Source of the DNA: Burkholderiales bacterium
Lineage (GTDB): Bacteria; Pseudomonadota; Gammaproteobacteria; Burkholderiales; Burkholderiaceae_C
Length of the DNA stretch: 64,000 nt
Assembly (NCBI GenBank): GCA_038208175.1
Contig: JBBQZA010000001.1
Location: 4,984-68,983 of the forward strand
Direction: 5' to 3'
In this document: positions 1 through 64,000 of the stretch, one piece after another
Numbering within the stretch: position 1 is the stretch's first letter
How the letters are laid out: every line of letters begins with the position of its first letter
Notes under the pieces: model-generated
Database searches by the model: none
Told to the model about the DNA's origin: nothing
Seen by the model: only the letters and a program-made list of their open reading frames with translations
Program-made: the position numbers and the translations under genes

Positions 1-817
1 CGGGCGCACCCAGGGCGACATCGAGTTCCAGACCGGTCAGCGTGACATCGGCGACACCTGTTTGCTGCCGCAACTTTTCTAGCGTGTCCGCTGGCAGCGG
101 CTCGGCCAGCGTCACATGCAAGGCGGCTCGTGCTGGCAGCCGCCGATACAGGGCGGCAGGTGTTTCGTCCGCAATCACCTTGCCCTGGTCGATGATGACG
201 ATCTGGTCGCCCAGGCGCTCAACCTCTTCCATGTAGTGACTGGTGTAAATCAGTGAGCGTCCCTGGCGCTTGAGCGCCTCCAGACTATCGAAGATGGCGT
301 TACGGCTTTGCGGATCGACGCCCACCGTGGGCTCGTCCAGAATCAGCAACTGGGGATCGTGCAGCAGCGCCGCGGCAATGTTCAAACGCCGTTTCATGCC
401 GCCAGAGAAGGTCGCCGGTTTGTCGTGCAGGCGATCACTGAGTTGCACCAGTTCCATCACCTCGGCGCAGCGCTTCTTGAGCGCAGCCCCCTTCATGCCG
501 TACAGTGCGCCAAAGATCCTAAGGTTCTCGCGTGCCGAGAGATCCTCATACAAGGCCAGATCCTGCGGCACCAGACCGATCATTTTCTTGGCGGCGTTGT
601 TACCTTGGGCCAGCAGTTGACCGTCCAGCCGAACCTCGCCCTGATCCGGTTTGAGCAGGCCGCAGATCATGCTGACGGTGGTCGATTTGCCGGCGCCATT
701 GGGGCCAATCAGCCCCAGCGTTTGCCCCTTGGCCAGATTGAAAGACACCGCATCCACCGCGTGGCGAGAGCCAAACGATTTGTGCAAGTTGGTGACGCGC
801 AGCAGCGGCTCAGTCAT
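1..817 (-). CDS. ABC transporter ATP-binding protein (ABC-2/drug-export type), 3' end runs off the window
   Basis: Manual translation from ATG at 817: MTEPLLRVTNLHKSFG..., Walker A GPNGAGKST, signature FSGGMKRR, Walker B LILDEPT, H-loop YTSHY. Not in the supplied ORF track because it is open at the window edge. Confidence 0.9.
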   Translation of the reverse strand, partial: MTEPLLRVTNLHKSFGSRHAVDAVSFNLAKGQTLGLIGPNGAGKSTTVSMICGLLKPDQGEVRLDGQLLAQGNNAAKKMIGLVPQDLALYEDLSARENLRIFGALYGMKGAALKKRCAEVMELVQLSDRLHDKPATFSGGMKRRLNIAAALLHDPQLLILDEPTVGVDPQSRNAIFDSLEALKRQGRSLIYTSHYMEEVERLGDQIVIIDQGKVIADETPAALYRRLPARAALHVTLAEPLPADTLEKLRQQTGVADVTLTGLELDVALGAP

Positions 818-865
818 GGGCGGGTAGATTGGGTATCGATCAGTCAACTATATTGCATTCCCGAC

Positions 866-1932
866 CTACAGGGATTCGTTCCTCTGTCCAAGTGCCAATG
901 TATCGCGCAGCTCACGTTTGAGGACTTTGTCAATCGCGCTGCGCGGCAGTTCGGCCAGCAAATTCAATGCCGCCAGTCGCTGCGTTTTGCCGACGCGCTG
1001 ATTGACCCATTGCAATAGCTCATCGGTTTCCAGCGTCGCCCCCGGCTTGCCGACGACGAAGGCGACGGGTGTCTCGCCCCATTGCGCTGAGGGCACACCC
1101 ACCACCGCCGCTTCTGCCACCGCCGCGTGTTCGCGCAGCACCGCCTCCAGATCGCTCGGATAAATGTTGAAGCCGCCTGAGATGATCAAAGCGGCCGATG
1201 TCACCAGTGCGAATAAAGCGTTTGCCGATCGGGTCGAACCACTCGGCCTCTCGCGTCTTGCCTGGCTGGCGGTGGTAGCCGAGCATCATGCCGGCAGAAT
1301 GTCCGACCACTTCACCGGCCTCGCCGGCCGGTACTTCGACCCCGTTGTCGTCAATCAGGCGCATGTCATGGCCCTCCGCCGGTTGCCCCACGGTGTGCAG
1401 TTTGGTCGGGTTCAAATGAGCTTCCAGAATACAGGTGCCGCCGCCCTCGGTCATGCCGTAAAACTCAACCAGCGCGTCGGGCCAGCCAGTCATTCAAGGC
1501 AGGCCCTGCTGGCGAGCCATCGAGCGTGACGCGCGCCATGGCGCCGCTACCGGCAAGGCTGACCAGTTCAGCCGTGCCGGCGTCCACGAACAGCGTCCGT
1601 GCCTGCGCATCGGAGATCATGCCGGCCAGGCTGGCCGGCGTGGAGCCCGGTGCCAGCGGCGCCACGACGACGCCGACGCGCGAGGCACCCAGAAAGACGG
1701 CGGCATACTCGATCGACATCGCGGCGCAGATGGCAATCGCATCACCGGCCTTGAGTCCGTCACGCTGCAGGGCCGCTGCAATGCGGTCCATCAGGACGTC
1801 CAGCGCCCCATAGTCAAGCGAATGCGGCCCTTCGATCAACGCCGCACGGCGCGGTGCGGCCAGTGCGTGCTGGCCGATCAGATCGCTGATGAGTGCAAAG
1901 TCTTGTTGCGCAAAGGCGATAACTGGTTCCAT
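866..1932 (-). pseudogene. Acyl-CoA synthetase (AMP-binding) pseudogene in three frames with two internal deletions
   Basis: ORFs 1465-1932, 1020-1493 and 866-1204 give consecutive ligase segments (FYGMTEGG, RTGDIGRFD, IISGGFNIYP, LPRSAIDKVLKRELR). The YSSGTTG P-loop region is absent. Confidence 0.85.
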
Positions 1933-1949
1933 CGCGTCGAAGGATCAAT

Positions 1950-3050
1950 TCAGAACAGGGTGCCGAGCGATGCCGGCGAGAAGTCCATCAGTTCAGAGTG
2001 TCGACCATCGCGTACTTTGAGCACCCACTCGGGGTCGGGGATCAGTGCGCGTCCGACAGCAACCAGATCAAAATCGCCACGGTCGAGCCGGCGCAGCAAC
2101 TCGTCGAGTGACGCCGGCTTGGAGCTCTCGCCGCCGAAGGCCGCGATGAACTCGCCGCTGAGTCCGACCGATCCGACTGTGATGGTTGGCTTGCCGGTCA
2201 GCTTCTTGGCCCAGCCAGCAAAATTCAGATCAGAGCCGTCAAATTCCGGCTCCCAGAAACGCCGCTGTGAGCAATGGAAAATATCGGCGCCAGCGTCCGC
2301 CAGCAGGCGCAGCCAGGCTTCCATTTCCTGCGGCGTTTTGGCCATCTTGACGGCATAGTCCTGCAGCTTCCACTGCGAAAGGCGAATGATCACCGGATAG
2401 TCAGGGCCGACCGCCGCGCGCACCGCGCGCAGAATCTCGGCCGCGAACCGGCCGCGCTGCAGCAGCGTGGCGCCGCCATAAGCGTCGCTGCGCTGATTGG
2501 TGCCGTCCCAGAAAAACTGGTCAATCAGGTAACCGTGCGCACCGTGCAATTCGACCGCGTCGAAGCCCAGCTTCCTGGCATCGGCGGCGGCGCGGGCAAA
2601 AGCGGCAATGGTGTCGGCAATTGCCGCATCAGTCATGGCCTCGCCCAATGCCTTGCCGGGCGAAGACAGTCCGGACGGACCTTCAAACGGTGCCGCCGGC
2701 ACCCAATCGGTACGGCGATTGCGCACCGCCCCCATGTGCCAGAGCTGCGGCGCCATGACACCGCCGACCTGGTGCACCTGATCGATGACCCGCTTCCAGC
2801 CGCCCAGCGCGTCCTCGCCCCAAAAACGCGGCACATTGGGATCGTTGGAGGACGCCGGACGATTCACCACCGTCCCTTCGGAAATGATCAGGCCGACCGC
2901 CGCTGCGGCGCGGCGCTGGTAGTACTCGGCTACCTTGGTGGTAGGCACACCGCCGGGTGAAAAAGCGCGCGTCATCGGCGCCATGACGATCCGGTTGGGC
3001 AGTTTCAGGCTTTTGAATTGAAACGGGAGGAACAGGGAATCCAGCGACAT
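1950..3050 (-). CDS. NADH:flavin oxidoreductase, Old Yellow Enzyme family
   Basis: NRIVMAPMTR, ELHGAHGYLIDQF, D.YGG and VAVGRALI motifs. Confidence 0.9.
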   Translation of the reverse strand: MSLDSLFLPFQFKSLKLPNRIVMAPMTRAFSPGGVPTTKVAEYYQRRAAAAVGLIISEGTVVNRPASSNDPNVPRFWGEDALGGWKRVIDQVHQVGGVMAPQLWHMGAVRNRRTDWVPAAPFEGPSGLSSPGKALGEAMTDAAIADTIAAFARAAADARKLGFDAVELHGAHGYLIDQFFWDGTNQRSDAYGGATLLQRGRFAAEILRAVRAAVGPDYPVIIRLSQWKLQDYAVKMAKTPQEMEAWLRLLADAGADIFHCSQRRFWEPEFDGSDLNFAGWAKKLTGKPTITVGSVGLSGEFIAAFGGESSKPASLDELLRRLDRGDFDLVAVGRALIPDPEWVLKVRDGRHSELMDFSPASLGTLF

Positions 3051-3208
3051 GGTTGACCTTTGACTGATATGTTTGTTTGGCGCGGCGCAGCGTTGAAGCT
3101 CGGTGCCGAAGTGGGTGTCTGCATTTTAGGCTTGGGATGGTTGCAAGTTAACTTGGGGTTAGCCGCTCGAAGTGGTGGAGCGCTCTGGCAGAGCACCGCT
3201 TCACAGCT

Positions 3209-4672
3209 TCACAACAGGCTTCGATACAAGGCAGCGTATTGCCGTGCGGCACCTGACCAGTCAAAGATCTGGCGCATCCCGGTGTGACGCACGCGGCTCC
3301 ATTCTGCAGGACTCCGGTACAGCACGAAGGCCCGCCTGACAGCCTGGCGATAGGCGATGTCGGTGAAGGCATCGAAAACAAAACCGGTGGCCGTTGCCGT
3401 ATCCAGCGTTTCAAAGTCGACATCGACCACCGTATCGGCCAGGCCGCCAACACGCCGCACCAGCGGCAGGCTGCCGTATTTCAGGCCATACATCTGCGTC
3501 AGGCCACAAGGCTCGAAGCGCGAGGGCACCAACGTGACATCGCTGCCGGCAAAGATGCGGTGCGCAAACGTCTCGTCATATCCCAGGCGCACCGCCACCT
3601 GGCCCTTGTGGATTTGTGCCTGCTCTGCAAAGGCCGCCTCCAGCGCCGCATCGCCACTGCCCAGCAGCAGCAGTTGACCACCATCAGCGATGATTTCATC
3701 CACGCCAGCCAGCACCAGCGGCAGTCCTTTTTGTTCGCTCAGCCGGCTCACCACGGTGAACAGCAGCGCGTCGGCGCTGACCTGCAAGCCTGCTTCGGCT
3801 TGCAACTGTGCCTTGTTGAGCGCCTTTCCGGCCAGGTGTAGAAGGTCGAAGCGGTGAGCGATCAGAGGGTCGGTGGCCGGATTCCAGACCCGGCCATCGA
3901 CCGCGTTCAGGATGCCGCTCAGGTGCGTCGATCTTGCTCGCAGCAAGCCATCCAGTCCGCAGCCCTGCTCGGCGGTCTGGATTTCCCGCGCATAACTGGG
4001 GCTGACGGTGGTAATGCGGTTGGCGTAGAAAAGTCCGGCTTTCATGAACGACAACTGGCCGTGAAACTCGATGCCATCGATGTTGAAGGCGTGCGCCGGA
4101 AGTCCCAAATCAACGAAGCATTCAGCGCCAAAAACGCCCTGGTAGGCCAGGTTGTGCACGGTGTAAACGCTGGGTACCCGGGGTGCCTTCGCGTCCGGCC
4201 ACAAGGCCAGACAGGCCACTGCCAGCGCAGCATGCCAGTCGTGGCTGTGCACCAGTTGGGGCTGCCAAAGACGGTCGGTTCCATGCGCCAGATGCGCCGC
4301 TCCCCAGCCCAACGCAGCGAAGCGGCGATGGTTGTCGGCATAGGGTCGCTTGTCAGCGTCTTCGTAGGGGTTGCCGGGCCGATCGAACAAGCCAGGAGCC
4401 AGCAGCACGTAGGCCCGAATTGGCTGCTTGCCGCTGGACAGTGTCGGCAGCACGCCGCCGGCAATGGCTACCAACTCGCCCCAGGGCGTCAGGAATCTTC
4501 CGACGATCGCTTCCTCCTGCAGAGCGGCTCGAATGGCGGGCAGTCCGGGCAGCAGCACCCGCACATCACAGCCAGCCTCCTGCAAGGCTGCCGGTAAGGC
4601 CCCGGCAATGTCGGCCAGCCCCCCGGTTTTGAGCAGGGGAAAGATTTCGGCGCTGACCTGCAGGATTCGCAT
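3209..4672 (-). CDS. glgA: Glycogen synthase
   Basis: KTGGLAD, HSHDWH, TVHNLAYQG, PSRFEPCGLTQ motifs; directly downstream of glgC. Confidence 0.97.
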   Translation of the reverse strand: MRILQVSAEIFPLLKTGGLADIAGALPAALQEAGCDVRVLLPGLPAIRAALQEEAIVGRFLTPWGELVAIAGGVLPTLSSGKQPIRAYVLLAPGLFDRPGNPYEDADKRPYADNHRRFAALGWGAAHLAHGTDRLWQPQLVHSHDWHAALAVACLALWPDAKAPRVPSVYTVHNLAYQGVFGAECFVDLGLPAHAFNIDGIEFHGQLSFMKAGLFYANRITTVSPSYAREIQTAEQGCGLDGLLRARSTHLSGILNAVDGRVWNPATDPLIAHRFDLLHLAGKALNKAQLQAEAGLQVSADALLFTVVSRLSEQKGLPLVLAGVDEIIADGGQLLLLGSGDAALEAAFAEQAQIHKGQVAVRLGYDETFAHRIFAGSDVTLVPSRFEPCGLTQMYGLKYGSLPLVRRVGGLADTVVDVDFETLDTATATGFVFDAFTDIAYRQAVRRAFVLYRSPAEWSRVRHTGMRQIFDWSGAARQYAALYRSLL

Positions 4673-4683
4673 GCTGAAGGCTT

Positions 4684-5997
4684 TCAGCTGGTTGGCGCAG
4701 CGGCCAGGCGCTTGAGCATGTCACGCGTCACCAGCACCACCCCCTCTTCAGTGCGCTCAAATCGCTGTGCATCCAGCAAAGGGTCTTCGCCAATGACCAG
4801 GCCAATGGGCAGCGTGCAGCCACGGTCGACCACAACCTTTCTCAGCCGGCACTCGCGCCCGATCGTCACGTCGGGCAACAAGACGGCCTGGTCGATGACG
4901 CAATAGGAATGCACCCGCACACTGGAAAACAAAACGGAATTACTGACCACCGAGCCCGACACAATGCAACCGCCCGAGACCATGGTGTTGATCGCCTGCC
5001 CGTGCTTGCCGTCTGCGTCCTGCACAAATTTGGCCGGTGGCAATTGCCGCTGGTAGGTCCAGATCGGCCAGTTGGTGTCGTAGATGTCGAGCTCGGGTGT
5101 GACCGAAGCCAGGTCCAGATTGGCAGCCCAAAATGCGTCGATGGTACCGACGTCACGCCAGTACGGCTTGGCCTCTGGCGTGGTCGAGACACAGGACCGG
5201 GAGAAGGGATGCGCCATCGCCTGGCCTTCGCGCACCACGCGGGGAATGACGTCCTTGCCAAAATCGTGACTGGAATGCGGGTTGGCCAGTTCGTCTTCCA
5301 GCACCTGGTACAGGTATTGGGCATTAAAGACATAGATTCCCATGCTGGCCAGAGACAGAGCGTCATTGCCGGGCAGGGTCGGTGGATTGGCAGGTTTTTC
5401 AACGAACTCGGTGATTTTTCTCTTGTCGTCTATCGCCATCACCCCAAAGGCCGATGCTTCTTCGCGCGGCACTTCGATGCAACCCACGGTGCAGCCCAGG
5501 CCGCTTGCCACATGGTCCCTGAGCATCAGCGAATAGTCCATCTTGTAGACGTGATCCCCGGCCAGTACCACCACGTACTCCGGCTTGCTGGACTGGATGA
5601 TGTCCAGGTTCTGATAGATGGCGTCGGCCGTACCGCGGTACCAATGTTCTTCATCGATACGCTGCTGGGCCGGCATCAGGTCCACCATTTCATTGAGCTC
5701 GGCGCGCAGGAAACTCCAGCCGCGCTGCAAATGGCGCAACAGCGAGTGCGACTTGTACTGGGTAATGACGCCAATACGGCGGATACCGGAATTCACGCAA
5801 TTGGACAGCGCAAAGTCAATGATGCGGAACTTGCCGCCAAAGTAGACCGCCGGCTTGGCGCGGGTGTCGGTCAGCTGTTTCAGACGCGAGCCGCGCCCCC
5901 CGGAGAGCACCAGCGCCAGCGTACGGCGCACCAGCATATGGGGCTCCAAATGCCGCGCTGACTGCGCGCTGGTGTCCGGGGTTTGCAAAGTGCCCAC
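4684..5997 (-). CDS. glgC: Glucose-1-phosphate adenylyltransferase
   Basis: [49 protein letters not shown] motifs. Confidence 0.97.
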
Positions 5998-6144
5998 AGC
6001 GGTTTCCTTCTCTTGGATGGCGGTTGCTCGTTGGCGACCCGATCAACAGGGGGTTTGACCAGATCAGATAACGCGATTGTCACCCAACCGACATGCCATG
6101 GGCTGCCTCGATTTCGCTCCGGGGCAGGTGCCCCGGCAGTCACG

Positions 6145-7287
6145 CTATTTCAGCAATTTCCAGTCGCCGTTCTCGATCGTCGCCATGACCACGGCGCGGC
6201 TGTCGAATCCGTTGTGGTCCTTGGCGCTCATCGAATAGACGCCATGGGTGGCTGGCAATTCCTTGACCGCTTCCAGCTCGTCGCGCAGCGCGAGACGAAA
6301 TTCCGGTGTGCCGGGTTTGGCTTTCTTCAGCGCCGCCGGTATCGCGCGCGTCAGCAGCAAATAGGCATCCCAGGCGTGGCCGCCAAATGTCGAGCGTGAG
6401 TTGGCGCCGTGAGCCGCTTCGTAAAGTTTGATGTACTCGAGCGCCGGTTTTTTGGACGGATGACTGTCGGCAAGCTGTTCCGCCAACAGCATCGGACCCA
6501 CCGGGAATATCGTGCCCTCGACGGCCTTGCCACCAACGCGCAGGAAGTCGCGGTTGGCGATGCCATGCGTCTGGTAGTAGCGTCCCTTGTAGCCGCGCTC
6601 CACCAGGGTGGATTGCGGCAGCACCGCCGGTGTGCCCGAGCCAGCGATCAACACCGCATCCGGATTCGTGCCGAGTATCTTCAAGGCCTGGCCGGTCACC
6701 GAAGTGTCATTGCGCTGGTAGCGCTCGATCGCGGTCAGCTTGATGCCCTTGGGCTCCGCAGCCGCTTGCAGCGCTTTCAGCCAGCCTTCGCCATAAGGGT
6801 CGGCGTAGCCGATGAAGCCCACGGTCTTCACACCATTGGCCGCCATGTGACCGACGATGGCCGCAGCCATCACATTGAAGCCCTGTGGCGTCACGAAGAT
6901 CCAGGGCCGCTTGTCTTCGGCCGGCGCTACCGGTGCCATCGAAATCTGCGGCGTCTTGGACTCGAACGCCACTTCCAGGATGGCCATCGAGGTCGGCGTC
7001 GCTGTGGCGGCCACCAGCACATCGACCTTGTCCTCGGACGTCATCTTGCGCGCATTCTTTACCGCGGTGGAGGTGTCGGTGGCATCGTCGAGAACGACAT
7101 AGCGCACTTTCTCGCCGGCGATGGTGGCCGGCAGCAAGGCAAATGAATTTTTCTCCGGAATGCCCAGCGAAGCCGCCGGACCGGTGGCTGAAACGCTGAC
7201 GCCGACCGTGATGTCGGCCAGCACCGGGGCTGTCATGGCACCCAGTGCCAGACTGGTCAAGGCGAGAAAGATAGCTTTGGTTTTCAT
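6145..7287 (-). CDS. ABC transporter substrate-binding protein, branched-chain/aromatic-acid (PBP1) type
   Basis: Signal peptide; SATGPAASLGIPE, LDDATD, QTHGIAN motifs typical of benzoate/aromatic-binding PBP1 proteins. Confidence 0.85.
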   Translation of the reverse strand: MKTKAIFLALTSLALGAMTAPVLADITVGVSVSATGPAASLGIPEKNSFALLPATIAGEKVRYVVLDDATDTSTAVKNARKMTSEDKVDVLVAATATPTSMAILEVAFESKTPQISMAPVAPAEDKRPWIFVTPQGFNVMAAAIVGHMAANGVKTVGFIGYADPYGEGWLKALQAAAEPKGIKLTAIERYQRNDTSVTGQALKILGTNPDAVLIAGSGTPAVLPQSTLVERGYKGRYYQTHGIANRDFLRVGGKAVEGTIFPVGPMLLAEQLADSHPSKKPALEYIKLYEAAHGANSRSTFGGHAWDAYLLLTRAIPAALKKAKPGTPEFRLALRDELEAVKELPATHGVYSMSAKDHNGFDSRAVVMATIENGDWKLLK

Positions 7288-7398
7288 GCGATTGTCTCCT
7301 GTAGATATTGTGTGATTGATCTTAGGCGAAACCAGGCACAGGTGGGTGCATGGCTAAGGGTAAACACTTAAGACATTGACTCCTTTTTACCTTTAATT

Positions 7399-7421
7399 GA
7401 TTATGCTTTATAACCATAATC
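7399..7421. promoter_or_regulatory. Inverted repeat GATTATG-N9-CATAATC, candidate MarR operator in the divergent intergenic region
   Basis: Perfect 7-bp arms seen in the sequence; a MarR gene ends the downstream operon (the link is inferred). Confidence 0.45.
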
Positions 7422-7477
7422 GATGCAAGCGGAGCTAGGGATGATCTGCATAACTCGCGTCAAAAGGAAGATAAATC

Positions 7478-8986
7478 ATGAATATCGCTGACTATCTTGA
7501 GCGCCATGCGGCACAAACACCGGATCAGATTGCGATCCGCTTCGAGGGCCGCTCCATCACTTACGGGCAACTCAACCGCGACGCCAACCGCCTTGCCTCC
7601 AGCCTGCGCACACTCGGTGTTGCGGTCGCAGACCGTGTCGCCCTGTATTTACCGAACGTCCCTGAATTCGCGGTGGCCTATTACGCGGCGCAGAAGCTCG
7701 GCGCGATCCCGGTCACCATCAATGCCATCCTGAAGACCGAGGAAGTGCGCTACCTGCTTGACGACTCGGGCGCCAGCGTGGTCATTACCATGGATGAGCT
7801 GAAGCGTTTTGTGGCCGACGACTGCGCCGCCTTGCGTCTGCGCGTCGTCGTTGATCAGAAAACGCCAGCAACAGGATGGCTGGCCCTGAGCGATCTACTG
7901 GCGCGCGGTACCGATAGGTTCGACTCGGTGCAGCGTTTGCCCGGCGATATTGCCGCGCTGCTTTACTCCTCGGGCACCACCGGCTTCCCCAAGGGCGTGG
8001 CGCTGACCCAGCACAACATCCACAGCAATATCGCGCTGCCGCCGCTTGCCAAATATTCCGACTACCGGCCGGGTGATCGCCTGGCTACTTTCCTGCCTCT
8101 GTTTCATGTCTACGGACAGAACTACATCATGAACGCTGCCATCCTGGCCGGCGCCACCATCGTGCTGTTCCCGCGCTTTGTGCCGGATGTCGTTCTGCGT
8201 GCTATCGGCGATGAGCGCATCACGCACTTCTTCGCCGTGCCCACGATCTACATCGCCCTGCTGGCCATGGATTTGTCGGCCTATGACCTGAGCAGCCTGC
8301 GTTACGAAATGTCGGCCGCCGCCACCATGCCGGAAGAAATTTCCCGCCGTTGGACTGAGCGCTTCGGGCGCCGGGTGTACGAGGGCTACGGCCTGACGGA
8401 GTGCTCGCCATTCTCCTGCTATAACGACAGCGAAGAACACCGATTCGGTTCCGTCGGACGTGCGATCGATGGCTTCGAATTGAAGATTTTCGACGAATCC
8501 GACCACGAAATGCCTTATGGTCAACAAGGTGAAATTGTGATTCGGGGCGAAGGTGTCATGCAGGGCTATTGGAATCGCCCTGACGAATCCAGAACAGCCT
8601 TGCGCGGCGGCTGGCTGCACACCGGTGATGTGGGGCGCATGGACAGCGATGGCTATGTCTACATCACCGACCGTGTCAAGGACATGATCAACGTGTCGGG
8701 CTTCAAAGTCTGGCCGGCGGAAGTCGAGCAGTACCTGTACAAAATGCCCGGTGTCCAGGAAGCAGCTGTGTATGGCATCCCTGCTGGCGCGCAAGGCGAA
8801 CAGGTGGTCGTCGCTGTGGTACTCAAAGCCGGTGCCACGCTGGTCTCGGCTGACATCATTGCCTACTGCCGCGAACACATTGCCGCCTACAAGGTGCCGG
8901 CCCGGGTTGATATTGTCACCGAGCTACCGAAGAGCCCGAGCGGCAAACTGCTCAAACGCGTGCTGCGCCAGCAAGCCGCTGCCTAA
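7478..8986 (+). CDS. Long-chain acyl-CoA ligase (AMP-binding)
   Basis: LYSSGTTGFPKG, YEGYGLTE, WLHTGD, DRVKDMINVSG, PKSPSGKLLKR. Confidence 0.92.
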   Translation: MNIADYLERHAAQTPDQIAIRFEGRSITYGQLNRDANRLASSLRTLGVAVADRVALYLPNVPEFAVAYYAAQKLGAIPVTINAILKTEEVRYLLDDSGASVVITMDELKRFVADDCAALRLRVVVDQKTPATGWLALSDLLARGTDRFDSVQRLPGDIAALLYSSGTTGFPKGVALTQHNIHSNIALPPLAKYSDYRPGDRLATFLPLFHVYGQNYIMNAAILAGATIVLFPRFVPDVVLRAIGDERITHFFAVPTIYIALLAMDLSAYDLSSLRYEMSAAATMPEEISRRWTERFGRRVYEGYGLTECSPFSCYNDSEEHRFGSVGRAIDGFELKIFDESDHEMPYGQQGEIVIRGEGVMQGYWNRPDESRTALRGGWLHTGDVGRMDSDGYVYITDRVKDMINVSGFKVWPAEVEQYLYKMPGVQEAAVYGIPAGAQGEQVVVAVVLKAGATLVSADIIAYCREHIAAYKVPARVDIVTELPKSPSGKLLKRVLRQQAAA

Positions 8987-9009
8987 AACCCCTAACCCCG
9001 GAGAACACC

Positions 9010-10209
9010 ATGACTCGCGCCTTCATTCCTTACGGCCTTTACTGGTCCACCCCTTTTGCCAAGTGGCAGGGGCCGATCGCTCACCTCAACAGTTTGCGGC
9101 TGGCCGCCAACGTCGGCAAGCAGGCGCTGGAAGCAAAGCACTTTCCGATGCATCACATCGATCTGGGCATCCTCGGCATCACCAATCCGCAGCTCGGCAG
9201 TTTCTATGGCCTGCCCTATGTCACCGGCATGATGGGGCTCGAAAACGTGGCCGGCCCCACCGTGCAGCAAGCTTGCGCCACCAGCGCGCGCGGCTTGCAG
9301 ATGGCGGCAGCGCAAGTGGCCGACGGCTCGGCCACGTGCGCGCTGCTGATCACCGCCGACCGCTGTTCCAACGGCCCAATCGTTTACTACCCTGACCCCA
9401 CTGCCCCCGGCGGCACCGGCATCACGGAGCGCTGGGTGCTGGACAACTTCGCCTTCGACCCGTACGCAAAAAATGCGATGCTCGACACGGCCGAGAATGT
9501 GGCCGCCAAATTCGGCGTCAGCACGGCGCAACAGCACGAAGTCGCGCTGGCGCGCTATGCCCAATACCAGCAGTCGTTGGCCGACGAGCGCGCCTTTCAG
9601 CGCCGCTACATGGTCGATGTGGCTATCACCGACTCGGGCTTTCGCAAGCAGACCGGCACCCTCAGCGGCGATGACGGGATTTTCGTCACGACCGTCGAGG
9701 GTCTGGCCCGCCTCAAACCGGTCAAGCCTGGTGGCACGGTCACTTTCGGCTCGCAAACCCATCCGGCCGACGGCAATGCTGGCGCCATTGTCACGACGCG
9801 CGAAATGGCGCACGAGGTGTCGCTTGACCCAAGCATCGTCGTGGAGTTGCTCGGTTTTGGCCAGTCGCGCGTGGAAAAAGGCCACATGCCAATGGCGGTC
9901 GCGCCGGCCGTGCAGGAAGCCCTGAAGAATGCCGGGCTCACGATCAAGGACGTCGACGCGGTCAAGACGCACAACCCGTTTGCCGTCAACGACATCGCGT
10001 TTGCCCAGCAGACCGGCTTCCCGCTGGAGAAGATGAACAACTATGGCTGCTCGCTGATCTGGGGACATCCGCAAGGCCCGACCGGACTGCGCAGCGTGAT
10101 CGAGTTGATCGAGGAACTGGCCATGCGTGGCGGTGGCATTGGCGCCTTTGGTGGCTGCGCCGCTGGCGACTCCGCCATGGCGCTGGTGCTGCGTGTCAGC
10201 GGCCGATGA
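9010..10209 (+). CDS. Thiolase family protein
   Basis: QACATS (catalytic Cys), WGHPQGPTG (His), GCAAG (second Cys). Confidence 0.9.
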   Translation: MTRAFIPYGLYWSTPFAKWQGPIAHLNSLRLAANVGKQALEAKHFPMHHIDLGILGITNPQLGSFYGLPYVTGMMGLENVAGPTVQQACATSARGLQMAAAQVADGSATCALLITADRCSNGPIVYYPDPTAPGGTGITERWVLDNFAFDPYAKNAMLDTAENVAAKFGVSTAQQHEVALARYAQYQQSLADERAFQRRYMVDVAITDSGFRKQTGTLSGDDGIFVTTVEGLARLKPVKPGGTVTFGSQTHPADGNAGAIVTTREMAHEVSLDPSIVVELLGFGQSRVEKGHMPMAVAPAVQEALKNAGLTIKDVDAVKTHNPFAVNDIAFAQQTGFPLEKMNNYGCSLIWGHPQGPTGLRSVIELIEELAMRGGGIGAFGGCAAGDSAMALVLRVSGR

Positions 10210-10261
10210 TCGACAGCCACCGGACCACCCGGACCGCATCAAGGCGCTGTGCGTTTGATTC

Positions 10262-11977
<1,716 letters not shown>

Positions 11978-11989
11978 TCTGATCCCGTC

Positions 11990-12451
11990 ATGTACATTGC
12001 CCATCCCAATCCCGCAGCCAGCATTGACGCGGTAGACACCCAATACATCGATACCCTGGTGGGCTACAACGCGCGCCGCGCCGCGCTGGCCGTGATCGAA
12101 CCATTTTTGCAGCGCATGGCGCCTTTCGACCTGCGCCCGGTCGACTTTTCGGTAGCTTCGCTGATCGCGCACAACCCGGGCATCACCTCACGCCAGTTGT
12201 GCAGCACGCTGGGCATCCTGCCGCCGAATCTGGTGGCGCTGATCAATGCGCTGGAAAAGCGCGGCCTGATCGAAAAACATCCCCACCCCAACGATGGACG
12301 GGCCAACGGCCTGCACGTCACGGTCGCGGGCATGAGCTTGATGCAGCGGGCTGAAAAGGCTGCCACCGCGCTTGAAGTCGAGGTCGCATCTGAACTGACA
12401 GCGAACGAGCGCCGGACCCTGATACGCTTGCTGAAGAAGGTCTATCAGTAA
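11990..12451 (+). CDS. MarR family transcriptional regulator
   Basis: wHTH with LEKRGLIEKHPHPNDGRA motif; 153 aa. Confidence 0.9.
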   Translation: MYIAHPNPAASIDAVDTQYIDTLVGYNARRAALAVIEPFLQRMAPFDLRPVDFSVASLIAHNPGITSRQLCSTLGILPPNLVALINALEKRGLIEKHPHPNDGRANGLHVTVAGMSLMQRAEKAATALEVEVASELTANERRTLIRLLKKVYQ

Positions 12452-12475
12452 CAGCGTTCATTCGCTCATTGAAAG

Positions 12476-14341
12476 CTACTCGACTGTCACACTCTTGGCC
12501 AGATTGCGTGGCTTATCGACATCGGTGCCCCTGGCACAAGCGGTGTGATAAGCCAGTAGTTGCAGCGGCACCACATGCAGCAGAGGTGAGAGCTCCCCGT
12601 AATGCTCGGGCATGCGGATCACATGCAGCCCTTCGCCACTCTCGATGCGGGTATCGGCATCGGCCAGCACATAGAGCACGCCGCCTCTGGCGCGCACCTC
12701 GTGCATATTGCTCTTGAGTTTCTCCAGCAAGGCGTCGTTGGGTGCGACAGTGACCACCGGCATGGCACTGGTCACCAGCGCCAGCGGCCCGTGCTTGAGC
12801 TCACCGGCCGGATAGGCCTCGGCATGGATGTAGCTGATTTCCTTGAGTTTCAGAGCCCCTTCCATCGCAATCGGGTAATGCAGACCGCGGCCCAGAAAGA
12901 GCGCGTTCTCCATCTTGGCAAAGTCCTCGGACCAGGCAATCACCTGCGGCTCCAGCGCCAGCACCGCTTGCAAGGCCGTCGGCAAATGGCGCATCGCCTT
13001 CAAGTGTCGCGCTTCCTCAGCGTCGCTGAGTCTGCCCTTGGCCTGGGCCAAGGCCAGCGTCAGCAGAAACAGCCCCGCCAGTTGCGCCGTAAAGGCTTTG
13101 GTCGAGGCGACACCGATCTCGATGCCGGCACGCGTGATGTAAGCCAGCTCGCATTCGCGCACCATGGCGCTGGTGGCGACGTTGCAGATGGTCAGCGTAT
13201 GCGTCATGCCCAGGCTTTGCGCATGGCGCAGGGCCGCCAGCGTATCGGCAGTCTCGCCCGACTGGGTGATGGTCAGCACCAGGGTTTTGGGGTTGGGGAC
13301 TGAATCGCGATACCGGTATTCGCTGGCGACTTCGACCTGGGTCGGGATTTTGGCGATGCTCTCAAGCCAGTATTTGGCGGTGCAACCGCTGTAGTAGCTG
13401 GTGCCACAGGCCAGGATCAGCACCGAATCGATGTCCTTGAAGACGCGCGCGGCACTGGCTTGGCCGTCAAACAGCTCGGGCGCGATGCCATCGACCCCCT
13501 GGAGCGTATCGGCGATGGCGCGTGGCTGCTCAAAAATCTCTTTTTGCATGTAGTGGCGGTACGGTCCGAGCTCGACTGCGCCACTGTGGGCCTGCACCGT
13601 CTTGACTGGGCGTTGCAGGGCTGTCAGCGCCTTGCCAGATTTCTCGAACAGCCAGTATTTGCCCAGTTGCAGATCGGCCACATCGCCTTCGTCGAGGTAG
13701 ACGATCTGGTCGGTCACGCCCACCAGCGCCATGGCGTCGCTGGCCAGAAAGTGTTCCAGGCCATCGGTGCCGACACCCAGCACCAAGGGGGAACCGGCGC
13801 GGGCGCCCACCAGGCGGTGTGGCTCGTCCTTGCAGAAGACGGCAATCGCATAGGCGCCGTGCAGCTGTGGCAGGGCCGCTCGTACGGCCTCGAACAGATC
13901 GCCTTCGTACAGGCTGTCGATCAGGTGGGCGACGACTTCACTATCGGTCTGGCTCTGAAACACATAGCCTTTGGCCTGCAGCAAAACCCGTAACTCGTCA
14001 TGGTTTTCGATGATGCCGTTGTGCACCAGGGCAACCCGGCCTGGACGGCTGGGGGCATCAGGGCCAATACCATGGCTGAAATGGGGATGAGCGTTGTGCA
14101 CGGCCGGCTCGCCGTGGGTGGCCCAGCGGGTGTGGGCAATGCCGGTTGTGCCTTGGAGTTTGCTGGCGCTGACCTGCTCGGCCAACTCCGCTACCCGGGA
14201 CGTGCTGCGCGCCCTTTGCAGGCCGTTGGCAACCACGGCCACACCGCAGGAGTCGTAGCCCCGGTACTCCAGCCGCGCCAGACCCTGTACCAATACAGGA
14301 ACTATGTCTCGACTCGAGACGCCACCGACTATTCCACACAT
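12476..14341 (-). CDS. glmS: Glutamine-fructose-6-phosphate aminotransferase
   Basis: N-terminal [23 protein letters not shown]-terminal [13 protein letters not shown]. Confidence 0.98.
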
Positions 14342-14653
14342 GGAGAGCTCCTGAAGACGAATGTGTGGATGGTAAAACTGCCATCAAGAAATATGCAGTC
14401 TATATTTATATATTTATGAACTTTTATTTCATTGCTTACAAAACAAGTAGAATAATTCCAGAAATATGTTACAAATGAAATTAAATAACATAAAATCGAC
14501 AGAACGCAAAACCTGACTGGAGCAGCAGGGTGCTGCAAGTAAAACTACTTAAGTTTTAACCCCCTAGCGCCGTGCTGGCTAAGTTGTTAGCATGCAGCTC
14601 TTTGTTGCGCGCCCGAGTGCTCGCTTGTTCGACCTGTACAGCCGGAGAGAGAT

Positions 14654-15427
14654 TTGTCAGCGGAGTTTATTCTTGAAACACGTGGATTGACCAAGGAATT
14701 CAAGGGATTCGTGGCGGTCAACAAGGTCGATCTTAAAGTCAGGCGCGGTCACATCCACGCGCTGATCGGCCCCAATGGCGCTGGCAAAACCACCTTCTTC
14801 AATTTGCTGACCAAGTTTCTGCACCCGAGCAGCGGCAGCATTGCGTTCAACGGTGTCGACATCACAACCGAAAAGCCGGCACAAACGGCGCGTCGCGGCA
14901 TTGTCCGTTCGTTCCAGATTTCCGCGGTGTTTCCGCACATGACGGTGCTGGAAAACGTGCGTGCCGCCTTGCAGCGCAATCTGGGCACCTCTTTTCATTT
15001 CTGGAAAGCCGAGAGCACCTTGACACCGCTGCACGCTCGCGCCCACGAACTGCTGGCTGCAGTGGATCTGCAGGACTTCCATGACGAACTCACCGTCAAC
15101 CTGCCCTATGGGCGCAAGCGCGCTCTGGAACTGGCAACCACGCTGGCGCTGGAGCCGGAGCTGATGCTGCTTGATGAACCGACCCAGGGCATGGGCCACG
15201 AAGACGTGGACCGCGTCACGCAATTGATCAAGAAAGTGTCGGCCGGGCGCACCATTCTGATGGTCGAACACAATATGAACGTGGTGGCCAAGATTGCCGA
15301 CCGCATCACGGTGCTGCAGCGCGGCGCCATCATCGCCGATGGCCCTTATGCCGAGGTGTCGAGCAATCCGCTGGTGATCGAAGCCTACATGGGCACGGCA
15401 GACACCGCGCTGCAGGGAGCCCATTGA
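14654..15427 (+). CDS. Branched-chain amino acid ABC transporter ATP-binding protein (LivG-like), TTG start
   Basis: GPNGAGKTT, RSFQISAVF, LLDEPTQG, VEHNM. Confidence 0.9.
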   Translation: MSAEFILETRGLTKEFKGFVAVNKVDLKVRRGHIHALIGPNGAGKTTFFNLLTKFLHPSSGSIAFNGVDITTEKPAQTARRGIVRSFQISAVFPHMTVLENVRAALQRNLGTSFHFWKAESTLTPLHARAHELLAAVDLQDFHDELTVNLPYGRKRALELATTLALEPELMLLDEPTQGMGHEDVDRVTQLIKKVSAGRTILMVEHNMNVVAKIADRITVLQRGAIIADGPYAEVSSNPLVIEAYMGTADTALQGAH

Positions 15428-16143
15428 ATATGGTGAATATGGCCCCCGAGCTGCTGAAAATAGAAGACTTGCACGCCTGGTATGGTGAGTCGCACATCCT
15501 GCACGGCGTCAACCTGACGGTGCACCAGGGTGAGGTGGTGACGCTGCTCGGGCGCAACGGCGCCGGACGTACCACCACGCTGCGCGCCATTGTCGGCCTG
15601 ACCGGCAAGCGCAAGGGCAGCATCAAGATCAACGCTACCGAGGCCATCCATCTGGCGCCGCACAAGGTGGCACACCTGGGCGTCGGTTATTGCCCGGAAG
15701 AGCGCGGCATTTTTGCCAGCCTGACGGCCGAAGAAAACCTGATGCTGCCGCCGACCCTCGCTGCCGGCGGCATGAGCGTGGCAGAGATATACACGATGTT
15801 TCCGAACCTGAAAGAGCGCGCCGCGAGCCCCGGTACGCGCCTGTCAGGCGGCGAGCAGCAGATGCTGGCGGTGGCGCGCATTTTGCGCACCGGCGCACGC
15901 TTGCTGCTGCTGGACGAAATGTCGGAAGGGCTGGCGCCGGTGATCGTGCAAAAGCTCGCCGAGATGATTCTGGCGCTCAAGGCCAAAGGCTATACGATTG
16001 TGCTGGTGGAACAGAATTTCCGCTTTGCTGCGCCGCTGGCAGACCGCTTTTATGTGATGGAACATGGCATCATCGTGAAACAGTTTGCCCAAGCAGAACT
16101 GAAGCAGAACATGAGCATGCTGCAGGAATACCTGGGCGTCTGA
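15424..16143 (+). CDS. Branched-chain amino acid ABC transporter ATP-binding protein (LivF-like)
   Basis: GRNGAGRTT, LSGGEQQML, LLDEMSEGLAP. Confidence 0.9.
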   Translation: MNMVNMAPELLKIEDLHAWYGESHILHGVNLTVHQGEVVTLLGRNGAGRTTTLRAIVGLTGKRKGSIKINATEAIHLAPHKVAHLGVGYCPEERGIFASLTAEENLMLPPTLAAGGMSVAEIYTMFPNLKERAASPGTRLSGGEQQMLAVARILRTGARLLLLDEMSEGLAPVIVQKLAEMILALKAKGYTIVLVEQNFRFAAPLADRFYVMEHGIIVKQFAQAELKQNMSMLQEYLGV

Positions 16144-16182
16144 CGCCCGCCTTTTTTTTACCCTAACCAACTTGGAGACACT

Positions 16183-17376
16183 ATGAAACTCAACACTCTC
16201 GTCACTGCCATGACCCTTGGATTTGCCACTTGCGCCTTTGCGCAGGCACCAGGCCCGGTCCGTATCGGTTTCATCACCGACATGTCCAGTCTTTACGCTG
16301 ACATCGATGGCCCGGCCGGCGGTGAAATGATCAAATGGGCGGCACAGGATTTCGGCGGCAAGGTGCTGAACCGCCCGATTGAAGTGCTGACCGCCGACCA
16401 CCAGAACAAGGCTGACGTGGCCAGTTCCAAAGCGCGCGAATGGATGGACAAGGAAAACCTGGCGCTGCTGATCGGCGGCACCAACTCCGGAACCTCGCTG
16501 GCCATGTCCAAAGTCGCTCTGGAGAAGAAACGCCCCTTCATCGCGATTGGTGCCGGCTCGGCCCGGCTGACCAACGAAGACTGCACACCCTACAGCATTC
16601 ACTACGCCTATGACACCGTATCTCTGGCCAAAGTAGCCGGTACGGCGCTGGTCAAGGCCGGCAACAAGAGCTGGTACTTCCTCACTGCCGACTACGCCTT
16701 TGGTTACTCGCTGGAAGGTGATGCTGCCAACGTTGTCAAAGCCAATGGCGGCACCGTGGCCGGAGCCGCACGGCATCCACTGAATGCCTCCGACTTCTCT
16801 GCCTTCCTGTTGCAAGCGCAGGCTTCCAAGGCACAGATTCTGGGGCTGGCCAACGCCGGCGGCGACTTTACCAATGCCATGAAAGCGGCCAAGGAATTCG
16901 GCATCACGAAAACGATGAAGGTAGCCGGCCTGCTGGTGTTCATCAACGATGTGCACAGTCTGGGCTTGGCCAACACCGAAGGCCTGCAACTTGCCGACAG
17001 CTGGTACTGGAACCAGGACGAAGCGTCGCGCAAGTTTGCCAAGCGCTTTTTTGAGAAATACAAGCGCATGCCATCGAGCCTGCAAGCGGCTGACTATTCG
17101 GCAGCCTTCAACTATCTGAAGGCGGTGCAGAGCGCTGGCACGACGGATGGCGACAAGGTCATGAGCACGCTGAAGACCATGAAGTTCGACGACTTCTATA
17201 GCAAGGGCCAGATTCGCGCCGACGGTCGCATGATTCACGACATGTACCTGTTCGAGGTCAAATCCAGCAAGGATTCGACGACACCGTGGGATTACTACAA
17301 GACCATCGCCAAGATCCCCGGCGAGCAGGCTTTCACGACCGTCGCCGACTCCAAGTGCTCCTTGCTGAAGAAGTAA
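16183..17376 (+). CDS. Branched-chain amino acid ABC transporter substrate-binding protein
   Basis: Signal peptide; TDMSSLYAD, ADHQNKADVA, G.IRADGR motifs. Confidence 0.9.
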   Translation: MKLNTLVTAMTLGFATCAFAQAPGPVRIGFITDMSSLYADIDGPAGGEMIKWAAQDFGGKVLNRPIEVLTADHQNKADVASSKAREWMDKENLALLIGGTNSGTSLAMSKVALEKKRPFIAIGAGSARLTNEDCTPYSIHYAYDTVSLAKVAGTALVKAGNKSWYFLTADYAFGYSLEGDAANVVKANGGTVAGAARHPLNASDFSAFLLQAQASKAQILGLANAGGDFTNAMKAAKEFGITKTMKVAGLLVFINDVHSLGLANTEGLQLADSWYWNQDEASRKFAKRFFEKYKRMPSSLQAADYSAAFNYLKAVQSAGTTDGDKVMSTLKTMKFDDFYSKGQIRADGRMIHDMYLFEVKSSKDSTTPWDYYKTIAKIPGEQAFTTVADSKCSLLKK

Positions 17377-17416
17377 GCTAGCGCCTCACCCAACCCTCTG
17401 TCCGGCGGGCAGGGGG

Positions 17417-18316
17417 ATGACATTAGATGACATGGAAATTTTCGGTATTCCACTTCAGGCTTTTCTGGGCCAGCTGCTGTTGGGCTTGGTGAATGGCGCT
17501 TTTTACGCCATGCTCAGCCTCGGTCTGGCGGTCATCTTTGGCCTGCTCGGCGTGGTCAATTTTGCGCACGGCGCGCTCTACATGCTGGGCGCTTTTGCGG
17601 CCTGGATCATGCTTGACAAGCTCGGCATCAACTACTGGTTTGCGCTGGTTTTAGCGCCGCTGGTCGTGGGCATGCTGGGCGTCGTTATTGAGCGCCTTTT
17701 CCTGAAGCATCTGTACAAACTCGACCCGCTCTATGGCTTGCTGCTGACCTTTGGGCTGGCGCTGATTGCCGAGGGCGTCTTCCGCGAACTGTATGGCGCA
17801 TCGGGCCAGAATTACGATGTACCGGCGCTGTTGTCGGGCGCCACCAATCTGGGTTTCATGGTGCTGCCAAACTACCGTGCCTGGGTCGTGCTGGTGTCGT
17901 TGCTGGTTTGCCTGGGAACCTGGTACCTGATTGAGCGCACGCGGCTCGGTGCCTACCTGCGCGCCGGCACCGAAAACGCGCCGCTGGTGCAGGCTTTTGG
18001 CATCAATGTGCCGATGATGGTGATGCTGACTTATGGCGCCGGCGCTGCGCTCGCGGCACTGGCCGGCGTGCTCGCCGCCCCCATCATTCAGGTCAACCCA
18101 CTGATGGGCTCGAACCTGATCATCGTCGTGTTTGCCGTGGTCGTGATCGGTGGCATGGGCTCCATCATGGGCTCGATCCTGAGCGGACTCGGACTCGGTG
18201 TGATCGAGGGGTTGACCCGCGTGTTCTATCCGGAAGCATCCGGCATTGTGGTGTTCATCATCATGGTCATCGTGCTGATGATTCGCCCGGCCGGCCTGTT
18301 TGGCAAGGAAATTTGA
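17417..18316 (+). CDS. Branched-chain amino acid ABC transporter permease (LivH-like)
   Basis: GVVNFAHG, VVVIGGMGS; hydrophobic. Confidence 0.9.
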   Translation: MTLDDMEIFGIPLQAFLGQLLLGLVNGAFYAMLSLGLAVIFGLLGVVNFAHGALYMLGAFAAWIMLDKLGINYWFALVLAPLVVGMLGVVIERLFLKHLYKLDPLYGLLLTFGLALIAEGVFRELYGASGQNYDVPALLSGATNLGFMVLPNYRAWVVLVSLLVCLGTWYLIERTRLGAYLRAGTENAPLVQAFGINVPMMVMLTYGAGAALAALAGVLAAPIIQVNPLMGSNLIIVVFAVVVIGGMGSIMGSILSGLGLGVIEGLTRVFYPEASGIVVFIIMVIVLMIRPAGLFGKEI

Positions 18317-19275
18317 GCATGACCGCATCTGCCAAACTGATCCGCATCACGTACCTGGGATTGCTGCTGCTGGCGCTGGTAGCGCCGATGATCGGGCTCT
18401 ATCCGGTGTTTGTGATGAAGCTGCTGTGCTTTGCCATTTTTGCCTGCGCCTTCAACCTGCTCTTGGGCTTCACCGGCCTGCTTTCGTTTGGCCACGCCGC
18501 CTTCTTCGGCTCTGCCGCCTACATCACCGCCTGGCTTATCAAGGCGCAGCACTGGACGCCGGAGCTGGGCATTCTGGCCGGCGTCCTGGGTTCCGGCCTG
18601 ATCGGCCTGGTGGTCGGCGCAGTGGCGATCCGGCGTCAGGGTATTTACTTCGCCATGATCACCATGGCGATCGCCCAGATGGTCTATTTCATTGGCTTGC
18701 AGGCACCCTTTACCGGCGGTGAAGACGGTTTGCAGGGGGTTCCGCGTGGCGCCCTGTTCGGCGTTTTTTCGCTGGCTTCCGACACCGCCATGTACTACCT
18801 GGTGGTTGCGATATTTGTGGCAACCTTTCTGGCGATCTCGCGCATCGTGCATTCGCCGTTCGGCCAGGTGCTGAAAATGATCCGGGAGAACGAGCCGCGC
18901 GCCATTTCGCTGGGCTACCAGGTGGACCGCTACAAGCTGCTGGCGTTTGTTCTGTCGGCCGCGCTATCGGGTCTGGCCGGATCCCTGAAGATGCTGGTGA
19001 TGGGATTTGCCACGCTGTCGGACGTGCATTGGTCGATGTCGGGCGAAGTCATCCTGATGACGCTGCTGGGCGGCGTTGGCACTTTTTTCGGTCCAGTCCT
19101 GGGTGCCGGCATCGTGATCTCGCTGCAGGACACGCTGGCCGACAAGGTGGGTTCCTGGGTTAACGTCATCATCGGCGTCATTTTTGTGCTGTGCGTGCTG
19201 GCCTTTCGCAAGGGCGTGGTTGGCGAGTTGCAGGCCTTTCTGGAACGCCGCAGACACGCCGCGGAAAAGCCCTAA
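18313..19275 (+). CDS. Branched-chain amino acid ABC transporter permease (LivM-like)
   Basis: GLLSFGHAAFFG, TGGEDG, IRENEPRA, LLGGVGTFFGP. Confidence 0.9.
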   Translation: MSMTASAKLIRITYLGLLLLALVAPMIGLYPVFVMKLLCFAIFACAFNLLLGFTGLLSFGHAAFFGSAAYITAWLIKAQHWTPELGILAGVLGSGLIGLVVGAVAIRRQGIYFAMITMAIAQMVYFIGLQAPFTGGEDGLQGVPRGALFGVFSLASDTAMYYLVVAIFVATFLAISRIVHSPFGQVLKMIRENEPRAISLGYQVDRYKLLAFVLSAALSGLAGSLKMLVMGFATLSDVHWSMSGEVILMTLLGGVGTFFGPVLGAGIVISLQDTLADKVGSWVNVIIGVIFVLCVLAFRKGVVGELQAFLERRRHAAEKP

Positions 19276-19305
19276 GCGAGCAAGCCGCCTCCAACCCGAA
19301 AAACC

Positions 19306-19800
19306 ATGGGCGAACTGGTCCTGGATACCACCGACCTGCAATTGCTGGCGCAGTTGCAAAACGACTCTTCGCTAAGCAATCAGACTCTGGCGGAGCGCGT
19401 TCACATTTCACCGCCCACCTGTTTGCGACGCGTCAGGCACCTGCATGAGCTTGGGCTGATCGAGCGCGAAATTGCCATCCTCAGCATCGACAAACTGGCA
19501 TCGGTTGCGGGCCACGGCCTGTGCGCGATTGTGGAAATCACGCTGGACCGTCAGGACAACGAAGCCCTGGAAGCGTTCGAGCAACGCGTTGCCGCGCAAG
19601 ACGCCGTGCAGCAGTGTTACCGCGTATCGCCCGGACCCGATTTTTGTCTGGTGGTGCACGCCGCCGACATGCCCGGCTACCTGGCGCTGGTGCAACGGCT
19701 TTTTACAGCCGATGCGAATGTGCGCAATGTGAAGACCTTCTTCAGCATCAAGCGCAGCAAATTTGGCGCCAAGGTGAAACTGCCGGGTAAGTCGGCATAG
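19306..19800 (+). CDS. Lrp/AsnC family transcriptional regulator
   Basis: LD.TD..LL..LQ.D N-terminus, SPPTCLRRV HTH, C-terminal RAM domain. Confidence 0.92.
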   Translation: MGELVLDTTDLQLLAQLQNDSSLSNQTLAERVHISPPTCLRRVRHLHELGLIEREIAILSIDKLASVAGHGLCAIVEITLDRQDNEALEAFEQRVAAQDAVQQCYRVSPGPDFCLVVHAADMPGYLALVQRLFTADANVRNVKTFFSIKRSKFGAKVKLPGKSA

Positions 19801-19834
19801 AACTCGTTACCAGGTTTAAGGGGGAAACCAAAGT

Positions 19835-20046
19835 AAAGGCCAGAGTTTTGAAGGCGGCTACCGCGTCCCCTTGATTGCCAGTTGGCCGTGCCCCTGTTCA
19901 TGCTGTTCAATCTGAAAGCCGATCCGGGCGAAGCCTACAACCTGGCAGATCGCTACCCGCAGCGTGTGAACGTCTTCAAAGAAAAAATGATGCGATGGGA
20001 AGAGCAACTGCTGCGTGATCCGATCGGGCGACTGCGCCTAGCTTGA
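19835..20046 (+). pseudogene. Sulfatase remnant (two short segments)
   Basis: 19835-19888 reads KGQSFEGGYRVPLIASWP; 19900-20046 reads MLFNLKADPGEAYNLADRYP.... Both are typical arylsulfatase motifs; the rest of the gene is absent. Confidence 0.7.
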
Positions 20047-21477
20047 TTTGCTGGGCCGCTTCCAGTTGGGGATACTCACCTGGCGGGCCCGGGCCACGCT
20101 CAAGGCGCCGGCTGGCGTGTCTTTGCTGAGCGTCGAACCACCGCCCACGGTACCGCCGGCGCCTAGGGTCACGGGCGCAATCAGCACGCAGTTGCTGCCG
20201 ATGTGCACATCGGCTTCGATGATGGTGCGGTGCTTGAACGCACCGTCGTAATTGGCGGTGATGCTGCCGGCGCCAAAATTGACGCGCTCTCCGACCGTGG
20301 CATCACCCAGATACGCCAGGTGATTGGCCTTGGCGCCCTGGGCCAGCGTTGAGTTCTTGATTTCGACAAAATTGCCGACATGCACTTCAGCACCCAGTTT
20401 GGCGCCAGCGCGCAGACGTGCAAACGGACCGACCAGAGCGCCAGCGCCGACTTCGACAAAATCTTTGATACCGGCTTTGCCGCCCTCGATGTGGGTAAAG
20501 GGATGAATCACGGCGCCGGCGCCAATCGTCGCGTTTGAGATGACACAGTTTGCGCCTATCCTGACGTCATCCGCGAGTTTGACCAGCCCCTCAAAAACAC
20601 AGTTCACATCGATCGACACGTCTTGCCCGCACTGCAATGTGCCGCGCACATCGAGCCGTGCCGGATCGGCCAGGCGCACACCCTGCCGCATCAACTGTTC
20701 CGCCGTGCGTCTTTGACAGGCACGCTCCAGTTCGGCCAGTTGCGCCGGACTGTTGATGCCAGCCACCTGCAGGGCGTCCGAAATCTTGTGGGCGACAACC
20801 GGCACACCATCGGCGACGGCAAATTTGACGACATCCGTGAGGTAGTACTCACCTTGAACGTTCTTGTTGTCCAGCCGCGCCAGCCATGACTTGAGGTGGC
20901 GCGCGGGCACGGCCATGATGCCGCTGTAAACCTCGGTGATGGCGCGCTGCTTTGCGCTGGCGTCCTTCTGCTCGACGATGGCCTGCACTACCTCGCCGCT
21001 GCGCAGAATGCGGCCATAGCCGGTGGGGTCGGAAAAATCAATGGTCAAGAGTGCCAACTTGTCACCGCCACAGGCTGCAATCAAGTGCTGCAAAGTGTCG
21101 GCGCGAATCAACGGCACGTCGCCCGACAGCACCAACGCGATGCCGTCATCGCGCAGCGCTGGCAGCGCCTGCTGCACTGCGTGCCCCGTGCCCAGTTGCG
21201 GTTCCTGGCGCACAAAGTCGAGCTTGAAGCCGGATGCAGAACCGATCGCAACCGTCACTGCGGCCTCAACCTCTGCAGCGCCGTGCCCGCTGATGACGAC
21301 CACCTGACGCGCCGATAATTCAGCCGCCGTGTCTAGCACATGCTGCAACAAAGCACGCCCGGCCAAAAGGTGCAACACTTTGGGTAGTTTGCTTTTCATG
21401 CGCGTGCCTTTGCCGGCCGCCATGATCAACACGTCCACCGCGCCTGGCGTTGTGGCTTTAGGGGAAATATCTGCCAT
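20038..21477 (-). CDS. glmU: Bifunctional UDP-GlcNAc pyrophosphorylase/glucosamine-1-phosphate acetyltransferase
   Basis: MAAGKGTRMKSKLPKVLH, EYYLTD, GPFARLR, NYDG; exact start uncertain (21477 or 21489). Confidence 0.97.
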   Translation of the reverse strand: MADISPKATTPGAVDVLIMAAGKGTRMKSKLPKVLHLLAGRALLQHVLDTAAELSARQVVVISGHGAAEVEAAVTVAIGSASGFKLDFVRQEPQLGTGHAVQQALPALRDDGIALVLSGDVPLIRADTLQHLIAACGGDKLALLTIDFSDPTGYGRILRSGEVVQAIVEQKDASAKQRAITEVYSGIMAVPARHLKSWLARLDNKNVQGEYYLTDVVKFAVADGVPVVAHKISDALQVAGINSPAQLAELERACQRRTAEQLMRQGVRLADPARLDVRGTLQCGQDVSIDVNCVFEGLVKLADDVRIGANCVISNATIGAGAVIHPFTHIEGGKAGIKDFVEVGAGALVGPFARLRAGAKLGAEVHVGNFVEIKNSTLAQGAKANHLAYLGDATVGERVNFGAGSITANYDGAFKHRTIIEADVHIGSNCVLIAPVTLGAGGTVGGGSTLSKDTPAGALSVARARQVSIPNWKRPSKSS

Positions 21478-22381
21478 GTCCGACTCCAATCTGTCAAGCG
21501 CTCAACGCCTGGATTTTCGTCATATTATCGGCGTGCTGCTGATTCTGGCCATGGCACTTTGGCTGTGCGCATGCAGCGCCACCAAATTAGCCTACCAGAA
21601 CGCCCCCGAGTTGGGTTATTGGTGGCTCGACAGCTACTTTGACTTTAACGACTCGCAATCACTGAGGCTGCGCGAAGACCTGGCCGCCCTGCAGACCTGG
21701 CACCGAAAGTACGAACTGCCGGTGTATGTCAAGACGCTGGAAAAGCTGCAGAAAGTGGCGCCGCTCGACGCCACGCCAGAGCAGTTCTGCGATCTGTATG
21801 CCGAGGTAAAAACCCACATGCAGGCCGTCCTCGATCAATTCGAGCCGACCGTCAGCGCGATGGCGCCGGCACTCAAACCCGCGCAGGTCGATCATCTGGG
21901 ACGACAACTCGACAAGCGAAGACAGAAATGGCGTGACGACTGGCTCGAAGCCACACCGGCCGGGCGCCAGAATCGGCGCGTCAAACAATTGACAGAGCGC
22001 ATCGAAACGTTTTACGGCCGCTTGGACGAACCCCAGCTTGCCGTGCTGCGCGCCGGACTGTTGGCCTCTCCCTTCGACGTCAACCTGATTTACCGCGAAT
22101 CCCAGCAACGCCAGAAGGACATTGTGCAGACGCTGCGCCAGATTCAAGGTGCAAGGCCAGGCGCGCCAGAACTCAAGACGGCAATGCGGTCCCTGCTGGT
22201 CCGCTTCATGGAATCGCCCGATCCGGTCTACCGCAACTACATGGAAACCATGACGCACGCCACTTGCCGGACGCTTGCCTCCTTGCACAACAGCAGCACA
22301 CCAGCGCAGCGCCAGCACCTGTTCGAAACGCTGAAAGACTATCAGGCCGACGCACGCTCCCTGCTGCTTCCCACTCGGTGA
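21476..22381 (+). CDS. Lipoprotein, DUF6279-like
   Basis: Hydrophobic stretch ending in lipobox LCAC; AYQNAPEL.YWWLD.Y.D motif; start uncertain. Confidence 0.65.
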   Translation: MSDSNLSSAQRLDFRHIIGVLLILAMALWLCACSATKLAYQNAPELGYWWLDSYFDFNDSQSLRLREDLAALQTWHRKYELPVYVKTLEKLQKVAPLDATPEQFCDLYAEVKTHMQAVLDQFEPTVSAMAPALKPAQVDHLGRQLDKRRQKWRDDWLEATPAGRQNRRVKQLTERIETFYGRLDEPQLAVLRAGLLASPFDVNLIYRESQQRQKDIVQTLRQIQGARPGAPELKTAMRSLLVRFMESPDPVYRNYMETMTHATCRTLASLHNSSTPAQRQHLFETLKDYQADARSLLLPTR

Positions 22382-22399
22382 AAAACCTTAAGATCCGAC

Positions 22400-23797
22400 A
22401 TGGCCATCAGCGTATTTGACCTCTTCAAAATCGGTATCGGACCGAGCAGCTCGCACACCGTAGGGCCGATGCGCGCCGCGCGGCTTTTTGCCATGGCGTT
22501 GCAACGCGATGGCCTGCTTCCGACCACAGCGAATGTGAAATGCGAGCTCTACGGCTCGCTCGGCGCCACCGGCAAGGGGCACAGCTCGGATTCGGCTGTC
22601 ATGCTGGGCCTGATGGGGCACAGCCCGGACACGGTGGATGTGCCAGCAGTGCCCGAAATGATCCGCACCGTACGCGCCAGCCAGAAGCTCGCCTTGCTGG
22701 GCAGCCACCCCATCAGTTTCAAGGAAACAGAACACCTGTTGTTCAATCGGCACGAAGCCTTGACTGAACATCCCAATGGCATGAAATTCAGCGCAATGGA
22801 CGCCGATGGCAAACTGCTCAGACAGACCAAATACCTCAGCGTCGGCGGTGGTTTTGTCGTCACGGCGGGTGCCGCCAACGAGGCCGTTTTGCATGCCTTC
22901 GAGAAGACACCTTACCCCTTCACTTCAGGCGATGACCTGCTGCGCTTATGTCAACAGCATGGCCTGAGCATCAGCCAGTTGATGTGGGCCAATGAACGCA
23001 CCTGGCGCAGCGGCGCGGACATCCGTGCCGGTCTGTTGGTGATCTGGCGCGTGATGCGCGAATGCGTGCAGCGCGGGTTGACGAGTGAGGGCACGCTGCC
23101 GGGCCCGTTCAAGGTTCCGCGCCGTGCACCCGTGCTGGCGGCGCAGTTGCGTGAGCGCGCTGAACGGGACTTGGCCGACCCCTTGTCGGTACTGGACTGG
23201 ATCAATGTCTACGCCTTTGCCGTGAACGAGGAGAACGCCTCCGGCGGACGCGTCGTGACGGCGCCAACGAATGGTGCGGCGGGCGTCATTCCTGCGGTCT
23301 TGCACTACTGCGACCGCTTCATCCTCAATCCCGGCAAGCGCAGCGACGAGGACGCAGAAGATGCCGTCATCGAGTTCCTGATGACCGCTGCCGCGATCGG
23401 CATTTTGTACAAACTCAATGCCTCCATCAGCGGCGCCGAAGTCGGCTGCCAGGGTGAAATTGGCGTTGCCTGCTCGATGGCGGCGGCCGGCTTGGCGGCG
23501 CTATTGGGCGGTAGCCCGGAGCAGGTCGAAAACGCGGCCGAGATCGGCATGGAACACAACCTGGGCCTGACCTGCGACCCGATCGGTGGCCTGGTGCAAG
23601 TGCCTTGCATCGAGCGCAATGCGATGGGCGCCGTCAAGGCCGTCAACGCAGCGCGCATGGCGATGGCCGGCAATGGCCAGCATGTGGTCTCGCTCGACAA
23701 GGTGATCAAGACCATGCGCGAGACCGGCGCCGACATGAAAACCAAATACAAGGAAACGTCGCGCGGCGGGTTGGCTGTGAATATTGTGGAGTGCTGA
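22400..23797 (+). CDS. sdaA: L-serine ammonia-lyase (Fe-S)
   Basis: [41 protein letters not shown]. Confidence 0.97.
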
Positions 23798-23813
23798 TGC
23801 GTCCCTTGTACCG

Positions 23814-24266
23814 CTAGTTTGAGTGCCCCAGCAGACCCGTCAGCAGCGCTGAACGCGGTGCTGCGAAGGGGTCCACCACCGTGACGCCGCGCCAGGTGAA
23901 CCCATCCTGAAAATCTTCACTTAACAGCAGCCGGCAATGGTTCTCTGCGGCAACCGCCAGGATCAGGGCATCCCACATCGGCAGTTGGTGATCAACCATC
24001 AGATCCAGAGCGGCCTGGAAAGCCGACCAGTTTGAATCGGCAACCTCGAAACTGTCGGCCCAGCCAAGCACGGCTTCCCGTGCCACTGTCGAGGTGCGCC
24101 TGGCCTTGCCGGTGAGTAGCCGAGTCAATTCGCCGAGCGTTTGCGCTGGCAGCACAACCGAGCCTGTCGGCAATTGCTCAATCAGACGCAGTGCCGCGCT
24201 GCAGCGGGTTTTGTCACCCAGACCTTCTGCATAGGCCAGGATGTTGGTGTCAAGAGCTGCCCGCAT
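23814..24266 (-). CDS. PIN-domain (VapC) toxin
   Basis: [20 protein letters not shown]. Confidence 0.9.
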
Positions 24267-24268
24267 GA

Positions 24269-24505
24269 TCAGTCCTGGTACAGCTCATCGCGGGTCCAGG
24301 TCCGCGATCCTGATGCTTTGCGCCGACGCAAGCGCTCCAGCAGACCCAGCTTGGCAGCTTGGCGCTGAAGGTTTTCGCTTCCAACTGGCGAAATGGTGGC
24401 AACAGGTTTGCCACGCGAAAGAACGGTAATGACCTCACCCGTCGCGACATCGCGCAGCAAACTGGAAAAATGCCGATTGGCGTCAGCAGCGCTGATGGTT
24501 TTCAT
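24269..24505 (-). CDS. Phd/YefM family antitoxin
   Basis: MKTISAADANRHFSSLL...ITVLSRGKPVA; immediately upstream of the PIN gene. Confidence 0.9.
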   Translation of the reverse strand: MKTISAADANRHFSSLLRDVATGEVITVLSRGKPVATISPVGSENLQRQAAKLGLLERLRRRKASGSRTWTRDELYQD

Positions 24506-24518
24506 CTGAAATCCTTCT

Positions 24519-24539
24519 ATGTAGTGTTCAGCACTACAT
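24519..24539. promoter_or_regulatory. Palindrome ATGTAGTG-N5-CACTACAT, probable TA autoregulatory operator
   Basis: Perfect 8-bp arms 14 bp upstream of the antitoxin start. Confidence 0.65.
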
Positions 24540-24654
24540 TATGCTTGATTGACGGTGTTCGTCAAGCAGGCGCCCTGCCCTTGTCAATGGCGAAATCTGC
24601 AAAGCGGTTAGTCCCGGTTGCCAGCTGGGGTGACGGCATTGCAGGACCACGATG

Positions 24655-24772
24655 GCAGGAGCACTGCGGTGGGGCGCTCAGTGCAGCGAAATAAAGGAGG
24701 AGCCTTAGGCGGGGGACATTCGCGGAACTGAGTGCCCCACCGCAGTGCTCCGGGCCAAAGCCGGAGTGCTCC
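24655..24772. repeat. ~118-bp hairpin repeat element, copy 1 (25-bp inverted arms at 24658-24682 and 24727-24751)
   Basis: Near-identical inverted copy at 51816-51933. Confidence 0.85.
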
Positions 24773-24846
24773 GGCGCCCCACAGGGCGCCTCCCTCTCAG
24801 TGGGAGTGCACGGACCAAATAAACTTGACGAGCTCACATGGGTTTG

Positions 24847-25191
24847 TCAATCGTCAAGCACACTTTGCAGGCAGGAGAGTACCTCTTGCACCACCGCTGC
24901 GGGGGCACGTTCGACCAGACTTGCCCTGCGCGATGCCCAGTCAAGTGACTTGATCTGGTGGGCGTGAACCTGCCCATCAGTGCGCAAACCATGCCCCATC
25001 AGCGATACCAGAAAACCAGCACTGCGGGCAGCATCTGCAACCCCACCGGAGATCGGACACAGCATGGCCAGCTTGAATCGCGCGTTGAAGGCACGGGGTG
25101 AGACAACCAGACAGAAATGGTTGCCTTTCATTTCCCGACCGCTGCTCGGGTCAAATGCCAGGTGCAGGATGTCGCCGCGATCAGGTGTCAC
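24847..25191 (-). CDS. MazF/PemK family toxin (GTG start coupled to antitoxin stop)
   Basis: PDRGDILHLAFDPSSGREMKG.H.CLVVS, CPIS, QIKSLDW. Confidence 0.88.
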   Translation of the reverse strand: MTPDRGDILHLAFDPSSGREMKGNHFCLVVSPRAFNARFKLAMLCPISGGVADAARSAGFLVSLMGHGLRTDGQVHAHQIKSLDWASRRASLVERAPAAVVQEVLSCLQSVLDD

Positions 25192-25430
25192 AGCTCGGAT
25201 CCGACCGGTCCCAGTTCGTCCCAACCCTTGGCACGGCACAAACCGCGCGGCGTCGCGTCCAATAGCGCGGTCAGGGTTCGGCGCGCTCGCTGGGGCTTGA
25301 TCTTGAGTTCGTCGCCGACGATTTCGATGGCCAGCCGCGAGCCGGCGTCCAGGTGGTTTTGTTCCACGTACGAAAGCGGCACCGTCATGATGTAAGAGCC
25401 GCCTGAACGGCGTAGCGATGCGTGCAGCAT
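25188..25430 (-). CDS. AbrB/MazE family antitoxin
   Basis: LRRSGGSYIMTVP swapped-hairpin motif; 80 aa from ATG 25430 (C-terminal part of track ORF 25188-25769). Confidence 0.88.
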   Translation of the reverse strand: MLHASLRRSGGSYIMTVPLSYVEQNHLDAGSRLAIEIVGDELKIKPQRARRTLTALLDATPRGLCRAKGWDELGPVGSEL

Positions 25431-25486
25431 GGCGTCCTCCAAAGTTTTACAGAAGTATAACTCGAGATAGTCTTTCACAACCATGC

Positions 25487-26086
25487 TCAGAAAGGCCAGA
25501 CGACGCCGTTGTCGTTCAGGATGGCGTCCAGCGGCATGTCGTGCGGCTCGGCCTCGAAATCCGGCAGGAAGGCGTTGGCAAAGCCGAGCCCCACGGTAAA
25601 AGGACGCGGCTGCAGCTTGGCCAGCATGCGGTCGTAAAAACCACCGCCATAGCCCAGCCGATAACCGCCGGCGGCATAACCGACACAGGCGACAAATAGC
25701 AGCGTCGGCACGATGACCTCGGTGTCCTTTGGCTTTGGAATGCCATAGGCGTCCTCTTCCATCGGGCAACCCGGGTACCAGGCATGAAAAGTCATGCTCT
25801 TGTGCACCTTGTCCACCACTGGCAAACCGATGCGGCGCGGTTGCGCTTGCTCCAGCAATTCGCCGTCTTCCTTCCAGCGGTGCAAGGCCGGCAAAGGATC
25901 AAATTCGCCCTTGATCGGCCAATAGGCACCGATAACCGCGTCGGGGCGTCCCACCAGCCAGATACGCATCACGCGCTGCAAAAGATCGGCGCGTTGTAGT
26001 CGGTCTGGCAGGTTCAGACGTTGTTCAACCAGGCGCTGGCGCAGGGCTTTTTTTTCTTGCGCTTTTTTCTCGGCAGAGTTATCCAT
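25487..26086 (-). CDS. 5-formyltetrahydrofolate cyclo-ligase
   Basis: YWPIKGEFD, RLGYGGGFYDR, D.PLDAIL; ygfA/fau family. Confidence 0.93.
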   Translation of the reverse strand: MDNSAEKKAQEKKALRQRLVEQRLNLPDRLQRADLLQRVMRIWLVGRPDAVIGAYWPIKGEFDPLPALHRWKEDGELLEQAQPRRIGLPVVDKVHKSMTFHAWYPGCPMEEDAYGIPKPKDTEVIVPTLLFVACVGYAAGGYRLGYGGGFYDRMLAKLQPRPFTVGLGFANAFLPDFEAEPHDMPLDAILNDNGVVWPF

Positions 26087-26095
26087 AATCTCCAC

Positions 26096-28099
26096 ATGCA
26101 GTTTCATCCTATTTTGACATCGTTTGCGCTCACAGCCTGCCTCAGCCTGTCTGCGTTCTCAGCGACAAACGCCCAGACCGCAACGCCCGGCAAGGCGACG
26201 CCGGATGCCTTGATGCTGGAAATGAACCAGGCGTTCAAGAAGGGTGACAGCAGGCGTCTGACGGCGCTGCTACCCCAGGCACGGGGTCATACCCTGGAGC
26301 CCTGGGCGGCCTACTGGGAACTGCGCGTGCGCCTTGAGACCGCGGCGCCGGATGAGGTGCAGCAATTCTTCGCCCGATATGCCGGCACCTACCAGGAAGA
26401 CCGCTTGCGCAACGACTGGCTGCTGCTGCTGGGGCAGCGCCGCTACTGGTCCGACTTCGCGGCCCAGCAGCCACTGTTTCGAATGAGCGACGATCGCGAA
26501 GTGCGCTGCTACAGCCTGGCGCTGGAACCGCTGTCGGACAGCCCGGAATTGGCGAACGAATTCAAACGCCAGTGGTACGCACAAAAAGAGCTTGACGACG
26601 GCTGCTCCTATGCCGCAGGGCGCCTTTACGCGGCAAAGCGCTTGAGCGAGGCCGATGTCTGGCGCAAAGCGCGGCTGGCGATGGAGGCGAATCGACCCAA
26701 AGCCGCCAAATCAGCCGCTGCCATCATCTCAGCGGCTGCCGCGACCCCGATCGACGAAATCAACGGCAACGCAGCGCGCTACCTGTCCAAGCGCGTCGTC
26801 GCCTTTCGTCGCGTCGCCAGGGAATCGGTGGTGCTGGCCCTGATTCGAATGGCGGGCAGCGACCCCGACGCTGCCGCCAGCGTACTCGACGCCCACTGGA
26901 GCGTCCATCTGAGCCCGGAACAGCGATCCTGGGCCTGGAGCGTGATTGGCAAGCAGGCGGCACAGCGACTTTCAGGCGTCGCCAGCGACTATTTTTCGAA
27001 GGCCCACGACAGCGATCTGGACGACGACCATCTGGGCTGGAAAGTTCGCGCCGCGCTGCGCCCGGGCCATTGGAAGACCGTGCTGGAAGCGATCCGGGCA
27101 ATGAGCCCACAAGCGCGTCAGGAGGCCACCTGGGTCTATTGGCAAGCGCGCGCGCTGCTGCAGTTGGCCAAGTCGGAGCCGGATCGCGCCGAGGCCACCC
27201 AATTGCTGCAAAGCATTGCCGGCGTGCGTGGTTTCTACGAACAGATGGCGCTCGAAGAACTGGGCCAACGCATCAGCGTGCCGGCGCGACCTGCCGCTTT
27301 GACGATGCAGGAAAAAGACAGTGCCGGCCTGAACGCCGGCTTGAACCGTGGCCTGTACGCGATTCAGATTGGTTTGCGTCCTGAGGGTGTGCGCGAGTGG
27401 AACTACCACACCAACCTGCACAGCCGCGGCGGCCTGAGTGACCGTGAACTGCTGGCAGCCGCCGATCTGGCCTGCCAGCGTGAAGTCTGGGACCGCTGCA
27501 TTGCCACCAGCGAGCGGACCAAATCCCTGATCGACTTCGAGCAGCGCTTTCCGATGCCACACAAGAACGCCCTGCTGCAAAGGACGAAACAGACTGGACT
27601 CGACCCGGCTTTCGTCTATGGCCTGATCCGCCAGGAAAGCCGCTTCGTCATGGATGCGCAGTCGGGTGTCGGCGCCTCCGGCCTGATGCAGCTGATGCCG
27701 GCCACCGCGCGCTGGACGGCAAAGAAGATTGGCCTGACAGAGTTCAAGCCGCAGCAGATCAACGATCGCGATATCAACATCGCCGTCGGTACTGGCTATC
27801 TGAAACTGGTGCTCGATACCTTTGACGGTTCCATGCCGCTCGCCGCTGCCGCCTACAACGCCGGCCCAAGCCGCTCCAGAAGCTGGCGCGGCCAGAGCGG
27901 CGCACCTCGGTTTGAAGCCGCGATCTGGGCCGAGAACATCCCCTTTGCCGAGACCCGCGATTACGTGAAAGAGGTGCTGGCCAACACCACCAACTACGCG
28001 GCGCTGATCAGCGGCGAAGCGCAGTCGCTCAAGAGTCGCCTTGGGCAGATCGGCCCCAAAGATGCCAGCGCAGCGGAGCCCAACCCTGATTTACCTTAA
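26096..28099 (+). CDS. slt: Soluble lytic murein transglycosylase (Slt70-like)
   Basis: IRQESRF, GASGLMQLMP, AAYNAGP, ETRDYVK; start inferred at ATG 26096. Confidence 0.92.
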   Translation: MQFHPILTSFALTACLSLSAFSATNAQTATPGKATPDALMLEMNQAFKKGDSRRLTALLPQARGHTLEPWAAYWELRVRLETAAPDEVQQFFARYAGTYQEDRLRNDWLLLLGQRRYWSDFAAQQPLFRMSDDREVRCYSLALEPLSDSPELANEFKRQWYAQKELDDGCSYAAGRLYAAKRLSEADVWRKARLAMEANRPKAAKSAAAIISAAAATPIDEINGNAARYLSKRVVAFRRVARESVVLALIRMAGSDPDAAASVLDAHWSVHLSPEQRSWAWSVIGKQAAQRLSGVASDYFSKAHDSDLDDDHLGWKVRAALRPGHWKTVLEAIRAMSPQARQEATWVYWQARALLQLAKSEPDRAEATQLLQSIAGVRGFYEQMALEELGQRISVPARPAALTMQEKDSAGLNAGLNRGLYAIQIGLRPEGVREWNYHTNLHSRGGLSDRELLAAADLACQREVWDRCIATSERTKSLIDFEQRFPMPHKNALLQRTKQTGLDPAFVYGLIRQESRFVMDAQSGVGASGLMQLMPATARWTAKKIGLTEFKPQQINDRDINIAVGTGYLKLVLDTFDGSMPLAAAAYNAGPSRSRSWRGQSGAPRFEAAIWAENIPFAETRDYVKEVLANTTNYAALISGEAQSLKSRLGQIGPKDASAAEPNPDLP

Positions 28100-28111
28100 G
28101 TGGAGAACCTG

Positions 28112-28795
28112 ATGCTGAAACTGATCATTGGCAACAAAAACTATTCATCCTGGTCGATGCGGACCTGGGTGCTGCTGACGCAGGCCGATATTGCGTTTGA
28201 AGAAGTGATGGTCCGCTTCGACGCGTTCGATGCCGGCTCGAACTTCAAGAAAACCGTGTCGGCCTTGACCCCGACCGGTAAGGTACCGCTGCTGCTGGAT
28301 GACAAGCTGGTGATCTGGGACACGCTGGCGATTGCACAATACCTGGCGGAACAATTTCCCGACAAGCAACTGTGGCCGACGGAAAAGTCGGCGCGTGCCC
28401 GGGCGCGCAGCATTTGCGCTGAAATGCATGCCGGCTTCAGCGCGTTGCGCAGCCATTGCCCGATGAATATCGAGGCTTCGCTGCCGGAGGTTGGCGCCCT
28501 GATCTGGCGTGACAAGCCAACGGTGCGCTCTGATGTGCAGCGTCTGGTGAGCATGTGGCAAGAGCTGCTGACAGAACATGGCGGGCCGCTGCTGTTTGGA
28601 AGTTTCACCATAGCCGACGCCTACTTCGCCCCGATTTGCACACGCCTTAAAACCTACGCGCTACCGGTGCCCCCAGTGATTGCCGCTTATGTGGAGAGGG
28701 TCCACGCCTTGCCCGGGGTTCAGGCCTGGATTGCCGGTGCACTGGCCGAGCAGGACTTTCTGCCCTTCGAAGAGCCGTATCGGCTGAAACGTTGA
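28112..28795 (+). CDS. Glutathione S-transferase family protein
   Basis: GNKNYSSWSMR, PTGKVP, WDTLAI, AEMHAGF. Confidence 0.9.
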   Translation: MLKLIIGNKNYSSWSMRTWVLLTQADIAFEEVMVRFDAFDAGSNFKKTVSALTPTGKVPLLLDDKLVIWDTLAIAQYLAEQFPDKQLWPTEKSARARARSICAEMHAGFSALRSHCPMNIEASLPEVGALIWRDKPTVRSDVQRLVSMWQELLTEHGGPLLFGSFTIADAYFAPICTRLKTYALPVPPVIAAYVERVHALPGVQAWIAGALAEQDFLPFEEPYRLKR

Positions 28796-28796
28796 G

Positions 28797-30068
28797 ATGC
28801 AGATTTACCTGGTCGGCGGTGCGGTACGTGATGCCCTGCTCGGGCTGCCGATGCAAGACCGCGACTGGGTGGTGGTGGGAGGCACGCCCGAGGCGCTGCT
28901 GCAGAAAGGCTTCCTGCCGGTCGGCAAGGATTTCCCGGTATTTTTGCATCCGAAAACCGGCGAAGAGTTTGCGCTCGCGCGCACCGAGCGAAAAACTGCG
29001 CCCGGCTACCGCGGCTTCCACGTCCATGCGGCACCGGATGTAACGCTGCAGGAGGATTTGGCGCGGCGCGATCTGACGGTCAACGCGATTGCGGTTCGAG
29101 CTGACTGGGCCGAAATTGAAACCCAGACCGATCTGAGAGAAGCGAAGTTTATCGATCCCTATGGCGGACGTCAGGATCTGGCGCACAAGGTGTTTCGTCA
29201 CGTGACCGAGGCCTTTCGCGAGGACCCGGTGCGCATCCTGCGCGTGGCCCGGCTGGCGGCGCGTTTTGCCGACTTCACAGTGGCGCCGAAGACGATGCAT
29301 TTGATGTTTGAGATGGTGCAGGCTGGCGAAGCCGACCATCTGGTGCCGGAACGGGTCTGGCAGGAGCTGGCCAGAGGCTTGCTCGAGGACACGCCGTCGC
29401 GCATGTTCTCGGTGTTGCGCGATTGTGGTGCGCTGGCGCGCCTGCTGCCTGAGGTGGACCGGCTGTGGGGTATCTCGCAGCGCGCCGATTACCACCCCGA
29501 AATTGACACCGGCGTGCATCTGATGCTGGTACTCGACATGAGCGCCCGCTTGAAAGCCTCGCTGCCGGTGCGCCTGGCCTGCCTGTTCCACGACCTGGGA
29601 AAGGCGACGACGCCGACCACTTTGCTGCCGAAACACCACGGCCATGAAGAGCGCGGCGCGCGTCTGCTGCAAGGCATCTGCCAGCGGCTGCGGGTACCGA
29701 CCGAATGCGCTGAACTGGCCGACGTGGTGGCGCGCGAACATGGCAACATTCACCGCAGCGGCGACCTGGGTGCTAGCGCGCTGGTGCGGCTGCTGCAGCG
29801 CTGCGACGCCTTTCGTAAACCGGAGCGCTTCGCCGACGTGCTGCTGGCCTGCGAATGCGATGCGCGCGGCCGACTCGGTCACAGTGAATCGGCTTATGCG
29901 CCAACGCCACGATTGTTGGCGGCCTTGTCGGCGGCGCTTGCGGCGCCCACCCATGCCATCGCCGAAAACGCTGTTGCCGCTGGCACCCAGGGCAAGCGCA
30001 TTGGCGAAATGATTTTGCAAGCACGGGTGGCAGCGGTGCAGCGTTATATCGAATCCCTTTCAGAATGA
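28797..30068 (+). CDS. cca: Multifunctional CCA tRNA nucleotidyltransferase (with HD domain)
   Basis: YLVGGAVRD, DRDWVV, DL.RRDLT.NA, EDP.RILR, HPEIDTG.H, HDLGK. Confidence 0.97.
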   Translation: MQIYLVGGAVRDALLGLPMQDRDWVVVGGTPEALLQKGFLPVGKDFPVFLHPKTGEEFALARTERKTAPGYRGFHVHAAPDVTLQEDLARRDLTVNAIAVRADWAEIETQTDLREAKFIDPYGGRQDLAHKVFRHVTEAFREDPVRILRVARLAARFADFTVAPKTMHLMFEMVQAGEADHLVPERVWQELARGLLEDTPSRMFSVLRDCGALARLLPEVDRLWGISQRADYHPEIDTGVHLMLVLDMSARLKASLPVRLACLFHDLGKATTPTTLLPKHHGHEERGARLLQGICQRLRVPTECAELADVVAREHGNIHRSGDLGASALVRLLQRCDAFRKPERFADVLLACECDARGRLGHSESAYAPTPRLLAALSAALAAPTHAIAENAVAAGTQGKRIGEMILQARVAAVQRYIESLSE

Positions 30069-30078
30069 GACCTGACCG

Positions 30079-31209
30079 ATGACCCGGATTGTTGGCCACA
30101 TTCTTACGCCTGACGGCTTTGTCAGTGGCGAGATAGAGTTTGGCGAAGATGGCCGCGTGCTGACGCTGGTTGGCCAAGCGGTGGGAGAAGGAGCGGTGCG
30201 CGACTCCCGTCTGCCGCTGCTGCTACCCGGTTTTGTTGATCTGCATGTGCACGGAGGCGGTGGTCACGACATCATGCAAGGCGGCGATGCGATGCTGCGC
30301 GTCAGCGAGTTGCATGCGCGCCATGGCACGACGGCCTTGCTGGCCACCACCATGACCGCGCCCGCGCATGATCTGGAGTTGGCGTTTAGGGCCATGCGTG
30401 CCTTGGGTTCACAGCGCCGGCCGACTGCCGCGCGGGTCCTGGGGGTGCATCTGGAGGGTCCGTTCATCAACCAGGCCAAGCTCGGCGCCCAGCCTGATTT
30501 CGCTCGACCGGTTCAGATGAGCGAGCTGCTGCACCTCAACGAGCTGTTCCCGATCCGCCTGATCACGTTAGCGCCCGAGGTGCCGGGCAATACGGACCTG
30601 ATTGAATCCCTTTGCGCAGCCGGTTTTCGTGTTCAACTTGGCCACACACTCGGTACTTATGAACAGGGCCTGCTGGCGCTGTCCAAAGGTGCCGGCAGCT
30701 TCACCCATTTGTTCAATGCCATGAGCGCACTGGACCATCGCGCTCCTGGCATGGTCGGGGCCGCGCTGGCCCACGCCGATTTCGCCGAAATCATTCCTGA
30801 TCTGATCCATGTTCATCCCGGCGCCATTCGCGTTGCCTTGCGCGCCATTCCGGGTCTTTATTGCGTAACCGATTCGACCGCCGCTGCCGGCATGCCCGAT
30901 GGCGAATACCGCTTGGGTCGTCATAGCGTGACCAAGTGCCTGGGTGGCGTGCGTCTGGCTGACGGCACGCTGGCCGGTTCGACGCTGACCATGGATCAGG
31001 CGTTCGCCAATCTGGTCAACGAGCTCGGTCTGAGCCTGGCGCAGGCCTCCTCGCGTGTCTCCACGCATGCTGCCGACTATCTGGGACTCACCGATCGGGG
31101 TCGTCTGGCCGCCGGCTGCTGGGGCGATGCGGTGCTGCTGGACCGCGACTTCAAACTGCTCGATGTCTTTGTCGAAGGAAAGTCCATCGACCACCCAGAT
31201 GCTGATTGA
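30079..31209 (+). CDS. nagA: N-acetylglucosamine-6-phosphate deacetylase
   Basis: PGFVDLHVHG, HLEGPF, THLFNAM, LAGSTLTMD. Confidence 0.93.
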   Translation: MTRIVGHILTPDGFVSGEIEFGEDGRVLTLVGQAVGEGAVRDSRLPLLLPGFVDLHVHGGGGHDIMQGGDAMLRVSELHARHGTTALLATTMTAPAHDLELAFRAMRALGSQRRPTAARVLGVHLEGPFINQAKLGAQPDFARPVQMSELLHLNELFPIRLITLAPEVPGNTDLIESLCAAGFRVQLGHTLGTYEQGLLALSKGAGSFTHLFNAMSALDHRAPGMVGAALAHADFAEIIPDLIHVHPGAIRVALRAIPGLYCVTDSTAAAGMPDGEYRLGRHSVTKCLGGVRLADGTLAGSTLTMDQAFANLVNELGLSLAQASSRVSTHAADYLGLTDRGRLAAGCWGDAVLLDRDFKLLDVFVEGKSIDHPDAD

Positions 31210-31212
31210 AGG

Positions 31213-32106
31213 ATGAAGATTCAACTGCTGTCCGATCTGCACCTTGAGGTTCATCCGCATTGGGTGGCCACCCCTGCAGCGCAAGCCGATCTGCTGGTTT
31301 TGGCCGGCGACATCGGTTCCTATCAAGCAGGCTCACAATTGGCGGATCAGGACTTTGGCCTGTCGCGCTTTTCGCCCAAGCATGGTTGGCCCACACCGGT
31401 GTTGTTTGTACCCGGCAATCACGAATACGATGCTCAGGACTTTGATCTGGCCCATGCCCGCTTGTTTGAGACCTGCGAGCGACTCGGCATTGGCTGGCTG
31501 GAGCGGGAAGTCATAACCTTCCCGGCCAGAGATGGCAAGCCGGTTCGTTTTATTGGCACGACCTTGTGGAGCGACTTTGACGCCCTTGGCCCAGCCGCGA
31601 ACGCAGTCGAGACCGGCACTGTGGCGCTGTTGACGCAACAACTCAAAGCGCGCGACAAGGCATTTCGGGCAGCCAACTATTACCTGAAAAAAACCGGCAC
31701 CTTGCGCCATGGCCAGCCGATGCTGGCAGAACAGGTGCGCGAACAGGCTTTGGCGTGCCAGGAGTGGCTGGCGAAGGCATTGCTTGAACCGTTCGACGGC
31801 AGCACCGTGGTGGTGACGCATTTCGCACCCAGCCTGATGAGTGCCGACCCACGCTACGGGCTGACGCCGGGCAGTGCCGGATTCTGCAACGCCCTGGATG
31901 CGTTGCTGGCGCAGGCCCAGTTTTGGCTGCATGGTCACCTGCATGCACCCAGCAACTACATCCACGGCGGCTGTCGTGTCATTGCCAATCCTTTGGGCTA
32001 TGCCCGAAAGAACGAACAAAATGCTTTTCAGGCAACGCTCTGCATTGATCTCTGTCGCCGGCAACAGCTACACCAGGAAAATGCTGGCTTACCTGGTCGC
32101 GCATGA
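31213..32106 (+). CDS. Calcineurin-like metallophosphoesterase
   Basis: SDLHLE, LAGDI, GNHEY, VTHFAP, HGHLH; the last ~17 aa run into the usp gene. Confidence 0.88.
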   Translation: MKIQLLSDLHLEVHPHWVATPAAQADLLVLAGDIGSYQAGSQLADQDFGLSRFSPKHGWPTPVLFVPGNHEYDAQDFDLAHARLFETCERLGIGWLEREVITFPARDGKPVRFIGTTLWSDFDALGPAANAVETGTVALLTQQLKARDKAFRAANYYLKKTGTLRHGQPMLAEQVREQALACQEWLAKALLEPFDGSTVVVTHFAPSLMSADPRYGLTPGSAGFCNALDALLAQAQFWLHGHLHAPSNYIHGGCRVIANPLGYARKNEQNAFQATLCIDLCRRQQLHQENAGLPGRA

Positions 32107-32458
32107 TGAATTGTTTGCGCAGGGCCACGACTACACGGTGTTCACGGTCCAGCCACAGTTGCCAGCGCGGGCACGGGCGGCTGTCGGCAAGGAAGTGGTC
32201 AACCAATACCATGCCGATGAAGCGGAAAAAATATTGGCACCGGTGACCAAGTTTTTGCTGCGCCATGGCATTGACGCCAACAGCAACTGGAAGGTCGGCC
32301 ACGCCGGTGAGAGCATCTCCAAACTGGCCGAAAGCGGCGGCTTCGATCTGGTGATCATGGGCTCGCACGGCCACAGCACGCTGTTCAACCTGGTGATGGG
32401 CTCGGTCGCGACCCAGGTGCTGGCGCATTGCAGGGTGCCGGTGCTGCTGGTGCGCTGA
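32045..32458 (+). CDS. Universal stress protein, 5' end apparently eroded
   Basis: SYTRKMLAYL, DLVIMGSHG, GSVATQVLAHCRVPVLLVR; expected MKILLAVDG start is replaced by LISVAG (TTG 32045). Confidence 0.75.
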   Translation: MISVAGNSYTRKMLAYLVAHDELFAQGHDYTVFTVQPQLPARARAAVGKEVVNQYHADEAEKILAPVTKFLLRHGIDANSNWKVGHAGESISKLAESGGFDLVIMGSHGHSTLFNLVMGSVATQVLAHCRVPVLLVR

Positions 32459-32542
32459 GCGCCGGTTGGAGCGACACATCGGCACCCGCCGCCGATCAGC
32501 GCAATCGTCATCGACGCGCGCAGGCAAGGTTGACAGCGCGCG

Positions 32543-32602
32543 TTACAACGTTGGCGGTCACCGGGGAGCCGAAGGCGAGTCCAGTGGACCAACCGGTTAG
32601 CC
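32543..32602 (-). other. attC site (60 bp)
   Basis: Minus strand GGCTAAC-CGGTT-GGTCCAC...GTGACC-GCCAAC-GTTGTAA; extra base in L''; DUF2442 stop codon lies inside R''. Confidence 0.8.
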
Positions 32603-32854
32603 AGCTGCGCCCGAGACCAGCGGGAATGCCGCCGGATTACGTATGGACTGAACCGACAAGTCGACGTCCAACCCCGGCCAATAAAGATGGTCAGGGGTAG
32701 GCCACTGAACTTCTGATATTTGCTCAATCGTGGCCTTTCGAAACCAAGGGAATTGGTCGAAGGGTACGAGCAGTTCTTCATCGGAAAGCAGAAGCCAGAA
32801 ACCATGCTTCGACACGTGGGTGACTTCAGCCGCCGAAATGGTGGGTCCAGGCAT
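32597..32854 (-). CDS. DUF2442-family protein (putative TA partner)
   Basis: EVTHVSKHGFWLLL...VPF..FPWF...WP.LDVDL. Confidence 0.8.
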   Translation of the reverse strand: MPGPTISAAEVTHVSKHGFWLLLSDEELLVPFDQFPWFRKATIEQISEVQWPTPDHLYWPGLDVDLSVQSIRNPAAFPLVSGAAG

Positions 32855-33065
32855 CTTGGATCTCCTTTAAGTGCGCGTTCACAACTGCTTGCGCTTGACG
32901 AATTTGCGTCGCGGAAAGACCAGTATGGTTAGCCAACGTCACTTGCGGAAGAAGCCAGAACTTGGCCTCGCCGTCTGCATGCGCAACATGCACGTGAACG
33001 CGCGTCTCTTCGCGAGAAAAGAAGAAGAGGCGAAACTGACCGTCACGAACAATGGTTGGCGCCAT
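32826..33065 (-). CDS. DUF4160-family protein (putative TA partner)
   Basis: MAPTIVRDGQFRLFFFSREE.R.HVHV....GEAKFWL. Confidence 0.85.
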   Translation of the reverse strand: MAPTIVRDGQFRLFFFSREETRVHVHVAHADGEAKFWLLPQVTLANHTGLSATQIRQAQAVVNAHLKEIQDAWTHHFGG

Positions 33066-33101
33066 GTCGGTACTGTAACCAACTTTCGCTCCAGCAGGCT
33101 A

Positions 33102-33625
33102 ATCGGGATAGGAAGAAGCCTCACGGCCCCTCCCTCCCACACCACCGTGCGTACGGGTCACGTACACGGCGGTTCGGCAGATTGAGTCAGCATGCATCAA
33201 CACATTGTGCCAAATTGACACATTGAATCTGCGCATGACAACCGGAGCATCATTTCTGACCGCGCCAACCACGCGTTCACCCCAGCCCGCAGACTCACGC
33301 CCACAGGACTCGCCGGGTGCAGTCGCATCATTCCTTGGCAAGTGATTTCCCCTCTCTTTCAATCCCCTCTCGGGGCACCGTTCGGGCCTTTGGAAAACCC
33401 TTTGTGGCTCGGCGCCTTGGCTGGTCCACTACGCCCTCTGCTGACTTCTGTGCTGCGGTCAAGGCCGGTTTCCCGTCCTTCCGTCGTTGCCGCTTTCGCG
33501 TTGGCGACACAGGGCAGATCTCCCGTGGTAAGACACGAATCCTTCCTCGCATAGACGCCGGATTTACAAAATGCAGCCCATTTGCAGATGGAGGGCTTGG
33601 TGGTCACGTGCCCACTGGCCCCGGT
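33102..33625 (-). mobile_element. Group II intron, class IIC, ORF-less and 5'-truncated, inserted at an attC core site
   Basis: Minus strand: domain V GAACCGCCGTGTACGTGACCCGTACGCACGGTGGTGT (33175-33139), domain VI ending CTATCCCGAT at 33102; upstream class-C-like segments TCTTACCACGGGAGATCTG and AGAAGTCAGCAGAGGGCGTAGT; no RT motifs; 3' exon TAGCC. Confidence 0.85.
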
Positions 33626-33724
33626 GCCATGCAAAACCAGCACCCGAACCCGCGGCCGCTGGAACGCGCGGCAATCCGGCAACTGCTGCAAGATGCGTTT
33701 GAGGGAGTGCGGGCGAGGGAGTGA
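33626..33724 (+). pseudogene. C-terminal remnant of maleylacetate-reductase-like (Fe-ADH family) gene, copy 1
   Basis: AMQNQHPNPRPLERAAIRQLLQDAFEGVRARE resembles the NPYxNPRPxERxAIRxLLQxAxEG C-terminus of maleylacetate reductases. Confidence 0.6.
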
Positions 33725-33741
33725 TGAGCGTGTCGACAGCC

Positions 33742-34221
33742 CTACAAGCGTGCCTGACCAGCGGCTCGCTTGAGCAACATGACACGGTTAGTCGCGAACC
33801 AATCGCCAACTTTTTCCAGGAAAGGTGCCGCAATTGCGATTCCCTCTTCTACTTCATCGACCTCCACCTTGAAAGCGGCGCGGTACTTGCGGTTTCTCCA
33901 ATCGCGCAGGGTGTCCAATTCATCGAACTGATGTTGCGTGAGCCCGACCGCTTGGGCCGCGCCCTCGAGTACCACCGCATGGTGCCCCTTTTCGCTTCCA
34001 GCTCGATACCCTTGGGCGCATGCAACGGCCAGACAGCAAAAAAGAACGGCGTCATAGGCCGCGTCCATACGGGTGGCTGGTGACACCGCCTTCATCCTCG
34101 CGTCTTTGAGCTTGATTTGCGCCTGCTGCAGCCAGGACATCACGTCTGGGCCATTAGCCGGCTGCTCGCGTAGCGGCGAGCCCGGCTCAGCGCTCAGTTT
34201 CTGAAATGACTGCAGCATCAA
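33742..34221 (-). CDS. HEPN-domain protein (MNT-HEPN TA partner)
   Basis: AYDAVL, GHHAVV, LRDWRNRKY; overlaps the MNT gene end. Confidence 0.7.
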   Translation of the reverse strand: MMLQSFQKLSAEPGSPLREQPANGPDVMSWLQQAQIKLKDARMKAVSPATRMDAAYDAVLFCCLAVACAQGYRAGSEKGHHAVVLEGAAQAVGLTQHQFDELDTLRDWRNRKYRAAFKVEVDEVEEGIAIAAPFLEKVGDWFATNRVMLLKRAAGQARL

Positions 34222-34786
34222 AATCCCCTATCAATGCGATCTTCGGGCCGCGCACGATTTCGCCTGCAAAACTCTCCCTAGCCTGGATCTGATTTCGAAA
34301 ACCTTTGATGGTACTGACGGATGCATGGACTGGGCGCCCGAGCTTGCGGCCAACAGGTTTGAGAAGGGTGTTGAGCTTCAACTCAGAGACGTTGCCGAGC
34401 GCGAGCACATCGATGTCGCTGTCGGCGTTTTCATCGCCGCGTGCAATGGAGCCAAAGAGGAGCGCAACCTGGACGCCTTCCACGCCATCGAGAAAGTCGC
34501 GAAGGGCATGGACCAACGCGCTGTCTTGCTGCATCAGCGTGACCAAGGGTGCCAAAGAAGTGTCCTTGCTCGCGTAGTACCGAGGCAGCCCGTCTTTTTG
34601 TACCCGCTGCACGAGTCCCGCCTCCGTCCACCGTTTCAGTAGGCGGGAGACGTTCCCGGGGTCTATGCCGGCTGCTTTGGCCAGTTCCCGTTGGCCGAAA
34701 CCTCGACCTGGCTCAGAAAAAATCGCACGCAATGCCTTGTACCGGTCGGCGCTTCCGAAGATCTCAGTGAGAGTGGCTTGGTTCAT
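34187..34786 (-). CDS. Minimal nucleotidyltransferase with N-terminal HTH (MNT antitoxin)
   Basis: LFGSIARG...DSDIDVL; N-terminal GQRELAKAAGIDPGNVSRLL HTH. Confidence 0.85.
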   Translation of the reverse strand: MNQATLTEIFGSADRYKALRAIFSEPGRGFGQRELAKAAGIDPGNVSRLLKRWTEAGLVQRVQKDGLPRYYASKDTSLAPLVTLMQQDSALVHALRDFLDGVEGVQVALLFGSIARGDENADSDIDVLALGNVSELKLNTLLKPVGRKLGRPVHASVSTIKGFRNQIQARESFAGEIVRGPKIALIGDFDAAVISETER

Positions 34787-34806
34787 GTATGGATGCTGTC
34801 GAATTG

Positions 34807-34866
34807 GCTACATTGTAGCTAAATCAACTACAAATATGCAATAACTACTACGATGTAGTTGATTTA
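34807..34866. promoter_or_regulatory. Operator-like repeats upstream of MNT: GCTACA-T-TGTAGC (34807-34819) and TAAATCAACTACA-N21-TGTAGTTGATTTA (34820-34866)
   Basis: Perfect inverted repeats seen in an AT-rich region 21 bp upstream of the HTH-MNT start. Confidence 0.65.
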
Positions 34867-34946
34867 ACATCGGCGCCGCGACTGGTCCAGCGCAAACATC
34901 CGAACATGGTCCGGGTTGATGATTCGGCTGGCCTGATTCAGGCAAT

Positions 34947-35040
34947 GGCGACATTGCACTGTAGAACCGATACCCTGATCTGCGGCCACTGGAACGTGCG
35001 GCAATCCGGCAACTGCTGCAGGATGCGTTTGAGGGGGATG
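34947..35040 (+). pseudogene. C-terminal remnant of maleylacetate-reductase-like gene, copy 2
   Basis: GDIAL*NRYPDLRPLERAAIRQLLQDAFEGD; 50/53 nt identical to copy 1 over 34983-35035. Confidence 0.6.
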
Positions 35041-35118
35041 CGGCCTTGGGGGTGAAGAGCGGGTGGGAAGGGCTTCAACGAGCCCATGGCGGTCGTCGCG
35101 GGCTTTGGAAAGCGGACT

Positions 35119-35216
35119 GCTCAACGTTCCGGTTGAGCAGCGCGCCGAGCGCGATGCGAGCGCCGCTGAGAAGCGTCCGGCGCGTCTGCCTCAAACATGG
35201 CTTCGCACGATCTAAC
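35119..35216 (-). other. Degenerate attC (35119-35206) plus isolated R' core GTTAGAT (35210-35216)
   Basis: Arms GTTGAGCAGCGCGCCG / CGGCGCGTCTGCCTCAAAC; one core (GTTGAGC) intact, the other decayed. Confidence 0.5.
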
Positions 35217-35393
35217 CTTGTCGGAACGGATAGCGCGCAAGCAAGGCTTCCATCATTCTCCGCCCAATACCCTTCCGCTGAAAATTAGGATGCACTAGCA
35301 GATGCGGAAAGTACACGACCACCCGTTCCCTCTGTAAATAGCGAGGACTTCTTCTGCGTCGACGTTGTCGGAAAGAGAAATGTTCGCATCCAT
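35212..35393 (-). pseudogene. GNAT acetyltransferase cassette remnant (internal deletion, truncated)
   Basis: MDANISLSDNVDAEEVLAIYRGNGWS, then in another frame VYFPHLLVHPNFQRKGIGRRMMEALLARY (GNAT motif A). Confidence 0.7.
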
Positions 35394-35408
35394 GGCAGCG
35401 ATTGGGAG

Positions 35409-35472
35409 GTCTAACGTTGGAGCTACGCGGCGACGCGCTTGCGCGGCGTCCGGCTTGAGCGCGCAGTTATAC
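35409..35472 (-). other. attC site (64 bp)
   Basis: Minus strand GTATAAC-TGCGC-GCTCAAG...CGTAGC-TCCAAC-GTTAGAC. Confidence 0.85.
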
Positions 35473-35746
35473 GTGCCGGCCCGTCCACAAGGCGACCCGA
35501 AACATATTTGTGAAGCACACTGGCCATCAATGTTTGGTATGGCAGCCCCTCTGCTGCCGCTTTGGCCTGGAGCCCCTCAAGATCAATTGCCGAAATGCGG
35601 ATGTTCACACGCCTATTCTTAAGCAATGTTTCGGCCGCCGCTTCGCGATAGCGATCCATTTCCTTTTTCAGATTCTTTATAGGTTCCCATTCGCCTTTTT
35701 CAAACGAGCGCAGGACTTCCGCTTCGTACTCTTTATCACTCTTCAT
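35423..35746 (-). CDS. CopG/BrnA-like antitoxin
   Basis: KNRRVNIRISAIDLEGLQAKAAAEGLPYQTLMASVLHKYV ribbon-helix-helix; ORF runs into the attC. Confidence 0.82.
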   Translation of the reverse strand: MKSDKEYEAEVLRSFEKGEWEPIKNLKKEMDRYREAAAETLLKNRRVNIRISAIDLEGLQAKAAAEGLPYQTLMASVLHKYVSGRLVDGPARITARSSRTPRKRVAA

Positions 35747-36029
35747 CGCTAACCTCGCTTAGAAATCGCTTCGTCGCTTTGCGACTAGGCATGATTGTCT
35801 TAAGGAATATTTCATCTTCTGACTCGACCAACGGGACCAGGTGGGCGTAGGCTCGGACCTTCACCACCCAAATTCTCTGGTTCGGATACTTTCGCTGATT
35901 GGGATGGTCTAAAACAGTCAGTAGACCGCCCTGCTCAATGCTCGAGAGGATCTCCTCAAACGAAACGCCTCGCTCTTGCATGAGTTCGATATTCTTCTCA
36001 GGGTTCCAGCGAATCGGCTTTTTTTGCAT
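35736..36029 (-). CDS. BrnT-like toxin
   Basis: WNPEKN..L..ERGVSFEE, HPNQ.KYP.Q, VP.VE...EIFLKTI.PSRKAT. Confidence 0.82.
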   Translation of the reverse strand: MQKKPIRWNPEKNIELMQERGVSFEEILSSIEQGGLLTVLDHPNQRKYPNQRIWVVKVRAYAHLVPLVESEDEIFLKTIMPSRKATKRFLSEVSDEE

Positions 36030-36038
36030 CTAGGCAGC

Positions 36039-36068
36039 ATTATACCGCCGTGTGCCGTATGTGCTCAA
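36039..36068 (-). promoter_or_regulatory. Sigma70-like promoter TTGAGC-N18-TATAAT for the BrnT/BrnA-like pair
   Basis: Perfect -10 hexamer 9 bp upstream of the toxin ATG. Confidence 0.6.
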
Positions 36069-36074
36069 TTGTAT

Positions 36075-36577
36075 ATCGAGTCGGGGCGTGTCGCGCTCGG
36101 CGTCATGGAAGGCGCGGTCATGGAGCATCAGTTGGGCCTGGTGGAAGGCCCTTGCTGGCTGGAAGCGAGTAGCGCGGTACTGAACTTGGCGCATACGGTG
36201 GATGCGGTGGCTGAAACCGAAGTCTGCCTGCGACAGGTGCCGCTGGCCGAATTTCACCGTTCGCTGGCCCGCATGTCAGGGTCGGCCCAAGTCGTGTTCC
36301 ATGACATGGCGCTGGCACATCGCCAGCAGACCGAGTTCGCCGTCAGTCGCCTCGCCAAGGACGCCGAGGCGCGCTGTGCCGAGTGGTTGCTGCGTCATGC
36401 CGAAACCGGTGACGAGGGCGTGATGGCAGTGTTGCTGCAGCGGCGCAACTCGGCATTGCCCCTGAAACCCTGTCCCGCGTGCTGCGCCATCTGCGTGAGC
36501 GCTGCCTGATCAGCGGCTCCGGGCGCACCTTGAATGTGGTTGACCCGGGCGGCTTGCGCACGCTGGCCGGGTTTTAA
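36075..36577 (+). pseudogene. Crp/Fnr family regulator remnant (5'-truncated, frameshifted)
   Basis: EGPCWLE, AEARCAEWLL, then in another frame LGIAPETLSRVLRHLRERCLISG (Crp HTH). Confidence 0.75.
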
Positions 36578-36733
36578 GGGTGGACTGATTGCGGTCCATC
36601 ACCCGCTCCACTTTCTGTCTGTTTGACAGGATACATGCCGGACGCTTGCGATCAGAAAATTCAAGAATAGAGCAAAGACCGGCAAGAAAACGACATACCC
36701 TGTCGTTGACACCCACCCTGCAAACTCCTGCGC

Positions 36734-36792
36734 ACGTTACATTAGAGTTAAGCGGGCGGCTGCAAGCCAGTCCGACTTGAACGACGTTAGGC
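36734..36792 (-). other. attC site (59 bp), R' core degenerate
   Basis: Minus strand GCCTAAC-GTC-GTTCAAG...CTTAAC-TCTAAT-GTAACGT. Confidence 0.7.
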
Positions 36793-37536
36793 GTCTTCCG
36801 CTTTGCTGTGCCGACTGAGGAAGTCTTTTGCTTCATGAACGAGTCGCTCCTGTAGTTTGGCATGTTTCACATTTGGCGAAGGTTGCTCCAGCATTCGTTT
36901 TACCGAATAGCGGGCGGGGCGCAGTGTCGGTTTGTGTCCATTGAAGTACAGGCTCCAGAGCGACGAGTAGAGGCGAGCAAGAAAGACTAGGATCTGTCGC
37001 AACTCCTTGAGATTTGTCTTGGCGAACAGCTCACCCACTTCTTCGCGCGTAGTGACGCCACGATGGGCAAATACCTTGTGGCGACACGGGCGGTATTTCT
37101 CTTCGTAGAGCTTTCGCCTAACTGTGACGTGCCGCTTCAAGTTTCGGAAATCTTCTCGCGATGGCACATACACCGTCGCAAGATACTCGGGTAGCCATTC
37201 TTCTGCGTTCGCGCTGAGCTTGCGCTTTCGGTTGGCCAGTGCGTCTTTGGAGAAAATGTCGAGATTCGCATGTGCCAGCGCCAAGAGTCGCGTGACGCTG
37301 TAGTTGCTCTGATCGGGGTCGAAGATTCGCCCTAGTGCCACAAGTGCAGAGGCCTGAAGCGCACCGAGCGCAGTATTCCAGAACAGTGGTGCCTCATTGA
37401 GCATGCGGAAGACCGCCTTGTCTTTGGCCGCGACGGCGTGTACTGCATCCCATGCGAAGAAAAACTGCAGCGCGCTCTCCGCCTCGGTACGAAATAGCTC
37501 TAGCTGTCTCTCGAAGTCTGCGGACGGCGATGGCAT
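36787..37536 (-). CDS. HEPN AbiU2-like cassette protein (249 aa)
   Basis: LGRIFD, RHKVFAH (RxxxxH-type motif); cassette core GTTAGGCGT is the exact 9-bp complement of its own R'' ACGCCTAAC. Confidence 0.65.
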   Translation of the reverse strand: MPSPSADFERQLELFRTEAESALQFFFAWDAVHAVAAKDKAVFRMLNEAPLFWNTALGALQASALVALGRIFDPDQSNYSVTRLLALAHANLDIFSKDALANRKRKLSANAEEWLPEYLATVYVPSREDFRNLKRHVTVRRKLYEEKYRPCRHKVFAHRGVTTREEVGELFAKTNLKELRQILVFLARLYSSLWSLYFNGHKPTLRPARYSVKRMLEQPSPNVKHAKLQERLVHEAKDFLSRHSKAEDA

Positions 37537-37548
37537 GAGCGTAGAGAC

Positions 37549-37614
37549 GCCTAACGTAGAGGTCACCGGCGGAGCACCGCAGGCGCGAAGTCCGCGTGAA
37601 CCGTAGGGTTGGCA
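37549..37614 (-). other. attC site (66 bp)
   Basis: Minus strand TGCCAAC-CCTAC-GGTTCAC...GTGACC-TCTAC-GTTAGGC; canonical 5-bp spacers and extra base in L''. Confidence 0.9.
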
Positions 37615-38156
37615 CCGGCCAGCGCTTGCCATGCGGCATGTATGTGTTCATAGAGTGCAAGGAGTTGATCGACTCTAGGGCGCGAAGCCGTGTTTGGAAT
37701 GTTCGTCGCATCGATGTGCTCGACTGAACCAACGACAACCGAAGGGACATCGTAGTTCTCTTTGAGCGACTCCTTCGTCCATTTGGGCGTCGGGTACCTT
37801 CCGGCCCAGACAACATATCGTTCGGCGTGAAGCATCAGTTGTTCTTGTTCGGCGCTCAAAAACCCAGCTCCGCAGAGAACGATGACATCGTGACGGTAGA
37901 TGTCTTCTCGCGGCCCTGCATTACTTCTAAGGTAGTAGGCTTTGGCGATTAACTCCAAGGCCAGCGATGCGAGGAACTCTGCCGTCGGAAGCAGCATGAT
38001 GCTCTGAAACGTGGGGGATTCAATTGCAGCGTCGAAATCGCTCAGAAGCTGCTTTGAGGAGACGAGAAATTGCCTGGACTTGAATTCCCAGGTGTCATGA
38101 TCGAACGCAGCGGCGTCGCCGTCGGCTCGCCAACTGATAGAAGTGCCTGGCTGCAT
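37563..38156 (-). CDS. Hypothetical cassette protein, possibly HEPN-fold
   Basis: LALELIAKAY...HDVIVLC and WAGRYP resemble HEPN-like helical proteins; ORF ends inside the attC. Confidence 0.55.
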   Translation of the reverse strand: MQPGTSISWRADGDAAAFDHDTWEFKSRQFLVSSKQLLSDFDAAIESPTFQSIMLLPTAEFLASLALELIAKAYYLRSNAGPREDIYRHDVIVLCGAGFLSAEQEQLMLHAERYVVWAGRYPTPKWTKESLKENYDVPSVVVGSVEHIDATNIPNTASRPRVDQLLALYEHIHAAWQALAGANPTVHADFAPAVLRR

Positions 38157-38163
38157 ATGAGGG

Positions 38164-38253
38164 GCCTAATCGATTAGAGCTAACCGGCGCTGCGCGGCTT
38201 TATCGCGCAGCGTCCAGCGACCGAAGGGAGCGAGGTTGAGCGCCATGGTAGGT
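38164..38253 (-). other. attC site (90 bp), both cores mutated
   Basis: Plus strand GCCTAAT...GAGCTAACCGGCGCTGCGCGGCTTTATCGCGCAGCGTCC...GGTTGAGCGCCATGGTAGGT; cores read ATTAGGC and ACCTACC on minus. Confidence 0.65.
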
Positions 38254-38272
38254 CGGTCAGTGCGCATGGCAG

Positions 38273-38776
38273 TCATTTGCCTTCCAATAGCTTTCTTTTC
38301 TGAGCTTCAAATTCGGCTTCAGTCAGAATTCCGCGCTTGCGGAGGTCGTCGAGCTTGATGAGTTCGGCGTAGACGTCTTTGGGGCGGTCAGTTTGATCCT
38401 TGGTTTTCACGTCCGAAGTAATCTTCTCGGTCTTCTCAATAACGACATCTGCTCTTGGCACAAGGGACGTTCTGCGAACCTCTGGGTCGTTCTTGTCGAC
38501 GACCCTGAATTGGTATTCGAATGACGCCCATTGAGCAGGGCCGTTGCCCATGGGCTTCTCTTTCGAGGAGAGCGGAATTGCAACCTTGCCTTGACTCTCT
38601 GCGAAGGCATTTGCATCGTTGATGACACCTGCCTTCAACGCACTCGTGCTCGCAAATATGCCGCCGTGTGCTTCTCTTGACAGCATGTATGTATCAGGGG
38701 AGAGCTTAACGATGCCTGGATTCGCGCAACCAGACAAAGCGGCGATGCTCAAACAGAATGCCAGTGTGTTTCGCAT
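38273..38776 (-). CDS. Lipoprotein with C-terminal SHOCT domain (cassette)
   Basis: Lipobox LSGC; C-terminal ELIKLDDLRKRGILTEAEFEAQKRKLL. Confidence 0.85.
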   Translation of the reverse strand: MRNTLAFCLSIAALSGCANPGIVKLSPDTYMLSREAHGGIFASTSALKAGVINDANAFAESQGKVAIPLSSKEKPMGNGPAQWASFEYQFRVVDKNDPEVRRTSLVPRADVVIEKTEKITSDVKTKDQTDRPKDVYAELIKLDDLRKRGILTEAEFEAQKRKLLEGK

Positions 38777-38808
38777 GAATTCTCCAAGGAGGTGGGATTG
38801 AAAGCGAG

Positions 38809-38892
38809 ACCTAACGATCAGCGTTTATCTGCCGAGAGGCAAAGCTGGAAGAAACCAAGAGCGCCTCCTTCGGCAGATAAACCACGTTGGAC
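38809..38892 (-). other. attC-like site (84 bp), near-identical to 39492-39575
   Basis: GTCCAAC...GTTAGGT ends; 12-bp arms GTTTATCTGCCG/CGGCAGATAAAC; atypical spacers. Confidence 0.75.
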
Positions 38893-39043
38893 TGAACCGC
38901 CGGCACAGCGGTTGACTTACAGGGGACTGTAAGTTTGAAGCGGATGAAGCGGGACAGTTTTGAGCACAGTGCTGGGCTGACTGCGGCTGTGTGTGATGCG
39001 TGCACGGCAGCCACCGAGTCGCATGATGCGTTTACCCCCTGCA

Positions 39044-39484
39044 TCATCGGCGCGCACCTTGAACGCCGCGTGCATGTTTTGTGGGCGTGATGTGGCGGGG
39101 AGGAAAGTACCACCAGGCGGCCACGACGAGCAAGCCGAACAGCGTGTATGCGAGGGTAAACGCCCAGAACGGAGCCTCGTAGTAGAGCAGACGTTGAACC
39201 CAGTGTTCGATGAAGCCGTGCTCGTACGCAGGCTGTGCGCACTGTACGCGAAGCCATGATTCGAGTGTGGTGAGTGGGCAGAGTTTGCCGAGCCAGGACT
39301 GTGCGACGACGACGCCGATTGCGGCAAGGTGAGCGAGGCGGAACCAGATGTTGTTGACCCAACGCCAAGAGCGGAGGTTGCCTACGATGACCATGAACAG
39401 GCCGCCGACAACGAACACGACGACTGCGAAGTGCAGAAGAAGCACCGCATCAGCCAGTAGCTGATACGGCAGAGACGGTTGCAT
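39044..39484 (-). CDS. DUF2784-family membrane protein (cassette)
   Basis: LADAVLLLHF..V.FVVGG, FRLAHL, CPLTTLE.WLR, FIEHWVQRLLYY. Confidence 0.85.
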   Translation of the reverse strand: MQPSLPYQLLADAVLLLHFAVVVFVVGGLFMVIVGNLRSWRWVNNIWFRLAHLAAIGVVVAQSWLGKLCPLTTLESWLRVQCAQPAYEHGFIEHWVQRLLYYEAPFWAFTLAYTLFGLLVVAAWWYFPPRHITPTKHARGVQGARR

Positions 39485-39491
39485 TTGCGGC

Positions 39492-39575
39492 GCCTAACGA
39501 TTAGCGTTTATCTGCCGCGAGGCAAAGCTGGAAGAAACCATGATCGCCTCCTTCGGCAGATAAACCTTGTTGGAC
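39492..39575 (-). other. attC-like site (84 bp), first of the array
   Basis: GTCCAAC...GTTAGGC; DUF2784 ATG lies 7 bp after the core. Confidence 0.75.
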
Positions 39576-39677
39576 CACTATACCAACTTCAAACGACGCC
39601 ACCATCATATTTTCGGCGCCGGCTTGCTGTACTGCTTTGCCGCCAGGTAGCGGCGCCGCTGGCTGCGCTGCGAACGC

Positions 39678-40586
39678 TTACGCCAGTGCCGTGGCGGCGG
39701 CCGCAGTCAAAGCAGCGGTCAGCGCGTCCAGCACGACCGAGTCGAGCTTCCAGCAATGCCAGAACAGCTCAACCGGCAGCGTCTGACCGGGCGCAATATT
39801 GACCAGGCGGCCGTCGCGCAGATAGTCCCTGACCTGCAGCTCGGGCACCACCGTCACGCCCCAACCGGCCATCACGGCGCGCACCTGGCCCTCTGAACTG
39901 GGTACGTACAACTGGCTTAGCGCGACGTGCTTGAGCCCGAACGCGGAGCCAATGAACTCGGCCTGCAAATCGTCCTTGCGGTTGAACGCGATGAACGGCA
40001 TGCTGCGAAAGTTGTAAGGCGTCAGACCGTCGGGGCAATGCTCTGCGGCATAAGCGGATTGCGCCACCGCAACGTAGCGCATCGCCCCCAGCGGCACCAT
40101 CTTGCAACTGCGCAAGGCCTGTTTGAGTGTGGTCACGCAACCCAGCACCTGCCCCTCACGCAACCACTCAATGGTGAAATCCTGGTCGTCAGCAATGATC
40201 TCCAGCCCCAGGCCCTGGTGCGCCAACCGGCTCAGCGCCGGCAAGGCCCAAGTCGCAATACTGTCGGCATTGATGGCGATGGAAATCCGCTCGGCGTCCG
40301 CGTCTGAGCCCTTCGCACCCGGCGTCAGGTCATGCAGCTCGCGCTCCAGCTCGGCCCTGAGCAGCCGCATCTGCATCGCATGCTTGAGCAGCAGGCGACC
40401 GGCCGAGGTCGCCCGCAAGGGGCGACTGCGCACGATCAGGACGGTTCCCACCTGAGCTTCCAGCGCGCGCAAACGTTGCGACACCGCCGACTGGGTGATG
40501 GACAGACGCACTGCGGCCCGCTCGAACCCACCTTCCTCCAGGATGGCAGCCAGGCATTCCAGCGCATTGGCGTCGAATGTACTCAT
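39678..40586 (-). CDS. argP: LysR family regulator, ArgP/IciA type
   Basis: EEGGFERAA..L.ITQSAVSQR, IAINADS.ATW, LGAMRY, LFWHCW. Confidence 0.85.
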   Translation of the reverse strand: MSTFDANALECLAAILEEGGFERAAVRLSITQSAVSQRLRALEAQVGTVLIVRSRPLRATSAGRLLLKHAMQMRLLRAELERELHDLTPGAKGSDADAERISIAINADSIATWALPALSRLAHQGLGLEIIADDQDFTIEWLREGQVLGCVTTLKQALRSCKMVPLGAMRYVAVAQSAYAAEHCPDGLTPYNFRSMPFIAFNRKDDLQAEFIGSAFGLKHVALSQLYVPSSEGQVRAVMAGWGVTVVPELQVRDYLRDGRLVNIAPGQTLPVELFWHCWKLDSVVLDALTAALTAAAATALA

Positions 40587-40747
40587 ATTAGAAATATTGA
40601 TGTCTTCCCATTGAGTTTAGCTTTGCTGCTACTCGGGATGCTGACGCCGCGTTCCGATTCAGACCCATGAAATTCGATGATGCCTTGACAAGTGACAAGT
40701 CGTCCCGATTTCGATTAGGCTAGGCTTGCTCGCAAACGGAGGTTTCC

Positions 40748-41563
40748 ATGCACCAGGTTCGTCCAGCCGCTGTCGCCGGCGCTTTTTACCCCGGACCGCC
40801 GTCTGTCCTGTCAGGCACGGTGCAGGCCTTGCTGGCAGATGCGAGACAAGACACCGACAGCGTCGCCGAGGTGCCCAAGGCCCTCATCGTGCCGCATGCT
40901 GGCTACATCTACTCCGGCTCCACCGCTGCACTGGCCTATGCGCGGCTTGCCACGGCACGCAGCCGCATCAGACGTGTCGTGCTGCTGGGTCCGGTGCATC
41001 GCTTGCCAATCCGGGGTTTGGCGCTGCCCGGCGTTGACGCTTTTGCCACGCCGCTGGGCCAAGTCAGGATTGATCCAACTTCTGTTGCCAAGCTGTCTGG
41101 GCTGCCTCAAGTGCGTTCAAGCCCAGCTGCCCATGCGCAGGAGCATTCGCTTGAAGTGCAACTGCCCTTCCTGCAATCCGTGCTGGATGACTTCGAGCTG
41201 GTGCCCCTGGTGGTGGGCGACGCCACGCCCTCTGACGTGGCTCAGGTGCTGGAAACGCTCTGGGGCGGGCCCGAGACCCTGATCGTGATCAGCTCGGACC
41301 TGTCGCACTTTCTGCCCTACCGCGCGGCCCGGACGGTGGACCTTGAGACCGTGCAGAAAATCCTGGACTTCAGCAGCACACTGACGCACGAACAGGCTTG
41401 CGGCGGCACGCCAGTCAACGGTCTACTGTTGCTGGCCGCTCGCCATCAACTGCAAGCCCAACTGCTGGGTCTTTGCAACTCAGGCGATACAGCGGGCGAC
41501 AAAAACCGTGTTGTCGGTTACGCCGCTTTTGCATTCACTGAGGACCCTCGCCATGTTCACTGA
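40748..41563 (+). CDS. amrB: AmmeMemoRadiSam system protein B (MEMO1 family)
   Basis: VRPAAVAGAFYP, PHAGYIYSG, EHSLEVQLPFLQ, SSDLSHF, ACG..P, GD..RVVGY. Confidence 0.92.
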   Translation: MHQVRPAAVAGAFYPGPPSVLSGTVQALLADARQDTDSVAEVPKALIVPHAGYIYSGSTAALAYARLATARSRIRRVVLLGPVHRLPIRGLALPGVDAFATPLGQVRIDPTSVAKLSGLPQVRSSPAAHAQEHSLEVQLPFLQSVLDDFELVPLVVGDATPSDVAQVLETLWGGPETLIVISSDLSHFLPYRAARTVDLETVQKILDFSSTLTHEQACGGTPVNGLLLLAARHQLQAQLLGLCNSGDTAGDKNRVVGYAAFAFTEDPRHVH

Positions 41564-42110
41564 TACCCATGATCGCGGGGCGACCCTGCTGGCGATCACA
41601 CGCGCCGCGATCTCGACGACACTGGGCCGAACCTTGCATGCGGCTGAAGATGCGCCGTGGCTGCAGGAGCCCGGTGCCTGCTTCGTGACGCTGACCCAAC
41701 AGCGGCAACTGCGCGGCTGCATTGGCAGTCTCGAAGCACGCCGTTCCTTGCTTGTTGATGTCAAAGGCAACGCCGTGGCGGCCGCCCTGCACGACCCGCG
41801 CTTTACACCTTTGAAACTCGGCGAGCTGGCCGCGACAAAGATTGAAGTGTCCCTGTTGTCGCCGCTGCAGCCGATGCACTTTGACAGTGAGGCCGATGCG
41901 CTGGCACAGTTGCGACCCGGCATCGATGGACTGGTATTCGAATATGGACGTCACCGCAGCACATTTTTGCCGCAGGTCTGGGAACAATTGCCGTCGGCAC
42001 AAGAGTTCATGTCGCATCTCAAGCACAAGGCCGGCCTGACCTCCGATTTTTGGGCCAAGGAGGTGAGGCTGCAGCGTTACAGCGTAAGCCAATGGCATGA
42101 GGGCTCATGA
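41553..42110 (+). CDS. amrA: AmmeMemoRadiSam system protein A (AMMECR1 family)
   Basis: ACFVTL....LRGCIG, DPRF, IEVSLLS, STFLPQVWEQ; start at ATG 41553. Confidence 0.92.
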   Translation: MFTDTHDRGATLLAITRAAISTTLGRTLHAAEDAPWLQEPGACFVTLTQQRQLRGCIGSLEARRSLLVDVKGNAVAAALHDPRFTPLKLGELAATKIEVSLLSPLQPMHFDSEADALAQLRPGIDGLVFEYGRHRSTFLPQVWEQLPSAQEFMSHLKHKAGLTSDFWAKEVRLQRYSVSQWHEGS

Positions 42111-43186
42111 TGCAGGAATCCAGCTACCCGGCGCGCTACTGGCACACTCTTGCCGACGGTCGCATGCAGTGCGACCTGTGCCCGCGCGATTGCAAGCTGC
42201 ACGAGGGGCAGCGCGGCGCCTGTTTTGTGCGCGCGCGCCGCGGCGAGCAGATGGTTCTCACGACCTATGGACGCTCTTCGGGCTTTTGCATCGACCCGAT
42301 CGAAAAGAAGCCGCTGAATCATTTCTACCCCGGTAGCAGTGTGCTGTCCTTCGGCACAGCCGGCTGCAATCTGGCCTGCAAGTTCTGCCAGAACTGGGAT
42401 ATCAGCAAGTCGCGCGACATGGACCGCCTGATGGACCAGGCGACGCCCGATGCGATCGCCGCCGCGGCGCTCCAGCATGGCTGCAAGAGCGTTGCCTTCA
42501 CCTACAACGACCCGGTCATTTTTGCCGAATACGCGATCGATGTGGCCGATGCCTGCCATGCGCACGGTATCCAGACCGTGGCCGTGACGGCCGGCTACCT
42601 GCACGAGCAGGCGCGGCGTGATTTTTTCGCCAAGATGGACAGCGCGAATGTCGACCTGAAAGCCTTCAGCGAGGACTTCTATTTCAAGCTCACCGGCGCG
42701 CATCTGCAACCGGTGCTCGATACCCTGGTTTATCTGGCGCACGAGACCCCTGTCTGGCTTGAGATCACCACGCTGCTGATCCCCGGTCACAACGACTCGG
42801 ACGCAGAAATCAGCGCGCTGTGTCGCTGGATCAGGCAAGAGCTCGGAGCCGAAGTGCCGCTGCATTTCTCGGCCTTCCACCCCGACCACAAGATGCTGGA
42901 CGTGCCGGCCACACCCATAGCGACGTTGGTGCGCGCGCGCAGCATCGCCATGGCACAAGGGCTGCATCACGTCTATACCGGCAACGTGCACAACATCGAA
43001 GGTGATACCACTTTTTGCCCGCACTGCAAAGCGCCGCTGATCGTGCGCGACTGGTATCTGATCAAACAGTACCGGCTTGACCGGCCAGGTCATTGTCCGG
43101 ATTGTGGTGCGGCCCTGGCCGGTCACTTTGACGCACAGGCCGGTCACTTTGGCCGCCAGCGCATTCCGGTTGCGATTGGCGCCTGA
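42107..43186 (+). CDS. amrS: AmmeMemoRadiSam system radical SAM enzyme
   Basis: C..CPR.C, DPIEKKPL.HF.PG, GCNLACKFCQNW (CxxxCxxC), YTGNVH, C-terminal C..C. Confidence 0.93.
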   Translation: MMQESSYPARYWHTLADGRMQCDLCPRDCKLHEGQRGACFVRARRGEQMVLTTYGRSSGFCIDPIEKKPLNHFYPGSSVLSFGTAGCNLACKFCQNWDISKSRDMDRLMDQATPDAIAAAALQHGCKSVAFTYNDPVIFAEYAIDVADACHAHGIQTVAVTAGYLHEQARRDFFAKMDSANVDLKAFSEDFYFKLTGAHLQPVLDTLVYLAHETPVWLEITTLLIPGHNDSDAEISALCRWIRQELGAEVPLHFSAFHPDHKMLDVPATPIATLVRARSIAMAQGLHHVYTGNVHNIEGDTTFCPHCKAPLIVRDWYLIKQYRLDRPGHCPDCGAALAGHFDAQAGHFGRQRIPVAIGA

Positions 43187-43210
43187 GCGTCAACGCGGAC
43201 AGCGGTAGCT

Positions 43211-44536
43211 CTATTTCACCGCGGCGTCCGCCAGTTCCAGGGCTTTTTCGACAATCGCCAAGCCCTCATCAAGTTGTTCTTTGGTGATGCACAAGGGCGG
43301 CGCGATGAACAGGATGCTGCCCATGTTGTTGGCCATGATGTAGGTAAACAAGCCGTTCTGGCGCAGATACTTACCCACTTCTGCCATCACGCTGGCCGGC
43401 ATGATTTCCTTGCTCTCGCGGTTGGCGACTACCTCGATGGCGGAGAACAAGCCGATATATCGCACATCGCCAACGCAGGCATGACGCGCCTTGATGGCTT
43501 CCAGCTTCTCGCCCAGGTGTTTACCCACCACGCGGGCGTTTTCGATGAGCTTGTCATCGTCATAGACTTCAATCGTCGCCAGCGCTGCCGCGCAAGCCAG
43601 TGCGTGACCGTTGTAGGTCAAGCCCGCATAAAGATATTTGTCCTCAAAGAACTCGGCAATCTTGTCCGTAACGATGACCGCGCCAAGCGGCACGTAGCCG
43701 CTGGTGAGACCTTTCGCAGTAGTGATGATGTCGGGGGTGACATTCCAGTTATCCACGGCGAACCATTCACCGGTACGCCCCCAACCGCTCATCACTTCGT
43801 CAGAGATCAACAGGATGCCGTACTTGTCGCAAATTTCGCGCACGCGAGGCCAATAGTCATCCGGCGGGACGATCAAACCGTTAGAGCCAACCACGCCTTC
43901 CATGATGATGGCGGCGATCTTGTCCGGACCTTCGTACTTGATGACTTCTTCCAGGTGGGAAATGCATTCGCGTTTGCAGGATTCCTTCTTTTGACCAAAC
44001 GGACAGCGATAGCAGAATGGGTCAAGAAAGTGGACGCCGCCCGGCATCACGGGCTCGACCGCCACACGCCGATAGTCACCGGTCGCCGCCAGTGAGCCAT
44101 GCGTCGCGCCATGGTAGGAGCGGTAGCGCGCAAGAATCTTGTGCCGCCCGGTGTAGAAACGGGCAATCTTGATTGCATTTTCATTGGCTTCTGAGCCGCC
44201 CACCGTAAAGAAGGTCTTTTTCAGGTTTCCGGGCGTGACTTCCGACAGTTTTTTACCCAACAACGCACGCGCTTCGGTGGTATTGCCCGGGTGAACAAAA
44301 CACAGTTTGTCAGCCTGATCCTTGATCGCCTGGACCACCTTGGGGTGCTGGTGCCCGACGTTGGTGTTCATCAGCTGCGAGGAAAAGTCGATGTAACGTT
44401 TGCCGTCGGTATCCCAGAAGTAGATTCCCTGCGCTTTCGCGACCGGCATGGGATTAGTCTGCGCCTGCACCGACCACGAGAAGAAGGTGTATTCCTTGCT
44501 CAGGTCAACCATTTCTTTGGAAGTTAGCTTGGTCAT
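43211..44536 (-). CDS. Class III (omega-amino acid) aminotransferase
   Basis: GIYFWD.DGKRY.DF, SYHG, DEVMSGWGRTG, PDIITTAKGLTSGY, IAPPL; start at ATG 44536. Confidence 0.9.
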   Translation of the reverse strand: MTKLTSKEMVDLSKEYTFFSWSVQAQTNPMPVAKAQGIYFWDTDGKRYIDFSSQLMNTNVGHQHPKVVQAIKDQADKLCFVHPGNTTEARALLGKKLSEVTPGNLKKTFFTVGGSEANENAIKIARFYTGRHKILARYRSYHGATHGSLAATGDYRRVAVEPVMPGGVHFLDPFCYRCPFGQKKESCKRECISHLEEVIKYEGPDKIAAIIMEGVVGSNGLIVPPDDYWPRVREICDKYGILLISDEVMSGWGRTGEWFAVDNWNVTPDIITTAKGLTSGYVPLGAVIVTDKIAEFFEDKYLYAGLTYNGHALACAAALATIEVYDDDKLIENARVVGKHLGEKLEAIKARHACVGDVRYIGLFSAIEVVANRESKEIMPASVMAEVGKYLRQNGLFTYIMANNMGSILFIAPPLCITKEQLDEGLAIVEKALELADAAVK

Positions 44537-44734
44537 ATCTTTTCCTATTATCAAATACCAAATCACAAAGAGCAGAAAAGCGCATCTCTGCACTATGTTG
44601 GCGCGCTTGCCTGTCCACCATTTGCTGTTTTTTGCCGCATCACGGAAAAAGATAAGTGTATCCCGATTGTTTTTACCACGACTCGAAAAAGCACTGGTTT
44701 GAGTTGCAGAAAACGGCTGCTGAGTTGTTGGCTG

Positions 44735-45670
44735 CTATGGCAATAGTGGCCGGTGCGCCTTTAACAGGCAATCCTGAAAAGCCCGCGTTATTCTGGACGG
44801 TTGCGGGGAGCGACGGATGATGCTGAAAAAACTGCATTCGTAGCGGAACAAGTCCGGTTTAACGGTACGCATTTGAGCGCTTCGCACGAAAGTCTGCGCA
44901 TAATGATCGGGTAGAAACCCCAGATACTTGCCAGACTTGATCAGCGTCGCAATCGACTCCTGGTCGTAGCCCGTAGCCTTGCGCGACAGACGCTGCTGTT
45001 GGCTGATTTCCATATTCGGCGAGTGGTAACCCAAACCGGCAAAATCGTGGCTTCGAAGCGTATCCCAGTCCATGGCGAGCGCCTCCGTATTGAACAGCGC
45101 GTGGTTGGCGCCGCAGTACAGGAGCATGGTCTCATTGAACAGTTTTTCATAGGCCAGCGTATCGGAACTGCGATGGCCCGGAATCACCCCAACCTGAAAC
45201 TGACCGTCGATGACGCCGCGTTCGATGTTGTTCAGCGGGGCCACGAATAAATGCAGGCTGACGTCGGGCGCCAGGTCCGAAAACATGGCGATGGCCTCAG
45301 CCAGATGAGCCTGCGGATTGCTGGCCGTCTTGTCGAATAGCGCAATGTTGAGTTGCCCTCCCATGCGGCGATGGATTTCGTCCACACTGGCGCGAAAGGC
45401 GTCGGCACCCGCCAGCAGGCGCAACGTTTCGGTGTAGATCTGCTGACCTTCAAGGGTCAGGGCAAAACCGGCCCGACCACGGCGGCACAGGGTCAGCCCA
45501 AGGCGCGTCTCCAGGTCCTTGATGTGACGGCTGACGGTGGAGGTGCCGATGTTGAGTTCCAATTCGGCGGCAGCCATGCCGCCACACTCCACGACGCTTT
45601 TGAACACCCGCAATAACCGGATGTCCATGTCGCTGAGTTGCCCCAGGGCTGAGCGGCTTTTTGCTTGCAT
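44735..45670 (-). CDS. LysR family regulator (BauR-like)
   Basis: DIRLLRVFKSVVECGGMAAAELELNIG.STVSRH; divergent from the mmsA block. Confidence 0.85.
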   Translation of the reverse strand: MQAKSRSALGQLSDMDIRLLRVFKSVVECGGMAAAELELNIGTSTVSRHIKDLETRLGLTLCRRGRAGFALTLEGQQIYTETLRLLAGADAFRASVDEIHRRMGGQLNIALFDKTASNPQAHLAEAIAMFSDLAPDVSLHLFVAPLNNIERGVIDGQFQVGVIPGHRSSDTLAYEKLFNETMLLYCGANHALFNTEALAMDWDTLRSHDFAGLGYHSPNMEISQQQRLSRKATGYDQESIATLIKSGKYLGFLPDHYAQTFVRSAQMRTVKPDLFRYECSFFSIIRRSPQPSRITRAFQDCLLKAHRPLLP

Positions 45671-45773
45671 AAATTGCTAACTTAATAGTGATAAGTATAC
45701 ATTTGTAAGAGTAACAGACTGGCCCAGAATTACCTACTCTTTCACGGGCGCCAAAGGCTGCGATTACACCAAC

Positions 45774-45899
45774 AAAAAAGGCTTTTACGTGCGCTACGGC
45801 GGTGATACCATCCAACTCGCACCACCCTTCATCACAACGCCAGCCCAGATTGACAGCTTGGTCAACGCGCTCGGCGAAACCATCAACCAAACTGTTTAA
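45774..45899 (+). pseudogene. 3' remnant of beta-alanine/omega-amino acid:pyruvate aminotransferase (bauA-like)
   Basis: KKGFYVRYGGDTIQLAPPFITTPAQIDSLVNALGETINQTV* directly upstream of mmsA. Confidence 0.75.
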
Positions 45900-45919
45900 C
45901 ACTCCTCAGGACCTTTCTC

Positions 45920-47425
45920 ATGCAAAACCTTCCACTGATTCAGCACTTGATTGACGGCCAGCTGGTGGCCGGCGGCAGCCGCTCGCAAGAAGTCTTCAAC
46001 CCGGCCCTCGGCAAGGCAGAAAAGCGTGTCCTGCTGGCCGACAAGACCACGGTAGAACAGGCCATTGCCTCGGCCCAAAGCGCTTACCCGGCCTGGCGTG
46101 CCACACCACCGCTGAAACGCGCGCGCGTCATGAGCAAGCTCAAAGAGTTGCTGGAAGCGAATGCCGATCAGATCTGTGCCCTGGTCACGGCCGAACACGG
46201 CAAAGTGCTAAGCGATTCTCTGGGTGAACTGCAGCGCGGCATCGAGAACGTCGAATACGCCAGCTACGCGCCGGAGCTGCTCAAGGGTGAACACAGCAAA
46301 AACGTCGGCCCCTCGATGGACTCCTGGAGCGAGTTTCAGGCGCTCGGTGTCACGGCCGGCATCACGCCGTTCAACTTCCCGGTCATGGTGCCCTTGTGGA
46401 TGTGGCCGATGGCGGTCGCCTGTGGCAATACCTTTGTGCTCAAACCCTCCGAGCGCGACCCCAGCAGTGCGCTGCTGGTCGCGCAACTGGCATTGCAAGC
46501 CGGCCTGCCGCCCGGTGTTCTGAATGTGGTGCACGGTGACAAGGAAGCGGTCGACACCCTGCTCGGCGACAAGCGCGTGCAGGCCATCAGCTTTGTCGGC
46601 TCGACGCCAATTGCCGAATACATTTATGCCACCGGCTGTGCCAATGGCAAACGGGTGCAGGCGCTCGGCGGCGCCAAGAACCACGCGGTGGTGATGCCTG
46701 ACGCCGATGTACCCAATGCGGTGAGCGCCTTGATGGGTGCCGCCTATGGCTCTTGCGGTGAACGCTGCATGGCGATTCCACTGGTCGTAGCGGTTGGCGA
46801 TGCCACCGCCGACGCCGTCGTGGCTGGCCTGAAGGTTGAAATTTCAAAAATGAAGGTTGGCCCTGGCACCGACGCCGCCAACGACATGGGCCCGTTGGTC
46901 ACGAAAGCTCATTTTGAGAAAGTCAAAGGCTATGTGGATCAAGGCGTGCTGGAAGGCGCCACACTGGTGGTGGATGGCCGCGGCGTCAAGGTAAGCGGCC
47001 ACGAAGACGGCTACTTTCTGGGCGCCTGCCTGTTTGACAACGTTAAACCCGGCATGAAGATCTATCAGGAAGAAATCTTCGGTCCAGTGCTGGGCGTGAT
47101 GCGGGTCAAGACGCTGCAGGAAGCAATGGACCTGATCGATGCGCATGAATACGGCAACGGCACCTGCATCTTCACGCGCGATGGCGAAGCCGCCCGCTAC
47201 TTCAGCGACAACATCCTGGTCGGCATGGTTGGCGTCAACGTGCCGCTACCGGTGCCGGTGGCCTATCATTCTTTTGGCGGCTGGAAACGCTCGCTGTTTG
47301 GCGACCTGCACGGCTACGGTCCGGATGCGGTACGGTTCTACACCAAACGCAAGACCATCACCCAGCGCTGGCCGTCAGCCGGGGTGCGCGAGGGAGCAGT
47401 GTTCAGCTTTCCGACCAACCGGTAA
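45920..47425 (+). CDS. mmsA: CoA-acylating methylmalonate/malonate-semialdehyde dehydrogenase
   Basis: ITPFNFP.MVP.WM, LKPSERDP, GGAKNH, GERCMA, SFGGWKRSLFGD. Confidence 0.95.
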   Translation: MQNLPLIQHLIDGQLVAGGSRSQEVFNPALGKAEKRVLLADKTTVEQAIASAQSAYPAWRATPPLKRARVMSKLKELLEANADQICALVTAEHGKVLSDSLGELQRGIENVEYASYAPELLKGEHSKNVGPSMDSWSEFQALGVTAGITPFNFPVMVPLWMWPMAVACGNTFVLKPSERDPSSALLVAQLALQAGLPPGVLNVVHGDKEAVDTLLGDKRVQAISFVGSTPIAEYIYATGCANGKRVQALGGAKNHAVVMPDADVPNAVSALMGAAYGSCGERCMAIPLVVAVGDATADAVVAGLKVEISKMKVGPGTDAANDMGPLVTKAHFEKVKGYVDQGVLEGATLVVDGRGVKVSGHEDGYFLGACLFDNVKPGMKIYQEEIFGPVLGVMRVKTLQEAMDLIDAHEYGNGTCIFTRDGEAARYFSDNILVGMVGVNVPLPVPVAYHSFGGWKRSLFGDLHGYGPDAVRFYTKRKTITQRWPSAGVREGAVFSFPTNR

Positions 47426-47545
47426 TTGAAAACGAAGATCGGTTGTCACAGGTTCATGTTCAAGGCAAAAATTCGGCCTTAAGACGATGGCGTTTGGGTG
47501 GCAGGCCTTTGCACTTTTCGACACAGAAACCAAGCCGTTCAAGTC

Positions 47546-47737
47546 GTTCAGACCCAGGCCAAAACCGATTTCCAGAACCGTGAAACGGCTTTGCCCACGC
47601 CAACGCTCAGGCAACCCGCAGCCCTGGAGGAACACCGTGACAGCCTGCGCCAAACCCCCCGAGCGTGAGCGGTACCTGTCGTTGAAGCGAGGACTGTGCG
47701 GATCGCCATCGTCCGTCCATAAAACTGGCTCGTTCAA
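47546..47737 (-). pseudogene. mnmC: N-terminal 64 codons of tRNA mnm5s2U methyltransferase (MnmC/MnmD)
   Basis: W.DDG.P.S.RF.D.Y.S..GGL.QA..VFL.GCGLP.RW....FTVLEIGFGLGLN, then similarity ends. Confidence 0.8.
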
Positions 47738-47910
47738 AGCGTTGCACCTCCATCTTCAAAGTATGAACGACCCTGTAACGATGAAGCGACTGGGGCCAGT
47801 TCTTGTATTAGCGAAACAAATGAGCTCTCATTAATATTAATTGAAGTTTTCAAATAAGTCCTCCTGCGAGACACTGCGCCCATTCACACCCAACAAACCT
47901 GGAGACCAGC

Positions 47911-49026
47911 ATGCTGATCGGATTACCCAAAGACATCAAGAACCACGAATATCGCGTGGGTCTGACCCCGGCCAGCGTGCGCGAGCTGGCAGCGCACGGA
48001 CATCAGGTTCTGGTGCAGGCTGGCGCCGGCGCTGCCATTGGCCTGACCGATGAACAGTACCAGGCGGCTGGTGCAACGCTCTCGCTGGACGCCAAGGACA
48101 TTTTCGCCAAGGCCGAGATGATCGTCAAAGTCAAGGAACCTCAGCCGCAAGAATGCGCCATGCTACGCCCAGGACAGATTCTTTACACCTACCTCCATTT
48201 GGCGCCCGACCCACAGCAAACTGCCGCACTCATCAAGTCAGGCGCTATCTGCATTGCCTATGAAACCATCACTGGACCCGGCGGCGGATTGCCCCTGCTG
48301 GCACCGATGAGCGAAGTGGCTGGCCGCATGGCGGTGCAGGCCGGCGCGGCACATCTGGAAAAATCCAAAGGCGGAATGGGCGTGCTGCTGGGTGGCGTGC
48401 CTGGCGTTCCGGCCGCCCACGTCGCCATCATCGGTGCTGGCGTGGTTGGAACCCACGCACTGCAAATGGCCGTGGGCATGGGCGCGCGCGTCAGCGTTCT
48501 GGACAAGAACGTGGATCGCCTGCGCCAGCTCGATCTGGTCTTCGGTAACCGCATCAACACCATCTACTCGAACGCGCAAAGCGTGGAAGATGCCGTACTC
48601 GACGCCGATCTGGTCATCGGGGGTGTCTTGATTCCTGGCGCCGCAGCGCCCAAACTGGTAAGTCGCAGCATGATCTCGCGAATGAAGAAGGGCGCCGTAA
48701 TTGTTGACGTGGCGATAGACCAGGGTGGTTGCTTTGAAACCTCGCATGCAACCACACACGCCGAGCCGACTTACTTGGTGGACGAAGTCGTGCACTACTG
48801 CGTTGCCAATATGCCGGGTGCCGTGGCGCGCACCTCGACCTTCGCGCTGAACAACGCGACCATTGGACATGCTGTGGCACTGGCCGAGAAAGGCTGGAAG
48901 CAGGCCCTGATGGACAATCCGCACCTGAAGAACGGCCTGAACGTCGCCAACGGTCACGTGACCTACGAAGCCGTGGCGCAGGACCTGGGCTACGCTTATG
49001 TGAGCGCCGACAGTTTGCTGGGGTGA
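47911..49026 (+). CDS. ald: Alanine dehydrogenase
   Basis: EYRVGLTP, KVKEP, LLAPMSEVAGR, GAGVVG, DVAIDQGG, ANMPGAV. Confidence 0.96.
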   Translation: MLIGLPKDIKNHEYRVGLTPASVRELAAHGHQVLVQAGAGAAIGLTDEQYQAAGATLSLDAKDIFAKAEMIVKVKEPQPQECAMLRPGQILYTYLHLAPDPQQTAALIKSGAICIAYETITGPGGGLPLLAPMSEVAGRMAVQAGAAHLEKSKGGMGVLLGGVPGVPAAHVAIIGAGVVGTHALQMAVGMGARVSVLDKNVDRLRQLDLVFGNRINTIYSNAQSVEDAVLDADLVIGGVLIPGAAAPKLVSRSMISRMKKGAVIVDVAIDQGGCFETSHATTHAEPTYLVDEVVHYCVANMPGAVARTSTFALNNATIGHAVALAEKGWKQALMDNPHLKNGLNVANGHVTYEAVAQDLGYAYVSADSLLG

Positions 49027-49067
49027 GTAGATGCCGTGGGCGACTTGGGGCCGCCTACAATTTGCCG

Positions 49068-49586
49068 ATGTCTTTGTCCCTTTCACGCCGCAAGGCCCAG
49101 GCTCCGAATTTTTCGCAAACCGAATTTCGAACTGCATTGGGCATGTTTGCCACTGGCGTAACGATTGTGACGGCCCGCACGACCGAAGGCAAGCTGGTCG
49201 GTCTGACTGCCAACTCATTCAACTCTGTGTCACTTGATCCGCCGTTGGTACTGTGGAGCCTGGCCCGGGCGGCCGCCTCCATGCTGGCATTCAGCACCGG
49301 ATCGCACTATGCCATCAACATCCTGACGGCTGGCCAGCAGGCGCTGGCGAAGCGCTTTGCCGCCAAGGGTGTGGACCGGTTCGCGGACGTTGCATTTGGC
49401 GATGGCGTCGGCGGTGCCCCTTTGCTGGTCGGAGCGGCCGCCTCGTTTGAGTGCTTCAACCGTAGCCGCTATGAAGAAGGTGACCACGTTATTTTCGTTG
49501 GCGAAGTGGAGCGCTGTTCGTACCGGGCCGGCGCCTCACCCCTGCTCTTTCACGGTGGCAAGTTTTACGCCGAACATGCTTTGTAA
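49068..49586 (+). CDS. Flavin reductase family protein
   Basis: FRTALG.FATGVTIVT, TANSFNSVSLDPPL, GDHVIFVGEV. Confidence 0.9.
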   Translation: MSLSLSRRKAQAPNFSQTEFRTALGMFATGVTIVTARTTEGKLVGLTANSFNSVSLDPPLVLWSLARAAASMLAFSTGSHYAINILTAGQQALAKRFAAKGVDRFADVAFGDGVGGAPLLVGAAASFECFNRSRYEEGDHVIFVGEVERCSYRAGASPLLFHGGKFYAEHAL

Positions 49587-50489
49587 GTGATGATCGAACG
49601 CAAAGACCACCTGGACACCCTCGCGGTTTTCCTGCTGCTGGGTTGTAGCCTGTTCTGGGGCTTCCAGCAGGTGCTGGTCAAGGCCACAATTCCAGATGTG
49701 CCACCGATCTTTCAGGCCTCACTGCGCTTCGCCGGTGCGACGGTTCTCTTGTGGCTGTGGTGTGCGTGGCGCCGAATCCCGTTATTCCAGCGCGACGCAA
49801 GCCTGCTGGCCGGCCTGCTGGCCGGCATTTTGTTTGCGCTTGAATTTGCCTGTCTTTACGCCGGACTGCAGTTTTCAGCGGCGTCGCGTCTAACCATTTT
49901 TCTCTACACCTCCCCGTTCTGGGTAGCTGCATTGCTCCCTCTGTTTGTACCTGCGGAGAAGATGCGCCCACTGCAATGGCTGGGTCTGGCACTGGCGTTT
50001 ACGGCAGTGGCCTTTGCACTGCGTGAAGGCCTCACTTCGACCAGCAGCGCTGAGCAGTGGCGCGGCGACTTGTTGGCGCTGACAGCCGGCATGTTTTGGG
50101 GCCTGACCACGGTGGTCATTCGCAGCACTCGCCTGACCCGGGTATCGCCTGAGAAACTGCTGTTCTACCAAGTCGGTGTGAGTGCCGTGACATTGCCGCT
50201 GCTGTCATTGCTGCTGGGCGAGCGCTGGGTCTGGACCTATAGCGCATTCGCTGTGACGTCGCTATTGCTGCAAACAGTGGTGGGCGCCTTTGTCAGCTAT
50301 CTGGCCTGGATGTGGATGCTCGGACGCTACCCCGCCACCAAAATTTCCGTCTTTGTTTTTCTGACGCCGGTTTTTGCATTGCTGTTTGGCTCACTCTGGT
50401 TGCATGAGCCCGTCACACTCAACCTGATCGCTGCCCTGTCCCTGGTGGCTGTCGGCATTGTGCTGGTGAACCGCAGGCCCGAGTCATAG
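49587..50489 (+). CDS. DMT/EamA family transporter
   Basis: Ten hydrophobic segments; FWGFQQV, FLTPVF. Confidence 0.88.
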   Translation: MMIERKDHLDTLAVFLLLGCSLFWGFQQVLVKATIPDVPPIFQASLRFAGATVLLWLWCAWRRIPLFQRDASLLAGLLAGILFALEFACLYAGLQFSAASRLTIFLYTSPFWVAALLPLFVPAEKMRPLQWLGLALAFTAVAFALREGLTSTSSAEQWRGDLLALTAGMFWGLTTVVIRSTRLTRVSPEKLLFYQVGVSAVTLPLLSLLLGERWVWTYSAFAVTSLLLQTVVGAFVSYLAWMWMLGRYPATKISVFVFLTPVFALLFGSLWLHEPVTLNLIAALSLVAVGIVLVNRRPES

Positions 50490-50502
50490 GCTGAAGAAAG
50501 AG

Positions 50503-51753
50503 TTAGACCACCCGGGAAGAACGCAAAGCGGCCATCGCCGCAGCGTCCACTCCCAATTCCGCCAGCACTTCATCGGTGTGTTCGCCCAGCGCTGGAGGTG
50601 CCCGTCGCAGCACAGGCGGGGTCGCCATCAGGCGTAACGGACTGGCGACAGTGGCGATGGATTCGACCGCTGTCCTGGCATTAGCCGTTGGCGACCGGGG
50701 CTGCTTCACCACCAAACCACGGGCTGCGACCTGGGCATCAGCAAAAGCCTGCCCAATATCGTTGATCGGACCACAGGGGACGGCCTGGTCTTCCAGCAGT
50801 GCAATCCACTGCGCCGTGCTGCGGCTACGGGTCACTTCCTGCATCGCAGAAATCAGTGCTTCACGGTGTTTCACGCGCAGTGTGTTGTTGGCAAAACGGG
50901 GGTCGGAGGCCCACTCCGGATGCGCAGCGACCTCACAAAAGCGGGCGAACTGGCCGTCATTGCCGATCGCCAGCAGCATGGATCCGTCCAGCGTCTGGAA
51001 GTCCTGGTAAGGAGCGAGGCTGGGGTGGCTGTTGCCCTGACGCTGCGGCACCTTGCCGGTATTCAAGAAGCCGGCTGCCTGATTGCCCAAAATGGCCATC
51101 CCCACATCCAGCAATGCCATATCGATGTACTGACCCTCACCGCTGCGGTGCCGCACTTCCATGGCCGCCAAAATGGCGCTACAAGCATAGACACCGGTGA
51201 AAATATCGGTCAGTGCAACGCCAACGCGCTGCGGTCCGCCACCCGTCACGTCATCTGAGCGGCCTGTGATGCTCATCATGCCGCTCATGGCCTGAATCAT
51301 CAGGTCGTAGCCAGCACGCTCGGCATACGGACCGTCCTGACCAAAACCCGTGACAGAGCAATAAATCAGGCGCGGATTCAGGATCTTCAAGCTGGCGTAG
51401 TCCAGCCCGTATTGCTGCAAACCACCGACCTTGAAATTTTCCACCAGGATGTCACTCTTCAAGGCCATCTGGCGAATCAAAGCCTGCCCTTCGGGCTTGG
51501 CCATGTCGATGGTTATGGAGCGCTTGTTGCGGTTGCAGGCTGTGAAATAGCTGGCCTGATCGGTATCGCTGCCCGCTGCATCCTTCAGGAATGGCGGCCC
51601 CCAGTGGCGTGTATCGTCGCCGACGTCAGGGCGCTCAACCTTGATCACATCAGCTCCCAGGTCAGCCAACATTTGGGTGCACCAGGGGCCGGCCAGTACG
51701 CGGGACAGGTCGAGTACTTTGATATGCGAGAGGGCGGCTTGTTTATTGGTCAT
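50503..51753 (-). CDS. CaiB/BaiF family III CoA-transferase (probable glutarate CoA-transferase)
   Basis: DLSRVLAGPW, GDDTRHWGPP, NRNKRS, AGYD; downstream of gcdH. Confidence 0.9.
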   Translation of the reverse strand: MTNKQAALSHIKVLDLSRVLAGPWCTQMLADLGADVIKVERPDVGDDTRHWGPPFLKDAAGSDTDQASYFTACNRNKRSITIDMAKPEGQALIRQMALKSDILVENFKVGGLQQYGLDYASLKILNPRLIYCSVTGFGQDGPYAERAGYDLMIQAMSGMMSITGRSDDVTGGGPQRVGVALTDIFTGVYACSAILAAMEVRHRSGEGQYIDMALLDVGMAILGNQAAGFLNTGKVPQRQGNSHPSLAPYQDFQTLDGSMLLAIGNDGQFARFCEVAAHPEWASDPRFANNTLRVKHREALISAMQEVTRSRSTAQWIALLEDQAVPCGPINDIGQAFADAQVAARGLVVKQPRSPTANARTAVESIATVASPLRLMATPPVLRRAPPALGEHTDEVLAELGVDAAAMAALRSSRVV

Positions 51754-51815
51754 CGTGAGTTCTCTCTTTTCTCTCGTTAGCTCTGTTTACTCGCCACAGG
51801 GTGTCCGGCCAGGTG

Positions 51816-51933
51816 GGAGCATTCCGGCGGTGGCCCGGAGCACGCCGGTGGGGCACTCAGTTCCGCGAATGTCCCCCGCCTACGGCTCCTCCTTTATTTC
51901 GCTGCACTGAGCGCCCCATCGGCGTGCTCCTGC
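51816..51933. repeat. ~118-bp hairpin repeat element, copy 2 (inverted relative to copy 1)
   Basis: Matches the reverse complement of 24655-24772 with a few substitutions. Confidence 0.85.
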
Positions 51934-52052
51934 ATTTGTGGTGAGCGATTGCGCCCCAACGCCGCCGTTTGCCACTACCGGCATACCAGTTCTTGTCTTT
52001 CGAAAACCACAGGGTATCAGACATCGGCAAGTCAACAAATAATTTGCAACCG

Positions 52053-53249
52053 TCAATTCGCAAAAGCCGCAATCCCGGTCTGCGCCCGGCCCAGAATCAG
52101 CGCATGGATGTCGTGCGTACCTTCATAGGTATTCACCGCTTCCAGGTTCACCAAATGGCGCGCCACGCCAAACTCATCCGAGATACCGTTGCCACCCATC
52201 ATGTCGCGTGCCAGACGTGCCACGTCGAGCGCTTTGCCGCAGGAATTGCGCTTCAGGATCGATGTGACTTCAACCGAGGCAGTGCCCTCGTCCTTCATCC
52301 GGCCCAGTCGCAGACAACCCTGCAGGCCGAGTGCAATTTCGGTCTGCATGTCGGCCAGTTTTTTCTGAATCAATTGATTGGCCGCCAGCGGGCGGCCAAA
52401 TTGTTTGCGCTCCAGCACATACTGGCGCGAGCGAAACCAGCAATCTTCAGCCGCACCCAAAGCACCCCAGGCAATACCGTAGCGCGCCGAGTTGAGGCAG
52501 CTAAAAGGCCCCTTTAATCCATGCACTTCGGGAAAGGCATTCTCTTGCGGGCAGAACACAGCGTCCATCACGATTTCGCCGGTGATCGAGGCGCGTAAAC
52601 CGACCTTGCCATGAATCGTTGGCGCACTCAAACCCTTGGCCCCTTTGTCCAGTACGAAGCCACGAATCGGGCCTACATGACCACTTTCGCTGACTTCTTT
52701 GGCCCAGACCACAAACACATCCGCAACGGGGGAGTTGGAAATCCACATTTTGTTGCCGGTCAGCTTGTAGCCGCCGGCAGTTTTGTGGGCGCGGGCAGCC
52801 ATGGAACCCGGGTCGGAACCATGATCCGGTTCGGTCAGGCCAAAGCAGCCTATCCATTCACCGGTGGCCAATTTCGGCAGGTATTTTTGCTTTTGCGCCT
52901 CACTACCAAATTCAAAAATGGGCACCATCACGAGTGAACTTTGCACACTCAACATGGAGCGGTAACCGGAATCGACGCGCTCGACTTCACGCGCGATCAG
53001 GCCGTACGCCACATAGTTGAGGCCGGGGCCGCCATAGGCGTCGGGAATGGTCGGACCCAGCAAACCGAGTTCCCCCATTTCACGAAAGATGGAAATATCG
53101 GTCTGTTCCTTGCGGAAGGCCTCAATCACACGCGGCTGGAGCTGGTCCTGGCAATAGGCAGCAGCCGCGTCGCGCACCATGCGCTCCTCATCGCTGAGCT
53201 GGCTGTCGAGCAAAAAAGGGTCTTGCCAGTTAAAGGCAGCGTTGGGCAT
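52053..53249 (-). CDS. gcdH: Glutaryl-CoA dehydrogenase (decarboxylating)
   Basis: [58 protein letters not shown]; start at ATG 53249. Confidence 0.95.
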
Positions 53250-53522
53250 AAGTGTTCTCCGGTTAAGCAATTGACAACAAATCCAGTGCTGCAACTGCAT
53301 TGAGTGGCGCATGGTAGCGGACCGAAGGGCAAAAAAGCAAACGACTTCTATTCACCTAGTTATGCAAATTATTCATATTTAGTCTAAAAATGTTATGACC
53401 TAATCATCTCCTGGCGCGGTCCAACAACGCACTTTTTACCCTTTGCGTTGTCGACAGTCTGAGCATTTCAGTAAAGTGTCAAATCCAGGTGTTCGAAAGA
53501 TATTGTGTATATTTCGCATATC

Positions 53523-54449
53523 ATGCGCAGAAAAATCCCGTCGCTACAAGCCCTCGCCTGTTTTCAGACGGCTGCCTGCCATGAAAGCTACACACGCGCC
53601 GCGCAAGAACTGGCACTGACGCAGGGCGCGGTGTCGCGGCAGATCAGCGCGCTGGAAGAATTCCTCGGTGTTGTCCTATTTCAACGCACCCGCCACGGCG
53701 TCAAGTTGACCGAGCGTGGCGCGGACTACGCAGCCCAGGTGGCGCCCCATTTACAGAACCTGGAACAGGACACGCTGGACGTCATGTCAACGCAGGGTCG
53801 CGGCGGCAGCATCCGGCTGGCGGCGGTACCGACGTTCGCGACACGTTGGCTGATACCGCGTCTCCCGGATCTGAAAGCGCAGCACCCTGAAATCACGGTT
53901 CACATCGAGACGCGCACCCGTCCCTTCATGTTTGCCGATACATCATTTGATGCGGCGCTCTATGCCGGTAGCGCGGAACAGGTCAACGCCTGGGCTGGCA
54001 CGCAGTCGGTGCGGCTGCTGGCAGAAGACATGGTACCGGTTTGCGCCCCGGTCCTGATCGGCGCACAAACCAGATTGACGGCCGAGACCATCGCGCAACT
54101 CCCCTTGCTGCAACAAAGCACCCGGCCCATGGCCTGGCGTCAATGGTTTGAGGCGGCCGGTGTCAGCGCACCGCTGGCTATGGCCGGGCCGCGCTATGAG
54201 TTGTTTTCGATGACCACTGCTGCAGCTACCCAAGGTTTGGGGCTGGCGCTGGTGCCGCGCCTTCTCATTGAATCGGAACTATTGCGTGGCGAGTTGGTCA
54301 TTGCCTGCCAACAACCCCTTAAAGGCGAGCGCGCCTTTTACCTGGTTAACCCAGAGCGCGCCGACGAGAGACCGGCCTTGAAGATCTTTCGGACCTGGTT
54401 GCTGCAAGCTGCAGCGCAGGGTCCGCCGTCCACTTTGGCGCTGTCTTGA
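53523..54449 (+). CDS. LysR family regulator (GcdR/GcvA type)
   Basis: MRRKIPSLQAL..F..AA.HES.TRAA.EL.LTQ.AV; divergent from gcdH. Confidence 0.88.
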   Translation: MRRKIPSLQALACFQTAACHESYTRAAQELALTQGAVSRQISALEEFLGVVLFQRTRHGVKLTERGADYAAQVAPHLQNLEQDTLDVMSTQGRGGSIRLAAVPTFATRWLIPRLPDLKAQHPEITVHIETRTRPFMFADTSFDAALYAGSAEQVNAWAGTQSVRLLAEDMVPVCAPVLIGAQTRLTAETIAQLPLLQQSTRPMAWRQWFEAAGVSAPLAMAGPRYELFSMTTAAATQGLGLALVPRLLIESELLRGELVIACQQPLKGERAFYLVNPERADERPALKIFRTWLLQAAAQGPPSTLALS

Positions 54450-54534
54450 TCTGCGAGAGTAAATCTGATCATTTGGCGCGCAGCCTAAAATCCCCTGAGT
54501 ATTGTGATCAACATAGACCAAAGCGGGGTAAGCA

Positions 54535-55695
54535 ATGAATTTCGAATTGACCGAAGAACAGCAACTGATCCAGGACACGGCCCGGCGCTTCGCTGCGGAG
54601 GACATAGCGCCGACACTCGAAGCCGAGGAAAGCAGGCACGAGTTTCGTGCCGATCGGGTCGCAAAAATGGGCGGCTTGGGATTTTTTTCCTGCGCCCTGC
54701 CCGAGGAGTTCGGTGGCAGCGGCATGGGTTTCTTCGAGTCGGTCCTGATGGCCGAACAGATCGCCAAAATCTCCGCCTCCTGGCGCTTGCCATTCAACAT
54801 GCAGAACCTGGGACCGGCGCTGACCGTGAACAAGTTCGGCTCGCAGGCGCAGAAGGAAAAGTATGTCCCCGGCTGGGTCGCCGGCACCCAATTGGGATTC
54901 TTCGCCATGACCGAATCCAACACCGGCTCGGATGTTTCCAGCATGAAGACCCACGCTATCGACAAGGGCGATCACTGGGAGATACACGGCTCCAAGATAT
55001 GGATTTCGCAGGCGCAGGTTGGCGATGCCGGCCTGCTCTATGCCTATACCGACAGGACCCAGGGTAACAAGGGTATCACTGCCTTCATCATCGAACCGAA
55101 GAACATGCCGGGCTGCAGCGCCCGCGCCATCGAAACCAAGCTCGGCCTGAAATGCGCACCGACCGGCGAGTTCGCCTTCGATGGCATGAAGGTGCCAAAA
55201 GAAAATGTGTTGGGCAAGCCCGGCGAGGGGTTTCGCATCTGCATGTGGCAACTCAATCAAACCCGGCTCGGTTGCGCGGCGGGCGCGCTGGGCGTGGCCG
55301 GCGGTGCGCTGGATCTGGCCGTTGGGTATGCCAACGAGCGCAACCAGTTCGGCAAGCCGATCTCGCAGCATCAGATGGTCCAGGCGCAGATTGCCGAGAT
55401 GGTGGTCGAACACCAGGCGGCGCAAATGCTGGTCTATCGGGCAGCCTGGCTGAAAGACCAGGGCAAGCCGAACCAATTTGAGACCTCGGTCGCCAAGTAT
55501 GCCGCGTCCGAGGCAGCGGTTCACGCCGCCAACGAGTGCATGAAGATTTATGGCTCGTACGGGTTTTCCACCGAGTATCCGGCCGAGCGTTTCTACCGCG
55601 ACGCCAAGTCGCTGCAGGTGGTGGAAGGCACGTCCAACATCCAGAAAGTCATCATCTCGGGCATGGCGCTGGGCTTCACGCCGAACCGCGAGTAG
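54535..55695 (+). CDS. Acyl-CoA dehydrogenase, probably non-decarboxylating glutaryl-CoA dehydrogenase
   Basis: YAYTD..G.KG.TAF.IEPKN.PG, GSYGFSTEYPAERFYRDA, VEGTSNIQKVII resemble the Desulfococcus multivorans enzyme; adjacent to gcdA. Confidence 0.75.
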   Translation: MNFELTEEQQLIQDTARRFAAEDIAPTLEAEESRHEFRADRVAKMGGLGFFSCALPEEFGGSGMGFFESVLMAEQIAKISASWRLPFNMQNLGPALTVNKFGSQAQKEKYVPGWVAGTQLGFFAMTESNTGSDVSSMKTHAIDKGDHWEIHGSKIWISQAQVGDAGLLYAYTDRTQGNKGITAFIIEPKNMPGCSARAIETKLGLKCAPTGEFAFDGMKVPKENVLGKPGEGFRICMWQLNQTRLGCAAGALGVAGGALDLAVGYANERNQFGKPISQHQMVQAQIAEMVVEHQAAQMLVYRAAWLKDQGKPNQFETSVAKYAASEAAVHAANECMKIYGSYGFSTEYPAERFYRDAKSLQVVEGTSNIQKVIISGMALGFTPNRE

Positions 55696-55720
55696 TAGGC
55701 GACAACAGAGGAAGATAGAC

Positions 55721-57454
55721 ATGAGACCGTATTTTGAAAAAATGCCCGGCCTGGGCAAACCCCTCAGGGAAAATCGCATCCTGCGTTCGAAGGAAAGCCG
55801 CGCCAAACTGGAAGCCACCGAGGCAGAAATTGCGGCACTTCGCAAGATCCGGGAAAACGTCGGAATTTCCACTGAGAAAATTAATGAACGTGGCTCGCTG
55901 ACGGTCTGGCAACGACTCGAATATCTGGTCGACCCAGGTACCTGGCAGCCGCTACACAGCCTCTACAACCCAGAGGAAAATGAAGAAGGTACGACCAACG
56001 TGGTCGACGGGTTGGGAAAAATATCCGGCCGCTGGGCGGTCATCATCGGCTTCGACAACAAAGTGCTGGCAGGCGCCTGGATTGCCGGGCAACCGGAAAA
56101 TATCCTGCGCGTCACCAATCTGGCAAAGCGGCTGAATATTCCCTTGGTATGGCTGGTCAACTGCAGCGGCGTGAAACTGCCCGATCAGGAGAAGTTCTAC
56201 GCCGACCGCCGCGGTTCCGGCACCCCTTTTTACCGTCACGCCGAACTGGAACAAGCCGGCATTCCCGTGCTGGCAGGGATTTATGGCACCAATCCTGCCG
56301 GCGGTGGCTATCAGGGCATTACGCCAACCATTCTGATTGCGCACAAGGACGCGAATATTGCCGTCGGCGGCGCCGGCATCGTCTCGGGCATGTCGCCGCG
56401 CGGCGGATTTGATGTGGAAGGGCTGGAACAACTGATAGCGGTCACGCGCGATCTCAAGGAACGCCCACCGGGCCGGGTCGAAACGCATTACAACGAGACC
56501 GGCTTTTTCACTCACGTCTGCGACGAGGAAAAAGGCGTTCTGGATGGCATCAAGACTTACATGCGGGCGATCCCGGCCTACGATCCAATGTTCTTCCGGG
56601 TCGCCGAACCGGCTGAGCCGCTGCTCCCGGCGGATGATCTGTATCATCTGCTGCCTTTTAACCAGAAGGAAACCTACGTTCTTGAAGAAATCATCGCACG
56701 GGTCGTGGACGGCAGCGAGCACATGGAATTTCGCCCGAACTACGGGCCGGAAATCTATGCCGGGCTGGTGAAAATTGATGGCATGCTGATCGGGGTGATC
56801 GGCAACCGCCAGGGCTTGTTGCCTCCGGGTTATCCGGAATATGCGGACTATCCGGGCATCGGCGGCAAGTTATACCGGCAGGGCTTGATCAAGATGAGTG
56901 AATTCGTGACCCACTGCGGACGCGATCGTGTGCCGGTGATCTGGCTCCAGGACACCAGCGGCATCGATGTTGGTGACGCGGCGGAAAAAGCCGAGCTGCT
57001 AGGCCTGGGCTCGAGTCTGGTTTACTCGATCCAGCAGGTCGATGTGCCGATGATGCTGGTGGTGCTCAGGAAAGGCAGCGCGGCGGCGCACTACATCATG
57101 GGCGGACCAAATGCCAATCGTCAGAACGCCTTTACCTTGGGCACCGCCGCAACCGAAATCTACGTGATGCATGGCGAGACCGCCGCCGTGGCGACCTACG
57201 CGCGCCGGGCGGTGAAGGACAAGGATGCGGGCAAGCCGCTGGAGCCGATCGCCGAGAAGATGAACGAGATGGCGCAGAAGTATCACGACACCTCGCGCCC
57301 GGCCTACTGCGCGCGCCACGGCTTCGTCGATGAGATCGTTGATCTGAAAGCGTTACGCGCTTATTTCAAGGCCTTTGCCGGCAGCGTTTACCAGAATCCG
57401 AAATCGATCTGCCCGCGCCACCAGATGCTGCTGCCCAGGATCATCAAAGGCTAA
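55721..57454 (+). CDS. gcdA: Glutaconyl-CoA decarboxylase alpha subunit (carboxyltransferase)
   Basis: NCSGVKLPDQEKFYADRRGSGTPFYRHAEL, GIYGTNPAGGGY, AVGGAGIVSGMSP match Acidaminococcus-type GcdA; start at ATG 55721. Confidence 0.88.
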   Translation: MRPYFEKMPGLGKPLRENRILRSKESRAKLEATEAEIAALRKIRENVGISTEKINERGSLTVWQRLEYLVDPGTWQPLHSLYNPEENEEGTTNVVDGLGKISGRWAVIIGFDNKVLAGAWIAGQPENILRVTNLAKRLNIPLVWLVNCSGVKLPDQEKFYADRRGSGTPFYRHAELEQAGIPVLAGIYGTNPAGGGYQGITPTILIAHKDANIAVGGAGIVSGMSPRGGFDVEGLEQLIAVTRDLKERPPGRVETHYNETGFFTHVCDEEKGVLDGIKTYMRAIPAYDPMFFRVAEPAEPLLPADDLYHLLPFNQKETYVLEEIIARVVDGSEHMEFRPNYGPEIYAGLVKIDGMLIGVIGNRQGLLPPGYPEYADYPGIGGKLYRQGLIKMSEFVTHCGRDRVPVIWLQDTSGIDVGDAAEKAELLGLGSSLVYSIQQVDVPMMLVVLRKGSAAAHYIMGGPNANRQNAFTLGTAATEIYVMHGETAAVATYARRAVKDKDAGKPLEPIAEKMNEMAQKYHDTSRPAYCARHGFVDEIVDLKALRAYFKAFAGSVYQNPKSICPRHQMLLPRIIKG

Positions 57455-57469
57455 AGAACCACCAATTTT

Positions 57470-57538
57470 GTCATCCCCGCGAAAGCGGGGATTCAGGCAG
57501 CCGTGAAAGTCATGGATTCCCGCTTGCGCGGGAATGAC
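57470..57538. repeat. REP-type palindrome (GTCATCCCCGCGAAAGCGGGGATTCAG...CATGGATTCCCGCTTGCGCGGGAATGAC)
   Basis: Two inverted GTCATYCCCGCG-type units between convergent gcdA and gcdB. Confidence 0.8.
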
Positions 57539-57554
57539 GCGGTAGACAGGCAGC

Positions 57555-58760
57555 TCAGCGTAACAGCGTGACGTAAACAGCGGCGATGATGGCCGAGGTG
57601 ATCACGCCGCAGATATTTGCCCCCAATGCCCACGGCAGGATGATCGCGAACTTGTTGGCGTCACGCGCCTCCTTCTGCGCCACCTTGGCTGTCGTCGGAA
57701 TGCAGGAAACTCCGGCGATGCCGATGACCGGGTTAAAGGTCCGGCCGCTGGTCCAATAGACGATGTAGCCGCCGATGATCCCGCCAATGCCGGAGATCAG
57801 GAGCGCCGTCACGCCCAGGAACAGCAGCAGAATGACCTTGGGATTGAGGATCGTCGCGGCTTCGCAGAGCACGCCCAGCAGGAGCCCGAGAAAAAAGGTG
57901 GAGCCGTACAGGACCGGACCGCCGATGAATTCAACAAATGGTTTGACATCCGACTCACGGATGATGATGCCCAGAAAGAACGACATGAACAGCGGCGCCG
58001 CCACCGGCAAAAGCAGGCACAGCAGCGTGCAGCTAATCACGGCGAAAGTCATTTTTTCCGCTTTAGTGAAACTCGGAATTTGCTTCGGGTCCATCTTGAT
58101 CCCTCTCAGATGCTTGGGGATCATGAGCCGGATCAGGTAAGGATAGCCGGCATAGGTCAGGCTCAGATAGAGGTAAGCCACGATCGTTATAGGCACGAAG
58201 ATGTCCTTGGCCAGGATCAACGACGTGTACAACACCATCGGACCATCGGCGCCGCCCACCATGGCGATCGACGCCGCCTCTTTGTAGGTAAGTCCCATGG
58301 CGACCGCGATCGGAAAGGTCAACAGGGTGCCGAGTTCGGCGCACAGAGCAATGAACATGCTGCGCATCGGCGATATGAGCATGTAGCCGATATCCGTGAT
58401 AACGCCAATGCCCATGAAGATGAGGCAGGCGATCAATCCGTTGCTGAAAGTGAAGGTGTAGATGGGCTGCAGGAAATTGATCTGCAAGACGTTCATGAGC
58501 TGGTTCGGCTCACTCGCCATGGGGTCCAGAAAAATCGTTCCCATCGTCGTTTTCGAGAGGTAGAGAACGGCCGCATTGACCGAAGACATGCCGACTCCCA
58601 TGGGAATCATGATCAGCGGCTCGAGCGTCCCCTTGGCGCCCAGGTAAACAAAGGCGATGCCCAGCAAGATCAGCACGATCCTCGCCACGACGATGATCGG
58701 ATCGGAGGCGACCATGGTGGCGATGCCCTGGAATATATACAGGAGGTCTATTTCGGGCAT
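57555..58760 (-). CDS. gcdB: Na+-translocating decarboxylase beta subunit (GcdB/OadB family)
   Basis: EPL.MIP.G.G, GGADGP, GVSCIPTTAKV, GANICGVI; very hydrophobic. Confidence 0.88.
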   Translation of the reverse strand: MPEIDLLYIFQGIATMVASDPIIVVARIVLILLGIAFVYLGAKGTLEPLIMIPMGVGMSSVNAAVLYLSKTTMGTIFLDPMASEPNQLMNVLQINFLQPIYTFTFSNGLIACLIFMGIGVITDIGYMLISPMRSMFIALCAELGTLLTFPIAVAMGLTYKEAASIAMVGGADGPMVLYTSLILAKDIFVPITIVAYLYLSLTYAGYPYLIRLMIPKHLRGIKMDPKQIPSFTKAEKMTFAVISCTLLCLLLPVAAPLFMSFFLGIIIRESDVKPFVEFIGGPVLYGSTFFLGLLLGVLCEAATILNPKVILLLFLGVTALLISGIGGIIGGYIVYWTSGRTFNPVIGIAGVSCIPTTAKVAQKEARDANKFAIILPWALGANICGVITSAIIAAVYVTLLR

Positions 58761-58762
58761 GA

Positions 58763-58963
58763 TCAGACCGCCTTTGTGGGGCCGCTACCGGCAGGCTTGG
58801 AGGACAGGTTGACCGTTGCGTCGATTTTCGCCATGGCCAAAACTCTTTGCCTGCGGATGCCGACGAATATCAGTTTGATGACAACTGCCACCAGCATTGA
58901 TATCAATGCGGCCAACCCGTAGACCACCAGCATGATCTTGACCGAACCCCAAAAATATTCCAT
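58763..58963 (-). CDS. Small membrane anchor subunit (GcdD/OadG-like)
   Basis: 66 aa, single N-terminal TM helix, between the biotin carrier and beta subunit genes. Confidence 0.6.
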   Translation of the reverse strand: MEYFWGSVKIMLVVYGLAALISMLVAVVIKLIFVGIRRQRVLAMAKIDATVNLSSKPAGSGPTKAV

Positions 58964-58981
58964 AAGCGAAGCAGGATTTGT

Positions 58982-59197
58982 CTATTCGATGACCAGCAAC
59001 AACTGATTGGACTCAACCATCGCCCCCTGGGAAACCTTGATCTCGGTGATCTTGCCGTCGGCCGGGGCGAAAATCGGATTTTCCATTTTCAGGGCTTCCA
59101 GCATCATCAGCTCGTCTTCATAACTCACCTGGTCGCCAACTTTGCAGAAAAGTCCCACGATTTTTCCCGACATCGGGGCGTTCACCTCAACGGCCAT
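58982..59197 (-). CDS. Biotin carrier subunit (GcdC-like)
   Basis: APMSGKI, LEALKMENPI (biotinyl-lysine motif), 71 aa. Confidence 0.88.
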   Translation of the reverse strand: MAVEVNAPMSGKIVGLFCKVGDQVSYEDELMMLEALKMENPIFAPADGKITEIKVSQGAMVESNQLLLVIE

Positions 59198-59364
59198 CTC
59201 ATTTCTCCTTTTATCAGTCAGTTTCGGACGCCGAATTCAGCAACCCCGAGCGTCGATTCTATTCGGCTTTACTCTCAAGCTAGTGTGAGCGTCTACAATT
59301 TCACCCCTACACAAACGCTGTCGGGTCGATATTTAGACCACACCGATTACAGCAGGAGACCAGC

Positions 59365-61674
59365 ATGCCCCAGACACCCTTCACCGCCGATGAAAAGCGT
59401 GCCATCCTGCGCCGCGCTGCTCTCGAGTACCACGAGTTCCCAACCCCCGGAAAAATCCGCATTGCCGTTACCAAACAGTTGGTCAACCAGCACGACCTTG
59501 GACTGGCTTATTCACCCGGCGTGGCAGCGCCCTGTGAAGAAATCGTCAAAGACCCCAACAACGCGTTCAAATACACCAGTCGCGGCAACCTGGTAGCTGT
59601 GATCACCAACGGCACGGCGGTGCTGGGCTTGGGCGATATTGGTCCCCTGGCAGCAAAGCCGGTTATGGAAGGCAAAGGCGTGCTGTTCAAGAAGTTTGCC
59701 GGTATTGATGTGTTTGACATTGAGATCAACGAAAAACATGACCTCGACAAACTGGTTGACATCATCGCATCGCTGGAGCCCACTTTTGGTGCCATCAACC
59801 TGGAAGACATCAAGGCGCCAGACTGCTTCTACGTCGAGCGTGAGTTGCGCAAACGCATGAAGATACCGGTATTCCACGACGATCAGCATGGCACGGCCAT
59901 CACGGTCGGCGCGGCCATCCTCAATGCCTTGAAAGTAGCCGGCAAGGACCCGAAAAAGATCAAACTCGTTACCTCGGGTGCCGGGGCGGCAGCGCTGGCC
60001 TGTCTGGGGCTGCTGGTCAAGCTCGGCATCCCGCGAGAGAACATTTTTGTGACGGACCTGGCTGGCGTGGTCTACGAAGGGCGCACCGAACTGATGGATG
60101 AAGACAAAATTGTTTTCGCTCAAAGAACATCAGCCCGAACTTTGGGCGAAGTGATTGAAGACGCTGACGTTTTTCTGGGTTTGTCTGCCGGCGGGGTATT
60201 GAAGCCAGCCATGGTCAAAAAAATGGCTGCCAACCCGATTGTGTTTGCCTTGGCCAATCCGACCCCGGAAATCCTGCCGGAGGAAGTGAGAGCAGTTCGC
60301 GACGACGCCATTATGGCCACCGGTCGCTCAGACTACCCGAATCAGGTTAACAACGTTCTGTGTTTCCCCTACATATTTCGCGGTGCGCTGGACGCAGGAG
60401 CCTCCACCATCACGATCGAGATGGAGATCGCGGCCGTTCACGCCATTGCTGAATTGGCGCAAGCCGAGCAAAGTGAGGTCGTAGCGGCGGCCTACGCCGG
60501 TGAGAAATTGGCTTTCGGACCGCAATACCTGATTCCCAAACCCTTTGATCCGCGCCTGATGATGAAAATCGCGCCGGCGGTGGCGCAGGCAGCCGCTGAC
60601 AGCGGTGTTGCTCTGCGACCCATCAAGGACATGGAAGCCTACCGGCAGAAGCTGCAAAGCTTTGTTTACGCTTCTGGCACCGTCATGAAGCCGATCTTCA
60701 CGGCCGCCAAGGTCGGGCTCAAAAAACGTGTCGCGTATGCCGAGGGTGAAGAAGAACGCGTCTTGCGCGCGGCCCAGATCGTGGTTGATGAGGGACTGGC
60801 ATTGCCAACCCTGATTGGTCGACCGCTGGTCATTACCGAGCGGATTGAAAAATTTGGTCTGCGTCTGCGCCAGGATGACGATTACAACGTGGTTAATGTC
60901 GAGCAGGACCACCGCTACCGGGATTTCTGGCAAACCTATCACCGCATGACCGAACGCAAGGGCATGACAGCGCAGGTGGCCAAGATCGAAATGCGCCGTC
61001 GCCTGACGCTGATTGGCGCCATGCTGCTGCACAAGGGCGATGTGGACGGAATGATTTGCGGTACCTGGGGCAGCACTTCCATGCACTTGCAGTACCTGGA
61101 TCAGGTGATTGGCAAGCGTGCCGGCGTCAACACTTACGCCTGCATGAATTGCGTGATGCTGCCGGAGCGTCAACTTTTTATTGTCGACACGCACGTCAAT
61201 TACGACCCCAGCGCCGAACAATTGGCTGAGATCACGACCCTGGCCGCCGAAGAAATGATGCGCTTTGGCATTCGACCGAAAGCGGCCCTGCTGTCCCACT
61301 CCAATTTTGGTAGCAGCAGCCAGCCCAGCGCACTCAAGATGCGCCAGGCCCTTGAACTGCTGCGAATGCAAACGCCTTGGCTGGAAGTGGACGGCGAAAT
61401 GCATGGCGACGTTGCGCTGGACGGTGCTGCGCGCGCCGCCCTGATGCCCAACAGCACCTTGACCGGCGACGCCAATCTGCTGGTGCTGCCCAATATCGAT
61501 GCTGCCAATATTGCCTACAACCTGCTCAAGACCGCTGCCGGCGGCAATATTGCCATCGGCCCTGTGCTGCTTGGGGCAGCGAAACCGGTGCACATTCTGA
61601 CGGCCAGCGCCACAGTACGCCGGATCGTCAACATGACAGCCCTGACTGTCGCTGATGCAAACGCTACCCGTTAA
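59365..61674 (+). CDS. maeB: NADP-dependent malic enzyme with PTA domain
   Basis: [42 protein letters not shown]. Confidence 0.97.
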
Positions 61675-61812
61675 AGCATTCAAGACAAGTTAGCGCAAAC
61701 TTTTCATTAATTTACATGGTTTTTACTGCCTACTAATTAGGCAGGCGCTTGCTTTTTTTGGCCAAATGCGCGACACTACCTCTTTGGGATTTCGGGGTAA
61801 ACCCGTAGTGTT

Positions 61813-62217
61813 GTGAGAAGCGTAGTTTCGATGCCACGATCAATAAACTTCAAGTTAGCACTTACTGGCTTTTTGTTTTTGGCGTGTCTGGGTTTTGGTT
61901 TGGTGCAGGCTGAAGGGCTTGCTGCGGCAAACACCACGGTATCGGTAGCCAATTTACCGGAGTCGGCTGGACAAACCTACAAGTTGATTCATCAAGGCGG
62001 CCCGTTTGCATATGAAAAGGATGGAATCGTGTTTGGGAACCGGGAGCGCTTGCTACCGCTCCAGAAACGTGGTTACTACCGGGAATACACAGTCACAACA
62101 CCGGGTTCACGCGACCGGGGTATCCGGCGCATTGTTTGCGGCGGACCCGACAGCAAGCCCGACACTTGCTATTACACGGGCGATCACTATGCGAGCTTCC
62201 GCAAGATCGTCCCCTGA
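61813..62217 (+). CDS. Secreted guanyl-specific ribonuclease (barnase/RNase Sa family)
   Basis: GGPF.YEKDG.VFGNRE..LP, YYREYTV, RRIV, YYTGDHY; start uncertain. Confidence 0.9.
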   Translation: MRSVVSMPRSINFKLALTGFLFLACLGFGLVQAEGLAAANTTVSVANLPESAGQTYKLIHQGGPFAYEKDGIVFGNRERLLPLQKRGYYREYTVTTPGSRDRGIRRIVCGGPDSKPDTCYYTGDHYASFRKIVP

Positions 62218-62247
62218 GTTTTTGTCTTTTTGTAAAGTGAAGCGGGA

Positions 62248-62697
62248 ATGAATATGTCACTTACTTTAGAAACACCGGCAACGCCGGGTGCGGAGGCAGA
62301 TGTGCCCTTGCGCAACGTTCGACCCAATATTGTCCAGTCGATTCGCGCTTTTCGGGTGCAGGAACTGCAGGACGCTGCTCGGTCCCTGAGCCAACATTTC
62401 CTGTATGCCAATCTGGCCAACGCCCAGACCAAACAGGACGTTCTGGACTTGATCGGTCAACAATTCATGCTGTCGGTCCACGTCGGCAAGAATTTTGATG
62501 CCCTCTATGACAGCATGACGGACCCGGTGCATAAATCCGGCCCGCAGCCCGGTTTCATCGTGGTGCTTGAACATATTCCCGCGAATGCCAAATTCGACAA
62601 GGAAGCGCGCGAGCAGTTGCTTGATATTTTCCGGGACGCAGCCGATTATTGGGGCGATCGAAAAATTCCGTTTCGATGTTTCTATTCTTTTCTGTAG
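62248..62697 (+). CDS. Barstar family ribonuclease inhibitor
   Basis: GKNFDALYDSMTD motif; follows the RNase gene. Confidence 0.88.
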   Translation: MNMSLTLETPATPGAEADVPLRNVRPNIVQSIRAFRVQELQDAARSLSQHFLYANLANAQTKQDVLDLIGQQFMLSVHVGKNFDALYDSMTDPVHKSGPQPGFIVVLEHIPANAKFDKEAREQLLDIFRDAADYWGDRKIPFRCFYSFL

Positions 62698-62886
62698 CCC
62701 GTTCTGCACACACCAGCCAAGCAGAACGGGCGAACGAGGCAAAGGACGGCAATGCCGTTGGCCAGGCGATGCCTGGCATAGAACTCGCGACCGAGTCCGG
62801 TGAAAAAATGCCGACCGACAAACTGTTGGACATATCACCGCTGGCACTGCGCATGAGCAGTCCCTTCAATGCCGGGTATTGGTTGA

Positions 62887-63657
62887 CTACAGCCTGACCC
62901 CGAGCTTTGCGGCCAAAGTCAGATATTCGGCCACCGGCACTTCCTCGGCGCGACGCTGCACGTCAAACCGATCCTGGTAGCCTTTTTCCTCCAGCCATCG
63001 CCCCAGCGTGTGGCGCAGCAGCTTGCGGCGCTGGCTGAAGGCCACGCGCACAATTTCGCTCAACAAGTCCCGATCCAGCGCCGCTGGGTCCTTAAGCGGC
63101 ACCATACGCACTACTGCACTGTCGACCCTTGGGGGCGGTTGAAAGCTCTCCGGTGGCACAAAAAGAACCATTTTCATCGCGTAGCGCCATTGCAGCATGA
63201 CGCTCAAGCGGCCGTATTCGGCGCTTGCCGGCTGCGCCAGCATGCGGTCAATCACTTCCTTCTGCAGCATGAAGTGTTGGTCTTCAATGACATCCACAAA
63301 ATCGAGCAAATGAAACAGGATCGGTGTCGAAATGTTGTAAGGCAGATTCCCCACCACGCGCAGCTTGCCAACTGCCCGCGCATTGGCCAGTTCGGCGAAA
63401 TCGACTTTCAAGACGTCTGATTCAATCACGGCTAGTTGCCCGTGAAGGCGCAGACGTGCCGCCAGATCGCGGTCCAGTTCAATCACAGTGAGTCGGCCCA
63501 GGTGCTCCACCAGCGGTTGCGTCAGTGCCGCCAGGCCGGGGCCGATCTCCACCATTGCCTGCCCCGGTCGAGGGTCGATCGCCTCGACAATCGCCTCGAC
63601 AATCCCCGCATCAATTAGAAAATGCTGGCCAAAGCGTTTGCGCGGAATATGTTTCAT
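62887..63657 (-). CDS. rsmA: 16S rRNA m6,6A dimethyltransferase
   Basis: [34 protein letters not shown]; start at ATG 63657. Confidence 0.97.
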
Positions 63658-63683
63658 GCAATGGGCATGCGGATCGTCTGCCT

Positions 63684-64000
63684 TTACTGCGGCGGTTCGC
63701 GCAACTCGACGTAGGCGCGGCCACGCAAATCCTGCGCCCAAGTGACATAACTTTCATCCAGCTTCTTGTCACGCAACATGGTTCGCACCGCCTCGCGTTG
63801 TTCGCGCTCACTCAATGTGACATTGCGCCGCTCCAGCAACTGAACCAAGTGAACACCAAAGCGCGAGATCAGCGGATCGCTGATCTGACCGGGCTCAAGA
63901 CGGTTCATCACTTCTTCAAACTCAGGTACAAACATGCCCGGATTGGCCCACCCCAGATCACCCCCCTGCGCGGCGCTGCCATCCTGTGAGTTGTCGCGTG
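63684..64000 (-). CDS. surA: Peptidyl-prolyl isomerase SurA, 3' portion (5' end off the window)
   Basis: GGDLGW, FVPEFE..M..L.PGQIS.P..SRFGVHL; upstream of rsmA. Confidence 0.88.

Follow-up and report, generated by a model that had tools for sequence, protein, structure and literature searches.

A cassette array without a neighbouring integrase gene between usp and lysR of a betaproteobacterial metagenome-assembled genome

Features between usp and lysR

The stretch of DNA analysed here (64 kb, the window) belongs to the 75-kb contig C1 of a betaproteobacterial metagenome-assembled genome (MAG; 3.9 Mb in 430 contigs, 91.6% complete, 4.4% contamination). Between the convergent core genes usp and lysR it holds small open reading frames, gene remnants and eight attC-like sites, listed below by position in the window and strand, with site scores in bits of the covariance model R1.

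32003-32458, +, universal stress protein gene usp, flanking core gene (Pfam Usp 7.5e-18)
32543-32602, -, attC site H, last of the array, R' GTTGTAA (26.6 bits)
32597-33101, -, DUF4160/DUF2442 cassette (DUF4160 32826-33065, Pfam 3e-14; DUF2442 32597-32854, 4e-16)
33102-33482, -, ORF-less group II intron, same strand as the cassettes (Rfam RF00029 42.8 bits at 33102-33174; RF01998 36.9 bits at 33385-33482)
33613-33731, +, gene-tail fragment (...NPRPLERAAIRQLLQDAFEG), copy 1; copy 2 at 34943-35062
33742-34786, -, HTH-MNT nucleotidyltransferase and partner (34187-34786 and 33742-34221; PADLOC PDC-M05, Pfam NTP_transf_2 and MarR_2)
35119-35206, -, attC site G (33.2 bits)
35119-35216, -, ORF-less mini-cassette, core GTTAGAT at 35210-35216 followed by site G
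35217-35408, -, internally deleted remnant of a GNAT acetyltransferase gene (motif-A fragment matching Pfam Acetyltransf_7 and Acetyltransf_1)
35409-35472, -, attC site F, canonical (41.0 bits)
35423-36029, -, two-gene block, BrnT-like (35736-36029) and BrnA/CopG-like (35423-35746), with sub-gathering Pfam matches
36076-36581, +, Crp/Fnr-type regulator pseudogene, N-terminally truncated and frameshifted, a non-cassette insert (Pfam HTH_Crp_2 34.6 bits)
36734-36792, -, attC site D, R' degenerate (GTAACGT) and abutting non-cassette DNA (20.8 bits)
36787-37536, -, AbiU2-type HEPN cassette ORF (Pfam HEPN_AbiU2 2e-31)
37549-37614, -, attC site E, canonical (41.6 bits, E 1e-7)
37563-38156, -, 197-aa cassette ORF of an uncharacterised family, fold probably HEPN-like
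38164-38253, -, attC site C, degenerate cores R'' ACCTACC and R' ATTAGGC (22.5 bits)
38273-38776, -, lipoprotein-like cassette ORF with a C-terminal SHOCT domain (Pfam SHOCT 4.9e-8)
38809-38892, -, site B, 84-bp hairpin module bounding the DUF2784 block on its 3' side (13.8 bits on +, 11.2 on -)
38893-39066, -, IS91-family element 3' remnant: Y2-transposase fragment AFKVRADDAGGKRIMRLGG at about 39010-39066, right-end motif CAAACTTACAGTCCCCTGTAA with a small hairpin at 38917-38937
39044-39484, -, DUF2784 membrane-protein ORF, its 3' end entering the IS remnant (Pfam DUF2784 2.8e-32, residues 8-128 of 146)
39492-39575, -, site A, first of the array, an isolated attC-like hairpin of 84 nt (13.2 bits)
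39678-40586, -, LysR-type regulator gene lysR, flanking core gene (Pfam HTH_1 and LysR_substrate)

An orthologue of lysR adjoins usp in same-genus genomes, and the intervening gap, 15-84 bp in eight of them, measures 7.2 kb here. The junction of usp and the array is covered without mismatch by an independent Logan contig in metagenome X1. The G+C content of the array interior is 0.54-0.59, compared to about 0.60-0.65 in the flanks.

R1 was built from 17 attC sites adjoining intact intI genes in five genomes (G043, G049, G054, G056 and G058), none of them from the host genome, and serves as a proxy, with this small training set, for the IntegronFinder attC model. The sequence-only reading had placed eight attC-like sites in the array. 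Searched on both strands with filters off, the eight best R1 matches in the window coincided with these eight sites, with slightly different limits for H (32542-32601), D (36736-36792) and E (37549-37613), six of them scoring strongly; the ninth, outside the array, reached 13.0 bits on its core boxes only. The six canonical sites (C to H) scored on the minus strand only (E 1e-7 to 1e-2), as claimed for all eight. Genome-wide, nine matches had E<=1 when R1 was applied to 150 of the 3364 first-look candidates, and six of these matches lie within the array. Site C shares 87% identity with an attC adjoining an intact intI in G056, and its core attains a depth of 800-1600 in metagenomes X1 and X3. 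The inner core of site F (35411-35461) is common to several unrelated contigs of X1, X3 and X4, and the inner cores of both sites were found in many other metagenomic contexts. Pairwise identity is 92% between A and B and 48-68% for every other pair, giving seven types where at least four had been proposed.

Cassette boundaries also behaved as the initial reading described. The start of the AbiU2 cassette, GTTAGGCGTC, can pair with its own R'' region, GACGCCTAAC, at 10 of 10 positions, and 7 of 8 positions pair in both the DUF4160/DUF2442 and the SHOCT cassettes. Stop codons fall within R'' (AbiU2 and DUF2442 ORFs) or within L' (197-aa and BrnA-like ORFs). Moreover, homology to the DUF4160/DUF2442 cassette in X2, X3 and X4 opens exactly at the G|TT where the cassette starts, at position 33102 or 33097; the sequence before it there reads ...CATCACG|TTAGCC or ...AACGTTGGGC.

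The proposed bias of the cargo towards toxin-antitoxin (TA), HEPN and defence-type genes is upheld by Pfam, PADLOC and fold comparison, which point mostly to small modules of these types, either stand-alone or of two genes, several of the assignments being weak. The MNT pair scored 246 bits (PDC-M05A) and 174 bits (PDC-M05B) in PADLOC. The BrnT/A-like pair, with Pfam matches under the gathering scores (25.2 against 34.5 bits and 20.4 against 28), is weakly supported as such, as is the reading of DUF4160/DUF2442 as a TA pair. The 197-aa protein had no match in Pfam, NCBIfam or PADLOC, and its fifty homologues are all annotated as hypothetical. Its AlphaFold2 model (pLDDT 87) finds its closest PDB folds among the HEPN proteins 1ufb, 1wol, 2hsb and 7bxo at weak E-values (0.02-0.3), which weakly suggests a probable HEPN-like fold. 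Outside this locus, the SHOCT ORF has a copy at 94% identity in X3, and the BrnT/A-like block (35401-36073) recurs at 98% identity in a different context in X4. TA cassettes of integrons can be expressed from promoters of their own and tend to stabilise arrays.

Sites A and B and the IS91-family hairpin

The twin sites A and B differ from the other six in geometry, having spacers of 3 and 7 nt and lacking any extrahelical base within the first 12 bp; site A reads GTCCAAC-aag-60-nt stem-loop-gctaatc-GTTAGGC, and the DNA fold of site B has a z of -5.2. R1 leaves their strand ambiguous. Their minus polarity was therefore taken from context, because, in other genomes, 75 of the 77 canonical attCs neighbouring homologous hairpins share this orientation.

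The same hairpin module occurs on at least 117 public contigs and in many genomes follows, at a distance of about 260 nt, a Y2 transposase gene, which is preceded by a gene for an IntI-like tyrosine recombinase (Phage_int_SAM_4 and Phage_integrase). The hairpin stem covaries with transposase divergence. The 3' remnant next to site B was aligned with C119, C327 and C392, and its intact relatives encode Zn_Tnp_IS91 and Y2_Tnp. Judged by this homology, sites A and B are the terminal hairpin module of an integron-parasitising IS91-family element and not ordinary cassette attCs. At site A the hairpin alone is left of the element, and at site B the hairpin together with about 180 nt from the 3' end of the IS.

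Elements of this type fill cassette slots in many Betaproteobacteria. Classical IS91 targets GTTC or CTTG, whereas the elements bearing the A/B hairpin are bounded like cassettes: on the left by TTGAAC..., and on the right by the hairpin, after which comes GTT in 71 of 80 copies and a full GTTRRRY in 40 of them. IntI has been reported to have its closest relatives among the recombinases of IS91 elements (10.1101/542381), and in Shewanella an IS91-like element by an attC "yields a new gene cassette structure" (PMC9229058).

Integrase search and decay of the array

No intI was detected on contig C1 with the integron-integrase model TIGR02249, as the sequence-only reading had stated for both sides of the array. 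The search elsewhere that it called for yielded a single intI-like locus in the assembly (C339:1128-1892), a pseudogene with two frameshifts and a truncated 3' end that covers model positions 1-252 of 315; the genome-wide R1 search gave no attC match on that contig. Intact IntI genes are present in at least three same-genus genomes, and an intact intI of this host could lie in the missing part of the genome or on an unbinned plasmid.

The proposed decay of the array is borne out by the degenerate cores of sites C and D, the GNAT and Crp-type pseudogenes, the intron and IS remnants and the gene-tail fragments. The Crp/Fnr-type pseudogene is 75% identical in nucleotides to a paralogue on contig C320. 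The gene-tail copies bracket the MNT pair, which is followed by no attC, and belong to two families of direct repeats, D1 (93 nt at 80% identity) and D4. In X1, other contigs fuse a C-type attC straight to AAGGTTAGAT (joint 35219 to 38175).

The group II intron is probably 5'-truncated, its 5' limit being approximate; its 3' end adjoins the start of the next cassette, and other copies in four metagenomes diverge at 33099-33102. As a small group II ribozyme at a cassette core within an array, it resembles the group IIC-attC introns. Unlike these, it has neither a reverse-transcriptase ORF nor a recognisable 5' end and lies on the cassette strand, whereas canonical members run opposite to cassette transcription (PMC7923331).

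Identity, arrival and relation to known arrays

Altogether, the segment 32543-39575 is, with high confidence, a CALIN, an approximately 7-kb cassette bank all on the minus strand. The term, reportedly as defined for IntegronFinder (Cury et al. 2016), stands for a cluster of attC sites lacking an integron-integrase. The anatomy suggests that IntI recombination at G|TT core sites made and moved the cassettes. With no neighbouring integrase and a pseudogene as the assembly's only intI, the array is stranded and probably static; it is being eroded through core-site point mutations, deletions and invasion by the ORF-less intron at a cassette start and by two IS91-family copies reduced to hairpins A and B. 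Renewed cassette movement would require IntI in trans.

Roughly one third of the region, comprising the Crp fragment, the two gene-tail copies around the MNT pair and the intron, lacks its own attC, and therefore part of the block may have arrived by other routes. A more far-reaching alternative, which we regard as possible though rather doubtful, is that the block was not assembled by IntI at this locus but entered as foreign DNA already bearing cassettes, by homologous recombination at a variable hot spot or by one-ended, rolling-circle transposition of an IS91-family element. The usp-lysR spacer does vary within the genus, from 15-84 bp through about 490-800 bp without attC and 2.6 kb to about 18 kb in G063. 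In the G063 insert, fragments of usp and lysR are duplicated, and it also carries an IS3 transposase, part of a group II maturase and a single strong attC. Furthermore, an IS91-element hairpin opens the array directly by the chromosomal flank, as it does beside core genes in two more intI-less arrays (L111 and L115), and non-cassette fragments are embedded in the array. However, hairpin A is wrongly oriented for the downstream cassettes to be read-through cargo, as the IS body would face lysR; no transposase or recombinase gene survives at the array, and its insertion junctions are blurred beyond exact definition because the flanks of relatives are only about 75% identical. This alternative bears on the route of arrival and not on the identity of the array.

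It is improbable that the array is instead a working reserve, shuffled by a functional IntI encoded on a plasmid, in a neighbour or in the 8% of the genome that is missing. Of the eight sites, four (E, F, A and B) keep a consensus-like R'' with AAC intact and a GTTRRRY R', A and B being putative IntI substrates; near-identical DUF4160/DUF2442 and BrnT/A-like blocks, and attC cores too, are in circulation both in the source sample and in other metagenomes; and relatives in the genus carry the intact IntI genes mentioned above. Against this stand the pseudogenised intI, the mutated cleavage triplet in several core sites (ATT in site C, GTA in site D) and the source-sample contigs, which show rare forms poorly and gave no excision joints of the array's own cassettes. 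We give practically no credence to chance palindromes, REP-like repeats or terminators between small genes: the plain minimum-free-energy folds of sites E, F and H are no better than those of shuffled sequence (z -0.4 to +0.5) and the Rfam search, in a database having no attC family, was silent, but this reading is contradicted by the R1 E-values of six sites clustered in the array, the similarity of site C to an integrase-linked attC, the pairing of cassette starts with their own R'' boxes, and the metagenomic homology opening at a cassette start.

Read as a CALIN, the array is of an already well-known kind, sharing with other CALINs at least two co-oriented attCs around small, mostly promoterless cassettes, TA cassettes and the lack of a nearby intI. 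It differs in nothing essential, being unusually eroded and broken by non-cassette DNA, an intron and IS remnants. Its only unusual feature is that two of the eight recombination sites, A and B, are by homology the hairpin ends of an integron-dwelling transposon, the same hairpin lying downstream of a Zn_Tnp_IS91 and Y2_Tnp gene in IS91-family elements with an upstream tyrosine recombinase. Sedentary chromosomal integrons of Vibrio, Xanthomonas and Pseudomonas stutzeri are likewise chromosomal, carry cassettes of unknown function and TA cassettes, and are invaded by IS elements and introns. In contrast to the array described here, which has no such platform, they have intI and attI alongside, and their attCs are largely homogeneous; the heterogeneous attCs of the present array resemble those of mobile integrons or of arrays of mixed origin.

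An integrase-less attC array between usp and lysR

The array occupies the space between a universal stress protein gene (usp) and a gene for a LysR-type regulator (lysR), which form a convergent pair, and consists on the minus strand of short ORFs split by imperfect palindromes. Its G+C content is 0.54-0.59, versus about 0.60-0.65 in the surroundings. The source assembly is a MAG (3.9 Mb, 430 contigs, 91.6% complete, 4.4% contamination).

32003-32458, plus strand: universal stress protein gene usp, array flank
32543-39575: array, with attC sites H (32543-32602), G (35119-35206), F (35409-35472), D (36734-36792), E (37549-37614), C (38164-38253), B (38809-38892) and A (39492-39575)
39678-40586, minus strand: LysR-type regulator gene, array flank

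The attC family is absent from Rfam. Plain DNA folding, by which only sites A, B and G were better than shuffled sequence, did not discriminate and was dropped as a site test; a covariance model (R1) was therefore used instead. Related genomes were searched with TIGR02249, which matched above its curated cut-off in 13 of 61, and the DNA upstream of intact intI was taken; a regular-expression attC finder, which yielded many false positives, served only to choose seed sites beside intact intI. The alignment comprised 17 sites bounding cassettes, taken from five genomes that belong to the same order but to other families. In a check of the R-box/L-box structure against this alignment, 85% of cells were paired and 14 pairs changed on both sides, compared to 28-38% in slid controls.

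With filters off and both strands of the window searched, the eight best R1 matches were the eight attC-like sites picked out by the sequence-only reading. The six canonical sites (C to H), all on the minus strand within 5.7 kb, scored 20.8-41.6 bits (E 1e-7 to 1e-2) in alignments spanning the full model (positions 1-78), and a genome-wide search returned nine matches at E<=1, six of them in the array, with 150 of 3364 first-look candidates scored. These six sites combine RYYYAAC...GTTRRRY cores with paired L boxes, which include an extrahelical base, and a variable loop; partial degeneracy affects both the cores of site C and site D and the R'' of site G. Site C shares 87% identity with an attC adjoining an intact intI in a related genome (G056). 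The twin sites A and B reached 13-14 bits, their strand left undecided by R1. The minus-strand polarity proposed for all eight sites thus holds for the canonical six, and for the twins it is suggested by their homologues, around which 75 of the 77 canonical attCs share the orientation of the hairpin. Pairwise identity was 48-68%, except for the A/B pair (92%), which raises the original count of at least four attC families to seven sequence types.

Clusters of attC sites lacking an integron integrase (CALINs), defined by no such integrase within about 4 kb, are common, and IntegronFinder would report an array of this kind. A TIGR02249 search of the whole assembly gave nothing on the 75.6 kb contig of the window and matches on three other contigs only (C339, C240 and C183), in line with the earlier observation that intI is missing on either side. 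Complete integrons combine an adjoining intI that includes the IntI-specific domain with attI and Pc. The array is not a complete integron, being flanked by lysR and usp with no adjoining intI; at least two attC sites stand close together on one strand with no integron integrase nearby, as in a CALIN. The sole intI-like locus of the assembly (C339:1128-1892) is spread over three frames by two frameshifts and ends at model position 252 of 315, and is therefore without the C-terminal catalytic part. At its N-terminus this pseudogene shares 52-62% identity with intact IntI proteins from the same genus. Judged from translation, its neighbours are presumably the gene of an ABC-transporter ATPase and, at the edge of the contig, a fragment of an ISL3-type transposase. 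The genome-wide R1 search found no attC match on C339, and the location of intI is not conserved in relatives, where the ABC-transporter neighbour was looked for and not found.

The gap between usp and lysR measures 15-84 bp in eight genomes of the same genus, and elsewhere in the genus it holds 490-800-bp fillers, 2.6 kb in one genome and about 18 kb in another (G063). A search for attC in the 490-800-bp fillers of other species found none, and they were therefore rejected as single cassettes. In the G063 insert (L052, G063:C28:364000-383000), fragments of usp and lysR are duplicated; it also carries GGDEF and FeoB genes, an IS3 transposase, part of a group II maturase and a single strong attC, which scored 55.6 bits. 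Because the empty-site spacers of relatives were not alignable, the exact insertion junctions of the array were not recovered from them. The usp-lysR spot is a recurrent insertion site and, since the spacers of relatives vary in this way, the array is a lineage-specific insertion into a variable spot.

Twin sites A and B and an IS91-family element

The twin sites have spacers of 3 and 7 nt and arms perfect over 12 bp, and thus depart from canonical attC geometry, in which the spacers measure 5 and 6 nt and the L box contains an extrahelical base. Their pattern, GTTTATCTGCCG...CGGCAGATAAAC, is present in five copies in the genome under study and in at least 117 public contigs from Accumulibacter, Polaromonas, Rhodoferax, Gallionella, Nitrotoga and others. 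In the public contigs the hairpin ends a module of about 135 nt composed of CTTACAATCCCC, a small hairpin, GGTTCAGTCCAAC-aag, the 60-nt hairpin and GCTATTC. This module is followed by GTT in 71 of 80 cases and by the full GTTRRRY in 40 of 80 (background 0.0009 per position). About 260 nt upstream of the hairpin, at least 32 loci contain a gene for a transposase of about 400 aa with Zn_Tnp_IS91 and Y2_Tnp domains, preceded by a gene for a tyrosine recombinase of about 290 aa. A left end, TTGAACTAAACCGC, was found in ten loci some 2.35-2.6 kb upstream of the hairpin, and in the three loci read (L060, L069 and L095) it directly followed a complete canonical attC, different in each.

Variation in the stem follows the divergence of the transposase, which makes the hairpin part of the element. 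On these comparative grounds the A/B hairpin is identified as the end of an IS91-family element. That A and B represent the host's own homogeneous chromosomal-integron attC type was rejected, given the conservation of the module in many genera and its link to an IS91 transposase. Site B retains about 180 nt of the 3' end of the element including a transposase fragment, site A is the hairpin alone, and a further transposase fragment lies at the start of contig C392. Three points go beyond what had been read from the sequence of the region: the IS91 origin of two sites, an intI pseudogene on another contig and a site that is empty in relatives. Hairpin copies on other contigs of the genome are as follows:

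C119:946-1005, hairpin copy
C327:532-591, hairpin copy
C392:440-499, hairpin copy

On C119 and C327 the copies are solo hairpin modules with ordinary genes as neighbours; neither contig yielded a canonical attC. Contigs C200 and C217 likewise bear an attC or a hairpin. The 2.5-kb element, encoding an IntI-like tyrosine recombinase and a Y2 transposase, occurs in cassette arrays of many Betaproteobacteria and is bounded like a cassette, its left boundary being TTGAAC... and its right boundary an attC-like hairpin with GTT after it (hairpins L053-L132). Recombinases of IS91 elements have been reported as the closest relatives of IntI (10.1101/542381), and an IS91-like element forming a cassette-like structure is mentioned in Shewanella (PMC9229058); literature searches on the link between IS91 and attC turned up passing mentions only. 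Just inside the right end of the element, five loci (L059, L067, L085, L094 and L105) share a conserved sigma-70-like TTGAC-N17-TACAAT, which is directed outward through the hairpin to the following cassette and may act as an outward-facing promoter.

A symmetric hairpin variant with 7-nt spacers on both sides (L111, 5119-5179; L115, 6295-6355) is the first site of intI-less arrays that adjoin housekeeping-type genes and have canonical attCs downstream only, a layout matching that of site A. A solo hairpin, such as site A beside lysR, could conceivably serve as a landing pad to which an integrase acting in trans, or the element's own recombinase, adds cassettes by attC x attC recombination, seeding integrase-less arrays. 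We regard this as improbable; if true, it would explain the origin of some CALINs at non-integron loci.

Mobility and decay of the cassettes

The array cassettes include the following cargo:

DUF2784 protein
SHOCT lipoprotein
AbiU2-type HEPN protein (2e-31)
DUF4160 and DUF2442 proteins

Complementarity between a cassette start and its own R'' is the trace left by excision as a circle. It extends over 10 of 10 positions in the AbiU2 cassette (GTTAGGCGTC against GACGCCTAAC) and over 7 of 8 in both the SHOCT and the DUF4160/DUF2442 cassettes, and was not found in the two hybrid blocks (DUF2784 and GNAT). Stop codons lie within R'' for AbiU2 and DUF2442 and within L' for a 197-aa ORF and the BrnA-like ORF. 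These results bear out two features described at the outset, cores complementing their own R'' and ORFs stopping in or near the next core.

The same modules recur in environmental DNA. A sediment metagenome (X1) contains 82% of the sampled words of the region, and a separate X1 contig crosses the usp-array junction with zero mismatches. In three other metagenomes (X2, X3 and X4) homology to the DUF4160/DUF2442 cassette sets in precisely at the G|TT crossover, position 33102 or 33097, where the preceding sequence is ...CATCACG|TTAGCC or ...AACGTTGGGC. The BrnT/A-like block (35401-36073) is found at 98% identity in another context in X4, and across soil and salt-lake metagenomes both blocks show 89-98% identity. 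The inner cores of attC C and attC F recur in many unrelated contigs. The cassettes thus appear to be modular and recently mobile, a reading directly supported by the presence of single modules in other metagenome contexts. The inner part of attC C is a member of a highly abundant attC family, with a contig depth of 800-1600 in X1 and X3 and 5-30 in the flanks, and near-identical copies adjoin intact intI in two other families of the order.

Decay is visible along the array. Site C has the cores ACCTACC and ATTAGGC instead of the expected ACCTAAC and GTTAGGC, and site D ends in GTAACGT at the border with about 660 bp of non-cassette DNA, an insert containing a truncated, frameshifted Crp/Fnr-type gene on the opposite strand with a paralogue on contig C320. 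The GNAT gene is reduced to fragments and joined to AAGGTTAGAT, a sequence that forms the end of a C-type attC in other X1 contigs. An HTH-MNT gene and its partner lack an attC and have on either side a plus-strand gene-tail fragment, the two being 80% identical. These 93-nt repeats, considered on a weak match as group II intron 5' ends (RF02001, E 0.77), were read instead as two diverged C-terminal gene tails.

Furthermore, the cassette strand carries a group II intron, for which RF00029 and RF01998 exceeded their gathering scores; the stretch separating domains I-III from domain V is free of ORFs. The intron runs up to 33102, abutting the start of the DUF4160 cassette, and copies in four metagenomes diverge at 33099-33102. 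Group IIC-attC introns insert into bottom-strand attC opposite to the cassettes and carry an RT/maturase ORF (for the opposite orientation of canonical IIC-attC introns, see PMC7923331), whereas the intron of the array is ORF-less and on the cassette strand. Two parasites of integrons have left marks on the array: a group II intron and an IS91-family element that mimics attC.

Altogether, the seven attC types, the silence of TIGR02249 on the contig and the remnants within the array, namely degenerate cores C and D, the Crp/Fnr-type and GNAT remnants and the ORF-less intron, support the region as a decaying CALIN of mixed origin. The initial description of a decaying, defence-biased array stands in this respect, and the locus is a well-documented case of stranded-array decay.

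Toxin-antitoxin, HEPN and defence-related cargo

The cargo leans towards toxin-antitoxin (TA), HEPN and defence genes, as first proposed; this enrichment is real, but partly built on weak assignments. An NCBIfam search of the cargo proteins gave no names except weak MntA-like matches. The 197-aa protein of an unnamed family was modelled by AlphaFold2 with a pLDDT of 87, and its top PDB matches were HEPN proteins, with weak E values of 0.02-0.3. For the BrnT/BrnA-like pair, scores remained under the Pfam thresholds (BrnT_toxin, 25.2 vs 34.5 bits; BrnA_antitoxin, 17.1 vs 26.1 bits), the likeness to a BrnT/BrnA toxin-antitoxin system lying in the two-gene architecture only.

The MNT pair (33742-34786) matched the PADLOC candidate system PDC-M05 with 246 and 174 bits, the partner being a strong PDC-M05B match. 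HEPN/MNT (type VII TA) systems combine a nucleotidyltransferase antitoxin with a HEPN toxin carrying an Rx4-6H motif; here the MNT domain was found in the nucleotidyltransferase, and the partner gave no match to any Pfam HEPN family. The PDC-M05 pair and the 197-aa family offer inexpensive candidates for phage-defence tests, and the array shows defence and TA cassettes circulating among environmental Betaproteobacteria. In the leader of the HTH-MNT gene (34790-34880), long AT-rich palindromes (gttaaatcaactacatcgtagtagtt... and tagttgatttagctacaatgtagc) look like a putative operator, through which the HTH domain may mediate autoregulation.

Follow-up and report, generated by a model that had tools for sequence, protein, structure and literature searches.

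Introduction

Group II introns that carry no gene of their own are considered rare in bacteria, and the introns associated with integrons have been described as antisense, bottom-strand elements. The canonical IIC-attC introns, S.ma.I2 among them, sit in the bottom strand at the R'' site (TTGT/T; here and below a slash marks a point of insertion or cutting), antisense to the cassettes (PMC3001079, PMC7923331). The one published top-strand case, an intron in an Enterobacter cloacae class 1 integron (Rodriguez-Martinez, Nordmann and Poirel 2012), is cited in PMC7923331 for its 'unusual target', and, judging from the description given there, the introns of pR148 and pPp47 discussed below appear to be of the same type. 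Bacterial group II introns without an ORF, served in trans by related RTs, are known from dnaN of Trichodesmium and from copies in Thermosynechococcus (PMC4424553, PMC12584367), and 5'-truncated group II relics in integrase-less arrays have been reported from the CALINs of halophiles, namely UHB.F1 and H.ha.F1-F2 (Sonbol and Siam 2021, PMC7923331).

Here we describe the remnant of an intron on the minus strand of a 64,000-nucleotide stretch of Burkholderiales DNA (the window), together with the family to which it belongs. With the canonical introns (S.ma.I2, Kl.pn.I3; PMC3001079) its lineage shares the class C ribozyme, the attC hairpin, the GT/T heptamer and the 3' end ...CCCGAU; the canonical elements, however, lie antisense at R'' (TTGT/T), between a gene and its attC, and their RTs are only ~45% identical to those of the lineage, whereas the window's intron is sense and its 3' exon opens a cassette. 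The E. cloacae, pR148 and pPp47 introns agree with it in being class C, in the top strand, at GT/T of R' and sense to the cassettes, but those of pR148 and pPp47 are 1.84 kb long and contain an RT/maturase, while the window's family has no ORF and a domain IV (D4) of 183-204 nt, and the first ~170 nt are missing from the window copy as well.

The Trichodesmium and Thermosynechococcus introns have in common with the family a ribozyme without IEP, multiple copies and the existence of related IEP-encoding introns. They belong to IIB/CL and are each restricted to a single genome in which the helper is present too, in contrast to the class C, attC-targeted family, which spans many betaproteobacterial genera and metagenomes, usually with no detectable helper in the same assembly. 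The halophile relics are, like the window copy, 5'-truncated and located in integrase-less arrays, but UHB.F1 is a fragment of a canonical antisense IIC-attC intron with a frameshifted RT and the H.ha fragments are IIB (PMC7923331), whereas the window copy is sense and has no RT. We consider it very probable that positions 33102-33625 of the window hold a non-functional, 5'-truncated copy of an ORF-less IIC intron of ~0.7 kb, from a family targeted to the top strand of attC and most likely served by RT in trans.

The intron remnant and its boundaries

The group IIC remnant, delimited by Rfam matches and by alignment to complete relatives, occupies 33102-33625 on the minus strand. The first-pass annotation had read intact domains V-VI and recognisable parts of domains I-III from the letters, and two Rfam models bear it out with matches on that strand above their gathering cut-offs: RF00029 Intron_gpII (D5-D6) at 33174..33102 (42.8 bits, cut-off 40) and RF01998 group-II-D1D4-1 at 33482..33385 (36.9 bits, cut-off 35). 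Domains V and VI (33102..33175) keep an intact D5 helix, a D6 with the bulged A (CCU-A-UCCC) and the 3' end GAU, and the IIC ribozyme features include, besides the D5-D6 model match and the bulged A, a terminus ...CCUAUCCCGAU at 33102. Domain IV (33176..33379) is composed of a 5' arm at 33379..33244, a closing hairpin at 33243..33185 and a short 3' arm; it contains no RT ORF, as had been noticed at first sight, although its length is 204 nt and not the ~170 nt initially given. The remaining 33380..33625 comprise domain I from intron nt ~171 to its 3' end, followed by domains II and III. In the domain I part, ACGU at 33609..33606 is a candidate EBS1, proposed from the conserved (A/G/C)CGT that ends the 5' exons of relatives.

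The window copy equals nt 171-693 of a complete 693-nt element (L076), with 95% identity over 523 aligned nt, and these 523 nt as a whole are 95-96% identical to L076 and L079, which reside at other attC sites in two other genomes. Its D5-D6 is 94-97% identical to the intron of genome G106 and 89% to the pR148/pPp47 introns, and its D1 piece is 88% identical to nt 173-289 of the G106 intron and 82% to pR148. The sequence upstream of 33625 shows no alignment with nt 1-170 of L076, G106 or pR148. Since the homology begins at 33625, which equals L076 nt 171, ~170 nt of the 5' end are missing, in agreement with the first reading, and with them a complete domain I and the 5' GUGYG splice site; complete relatives start GUGYGCC.

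The RT/maturase ORF in domain IV that marks an autonomous retroelement is absent from the window copy, and no RT remnants were detected in its D4 by blastn, tblastx or tblastn with two RTs. An apparent 'N-terminal RT' similarity in the tblastn search proved to be the translated D4 leader.

In all 26 complete relatives a hairpin followed by NCGT precedes the intron and a T follows it; the window keeps the 3' side alone, as the T of TAGCC. The 5' exon of the copy is lost, and that it was once inserted into an attC is inferred from its 3' flank alone. An assembly chimera or MAG artefact at 33625/33626 can be dismissed, for 33596-34300 is covered, with 0 differences across the junction, by an independent Logan contig from what is probably the source run (X1). 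More abundant relatives, in the same and in other metagenomes, run past 33625 into a normal intron 5' part. The window copy, with no 5' splice site, a third of domain I gone and no RT found in the genome, is an inert scar.

The cassette array and its coding strand

The remnant is embedded in an integrase-less cassette array at 32.5-39.6 kb of the window. Upstream of the array we find a LysR gene and no intI there. The array ORFs with Pfam support (DUF4160, DUF2442, an HTH-nucleotidyltransferase, an AbiU2-type HEPN and a SHOCT lipoprotein) are all on the minus strand, and so are BrnT/BrnA-like ORFs with weak, sub-cutoff matches. The attC sites were read by eye. A promoter and terminator scan of 32500-34300 gave nothing above chance.

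The 3' exon TAGCC (33101..33097, minus) is the right half of the R' core GT/TAGCC and opens the downstream cassette (32543..33096, minus), which consists of DUF4160 (32826-33065) and DUF2442 (32597-32854), with Pfam scores of 53.3 and 59.4 bits, above cut-offs, and an attC at 32604..32543. This attC carries an R'' GGCTAAC at 32604..32598, the exact complement of GTTAGCC, and therefore TAGCC is a genuine R' half-site; the initial identification of the core stands, with the complementary R'' at the end of the very same cassette. The L'' arm of the attC is one base longer than L', as in attC-aadA1 of pR148. Together with the uniform minus orientation of the Pfam-supported cassette genes, this extra base confirms the earlier assignment of minus as the top strand, and it follows from the orientation of these genes that the intron is sense to the cassettes.

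On its truncated side the intron adjoins, at 33626..33727 (plus), the tail of a maleylacetate-reductase or Fe-alcohol-dehydrogenase-like gene, its last ~30 codons and stop, inverted with respect to the cassettes. The closest match to this segment, with 78% DNA identity, is the 3' end of a 355-aa ORF of Cupriavidus oxalaticus (L053 2486-3553, ...LQNQYPNPRPLEAGAIRELLQNAWEG); the segment was also considered as intron sequence, as an IS and as a fragment of IntI, and these readings were rejected. A second, diverged copy of the tail lies at 34965-35047 (plus), 87% identical over 83 nt, and the two tails, inverted relative to the array, flank an MNT/HEPN cassette.

Directly beyond the first tail, 33728..33794 (minus) can be read as a partial attC of this upstream MNT/HEPN cassette, with an R''-like GACTAAC and both L arms (CGTGTC...CAAGCG-loop-CGCTTG...GACACG) and with no GTT after them; by direct reading, it would be an attC that lacks its R' core. 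In the soil metagenome run X3 the 88 nt at window 33706-33793 are replaced by 77 other letters. Elsewhere in the array, attC-like sites at 39492-39575, 38809-38892 and 38165-38241 (minus) have an odd geometry and a common end ...CTAATCG(A)TTAGGC, and the CGAT/TAGGC piece of these sites at 38-39.6 kb resembles the intron 3' junction CCCGAU/TAGCC; they are possible intron footprints.

Orientation of the lineage

The antisense, bottom-strand position given for canonical IIC-attC introns in the first-pass annotation agrees with the literature (PMC3001079, PMC7923331) and with Kl.pn.I3 in two plasmids (L050/L051), where ltrA is opposite to blaIMP and the junctions read TTGT/GUACGCC...CCCGAU/TAGAAAT. 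The nearest plasmid relatives of the window's intron, those in the class 1 integrons of pR148 (NC_019380) and pPp47 (MG516912), show the other arrangement: ltrA is on the cassette strand and the intron is inserted in the top strand at GT/T of R' (attC...GCGT/GUGUGUC...CCCGAU/TAGAT).

Full-length relatives from the same order and genus (G047:C2, G106:C100, G252:C2 and others) follow the same rule of an attC hairpin, CGT before and T-R-R-R-Y after the intron, sense to the cassettes, which for the RT-bearing relatives gives attC...CGT/GTGYGCC...CCCGAU/TRRRY on the strand of the cassettes. The 3' junction of the relatives is CCCGA(U/A)/T-R-R-R-Y in all, and the window's own CCCGAU/TAGCC is of the type seen in pR148, pPp47, G047, G106 and G252; the D5-D6 of G106:C100 is 97% identical to that of the window. 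The IEPs of the canonical IIC-attC introns make up a monophyletic clade; the G047 RT shares 62% identity with that of pPp47 and only ~45% with Kl.pn.I3-type RTs.

The suggestion that the window holds an atypical top-strand insertion must thus be given up: every relative checked, in pR148, pPp47 and the Burkholderiales arrays, is sense at GT/T of R', and for the lineage of the window insertion in the top strand is the norm. For this top-strand lineage, which is abundant in the present data, the literature offers one precedent.

ORF-less relatives at other attC sites

A fragment in genome G485 has the window's post-D3 sequence in common, and for this reason public collections were scanned for the 31-nt motif CCCGAACGGTNCCCCGAGANGGGATTGAAAG. 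The family sample is defined by exact matches to this one motif in species-representative genomes and metagenome contigs. The scan returned 56 other loci, 12 of them in genomes (Rhodoferax, Polaromonas, a Burkholderiaceae isolate, four Sulfuritalea loci, Thiobacillaceae, Nitrosovibrio and a Nitrospiraceae-labelled MAG) and 44 on metagenome contigs. The distance from the motif to the intron 3' end is 248-285 nt at 41 loci, counting the window, with one outlier at 411 nt, and only 4 motif loci (L102, L110, L119, L124) have a full RT ORF, which starts ~150 nt after the motif. The resulting ratio of 41 ORF-less to 4 RT-bearing loci is biased and no census, the sample having been drawn with one exact 31-nt motif.

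Twenty-six of the ORF-less copies are complete, with lengths of 634-835 nt (mostly 658-738 nt), and they occupy at least 20 different attC sites, in each case with GUGYGCC directly after a hairpin ending in (A/G/C)CGT and with T-R-R-R-Y behind the 3' end. Copies that are 93-96% identical to each other occupy sites with different 5' and different 3' exons, and one metagenome assembly contains two such copies. The alternative put forward at first reading, a non-autonomous mini-intron lineage with a later truncation, is thereby upheld: the ORF-less architecture recurs at ~40 other loci with conserved ends and with the covariation described below, and the window copy has lost its first ~170 nt.

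Truncation at the 5' side is the usual fate of retroelement copies, and it was observed at ~12 of the 46 assessable family loci. A truncation hot spot at intron nt ~170 was considered and rejected for the relatives among the genome contigs, where the coincidence was an artefact of the query start.

Several further arrangements were noticed in the arrays. Those of related genomes contain many small fragments of the lineage, as in L004 (G047:C95 4966-5072 and 5915-5940), L017/L005 (G024:C287) and L061/L071 (G485, a Rhodoferax MAG). These fragments include a D1 piece of 105 nt, a 5' end of ~25 nt that follows a shortened attC, a 3' end of 150 nt directly behind the stop codon of a cassette, and 42 nt joined to the end of an ORF for a membrane protein. 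Intron position ~nt 170, where the window copy begins, is also the start of two fragments (G047:C95, G024:C287). In L079 (Polaromonas MAG JBKJOH010000118) domain I of an otherwise complete mini-intron is interrupted at element nt ~166, a few nt from the truncation point of the window copy, by a 77-nt insertion that carries a perfect hairpin, ACAAACAGTCC-TGA-GGACTGTTTGT, and a duplication of ~6 nt, and the variant is also present in run X3. In L082 (Sulfuritalea MAG JAXMJU010000084, ~4070-5040) the D3 region of a mini-intron adjoins the 3' end of an unrelated group II intron, whose RT is 28% identical to P0001, which suggests that one intron was inserted into another.

Domain IV and covariation

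The ORF-less D4 matches the D4 leader of the RT-bearing L119, L124, L110 and L102 up to ~15 nt before their RT start codon; it continues with a short hairpin of variable sequence and ends with the conserved 3' arm GACUYAAUCUGCC. The domain is therefore closed by a short structure at the place where the ORF would be, in a ribozyme that is otherwise conserved, with GUGYG, D5 and D6 kept throughout the family.

Covariation was assessed on 25 distinct sequences, with pairwise identities down to ~70%, using an RNAalifold structure of D4-D6 with 76 pairs. Pairing is possible in 98.6% of the cells against 92.2% in shuffles, and 28 pairs show double changes against 13.6 expected, a number reached in 0 of 500 shuffles; slid controls are at most 45% paired. 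Pairs of D5 and D6 covary across the family, and in the hairpin that replaces the ORF the pairs at columns 153-197 and 154-196 have 9-10 double changes among the 25 sequences. This argues for selection on the fold after the loss of the ORF, as would be expected of a ribozyme that still splices and binds RT.

A ribozyme tree of 29 elements (D1-D3 plus D5-D6) interleaves RT-bearing and ORF-less members at 5 well-supported places, though the ORF-less D4s are all alike. The expectation that the ORF-less elements form one clade was not supported by this tree, and the interleaving suggests either recombination of mini-introns with their autonomous relatives or repeated loss of the ORF.

Search for a helper RT

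A cognate RT elsewhere in the genome, which the first-pass annotation had proposed to look for, did not turn up: no class C RT or GIIM domain was found in the window's own genome, and this absence is weak evidence, for the MAG is 91.6% complete and consists of 430 contigs. Among the 11 other genomes with family members, only 3 have a class C RT at E<=1e-30, and a resident helper is thus not the rule; the incompleteness of the MAGs weakens this negative as well. RT-bearing relatives are present on the same contig in L076 and in L092/L112.

The window's genome contains a second group II intron relic, of a different class (G000 contig C211 ~6090-6863; L001 867-1574). It matches Rfam D1D4-6 with 76.8 bits and D5-D6 with 54.3 bits, and its RT ORF is internally deleted, the start MLLVTPHEIRMLQRKLYAKAKK being joined to a C-terminal piece.

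Discussion

From the observations above it would be logical to propose that the family goes back to IIC introns with an RT gene, which enter the top (cassette-coding) strand of attC by reverse splicing. The insertion point is the GT/T boundary within the R' core, immediately after the attC hairpin, which may play the role of the terminator stem-loop used by other IIC introns, with base pairing probably provided by a short IBS1 (NCGU) and IBS3 (U). In the family the RT ORF in domain IV has given way to the short closing hairpin, with the ~135-nt D4 leader kept as a likely RT-binding site, by analogy with other group II introns. Complete members are most likely non-autonomous retroelements, spliced and mobilised in trans by the RT of related introns, and cassettes may also carry them as passengers from one genome to another.

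The window copy was presumably inserted at GT/TAGCC before the DUF4160/DUF2442 cassette, and it later lost its first ~170 nt, which contained the 5' splice site and a third of domain I at its 5' side, as well as the upstream R' core. Probably this was a single deletion, with the other end in the inverted maleylacetate-reductase-like gene. The copy is now unable to splice or to move and persists as co-transcribed leader DNA.

The most serious alternative is that the ORF-less elements are not mobile at all, and that one ancestral deletion of the ORF was spread by homologous recombination and by hitch-hiking on cassettes moved by integron integrases, with the common structure reflecting nothing but recent ancestry. 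IntI cuts at G/TT, 5' of the intron. By the logic of the sequence, an intron placed as G/T-intron-TRRRY moves with the downstream cassette on such a cut, so that a part of the intergenome spread may indeed be hitch-hiking; 8 of the 11 genomes with copies, and the window's genome too, have no detectable class C RT; and L095 and L105 share the same 5' exon with different 3' exons, a demonstration that an exchange of flanks needs no retromobility. The same logic sets a limit, since with the crossover 5' of the intron the 3' exon is not exchangeable by IntI, and for at least 20 sites neither the 5' nor the 3' exon is the same. Pairwise identities down to 67-75%, with compensatory double changes in 28 pairs, those of the ORF-replacing hairpin included, point to long-term selection on the fold and not to recency. 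We consider it unlikely that passive spread accounts for the whole family.

Much less probable still is a one-off decay of a full-length RT-encoding intron, with both the ORF and the 5' end lost in situ, even if unique intron fragments abound in the arrays of related genomes (G024:C287, G047:C95, G485/L071). The same D4 with its closing hairpin occurs at 95-98% identity in the complete L076 and L079, and in a diverged form at ~40 loci; the loss of the ORF consequently predates the insertion in the window, and the 5' truncation alone is local. That a canonical IIC-attC intron of the S.ma.I2/Kl.pn.I3 type landed exceptionally in the top strand is the least credible of all, for, while both lineages use a GT/T heptamer by an attC hairpin and a palindromic attC has the motif on both strands, the RTs of the closest RT-bearing relatives are 62% identical to the sense-type pPp47 RT and 45% to the Kl.pn.I3 type, and all members of the window's lineage are sense-oriented.

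Returning to trans-mobilisation, we may go one step further and suggest, with a confidence only a little above even, that an undescribed, MITE-like family of ~0.7-kb class C mini-introns exploits the non-recombinogenic top strand of attC, with a covarying ribozyme and a D4 leader with which to borrow RTs, and that it recombines with its helpers and outnumbers them in environmental Burkholderiales. Recombination with helpers would explain the interleaved ribozyme tree. Copies that are sense to the cassettes could be spliced from array transcripts, and so could persist as nearly neutral passengers and spread with the cassettes.

Introns of this kind, without an ORF and in the coding strand of integron recombination sites, apparently make up an undescribed family: the openly searchable literature yielded no account of a class C family that is both ORF-less and attC-targeted, and an earlier description elsewhere is possible. 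One decayed copy has led to at least ~40 ORF-less class C introns, sense to the cassettes, at 20 or more attC sites, in several betaproteobacterial genera and many metagenomes. If they are mobilised in trans, they would represent a bacterial parallel to SINEs and MITEs, non-autonomous retroelements within integron arrays, and a second route by which introns come to cassette boundaries, opposite in strand to the known one. This would have a bearing on the expression of cassettes, for a sense intron can be spliced out, and on the models of intron-based cassette formation.

What the first reader, a model, noticed from the sequence alone, without database searches (positions are those of the whole stretch)
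36787..38156. Two adjacent intact HEPN-like cassettes: candidate anti-phage effectors
Seen: a 249-aa protein with RHKVFAH and a 197-aa protein with LALELIAK...HD and GRYP motifs. Both have open frames despite the decay around them, and no antitoxin. Established: stand-alone HEPN RNases such as the AbiU2 type are associated with abortive infection. Inference: one or two uncharacterised defence genes. The 197-aa protein is the best candidate here for a new family.
Basis: inference. Interest (0 to 1): 0.62.

Follow-up and report, generated by a model that had tools for sequence, protein, structure and literature searches.

The report
Two HEPN genes as integron cassettes
Two neighbouring intact genes are separate mobile integron cassettes in a decaying, integrase-less array: one is a known AbiU2-type predicted RNase, the other founds a rare unannotated branch of the classical HEPN domain; both are plausible but untested single-gene phage-defence genes.

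Summary
Both ORFs and their motifs are real.

**The 249-aa protein (36787-37536, minus strand).** It is an ordinary member of Pfam HEPN_AbiU2 (E 2e-31). R152-x5-H158 is invariant among relatives, it has hundreds of homologs, and dN/dS is 0.07.

**The 197-aa protein (37563-38156, minus strand).**
- It has no Pfam, NCBIfam, PADLOC or PHROGs hit.
- It has about 50 homologs and occurs in 1 of 400 other genomes of its class.
- Profile-profile comparison (95.7%, E 8.5e-9), a transitive Pfam link and the top four Foldseek hits all place it with the classical HEPN domain (PF05168).
- It has E68-x3-K72, an invariant H89 and R120-Y121-P122, but no H in the Rx4-6H position.

- A recognisable attC site (37549-37613) lies between them.
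- Five attC sites on the minus strand span 32.5-39.6 kb.
- Homologs of each gene elsewhere sit between attC sites.
- The two families never co-occur in the 15 other loci examined.
- The array has no integrase. An intI pseudogene lies on another contig.

**Verdict.** These are two independent, single-gene HEPN cassettes stacked by cassette shuffling, not a two-gene system. A defence role is inferred. It has experimental support only for another AbiU2-domain cassette, from Vibrio mimicus.

The parts
37563..38156 (-). 197-aa ORF (P0002). Founding member here of a rare, unannotated, cassette-borne family with a divergent classical HEPN (PF05168-like) core. The last ~17 codons read into the downstream attC.
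   Evidence: ORF and translation. No Pfam, NCBIfam, PADLOC or PHROGs hit. 50 homologs, all 'hypothetical'. AF2 model pLDDT 82. Top four Foldseek PDB hits are HEPN proteins. hhalign against PF05168 domains gives 95.7%, E 8.5e-9.
37941..37955 (-). Codons E68-K72, the Ex3K motif on predicted helix 2 (H50-78).
   Evidence: Invariant in 28 and in 60 relatives. Aligns with the E-K-x-x-K of PF05168 domains. Ex3[KR] is a recurrent HEPN feature (PMC3710099).
37890..37892 (-). Codon H89, an invariant histidine N-terminal of the R motif and a candidate alternative catalytic His.
   Evidence: Aligns with the 'tHdL' His of PF05168. An alternative His is described for AF0298-type HEPN-T proteins.
37779..37808 (-). 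Codons W117-W126, WAGRYPTPKW, the family signature. R120 sits at the end of predicted helix 3 (H102-119), where HEPN domains carry the R of Rx4-6H. There is no His at +5 to +7.
37549..37613 (-). attC site between the two genes. It is full length, with a one-base deletion in the R'' core and an intact GTTAGGC R' core. The P0002 stop codon lies inside it.
   Evidence: Covariance model R1: 18.2 bits, E 0.015 over the whole window and 4e-4 over 1.7 kb, with the alignment shown. It aligns with the attC upstream of AbiU2 in L012.
36787..37536 (-). 249-aa ORF (P0001), a HEPN_AbiU2 family protein.
   Evidence: Pfam PF18734, E 2e-31, 109.4 bits. At least 398 homologs; the 120 listed all carry PF18734. 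dN/dS 0.07 against L012.
37063..37083 (-). Codons R152-H158, RHKVFAH, the Rx5H catalytic motif of the AbiU2 protein. It lies at the end of the long predicted helix H127-156.
38164..38241 (-). Degenerate attC-type element upstream of P0002: GCTCAAC ... TGCGCG/CGCGCA hairpin ... ATTAGGC. It forms the 5' boundary of the P0002 cassette.
   Evidence: Aligns with the intact attC upstream of AbiU2 in L012. Folds weakly (z -1.8). Not found by model R1. Contig word depth in the probable source metagenome jumps from ~7 to 1294 across 38093-38239, with many diverging loose ends that carry core-site-like letters.
36734..36792 (-). Remnant of the attC after AbiU2. It has a perfect R'' core, GCCTAAC, overlapping the stop codon, but no recognisable R' core or hairpin.
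   Evidence: Sequence. No fold above shuffles (z +0.15). Model R1 gives 4.1 bits. DNA homology with L012 ends exactly where the L012 attC begins.
38809..38892 (-). Intact 84-nt attC site (GTCCAAC ... GTTAGGT).
39492..39575 (-). Intact 84-nt attC site, 93% identical to the previous one. It marks the 5' end of the array, next to a LysR gene.
35409..35472 (-). attC site after the BrnT/BrnA cassette.
   Evidence: Model R1: 25.6 bits, E 1.8e-4. This site was not in the training set. Gene assignments.
32543..32602 (-). attC site at the distal end of the array.
   Evidence: Model R1: 20 bits, E 0.005. Not in the training set.

Best explanation
**What is there (shown).**
- The stretch holds two independent, single-gene integron cassettes.
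- They lie side by side in a ~7-kb integrase-less attC array (a CALIN, 32.5-39.6 kb, minus strand), inserted between housekeeping genes.

**Cassette 1 (shown to be a family member; function inferred).**
- It encodes a typical AbiU2-family HEPN protein.
- By inference from the family it is a metal-independent endoribonuclease. Its Rx5H motif (R152/H158) would form a composite active site in a homodimer.
- It would be harmless at rest and, on phage infection, cut host or phage RNA so that infection aborts.

**Cassette 2 (fold and family shown; activity inferred).**
- It encodes a 197-aa protein of a rare, unannotated family that travels almost only as integron cassettes.
- Its core is a divergent classical HEPN (PF05168 / HEPN-T) four-helix domain plus a ~60-residue C-terminal extension.
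[quoted passage not shown] It lacks the canonical His.
- If it is an RNase, it uses the alternative E/K/H/R(Y) site proposed for AF0298-type HEPN proteins.
- I think it most likely works as a second, self-contained RNA-targeting growth-arrest or abortive-infection effector.

**How the two relate.**
- They do not form a system. Cassette recombination put them together.
- Whether either is expressed in this array, which has no Pc promoter, is unknown.
For: **AbiU2 identity.**
- Pfam PF18734, 109 bits.
- At least 398 homologs; the 120 listed all carry PF18734.
- Invariant R152 and H158.
- dN/dS 0.07.
- A V. mimicus integron cassette protein with a HEPN AbiU2 domain is reported to form a dimer and give T4 and T7 resistance (bioRxiv 10.64898/2026.03.17.712381).

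**P0002 as HEPN.**
- AF2 model with pLDDT 82.
- The four best Foldseek PDB hits are the classical HEPN proteins 1ufb, 1wol, 2hsb and 1o3u, probability 0.85-0.96.
- PF05168 is the only Pfam family hit by more than one family member.
- A distant relative, P0201 (E 5.7e-10 to the family profile), passes the PF05168 cut-off (25.6 against 22 bits).
- hhalign of the 60-sequence family against 24 PF05168 domains gives 95.7%, E 8.5e-9. E68/K72, H89 and R120-Y121-P122 fall on the HEPN motifs.
- Three other helical HEPN-type proteins used as controls give probabilities below 1%.
- The motif positions match the published HEPN anatomy (PMC3710099).

**Cassette status.**
- attC model hits, all on the minus strand, at 39492, 38809, 35409, 32543 and 37549.
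- P0002 homologs are directly flanked by attC in L001, L004, L005, L006, L007, L009 and L056, and AbiU2 is flanked in L012.
- An attC depth spike appears in the metagenome.
- An intI pseudogene lies on contig C339.

**Independence.**
- No AbiU2 is found in 11 P0002-family loci.
- No P0002 relative is found in 4 AbiU2 loci.
- No conserved neighbour of any kind is found.
Against: - No experiment bears on either protein.
- Neither protein hits PADLOC 2.0.
- P0002 itself does not reach any Pfam threshold.
- The Foldseek E-values for P0002 are weak (0.085-0.55; TM 0.33-0.58).
- P0002 lacks the canonical His, so it may be non-catalytic.
- L. lactis AbiU2 was not toxic in E. coli and was not shown to protect on its own (PMC3985639).
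- The AbiU2 model found no informative structural neighbour.
- The attC sites flanking the pair on the outside are degenerate and are not recovered by the model.
- The array has no integrase or Pc promoter, so the genes may be silent.
Confidence: 0.72

Rival explanations
1. The two genes form one two-component HEPN-HEPN system, for example a toxin and its modulator. This would resemble the 'Bxe_C0808 in operon with AbiU2' dyad listed by Anantharaman et al.
For: - The genes share a strand and are 26 nt apart.
- A HEPN family in operon with AbiU2 is on record (PMC3710099).
- In the Accumulibacter relative L012 the gene after AbiU2 also carries an RRNSFAH motif.
Against: - An attC site lies between the genes.
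- None of 15 other loci has both families.
- P0002 is unrelated to the L012 neighbour. It also lacks the Rx4-6H that Bxe_C0808 is listed as having.
- In L012 an attC likewise separates AbiU2 from its neighbour.
Confidence: 0.06
2. P0002 is an orphaned toxin of an MNT-HEPN (type VII, HepT/MntA-like) toxin-antitoxin pair. It would be kept in check in trans, for example by the HTH-MNT gene at 34187-34786, or have been tamed by mutation.
For: - Classical PF05168 HEPN domains usually pair with minimal nucleotidyltransferases (PMC3710099).
- An MNT gene lies 2.8 kb away in the same array.
- A conserved Tyr (Y121) follows R120. Tyr residues near the motif are AMPylated in HepT toxins (own knowledge).
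Against: - No MNT is adjacent in any of the 11 P0002-family loci, and there is no conserved neighbour at all.
- The local MNT has its own overlapping partner gene (33742-34221), which is unrelated to P0002.
- The family is under purifying selection as a solo gene.
Confidence: 0.08
3. P0002 is a non-catalytic HEPN domain, either a ligand-, nucleotide- or RNA-binding protein or a stress and dormancy factor, and has no role in phage defence.
For: - It lacks the His of Rx4-6H.
- HEPN domains without the motif are thought to be binding modules. Integron HEPN cassettes were proposed to act in the stress response (PMC3710099).
- It has no PADLOC hit.
Against: - E68, K72, H89 and R120 are invariant or nearly so down to 18% identity. 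That pattern is the one proposed as an alternative active site.
- Single-gene HEPN-like integron cassettes have been shown to protect against phage: Esos and an AbiU2 cassette.
Confidence: 0.2
4. Both genes are silent cargo of a dead array and do nothing in this organism. They are intact only because they arrived recently.
For: - There is no integrase or Pc promoter at the array. The intI on another contig is frameshifted.
- The flanking attC sites are degenerate.
- No promoter-like site lies upstream of either gene.
- No RNA run was found.
Against: - The array is co-directional with the upstream LysR gene, so read-through transcription is possible.
- The purifying selection measured applies to the lineages, not to this copy.
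- Identical sequence occurs in two metagenomes.
Confidence: 0.25

Closest known systems
Pfam PF18734 HEPN_AbiU2, typified by Lactococcus lactis AbiU2. It includes the Vibrio mimicus MB461 integron cassette HNPBCG_15845, reported to protect against T4 and T7 (bioRxiv 10.64898/2026.03.17.712381).
   Same: The 249-aa protein matches the model over nearly its whole length, keeps the Rx5H motif, is a stand-alone protein and is carried as an integron cassette.
   Different: Nothing of note. It is only unrelated in sequence to the tested Vibrio or Lactococcus proteins beyond family level (not compared directly), and it sits in an integrase-less array.
Classical HEPN domain, HEPN-T clade (Pfam PF05168; PDB 1o3u TM0613, 2hsb AF0298, 1wol ST0689, 1ufb TT1696).
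   Same: - The 197-aa protein shares the four-helix core.
- It has Ex3K on helix 2, the 'tHxL' His after helix 2 and R-Y-P at the end of helix 3.
- As in the AF0298-type proteins, the canonical His of Rx4-6H is missing and an upstream His is conserved.
   Different: - It does not reach the Pfam threshold.
- It has an extra N-terminal helix and a ~60-residue C-terminal extension with a beta-hairpin.
- It has its own W-x-G-R-Y-P-x-P-[KR]-W signature.
- It never has an MNT partner and is spread as integron cassettes.
'Integron cassette HEPN' family (PDB 3jrt) of Anantharaman et al. 2013, and the HEPN-like single-gene defence cassette Esos of the Vibrio cholerae chromosomal integron (bioRxiv 10.1101/2024.07.02.601686).
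   Same: These are stand-alone HEPN-type proteins carried as single-gene integron cassettes. Esos has shown anti-phage activity with growth arrest or cell death.
   Different: - 3jrt has a canonical Rx4-6H. It was not found by sequence profile or among the best 50 Foldseek matches.
Type VII toxin-antitoxin pairs HepT/MntA (HEPN toxin plus minimal nucleotidyltransferase).
   Same: A HEPN-type small protein with a conserved Tyr next to the motif Arg. Such pairs also occur in this same array.
   Different: There is no adjacent nucleotidyltransferase in any locus, and no Rx4H.

Membership tests
HEPN_AbiU2 (PF18734), for the 249-aa protein | Match to the family HMM above the curated cut-off | tested here: met
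   109.4 bits against 26.8; residues 6-202 on profile positions 2-177 of 193. The whole-genome search gives the same result.
HEPN_AbiU2 (PF18734), for the 249-aa protein | Conserved Rx4-6H motif | tested here: met
   R152-x5-H158 is invariant in 16 relatives of 60-89% identity.
HEPN_AbiU2 (PF18734), for the 249-aa protein | HEPN helical fold | tested here: inconclusive
   The AF2 model is all-helical (pLDDT 76.5), with the motif at the end of a long helix. Foldseek against PDB returns only generic helical bundles.
HEPN_AbiU2 (PF18734), for the 249-aa protein | RNase activity or abortive-infection phenotype | not testable with these tools
   Only literature on other members is available.
Classical HEPN / HEPN-T (PF05168), for the 197-aa protein | Match to the family HMM above the curated cut-off | tested here: not met
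   P0002 has no hit. Three of 28 relatives hit weakly (best E 0.04). A distant relative, P0201, passes (25.6 against 22 bits).
Classical HEPN / HEPN-T (PF05168), for the 197-aa protein | Profile-profile homology to bona fide PF05168 domains | tested here: met
   hhalign gives 95.7%, E 8.5e-9 over 84 columns. Controls give below 1%.
Classical HEPN / HEPN-T (PF05168), for the 197-aa protein | Four-helix bundle with Ex3[KR] on helix 2 and the motif Arg at the end of helix 3 | tested here: met
   In the model, E68/K72 lie in H50-78 and R120 follows H102-119. The top four Foldseek hits are HEPN proteins, though with weak E-values.
Classical HEPN / HEPN-T (PF05168), for the 197-aa protein | Canonical Rx4-6H | tested here: not met
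   R120 is followed by YPTPKW, with no His. An alternative invariant H89 is present, as described for AF0298-type members.
MNT-HEPN (type VII) toxin-antitoxin | Adjacent minimal nucleotidyltransferase gene | tested here: not met
   None is present next to P0002 or in any of the 11 family loci.
Integron gene cassette | ORF followed by an attC site (RYYYAAC ... imperfect hairpin ... GTTRRRY) on the same strand | tested here: met
   For P0002, the attC at 37549-37613 scores 18.2 bits. For AbiU2 only the R'' core remains, but its 89% relative in L012 lies between two strong attC sites of 52.9 and 47.6 bits.
Integron gene cassette | Homologs elsewhere occur as attC-flanked cassettes in different arrays | tested here: met
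   Seen in L001, L004, L005, L006, L007, L009 and L056 for the P0002 family, and in L012 for AbiU2. L008, L010 and L013-L015 have no adjacent attC.
Complete integron | intI integrase and attI/Pc next to the array | tested here: not met
   The array is bounded by a LysR gene and housekeeping genes. The only integron-integrase-like gene in the genome is split over three frames on contig C339.
Integron cassette HEPN (PDB 3jrt) | Sequence or fold similarity to 3jrt | tested here: not met
   The profile search of PDB finds no hit, and 3jrt is not among the best 50 Foldseek matches.
Known defence systems in PADLOC-DB 2.0 | Match to any model | tested here: not met
   No family matches at E up to 1 for either protein.

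The most novel reading that the evidence does not exclude
The 197-aa protein defines a new single-gene anti-phage system.
- It would be a solo HEPN-T-type RNase with a non-canonical E68/K72/H89/R120-Y121 active site and a private C-terminal sensor module.
- It would need no MNT antitoxin.
- It would be disseminated almost exclusively by integron cassettes across Xanthomonadales, Burkholderiales-type betaproteobacteria, Planctomycetes and others.
Probability: 0.3. Interest if true: 0.55.

Novelty: new member of a known kind. Interest (0 to 1): 0.34.

Why it matters
Integron arrays are now recognised as stores of compact, single-gene phage-defence functions, and most cassette families have no annotation.

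- **The AbiU2 cassette adds nothing new.** The same arrangement has been reported and is seen repeatedly.
- **The 197-aa family is a small, clean test case.** It shows that the classical MNT-associated HEPN domain also exists as a free-standing, cassette-borne protein that has swapped the canonical catalytic His for another.
- **If it proves active,** it would give direct experimental access to the 'alternative active site' that was proposed in 2013 for AF0298-type HEPN proteins and, to my knowledge, never tested.
- **For annotation,** the family deserves a profile model. Its signature is L-x-x-E-x-x-x-K ... Y-x-H ... W-x-G-R-Y-P-x-P-[KR]-W.

Tried and rejected
- **Sequence profiles against PDB.** Family profiles of 28 and of 60 sequences gave only chance hits, to mitochondrial RNase P and to myosin.
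- **Foldseek of the P0002 model against viral structures.** Nothing meaningful.
- **Foldseek of the AbiU2 model against PDB.** Only generic helical bundles.
- **PHROGs.** No hit for either protein.
- **Strict attC regular expression.** A search with RYYYAAC-N-GTTRRRY and complementary cores at first suggested there was no integron. This was overturned once the 84-nt twin repeats were read on the minus strand and a covariance model was built.
- **The 11-mer TTARCTCTAAT as a direct repeat.** It flanks the gene pair and looked like a repeat of a mobile unit. Local alignment of the flanks is no better than shuffles, with 46 of 500 reaching the score. The resemblance reflects two decayed attC sites.
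- **An addiction-module antitoxin upstream of the distant relative in L010.** It seemed to suggest a toxin-antitoxin pairing. The stub of its own ParE-like toxin is still there, so the HEPN-like gene is not its partner.
- **Upstream genes of distant relatives in L054, L056, L007 and L001.** They are not homologous to each other.
- **RNA evidence for expression.** Only two DNA metagenomes hold the sequence.
- **Homology of P0002 to the validated HEPN-like cassette Esos.** This could not be tested because that sequence was not at hand.
Full report
**1. The observation**

The minus strand carries two intact ORFs. One runs 38156 to 37563 (197 aa, P0002). The other runs 37536 to 36787 (249 aa, P0001).

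A longer 281-aa frame for the second gene would start at 37632, inside the first gene. Homologs are 247 aa and begin at the same MPSPS, so the 249-aa start is right.

- RHKVFAH is at residues 152-158 of P0001.
- LALELIAKA (65-73), H89-D90 and G119-R-Y-P122 are in P0002.

**2. The 249-aa protein**

- It matches Pfam HEPN_AbiU2 (PF18734) at E 2e-31, 109 bits against a cut-off of 26.8, over almost the whole model.
- It has at least 398 relatives in the 5.8-billion-protein collection. The 120 listed all carry PF18734, and several are already named 'AbiU2 domain-containing protein'. The closest (89%) is from a Candidatus Accumulibacter phosphatis MAG.
- R152 and H158 are invariant.
- dN/dS against the 89% relative is 0.07.
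- The AF2 model is all-helical, with the motif at the end of a long helix. Foldseek against PDB was uninformative.
- It hits nothing in PADLOC or PHROGs.

On function the literature is thin:
- The HEPN assignment and predicted RNase activity come from Anantharaman et al. 2013 (PMC3710099).
- L. lactis abiU2 was not toxic in E. coli (PMC3985639).
- A 2026 preprint reports a V. mimicus integron cassette protein with a HEPN AbiU2 domain that forms a dimer and gives T4 and T7 resistance.

**3. The 197-aa protein**

It has no hit in Pfam, NCBIfam, PADLOC or PHROGs. About 50 homologs of 43-82% identity exist, all unnamed or 'hypothetical' and typically 180 aa.

An exhaustive profile search of 1.84 billion cluster representatives found 214 proteins at E up to 1e-3, and only 10 at E up to 1e-30. 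In 400 other genomes sampled across the class, one had a relative, and that one was distant.

Invariant residues down to 18% identity are E68, K72, H89, W117 and G119. R120, Y121, P122 and P124 are conserved in at least 90%.

Four independent lines tie it to the classical HEPN domain:
- **Fold.** The AF2 model (pLDDT 82) is a helical bundle. Its four best PDB neighbours are 1ufb, 1wol, 2hsb and 1o3u, all classical HEPN proteins, with probability 0.85-0.96 but weak E-values.
- **Pfam across the family.** PF05168 is the only Pfam family hit by more than one family member.
- **Transitive link.** A distant relative, P0201, matches the family profile at 5.7e-10 and passes the PF05168 cut-off.
- **Profile-profile comparison.** hhalign of the 60-sequence family against 24 PF05168 domains taken from genomes gives 95.7%, E 8.5e-9. 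E68/K72 fall on the E-K-x-x-K, H89 on the 'tHxL' His and R120-Y121-P122 on 'RYp'. The same profile against the AbiU2 family, the MNT-partner protein of this array and an Rx4H protein from L012 gives below 1%.

The anatomy fits the published description. Ex3[KR] lies on helix 2 and the motif Arg at the end of helix 3. In AF0298-type HEPN-T proteins the motif His is lost and an upstream conserved His is proposed as a substitute.

P0002 therefore belongs to the HEPN superfamily, nearest the HEPN-T clade. It is a distinct, unmodelled family with an N-terminal helix, a C-terminal extension and the signature WxGRYPxP[KR]W.

**4. Context: an integron array**

The sequences upstream of P0002, between the two genes, and upstream of AbiU2 in the Accumulibacter locus L012 are alignable. 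The L012 copy folds into a neat hairpin bounded by CCCAAC and GTTGGG (z -2.9).

Two 84-nt repeats at 38809-38892 and 39492-39575 read, on the minus strand, GTCCAAC ... long imperfect hairpin ... GTTAGGY. That is the attC architecture.

A scan of homolog loci showed arrays of such sites. A covariance model built from 18 of them found five hits in the window, all on the minus strand and all between 32.5 and 39.6 kb:
- the two training copies;
- 35409-35472 (E 1.8e-4);
- 32543-32602 (E 0.005);
- 37549-37613 (E 0.015 window-wide, 4e-4 locally), which lies exactly between the two genes.

The outer elements, at 38164-38241 and 36734-36792, are too decayed for the model. In the probable source metagenome, contig word depth jumps from about 7 to 1294 over the first of them. 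Many contigs diverge there into different flanks that carry core-site-like letters, as expected of a shared attC class.

In loci that were not used for training:
- P0002 homologs sit directly against attC sites in L004, L005, L006, L009 and L056.
- The Lysobacter locus L006 shows 14 or more sites.
- The Xanthomonas homolog lies in the well-known chromosomal integron of that genus.

The array is bounded by housekeeping genes and a LysR gene, so it has no integrase. The only integron-integrase-like gene in the genome lies on another contig and is split over three frames.

The other cassettes carry:
- BrnT/BrnA;
- an HTH-MNT gene with a partner gene;
- DUF4160;
- a SHOCT lipoprotein;
- DUF2784.

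Remnants of a group II intron are also present.

**5. Are the two genes a system?**

No, for four reasons:
- An attC separates them.
- None of the 11 P0002-family loci encodes AbiU2, and none of the 4 AbiU2 loci encodes a P0002 relative.
- An all-against-all comparison of flanking ORFs found no conserved neighbour.
- No MNT gene is adjacent to P0002 in any locus.

**6. Mechanism**

Shown:
- family membership;
- conserved motifs;
- purifying selection;
- cassette status;
- independence of the two genes.

Inferred:
- Each protein is a self-contained RNA-targeting effector, kept harmless until infection.
- AbiU2 would work through a dimeric Rx5H site.
- P0002 would work through an E/K/H/R(Y) site, if it is catalytic at all.

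Expression in this promoter-less array is unknown. No RNA data were found.

**7. Novelty**

AbiU2 cassettes in integrons are already described, and notes from this scan report several in other genomes.

The P0002 family is new as an annotated entity but is a new member of a known kind: solo HEPN proteins on integron cassettes. Interest is modest.

Noticed in passing
window 38093-38239: In run X1 (sediment metagenome, probably the source) the summed contig word depth is 1294, against about 7 on either side. Many contigs break there into different flanks. The attC class upstream of P0002 is therefore shared by very many cassettes in that community. Smaller spikes (46-109) mark the two 84-nt attC sites.
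   Followed up: partly
window 35347-39540: A second run, from another study (X2, salt-lake metagenome, 2020), holds pieces of the array at 100% identity. These include parts of both HEPN genes, at low depth. The same strain or array occurs in two sampled environments.
   Followed up: no
own genome contig C339:1012-1869 (locus L046): An integron-integrase-like gene is split over three reading frames and lacks its C-terminal catalytic part. It lies next to an ISL3-type transposase fragment. The pieces sum to about 278 bits against TIGR02249 (cut-off 265). It is a dead intI, not linked to the array in the assembly.
   Followed up: partly
window 33102-33174 and 33385-33482, minus strand; partial second copy at 34943-35035: Rfam finds group II intron domain 5/6 and D1-D4 pieces without a reverse-transcriptase ORF, on the same strand as the cassettes. 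A 93-nt, 80%-identical repeat of nearby sequence lies 1.3 kb away. Homolog loci L012 and L013 carry intact group II intron RT genes beside their AbiU2 cassettes.
   Followed up: no
L012 2933-3490: In the Accumulibacter relative, the cassette right after AbiU2 encodes a 185-aa protein with no Pfam hit but an RRNSFAH (R-N-x3-H) motif. It is possibly the 'Bxe_C0808' HEPN family that Anantharaman et al. list as 'in operon with AbiU2'. It is unrelated to P0002.
   Followed up: partly
window 33742-34786, minus strand: An HTH-fused minimal nucleotidyltransferase (199 aa) overlaps a 159-aa partner gene. The partner has no Pfam hit and carries WRNRKY instead of Rx4H. This is a variant MNT-HEPN-like pair in the same array.
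   Followed up: no
window 38809-38892 and 39492-39575: Twin 84-nt attC sites, 93% identical, bracket the DUF2784 cassette. About 150 nt of non-coding DNA lies between that gene and its attC.
   Followed up: partly
window 35976-36509, plus strand: A 177-aa ORF opposite to the cassette direction has no Pfam hit. By eye it looks like the C-terminal part of a Crp/Fnr-type regulator. It fills most of the 'empty' stretch between the AbiU2 and BrnT cassettes.
   Followed up: no
L010 1099-1393: In a Verrucomicrobiaceae MAG the distant P0002 relative follows an addiction-module antitoxin gene and the first ~25 codons of its ParE-like toxin, as if it had replaced the toxin.
   Followed up: partly

Follow-up and report, generated by a model that had tools for sequence, protein, structure and literature searches.

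Gene content of the locus and the aminotransferase remnant

The locus lies in a 64,000-nucleotide stretch of DNA (the window) from a metagenome-assembled genome of a Rhodoferax (Comamonadaceae) lineage, and is made up of native genes, a short gene remnant and a foreign aminotransferase gene, in the following order:

42107–43186 (+), AmmeMemoRadiSam radical-SAM gene (TIGR04337, 647 bits), left flank of the insertion
43187–43210, junction from the radical-SAM stop to the stop of the foreign gene; 24 bp without homology to congeners or donor-clade loci
43211–44536 (−), class-III aminotransferase of the Toa-like NF004718/PRK06062 subfamily, of Anaerolineales origin by identity and tree
44537–44546 (−), ribosome-binding region, AGGA about 8 nt 5' of the ATG; donor-clade DNA homology reaches 44546–44551
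44547–44734 (−), AT-rich leader from the lysR stop to the foreign gene; no match to congeners or donor loci
44735–45670 (−), LysR-type regulator in a BauR-like position; 71–78% nucleotide identity to congeners, same position
45671–45742, divergent promoter/operator region, retained intact; near-identical to three congeners up to about 45742
45743–45773, deletion junction; 31 bp here versus 1,246–1,305 bp in 12 congeners
45774–45899 (+), remnant of a BauA-type beta-alanine:pyruvate aminotransferase; 93% amino acid identity to the C-terminus of the gene of congener G016
45920–47425 (+), MmsA, CoA-acylating (methyl)malonate-semialdehyde dehydrogenase (TIGR01722, 642 bits)
47911–49026 (+), alanine dehydrogenase (TIGR00518, 535 bits), syntenic in congeners G004, G008 and G016

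The flanking LysR, MmsA and alanine dehydrogenase genes are as described in an initial annotation of this DNA, made from the sequence without database searches. The radical-SAM gene is 76–79% identical to congeners at the nucleotide level up to positions 43176–43183, and in G016 it directly adjoins lysR. MmsA is 90–96% identical in amino acid sequence to Rhodoferax proteins, its gene being 79–85% identical to congeners in nucleotides, while searches of the LysR protein against NCBIfam returned generic LysR matches only, all below cut-off. In congeners, lysR is divergent from an aminotransferase–mmsA operon, the same layout of a LysR regulator, a BauA-type aminotransferase and a dehydrogenase as in the bauR-bauA-bauC(mmsA) locus of Pseudomonas; a transaminase–dehydrogenase operon (KES23458/KES23460) has also been described in Pseudomonas sp. 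AAC (PMC4907197). The regulator and MmsA are retained in the present genome, but the BauA-type enzyme has been cut to 41 codons and its putative replacement belongs to another class-III subfamily.

The initial annotation held that only these last 41 codons survive between LysR and mmsA, and comparison with congeners bears this out. The remnant, codons plus stop, forms the end of frame +3 of 45675–45899 and corresponds to residues 409–448 of the 449-residue aminotransferase encoded between LysR and mmsA in G016. In the congener alignment, DNA homology ends at about 45742 and restarts at 45774, so that about 1.25 kb of native sequence is missing (ribosome-binding site, start codon and about 408 codons of the aminotransferase) and mmsA now stands immediately behind the retained promoter. 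Of 143 further genomes from the genus, 112 yielded the native gene, among them 68 of the 73 of high quality, and no second native-type copy was found elsewhere in this genome, where the next best match reaches 36% identity. The parent gene of congeners finds its best PDB matches (621–644 bits) in 4UHM, 4B98 and 3A8U, which are omega-amino acid or beta-alanine:pyruvate transaminases, 4B98 being the beta-alanine:pyruvate transaminase of the Pseudomonas system. A native BauA-type aminotransferase has been deleted in this lineage, leaving the native alanine dehydrogenase without the pyruvate-dependent enzyme that it partnered.

Family, source and boundaries of the intact aminotransferase

The intact open reading frame at 43211–44536 encodes 441 amino acids and is full length relative to its homologues. 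Its product scores 559.2 bits against NF004718/PRK06062 in NCBIfam (curated cut-off 472 bits), with residues 21–459 of a 460-residue reading aligned to profile positions 12–453/454, and Pfam PF00202 is precomputed for its protein cluster; on these matches it is assigned to the class-III (fold type I) PLP aminotransferases of this subfamily. Identity to the native-type aminotransferase of congeners is 28%, which rules out BauA-type membership and leaves the remnant as the only member of that family at the locus, in keeping with the earlier reading of the intact enzyme as a class III aminotransferase of a different subfamily.

The closest relatives of the intact enzyme are proteins of the Anaerolineales (Chloroflexota), at 80–89% amino acid identity, and all of its approximately 60 best species-level matches are from Chloroflexota (55–89%). 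Nucleotide identity to the donor clade is at most 80% and is restricted to 43212–44546. In a quick IQ-TREE search (SH-aLRT support only), the protein is nested deep within the Anaerolineales clade, inside starred forks. The initial annotation had named clustering with Comamonadaceae orthologues in conserved synteny as the result that would speak against a foreign origin; the gene was instead found in none of 143 congeners and none of 400 family genomes (201 genera), which favours the original claim. The ratio dN/dS is 0.04–0.07, similar to that of donor–donor pairs, while dS to the nearest Anaerolineales relatives is saturated at 1.3–1.6. A metagenome scan for a closer donor or the same arrangement gave, among the matches listed, none above 86% identity. 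Together, these comparisons show an aminotransferase acquired horizontally from an Anaerolineales lineage, with an unsampled true donor.

The initial annotation described the gene as less GC-rich, Lys-rich and preceded by an AT-rich leader, and each of these observations holds: its GC content of 0.557 is the lowest among the 37 genes of the window, Lys makes up 7.3% of the protein versus 3.6 ± 1.6%, and GC falls to 0.46–0.50 around 44350–44950. However, the check it proposed on GC3 and codon usage did not discriminate and was dropped as a test of foreignness, because the low GC sits in codon positions 1 and 2, to which the shortfall is confined; GC3 is 0.715 versus 0.729 ± 0.052 in the host, and the codon log-likelihood difference (0.021) is inside the host range and the donor range alike.

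The insert comprises 1.57 kb, a single intact open reading frame with its ribosome-binding site and a 198-bp leader, placed between the radical-SAM gene and lysR. As donor-clade homology runs through the ribosome-binding region, this region came across together with the reading frame. The leader, in contrast, had no match in 100 congeners or 80 donor-clade loci, and may hold a promoter or be a read-through spacer. No consensus sigma-70 promoter was recognised in it; a weak hairpin lies 35 nt 5' of the foreign start codon, but terminator-like hairpins of this kind are no more frequent than expected by chance. A riboswitch or other structured leader was ruled out, as no Rfam family matched and the predicted fold (z = +1.07) was no better than that of shuffled sequences.

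Several routes of entry were considered and rejected. No IS element or target-site duplication was detected at the junctions. An integron cassette would be marked by an attC site at the edge of the reading frame, with RYYYAAC/GTTRRRY cores in imperfect inverted repeats; neither such a feature nor a significant inverted repeat was present in the leader (198 bp) or the tail (24 bp), both of which also lack similarity to anything else in the window, integron array included. By reasoning alone, inversions that would account for both insertion and deletion at once fail to yield the observed gene order. A decaying integron cassette array (CALIN) occupies 32543–39575, 3.6 kb from the insertion.

Donor-clade context and the probable substrate

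Loci encoding homologues of the foreign enzyme differ in what lies next to them. Where the aminotransferase is at least 78% identical to the foreign one, 32 of 42 loci have a methylmalonate-semialdehyde dehydrogenase (MMSDH) gene of the MmsA type (TIGR01722, 557 bits) on the same strand, starting 0–220 bp downstream of it; no locus with an identity of at most 58% does. The donor module consists of an Lrp/AsnC regulator, aminotransferases, MMSDH and a Na+/solute symporter. Given this coupling, the foreign enzyme most likely feeds the host MmsA; functional replacement is thus favoured above an altered substrate range, with the foreign enzyme probably doing the job of the deleted beta-alanine aminotransferase. 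The transferred gene shares clade membership and up to 89% identity with the aminotransferase–MmsA modules of Anaerolineales amine-catabolic clusters, but the aminotransferase reading frame was transferred alone, with the donor mmsA and regulators left behind.

The best solved homologue is the taurine:2-oxoglutarate transaminase Toa (EC 2.6.1.55; PDB 6JIX; 410 bits), although the identity of about 50% over the full length leaves the substrate unfixed. Its residues Trp21 and Arg156, which reportedly contact the sulfonate, are conserved in the foreign aminotransferase, where they could also bind a carboxylate. The partners of Toa in Bifidobacterium kashiwanohense are a sulfoacetaldehyde reductase and a transporter for taurine (PMC6616044), whereas at this locus and in the donor clade the partner is an MmsA-type dehydrogenase. 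Of the sulfoacetaldehyde-consuming and taurine-transport functions expected beside a Toa (Xsc, IsfD/TauF, TauABC), the genome search covered Xsc, and gave none over the cut-off (best 314 versus 676 bits). The donor-clade coupling to MMSDH and this result for Xsc make a beta-alanine or 3-aminoisobutyrate route the better reading, and the change of substrate range raised in the initial annotation (taurine or 5-aminovalerate) finds no support.

The same evidence bears on the possibility that two unrelated events meet at this locus: bauA deleted and the beta-alanine route lost, with mmsA still serving the breakdown of valine, thymine or inositol, and a foreign enzyme gained for nitrogen from taurine or other omega-amines, or for passing 5-aminovalerate to the glutarate genes. 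Such a history would agree with the taurine specificity of the closest solved relative and with the labelling of homologues as taurine:2-oxoglutarate transaminase by JGI, as well as with the lack of any recognised promoter tying the foreign gene to LysR control. It would also give a role to the CoA-transferase and acyl-CoA dehydrogenase genes at 50503–53312, of which the first has a succinate–glutarate CoA-transferase as its best match and the second has glutaryl-CoA dehydrogenase among its matches, both below family cut-offs. We nevertheless consider it unlikely, as the partner in the donor clade is MMSDH rather than a sulfoacetaldehyde or glutarate-semialdehyde enzyme, the genome search gave no Xsc over the cut-off, and a chance arrival next to the deleted analogue is improbable: in a genome of 3.9 Mb, the odds of one such foreign gene falling within about 1.2 kb of that analogue would be roughly 1 in 1,000.

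Probable gene displacement and alternative histories

Non-orthologous gene displacement by horizontal transfer, within the Rhodoferax (Comamonadaceae) lineage, is the explanation we consider likely. A deletion of about 1.25 kb removed the native aminotransferase, leaving the LysR-controlled divergent promoter, the 41-codon tail and mmsA in place, and a single-ORF Anaerolineales aminotransferase with its ribosome-binding site entered between the radical-SAM gene and lysR. The foreign enzyme would then form (methyl)malonate semialdehyde by transamination of beta-alanine (or 3-aminoisobutyrate), and the host MmsA, expressed from the LysR-regulated promoter, would convert this product to acetyl-CoA or propionyl-CoA, so that the pathway would survive with a swapped first enzyme. 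Read-through from lysR, or a leader promoter that escaped recognition, would drive transcription of the foreign gene. A change of amino acceptor may also have taken place: pyruvate, which the adjacent alanine dehydrogenase recycles, may have given way to 2-oxoglutarate, the acceptor used by the closest characterised relative, a taurine:2-oxoglutarate transaminase.

Non-orthologous, or in-situ, gene displacement is a concept reportedly developed by Koonin and colleagues. As in that concept, a native gene that relatives carry at this locus was lost, a putative analogue from a distant phylum was gained, and the regulator and remaining operon were kept; likewise, the incoming gene is nested in a distant taxon and was not found in relatives of the host. 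In contrast to an in-situ exchange, the incoming gene lies 1.2 kb away, across the regulator, on the opposite strand and outside the regulated operon, and functional equivalence is here deduced from donor context only. Of the xenologous displacement proposed in the initial annotation, the deletion, the insertion and the foreign origin therefore stand, but the strict in-situ xenologous form does not, given that the two enzymes are distant paralogues at 28% identity and given the distance from the deleted gene. The event is of a known kind and an ordinary example of displacement, with no new mechanism or system. As a natural case it is exceptionally clear-cut: a deletion scar, a kept regulator and promoter and a cross-phylum single-ORF insert can all be placed to the exact nucleotide by comparison with many congeners.

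A more indirect path is less probable again than two unrelated events. The rearranged region as a whole, from the aminotransferase and its leader through lysR and the deleted bauA to mmsA, could have arrived from an unsampled relative by homologous recombination, or through an intermediate vector or host, and the step from Anaerolineales to Rhodoferax would therefore be neither direct nor recent. The leader and 24-bp tail without known source, the saturated dS, the already host-like GC3 and the nearby integron array, which suggests that the region accepts foreign DNA, would all be compatible with such a path. However, searches of 543 family genomes and of the best 80 metagenome loci gave no proteobacterial carrier of the foreign gene, and the native flanks show ordinary congener identity.

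The arrangement is known from one metagenome-assembled genome (430 contigs, 91.6% complete, 4.4% contamination), where it is carried by a single contig of a fragmented assembly, and a second assembly with the same junctions was not found among the metagenome matches listed; even so, a Rhodoferax–Anaerolineales chimera with a mis-join in place of the deletion is scarcely credible, as it would require two independent template switches and, in addition, a deletion that precisely hit the functional analogue, and as the foreign piece is precisely one reading frame with its ribosome-binding site, flanked on either side by Rhodoferax genes in congener order, with a 198-bp leader unlike both sources, junctions without shared repeats and host-like GC3.

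Returning to displacement, it can be suggested tentatively that the Anaerolineales PRK06062 clade consists of beta-alanine/3-aminoisobutyrate aminotransferases working with MmsA. The swap in Rhodoferax would then amount to a natural complementation, in which a promoterless reading frame takes over the first step from outside the LysR-regulated operon, the acceptor changes from pyruvate to 2-oxoglutarate and alanine dehydrogenase becomes redundant. The locus thereby offers a hypothesis on function that can be tested in a widespread but uncharacterised Chloroflexota aminotransferase clade, the members of which are currently annotated as 'taurine--2-oxoglutarate transaminase' or 'hypothetical protein'.

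Deletion of the native aminotransferase gene

The locus lies on a contig of 75.6 kb in a metagenome-assembled genome (430 contigs, 91.6% completeness, 4.4% contamination), and the host is assigned to Rhodoferax (Comamonadaceae) because its MmsA shares 90–96% identity with proteins named Rhodoferax. The genes considered here are:

42107–43186, + strand: AmmeMemoRadiSam radical-SAM gene
43211–44536, − strand: class-III aminotransferase (the foreign gene)
44735–45670, − strand: LysR-type regulator
45920–47425, + strand: MmsA, CoA-acylating (methyl)malonate-semialdehyde dehydrogenase
47911–49026, + strand: alanine dehydrogenase, syntenic in congeners

The spacer between lysR and mmsA is 250 bp long, and its frame +3 holds a tail of 41 codons whose stop is at 45897–45899. 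When the lysR–mmsA DNA was used as a query against 18 genomes of the same genus, homology ended at ~45742 and restarted exactly at 45774, an interval of 31 bp versus 1,246–1,305 bp in the 12 congeners whose two flanks share a contig. In the congener G016, this interval carries a gene for a 449-aa aminotransferase whose best solved relatives are omega-amino acid/beta-alanine:pyruvate transaminases (4UHM, 4B98 and 3A8U; 621–644 bits), and residues 409–448 of that protein match the window's tail at 93% identity. Alignments with congeners place the left breakpoint ~20 nt 5' of the native start codon, so the ribosome-binding site, the start codon and ~408 codons have been lost; the 72-bp divergent control region beside lysR is nearly base-for-base conserved. 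Of 143 other genomes in the genus, 112 (68 of the 73 high-quality ones) carry the native gene, each with one match. The window's genome has no second copy, its closest other match sharing 36% identity. The deletion between the regulator and mmsA, proposed in the initial annotation, is therefore real.

The native bauA-type gene is also disrupted in the congener G011 (L030:6000–7345, C42), where it is split into residues 1–111, 89–400 and 383–448 (frames 3, 1 and 2), reflecting either an independent pseudogene or assembly indel errors (86% complete, 6% contamination).

Foreign origin of the class-III aminotransferase

At its other end, lysR adjoins the radical-SAM gene tail to tail in G016, while 1.57 kb separates the same points (43183 and 44754) in the window. 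Similarity to donor-clade genes, at no more than 80% nucleotide identity, is confined to 43212–44546, which comprises the ORF and ~10 nt containing the ribosome-binding site. Neither the 24 bp past the stop nor the 188 bp on the 5' side of this span has a match in 100 congeners or the donor loci.

The gene was not detected in any of 143 congeners or of 400 family genomes (201 genera) at E ≤ 1e-100; within the genus, its best match is a paralogue at 40% identity. Its nearest relatives in a collection of 5.8 billion proteins (83–89% identity) bear Chloroflexi or Anaerolineae names wherever they are named, and in a species-level genome collection the best ~60 loci (55–89% identity), many on contigs of 0.2–2 Mb, all belong to the Chloroflexota, mostly the Anaerolineales. 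A quick maximum-likelihood tree of 83 sequences placed the window's protein within successive, well-supported Anaerolineales forks (SH-aLRT 95*, 95*, 99* and 98*), beside the Chloroflexota loci L037, L034 and L033 and far from the genus's own paralogues. Together, these comparisons indicate a real insertion of foreign origin, as had been proposed. The closest relative, L037 (DYDH01000067.1; 89% amino acid and 80% nucleotide identity), comes from a MAG labelled Herpetosiphon sp., whereas the other close relatives are all Anaerolineales, and its downstream MMSDH shares just 57% identity with the one in L034; mis-binning, an incorrect label or further transfer within the Chloroflexota could explain this.

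Base composition contributed little to this assignment. The lower GC and lysine richness remarked on initially were borne out, with a GC content of 0.557 (the lowest among 37 window genes) and 7.3% lysine versus 3.6 ± 1.6%. However, the GC shortfall is confined to the first two codon positions, and thus stems from amino-acid composition, while GC3 (0.715) is close to that of the host (0.729 ± 0.052). A codon-usage likelihood comparison likewise did not separate host from donor, so the analysis suggested as a check on foreignness does not discriminate and composition neither backs nor opposes transfer. The case for transfer rests on phylogeny and synteny.

Synonymous sites are saturated even against the closest relatives sampled (dS 1.3–1.6), and the true donor is unsampled. 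The dN/dS ratio (0.04–0.07) equals that among donor-clade pairs and shows that the gene has been under purifying selection. Indirect transfer via an unsampled intermediate would be compatible with these data, given the orphan leader, saturated dS and host-like GC3.

Putative function and probable displacement

The window's protein passes NCBIfam NF004718/PRK06062, a subfamily without a functional name, and JGI annotations of its homologues read taurine--2-oxoglutarate transaminase. The best solved homologue is the taurine:2-oxoglutarate transaminase of Bifidobacterium kashiwanohense (6JIX; 410 bits, ~50% identity), and the Trp21 and Arg156 of that enzyme, which take part in sulfonate binding, are conserved. 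The genomic context suggests a different function. In the Anaerolineales, the gene sits in the following conserved block:

1: Lrp/AsnC regulator
2: glutamate-1-semialdehyde-aminomutase-like aminotransferase
3: counterpart of the foreign aminotransferase
4: MMSDH (TIGR01722, 557 bits, above cut-off)
5: Na+/solute symporter, often present
6: putrescine-aminotransferase-like gene
7: second Lrp/AsnC regulator

Among 134 genome and metagenome loci whose downstream sequence is long enough, 73 have a same-strand MMSDH 0–220 bp downstream (32 of 42 at ≥78% aminotransferase identity to the window's protein, none at ≤58%). Such a pairing of aminotransferase and MMSDH characterises the route from beta-alanine to acetyl-CoA, for which there is biochemical proof in Pseudomonas sp. 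AAC (PMC4907197). No sulfoacetaldehyde acetyltransferase above the family cut-off was found in the window's genome. On the strength of this result, the donor-clade coupling and the Pseudomonas route, we infer that the foreign enzyme is a beta-alanine or 3-aminoisobutyrate transaminase feeding the host MmsA; the changed substrate range first suggested finds no support in the MMSDH partnership or in a genome with no such acetyltransferase above the cut-off.

The aminotransferase upstream of the donor-clade gene in L034 (4641–5939) matches the NCBIfam 'equivalog' GntE (guanitoxin biosynthesis transaminase) at 655 bits versus a cut-off of 525. Given its amine-catabolic context in the Anaerolineales, the model probably over-reaches, or the gene encodes a related diamine/aminoaldehyde transaminase.

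The foreign and native enzymes, both of class III, are paralogues sharing 28% identity, and the event, with deletion and foreign insertion both mapped against congeners, is best read as a non-orthologous gene displacement by an analogue gained through horizontal transfer, supporting the initial reading. Such displacements are well known; unusual here are the cross-phylum single-ORF insert, its location outside the regulated operon on the regulator's far side, and the base-level scar. It is possible that gain and loss were unrelated and that the enzyme's substrate is taurine, 5-aminovalerate or some other amine. However, a foreign gene of this kind would fall by chance within 1.2 kb of its deleted analogue in a 3.9-Mb genome about 1 time in 1,000, which argues that gain and loss were tied by selection.

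After the deletion, the conserved LysR-controlled promoter would read through the 41-codon remnant into mmsA, whose own ribosome-binding site (AGGA) is retained. The foreign gene follows lysR and shares its strand; as its leader has neither a consensus promoter nor an Rfam element and its structure is unremarkable, it would be transcribed either by lysR read-through or from a promoter missed by a simple scan. Alanine dehydrogenase, which is fitted to regenerate pyruvate for the lost enzyme, would lose this role if the foreign enzyme used 2-oxoglutarate, as its nearest characterised relative does.

Junctions and neighbouring genes

An assembly chimera is unlikely: although no second assembly among the metagenome matches listed has the same junctions, the foreign segment comprises precisely one ORF, host genes in congener order border it on either side, no repeats are shared, and the leader matches neither source. 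An integron cassette origin was rejected, with no attC-like site and no likeness to a cassette array.

The 3' flank of lysR is a variable spot in the genus, as the congener G004 has ~750 bp between the radical-SAM gene and lysR (L028:7366–8106, C131), containing a 246-aa ORF without an NCBIfam match, and G014, G011, G008 and G005 have wholly different neighbours beside lysR. Elsewhere, window positions 47540–47736 have a counterpart at the same position in G004 (L028:1092–1288; 72% nucleotide identity) and are thus not peculiar to this genome. At 55550–58760, within a few kb of the (methyl)malonate-semialdehyde genes, lie a carboxyltransferase-like gene (55550–57454), with a weak match to TIGR01117 (methylmalonyl-CoA decarboxylase alpha; 128 bits versus a 999-bit cut-off), and a carboxybiotin decarboxylase beta-subunit gene (57555–58760), which scores just below the cut-off of TIGR03136 (Na+-transporting malonate decarboxylase; 538 versus 597 bits) and above that of TIGR01109 (sodium-pump decarboxylase beta subfamily).
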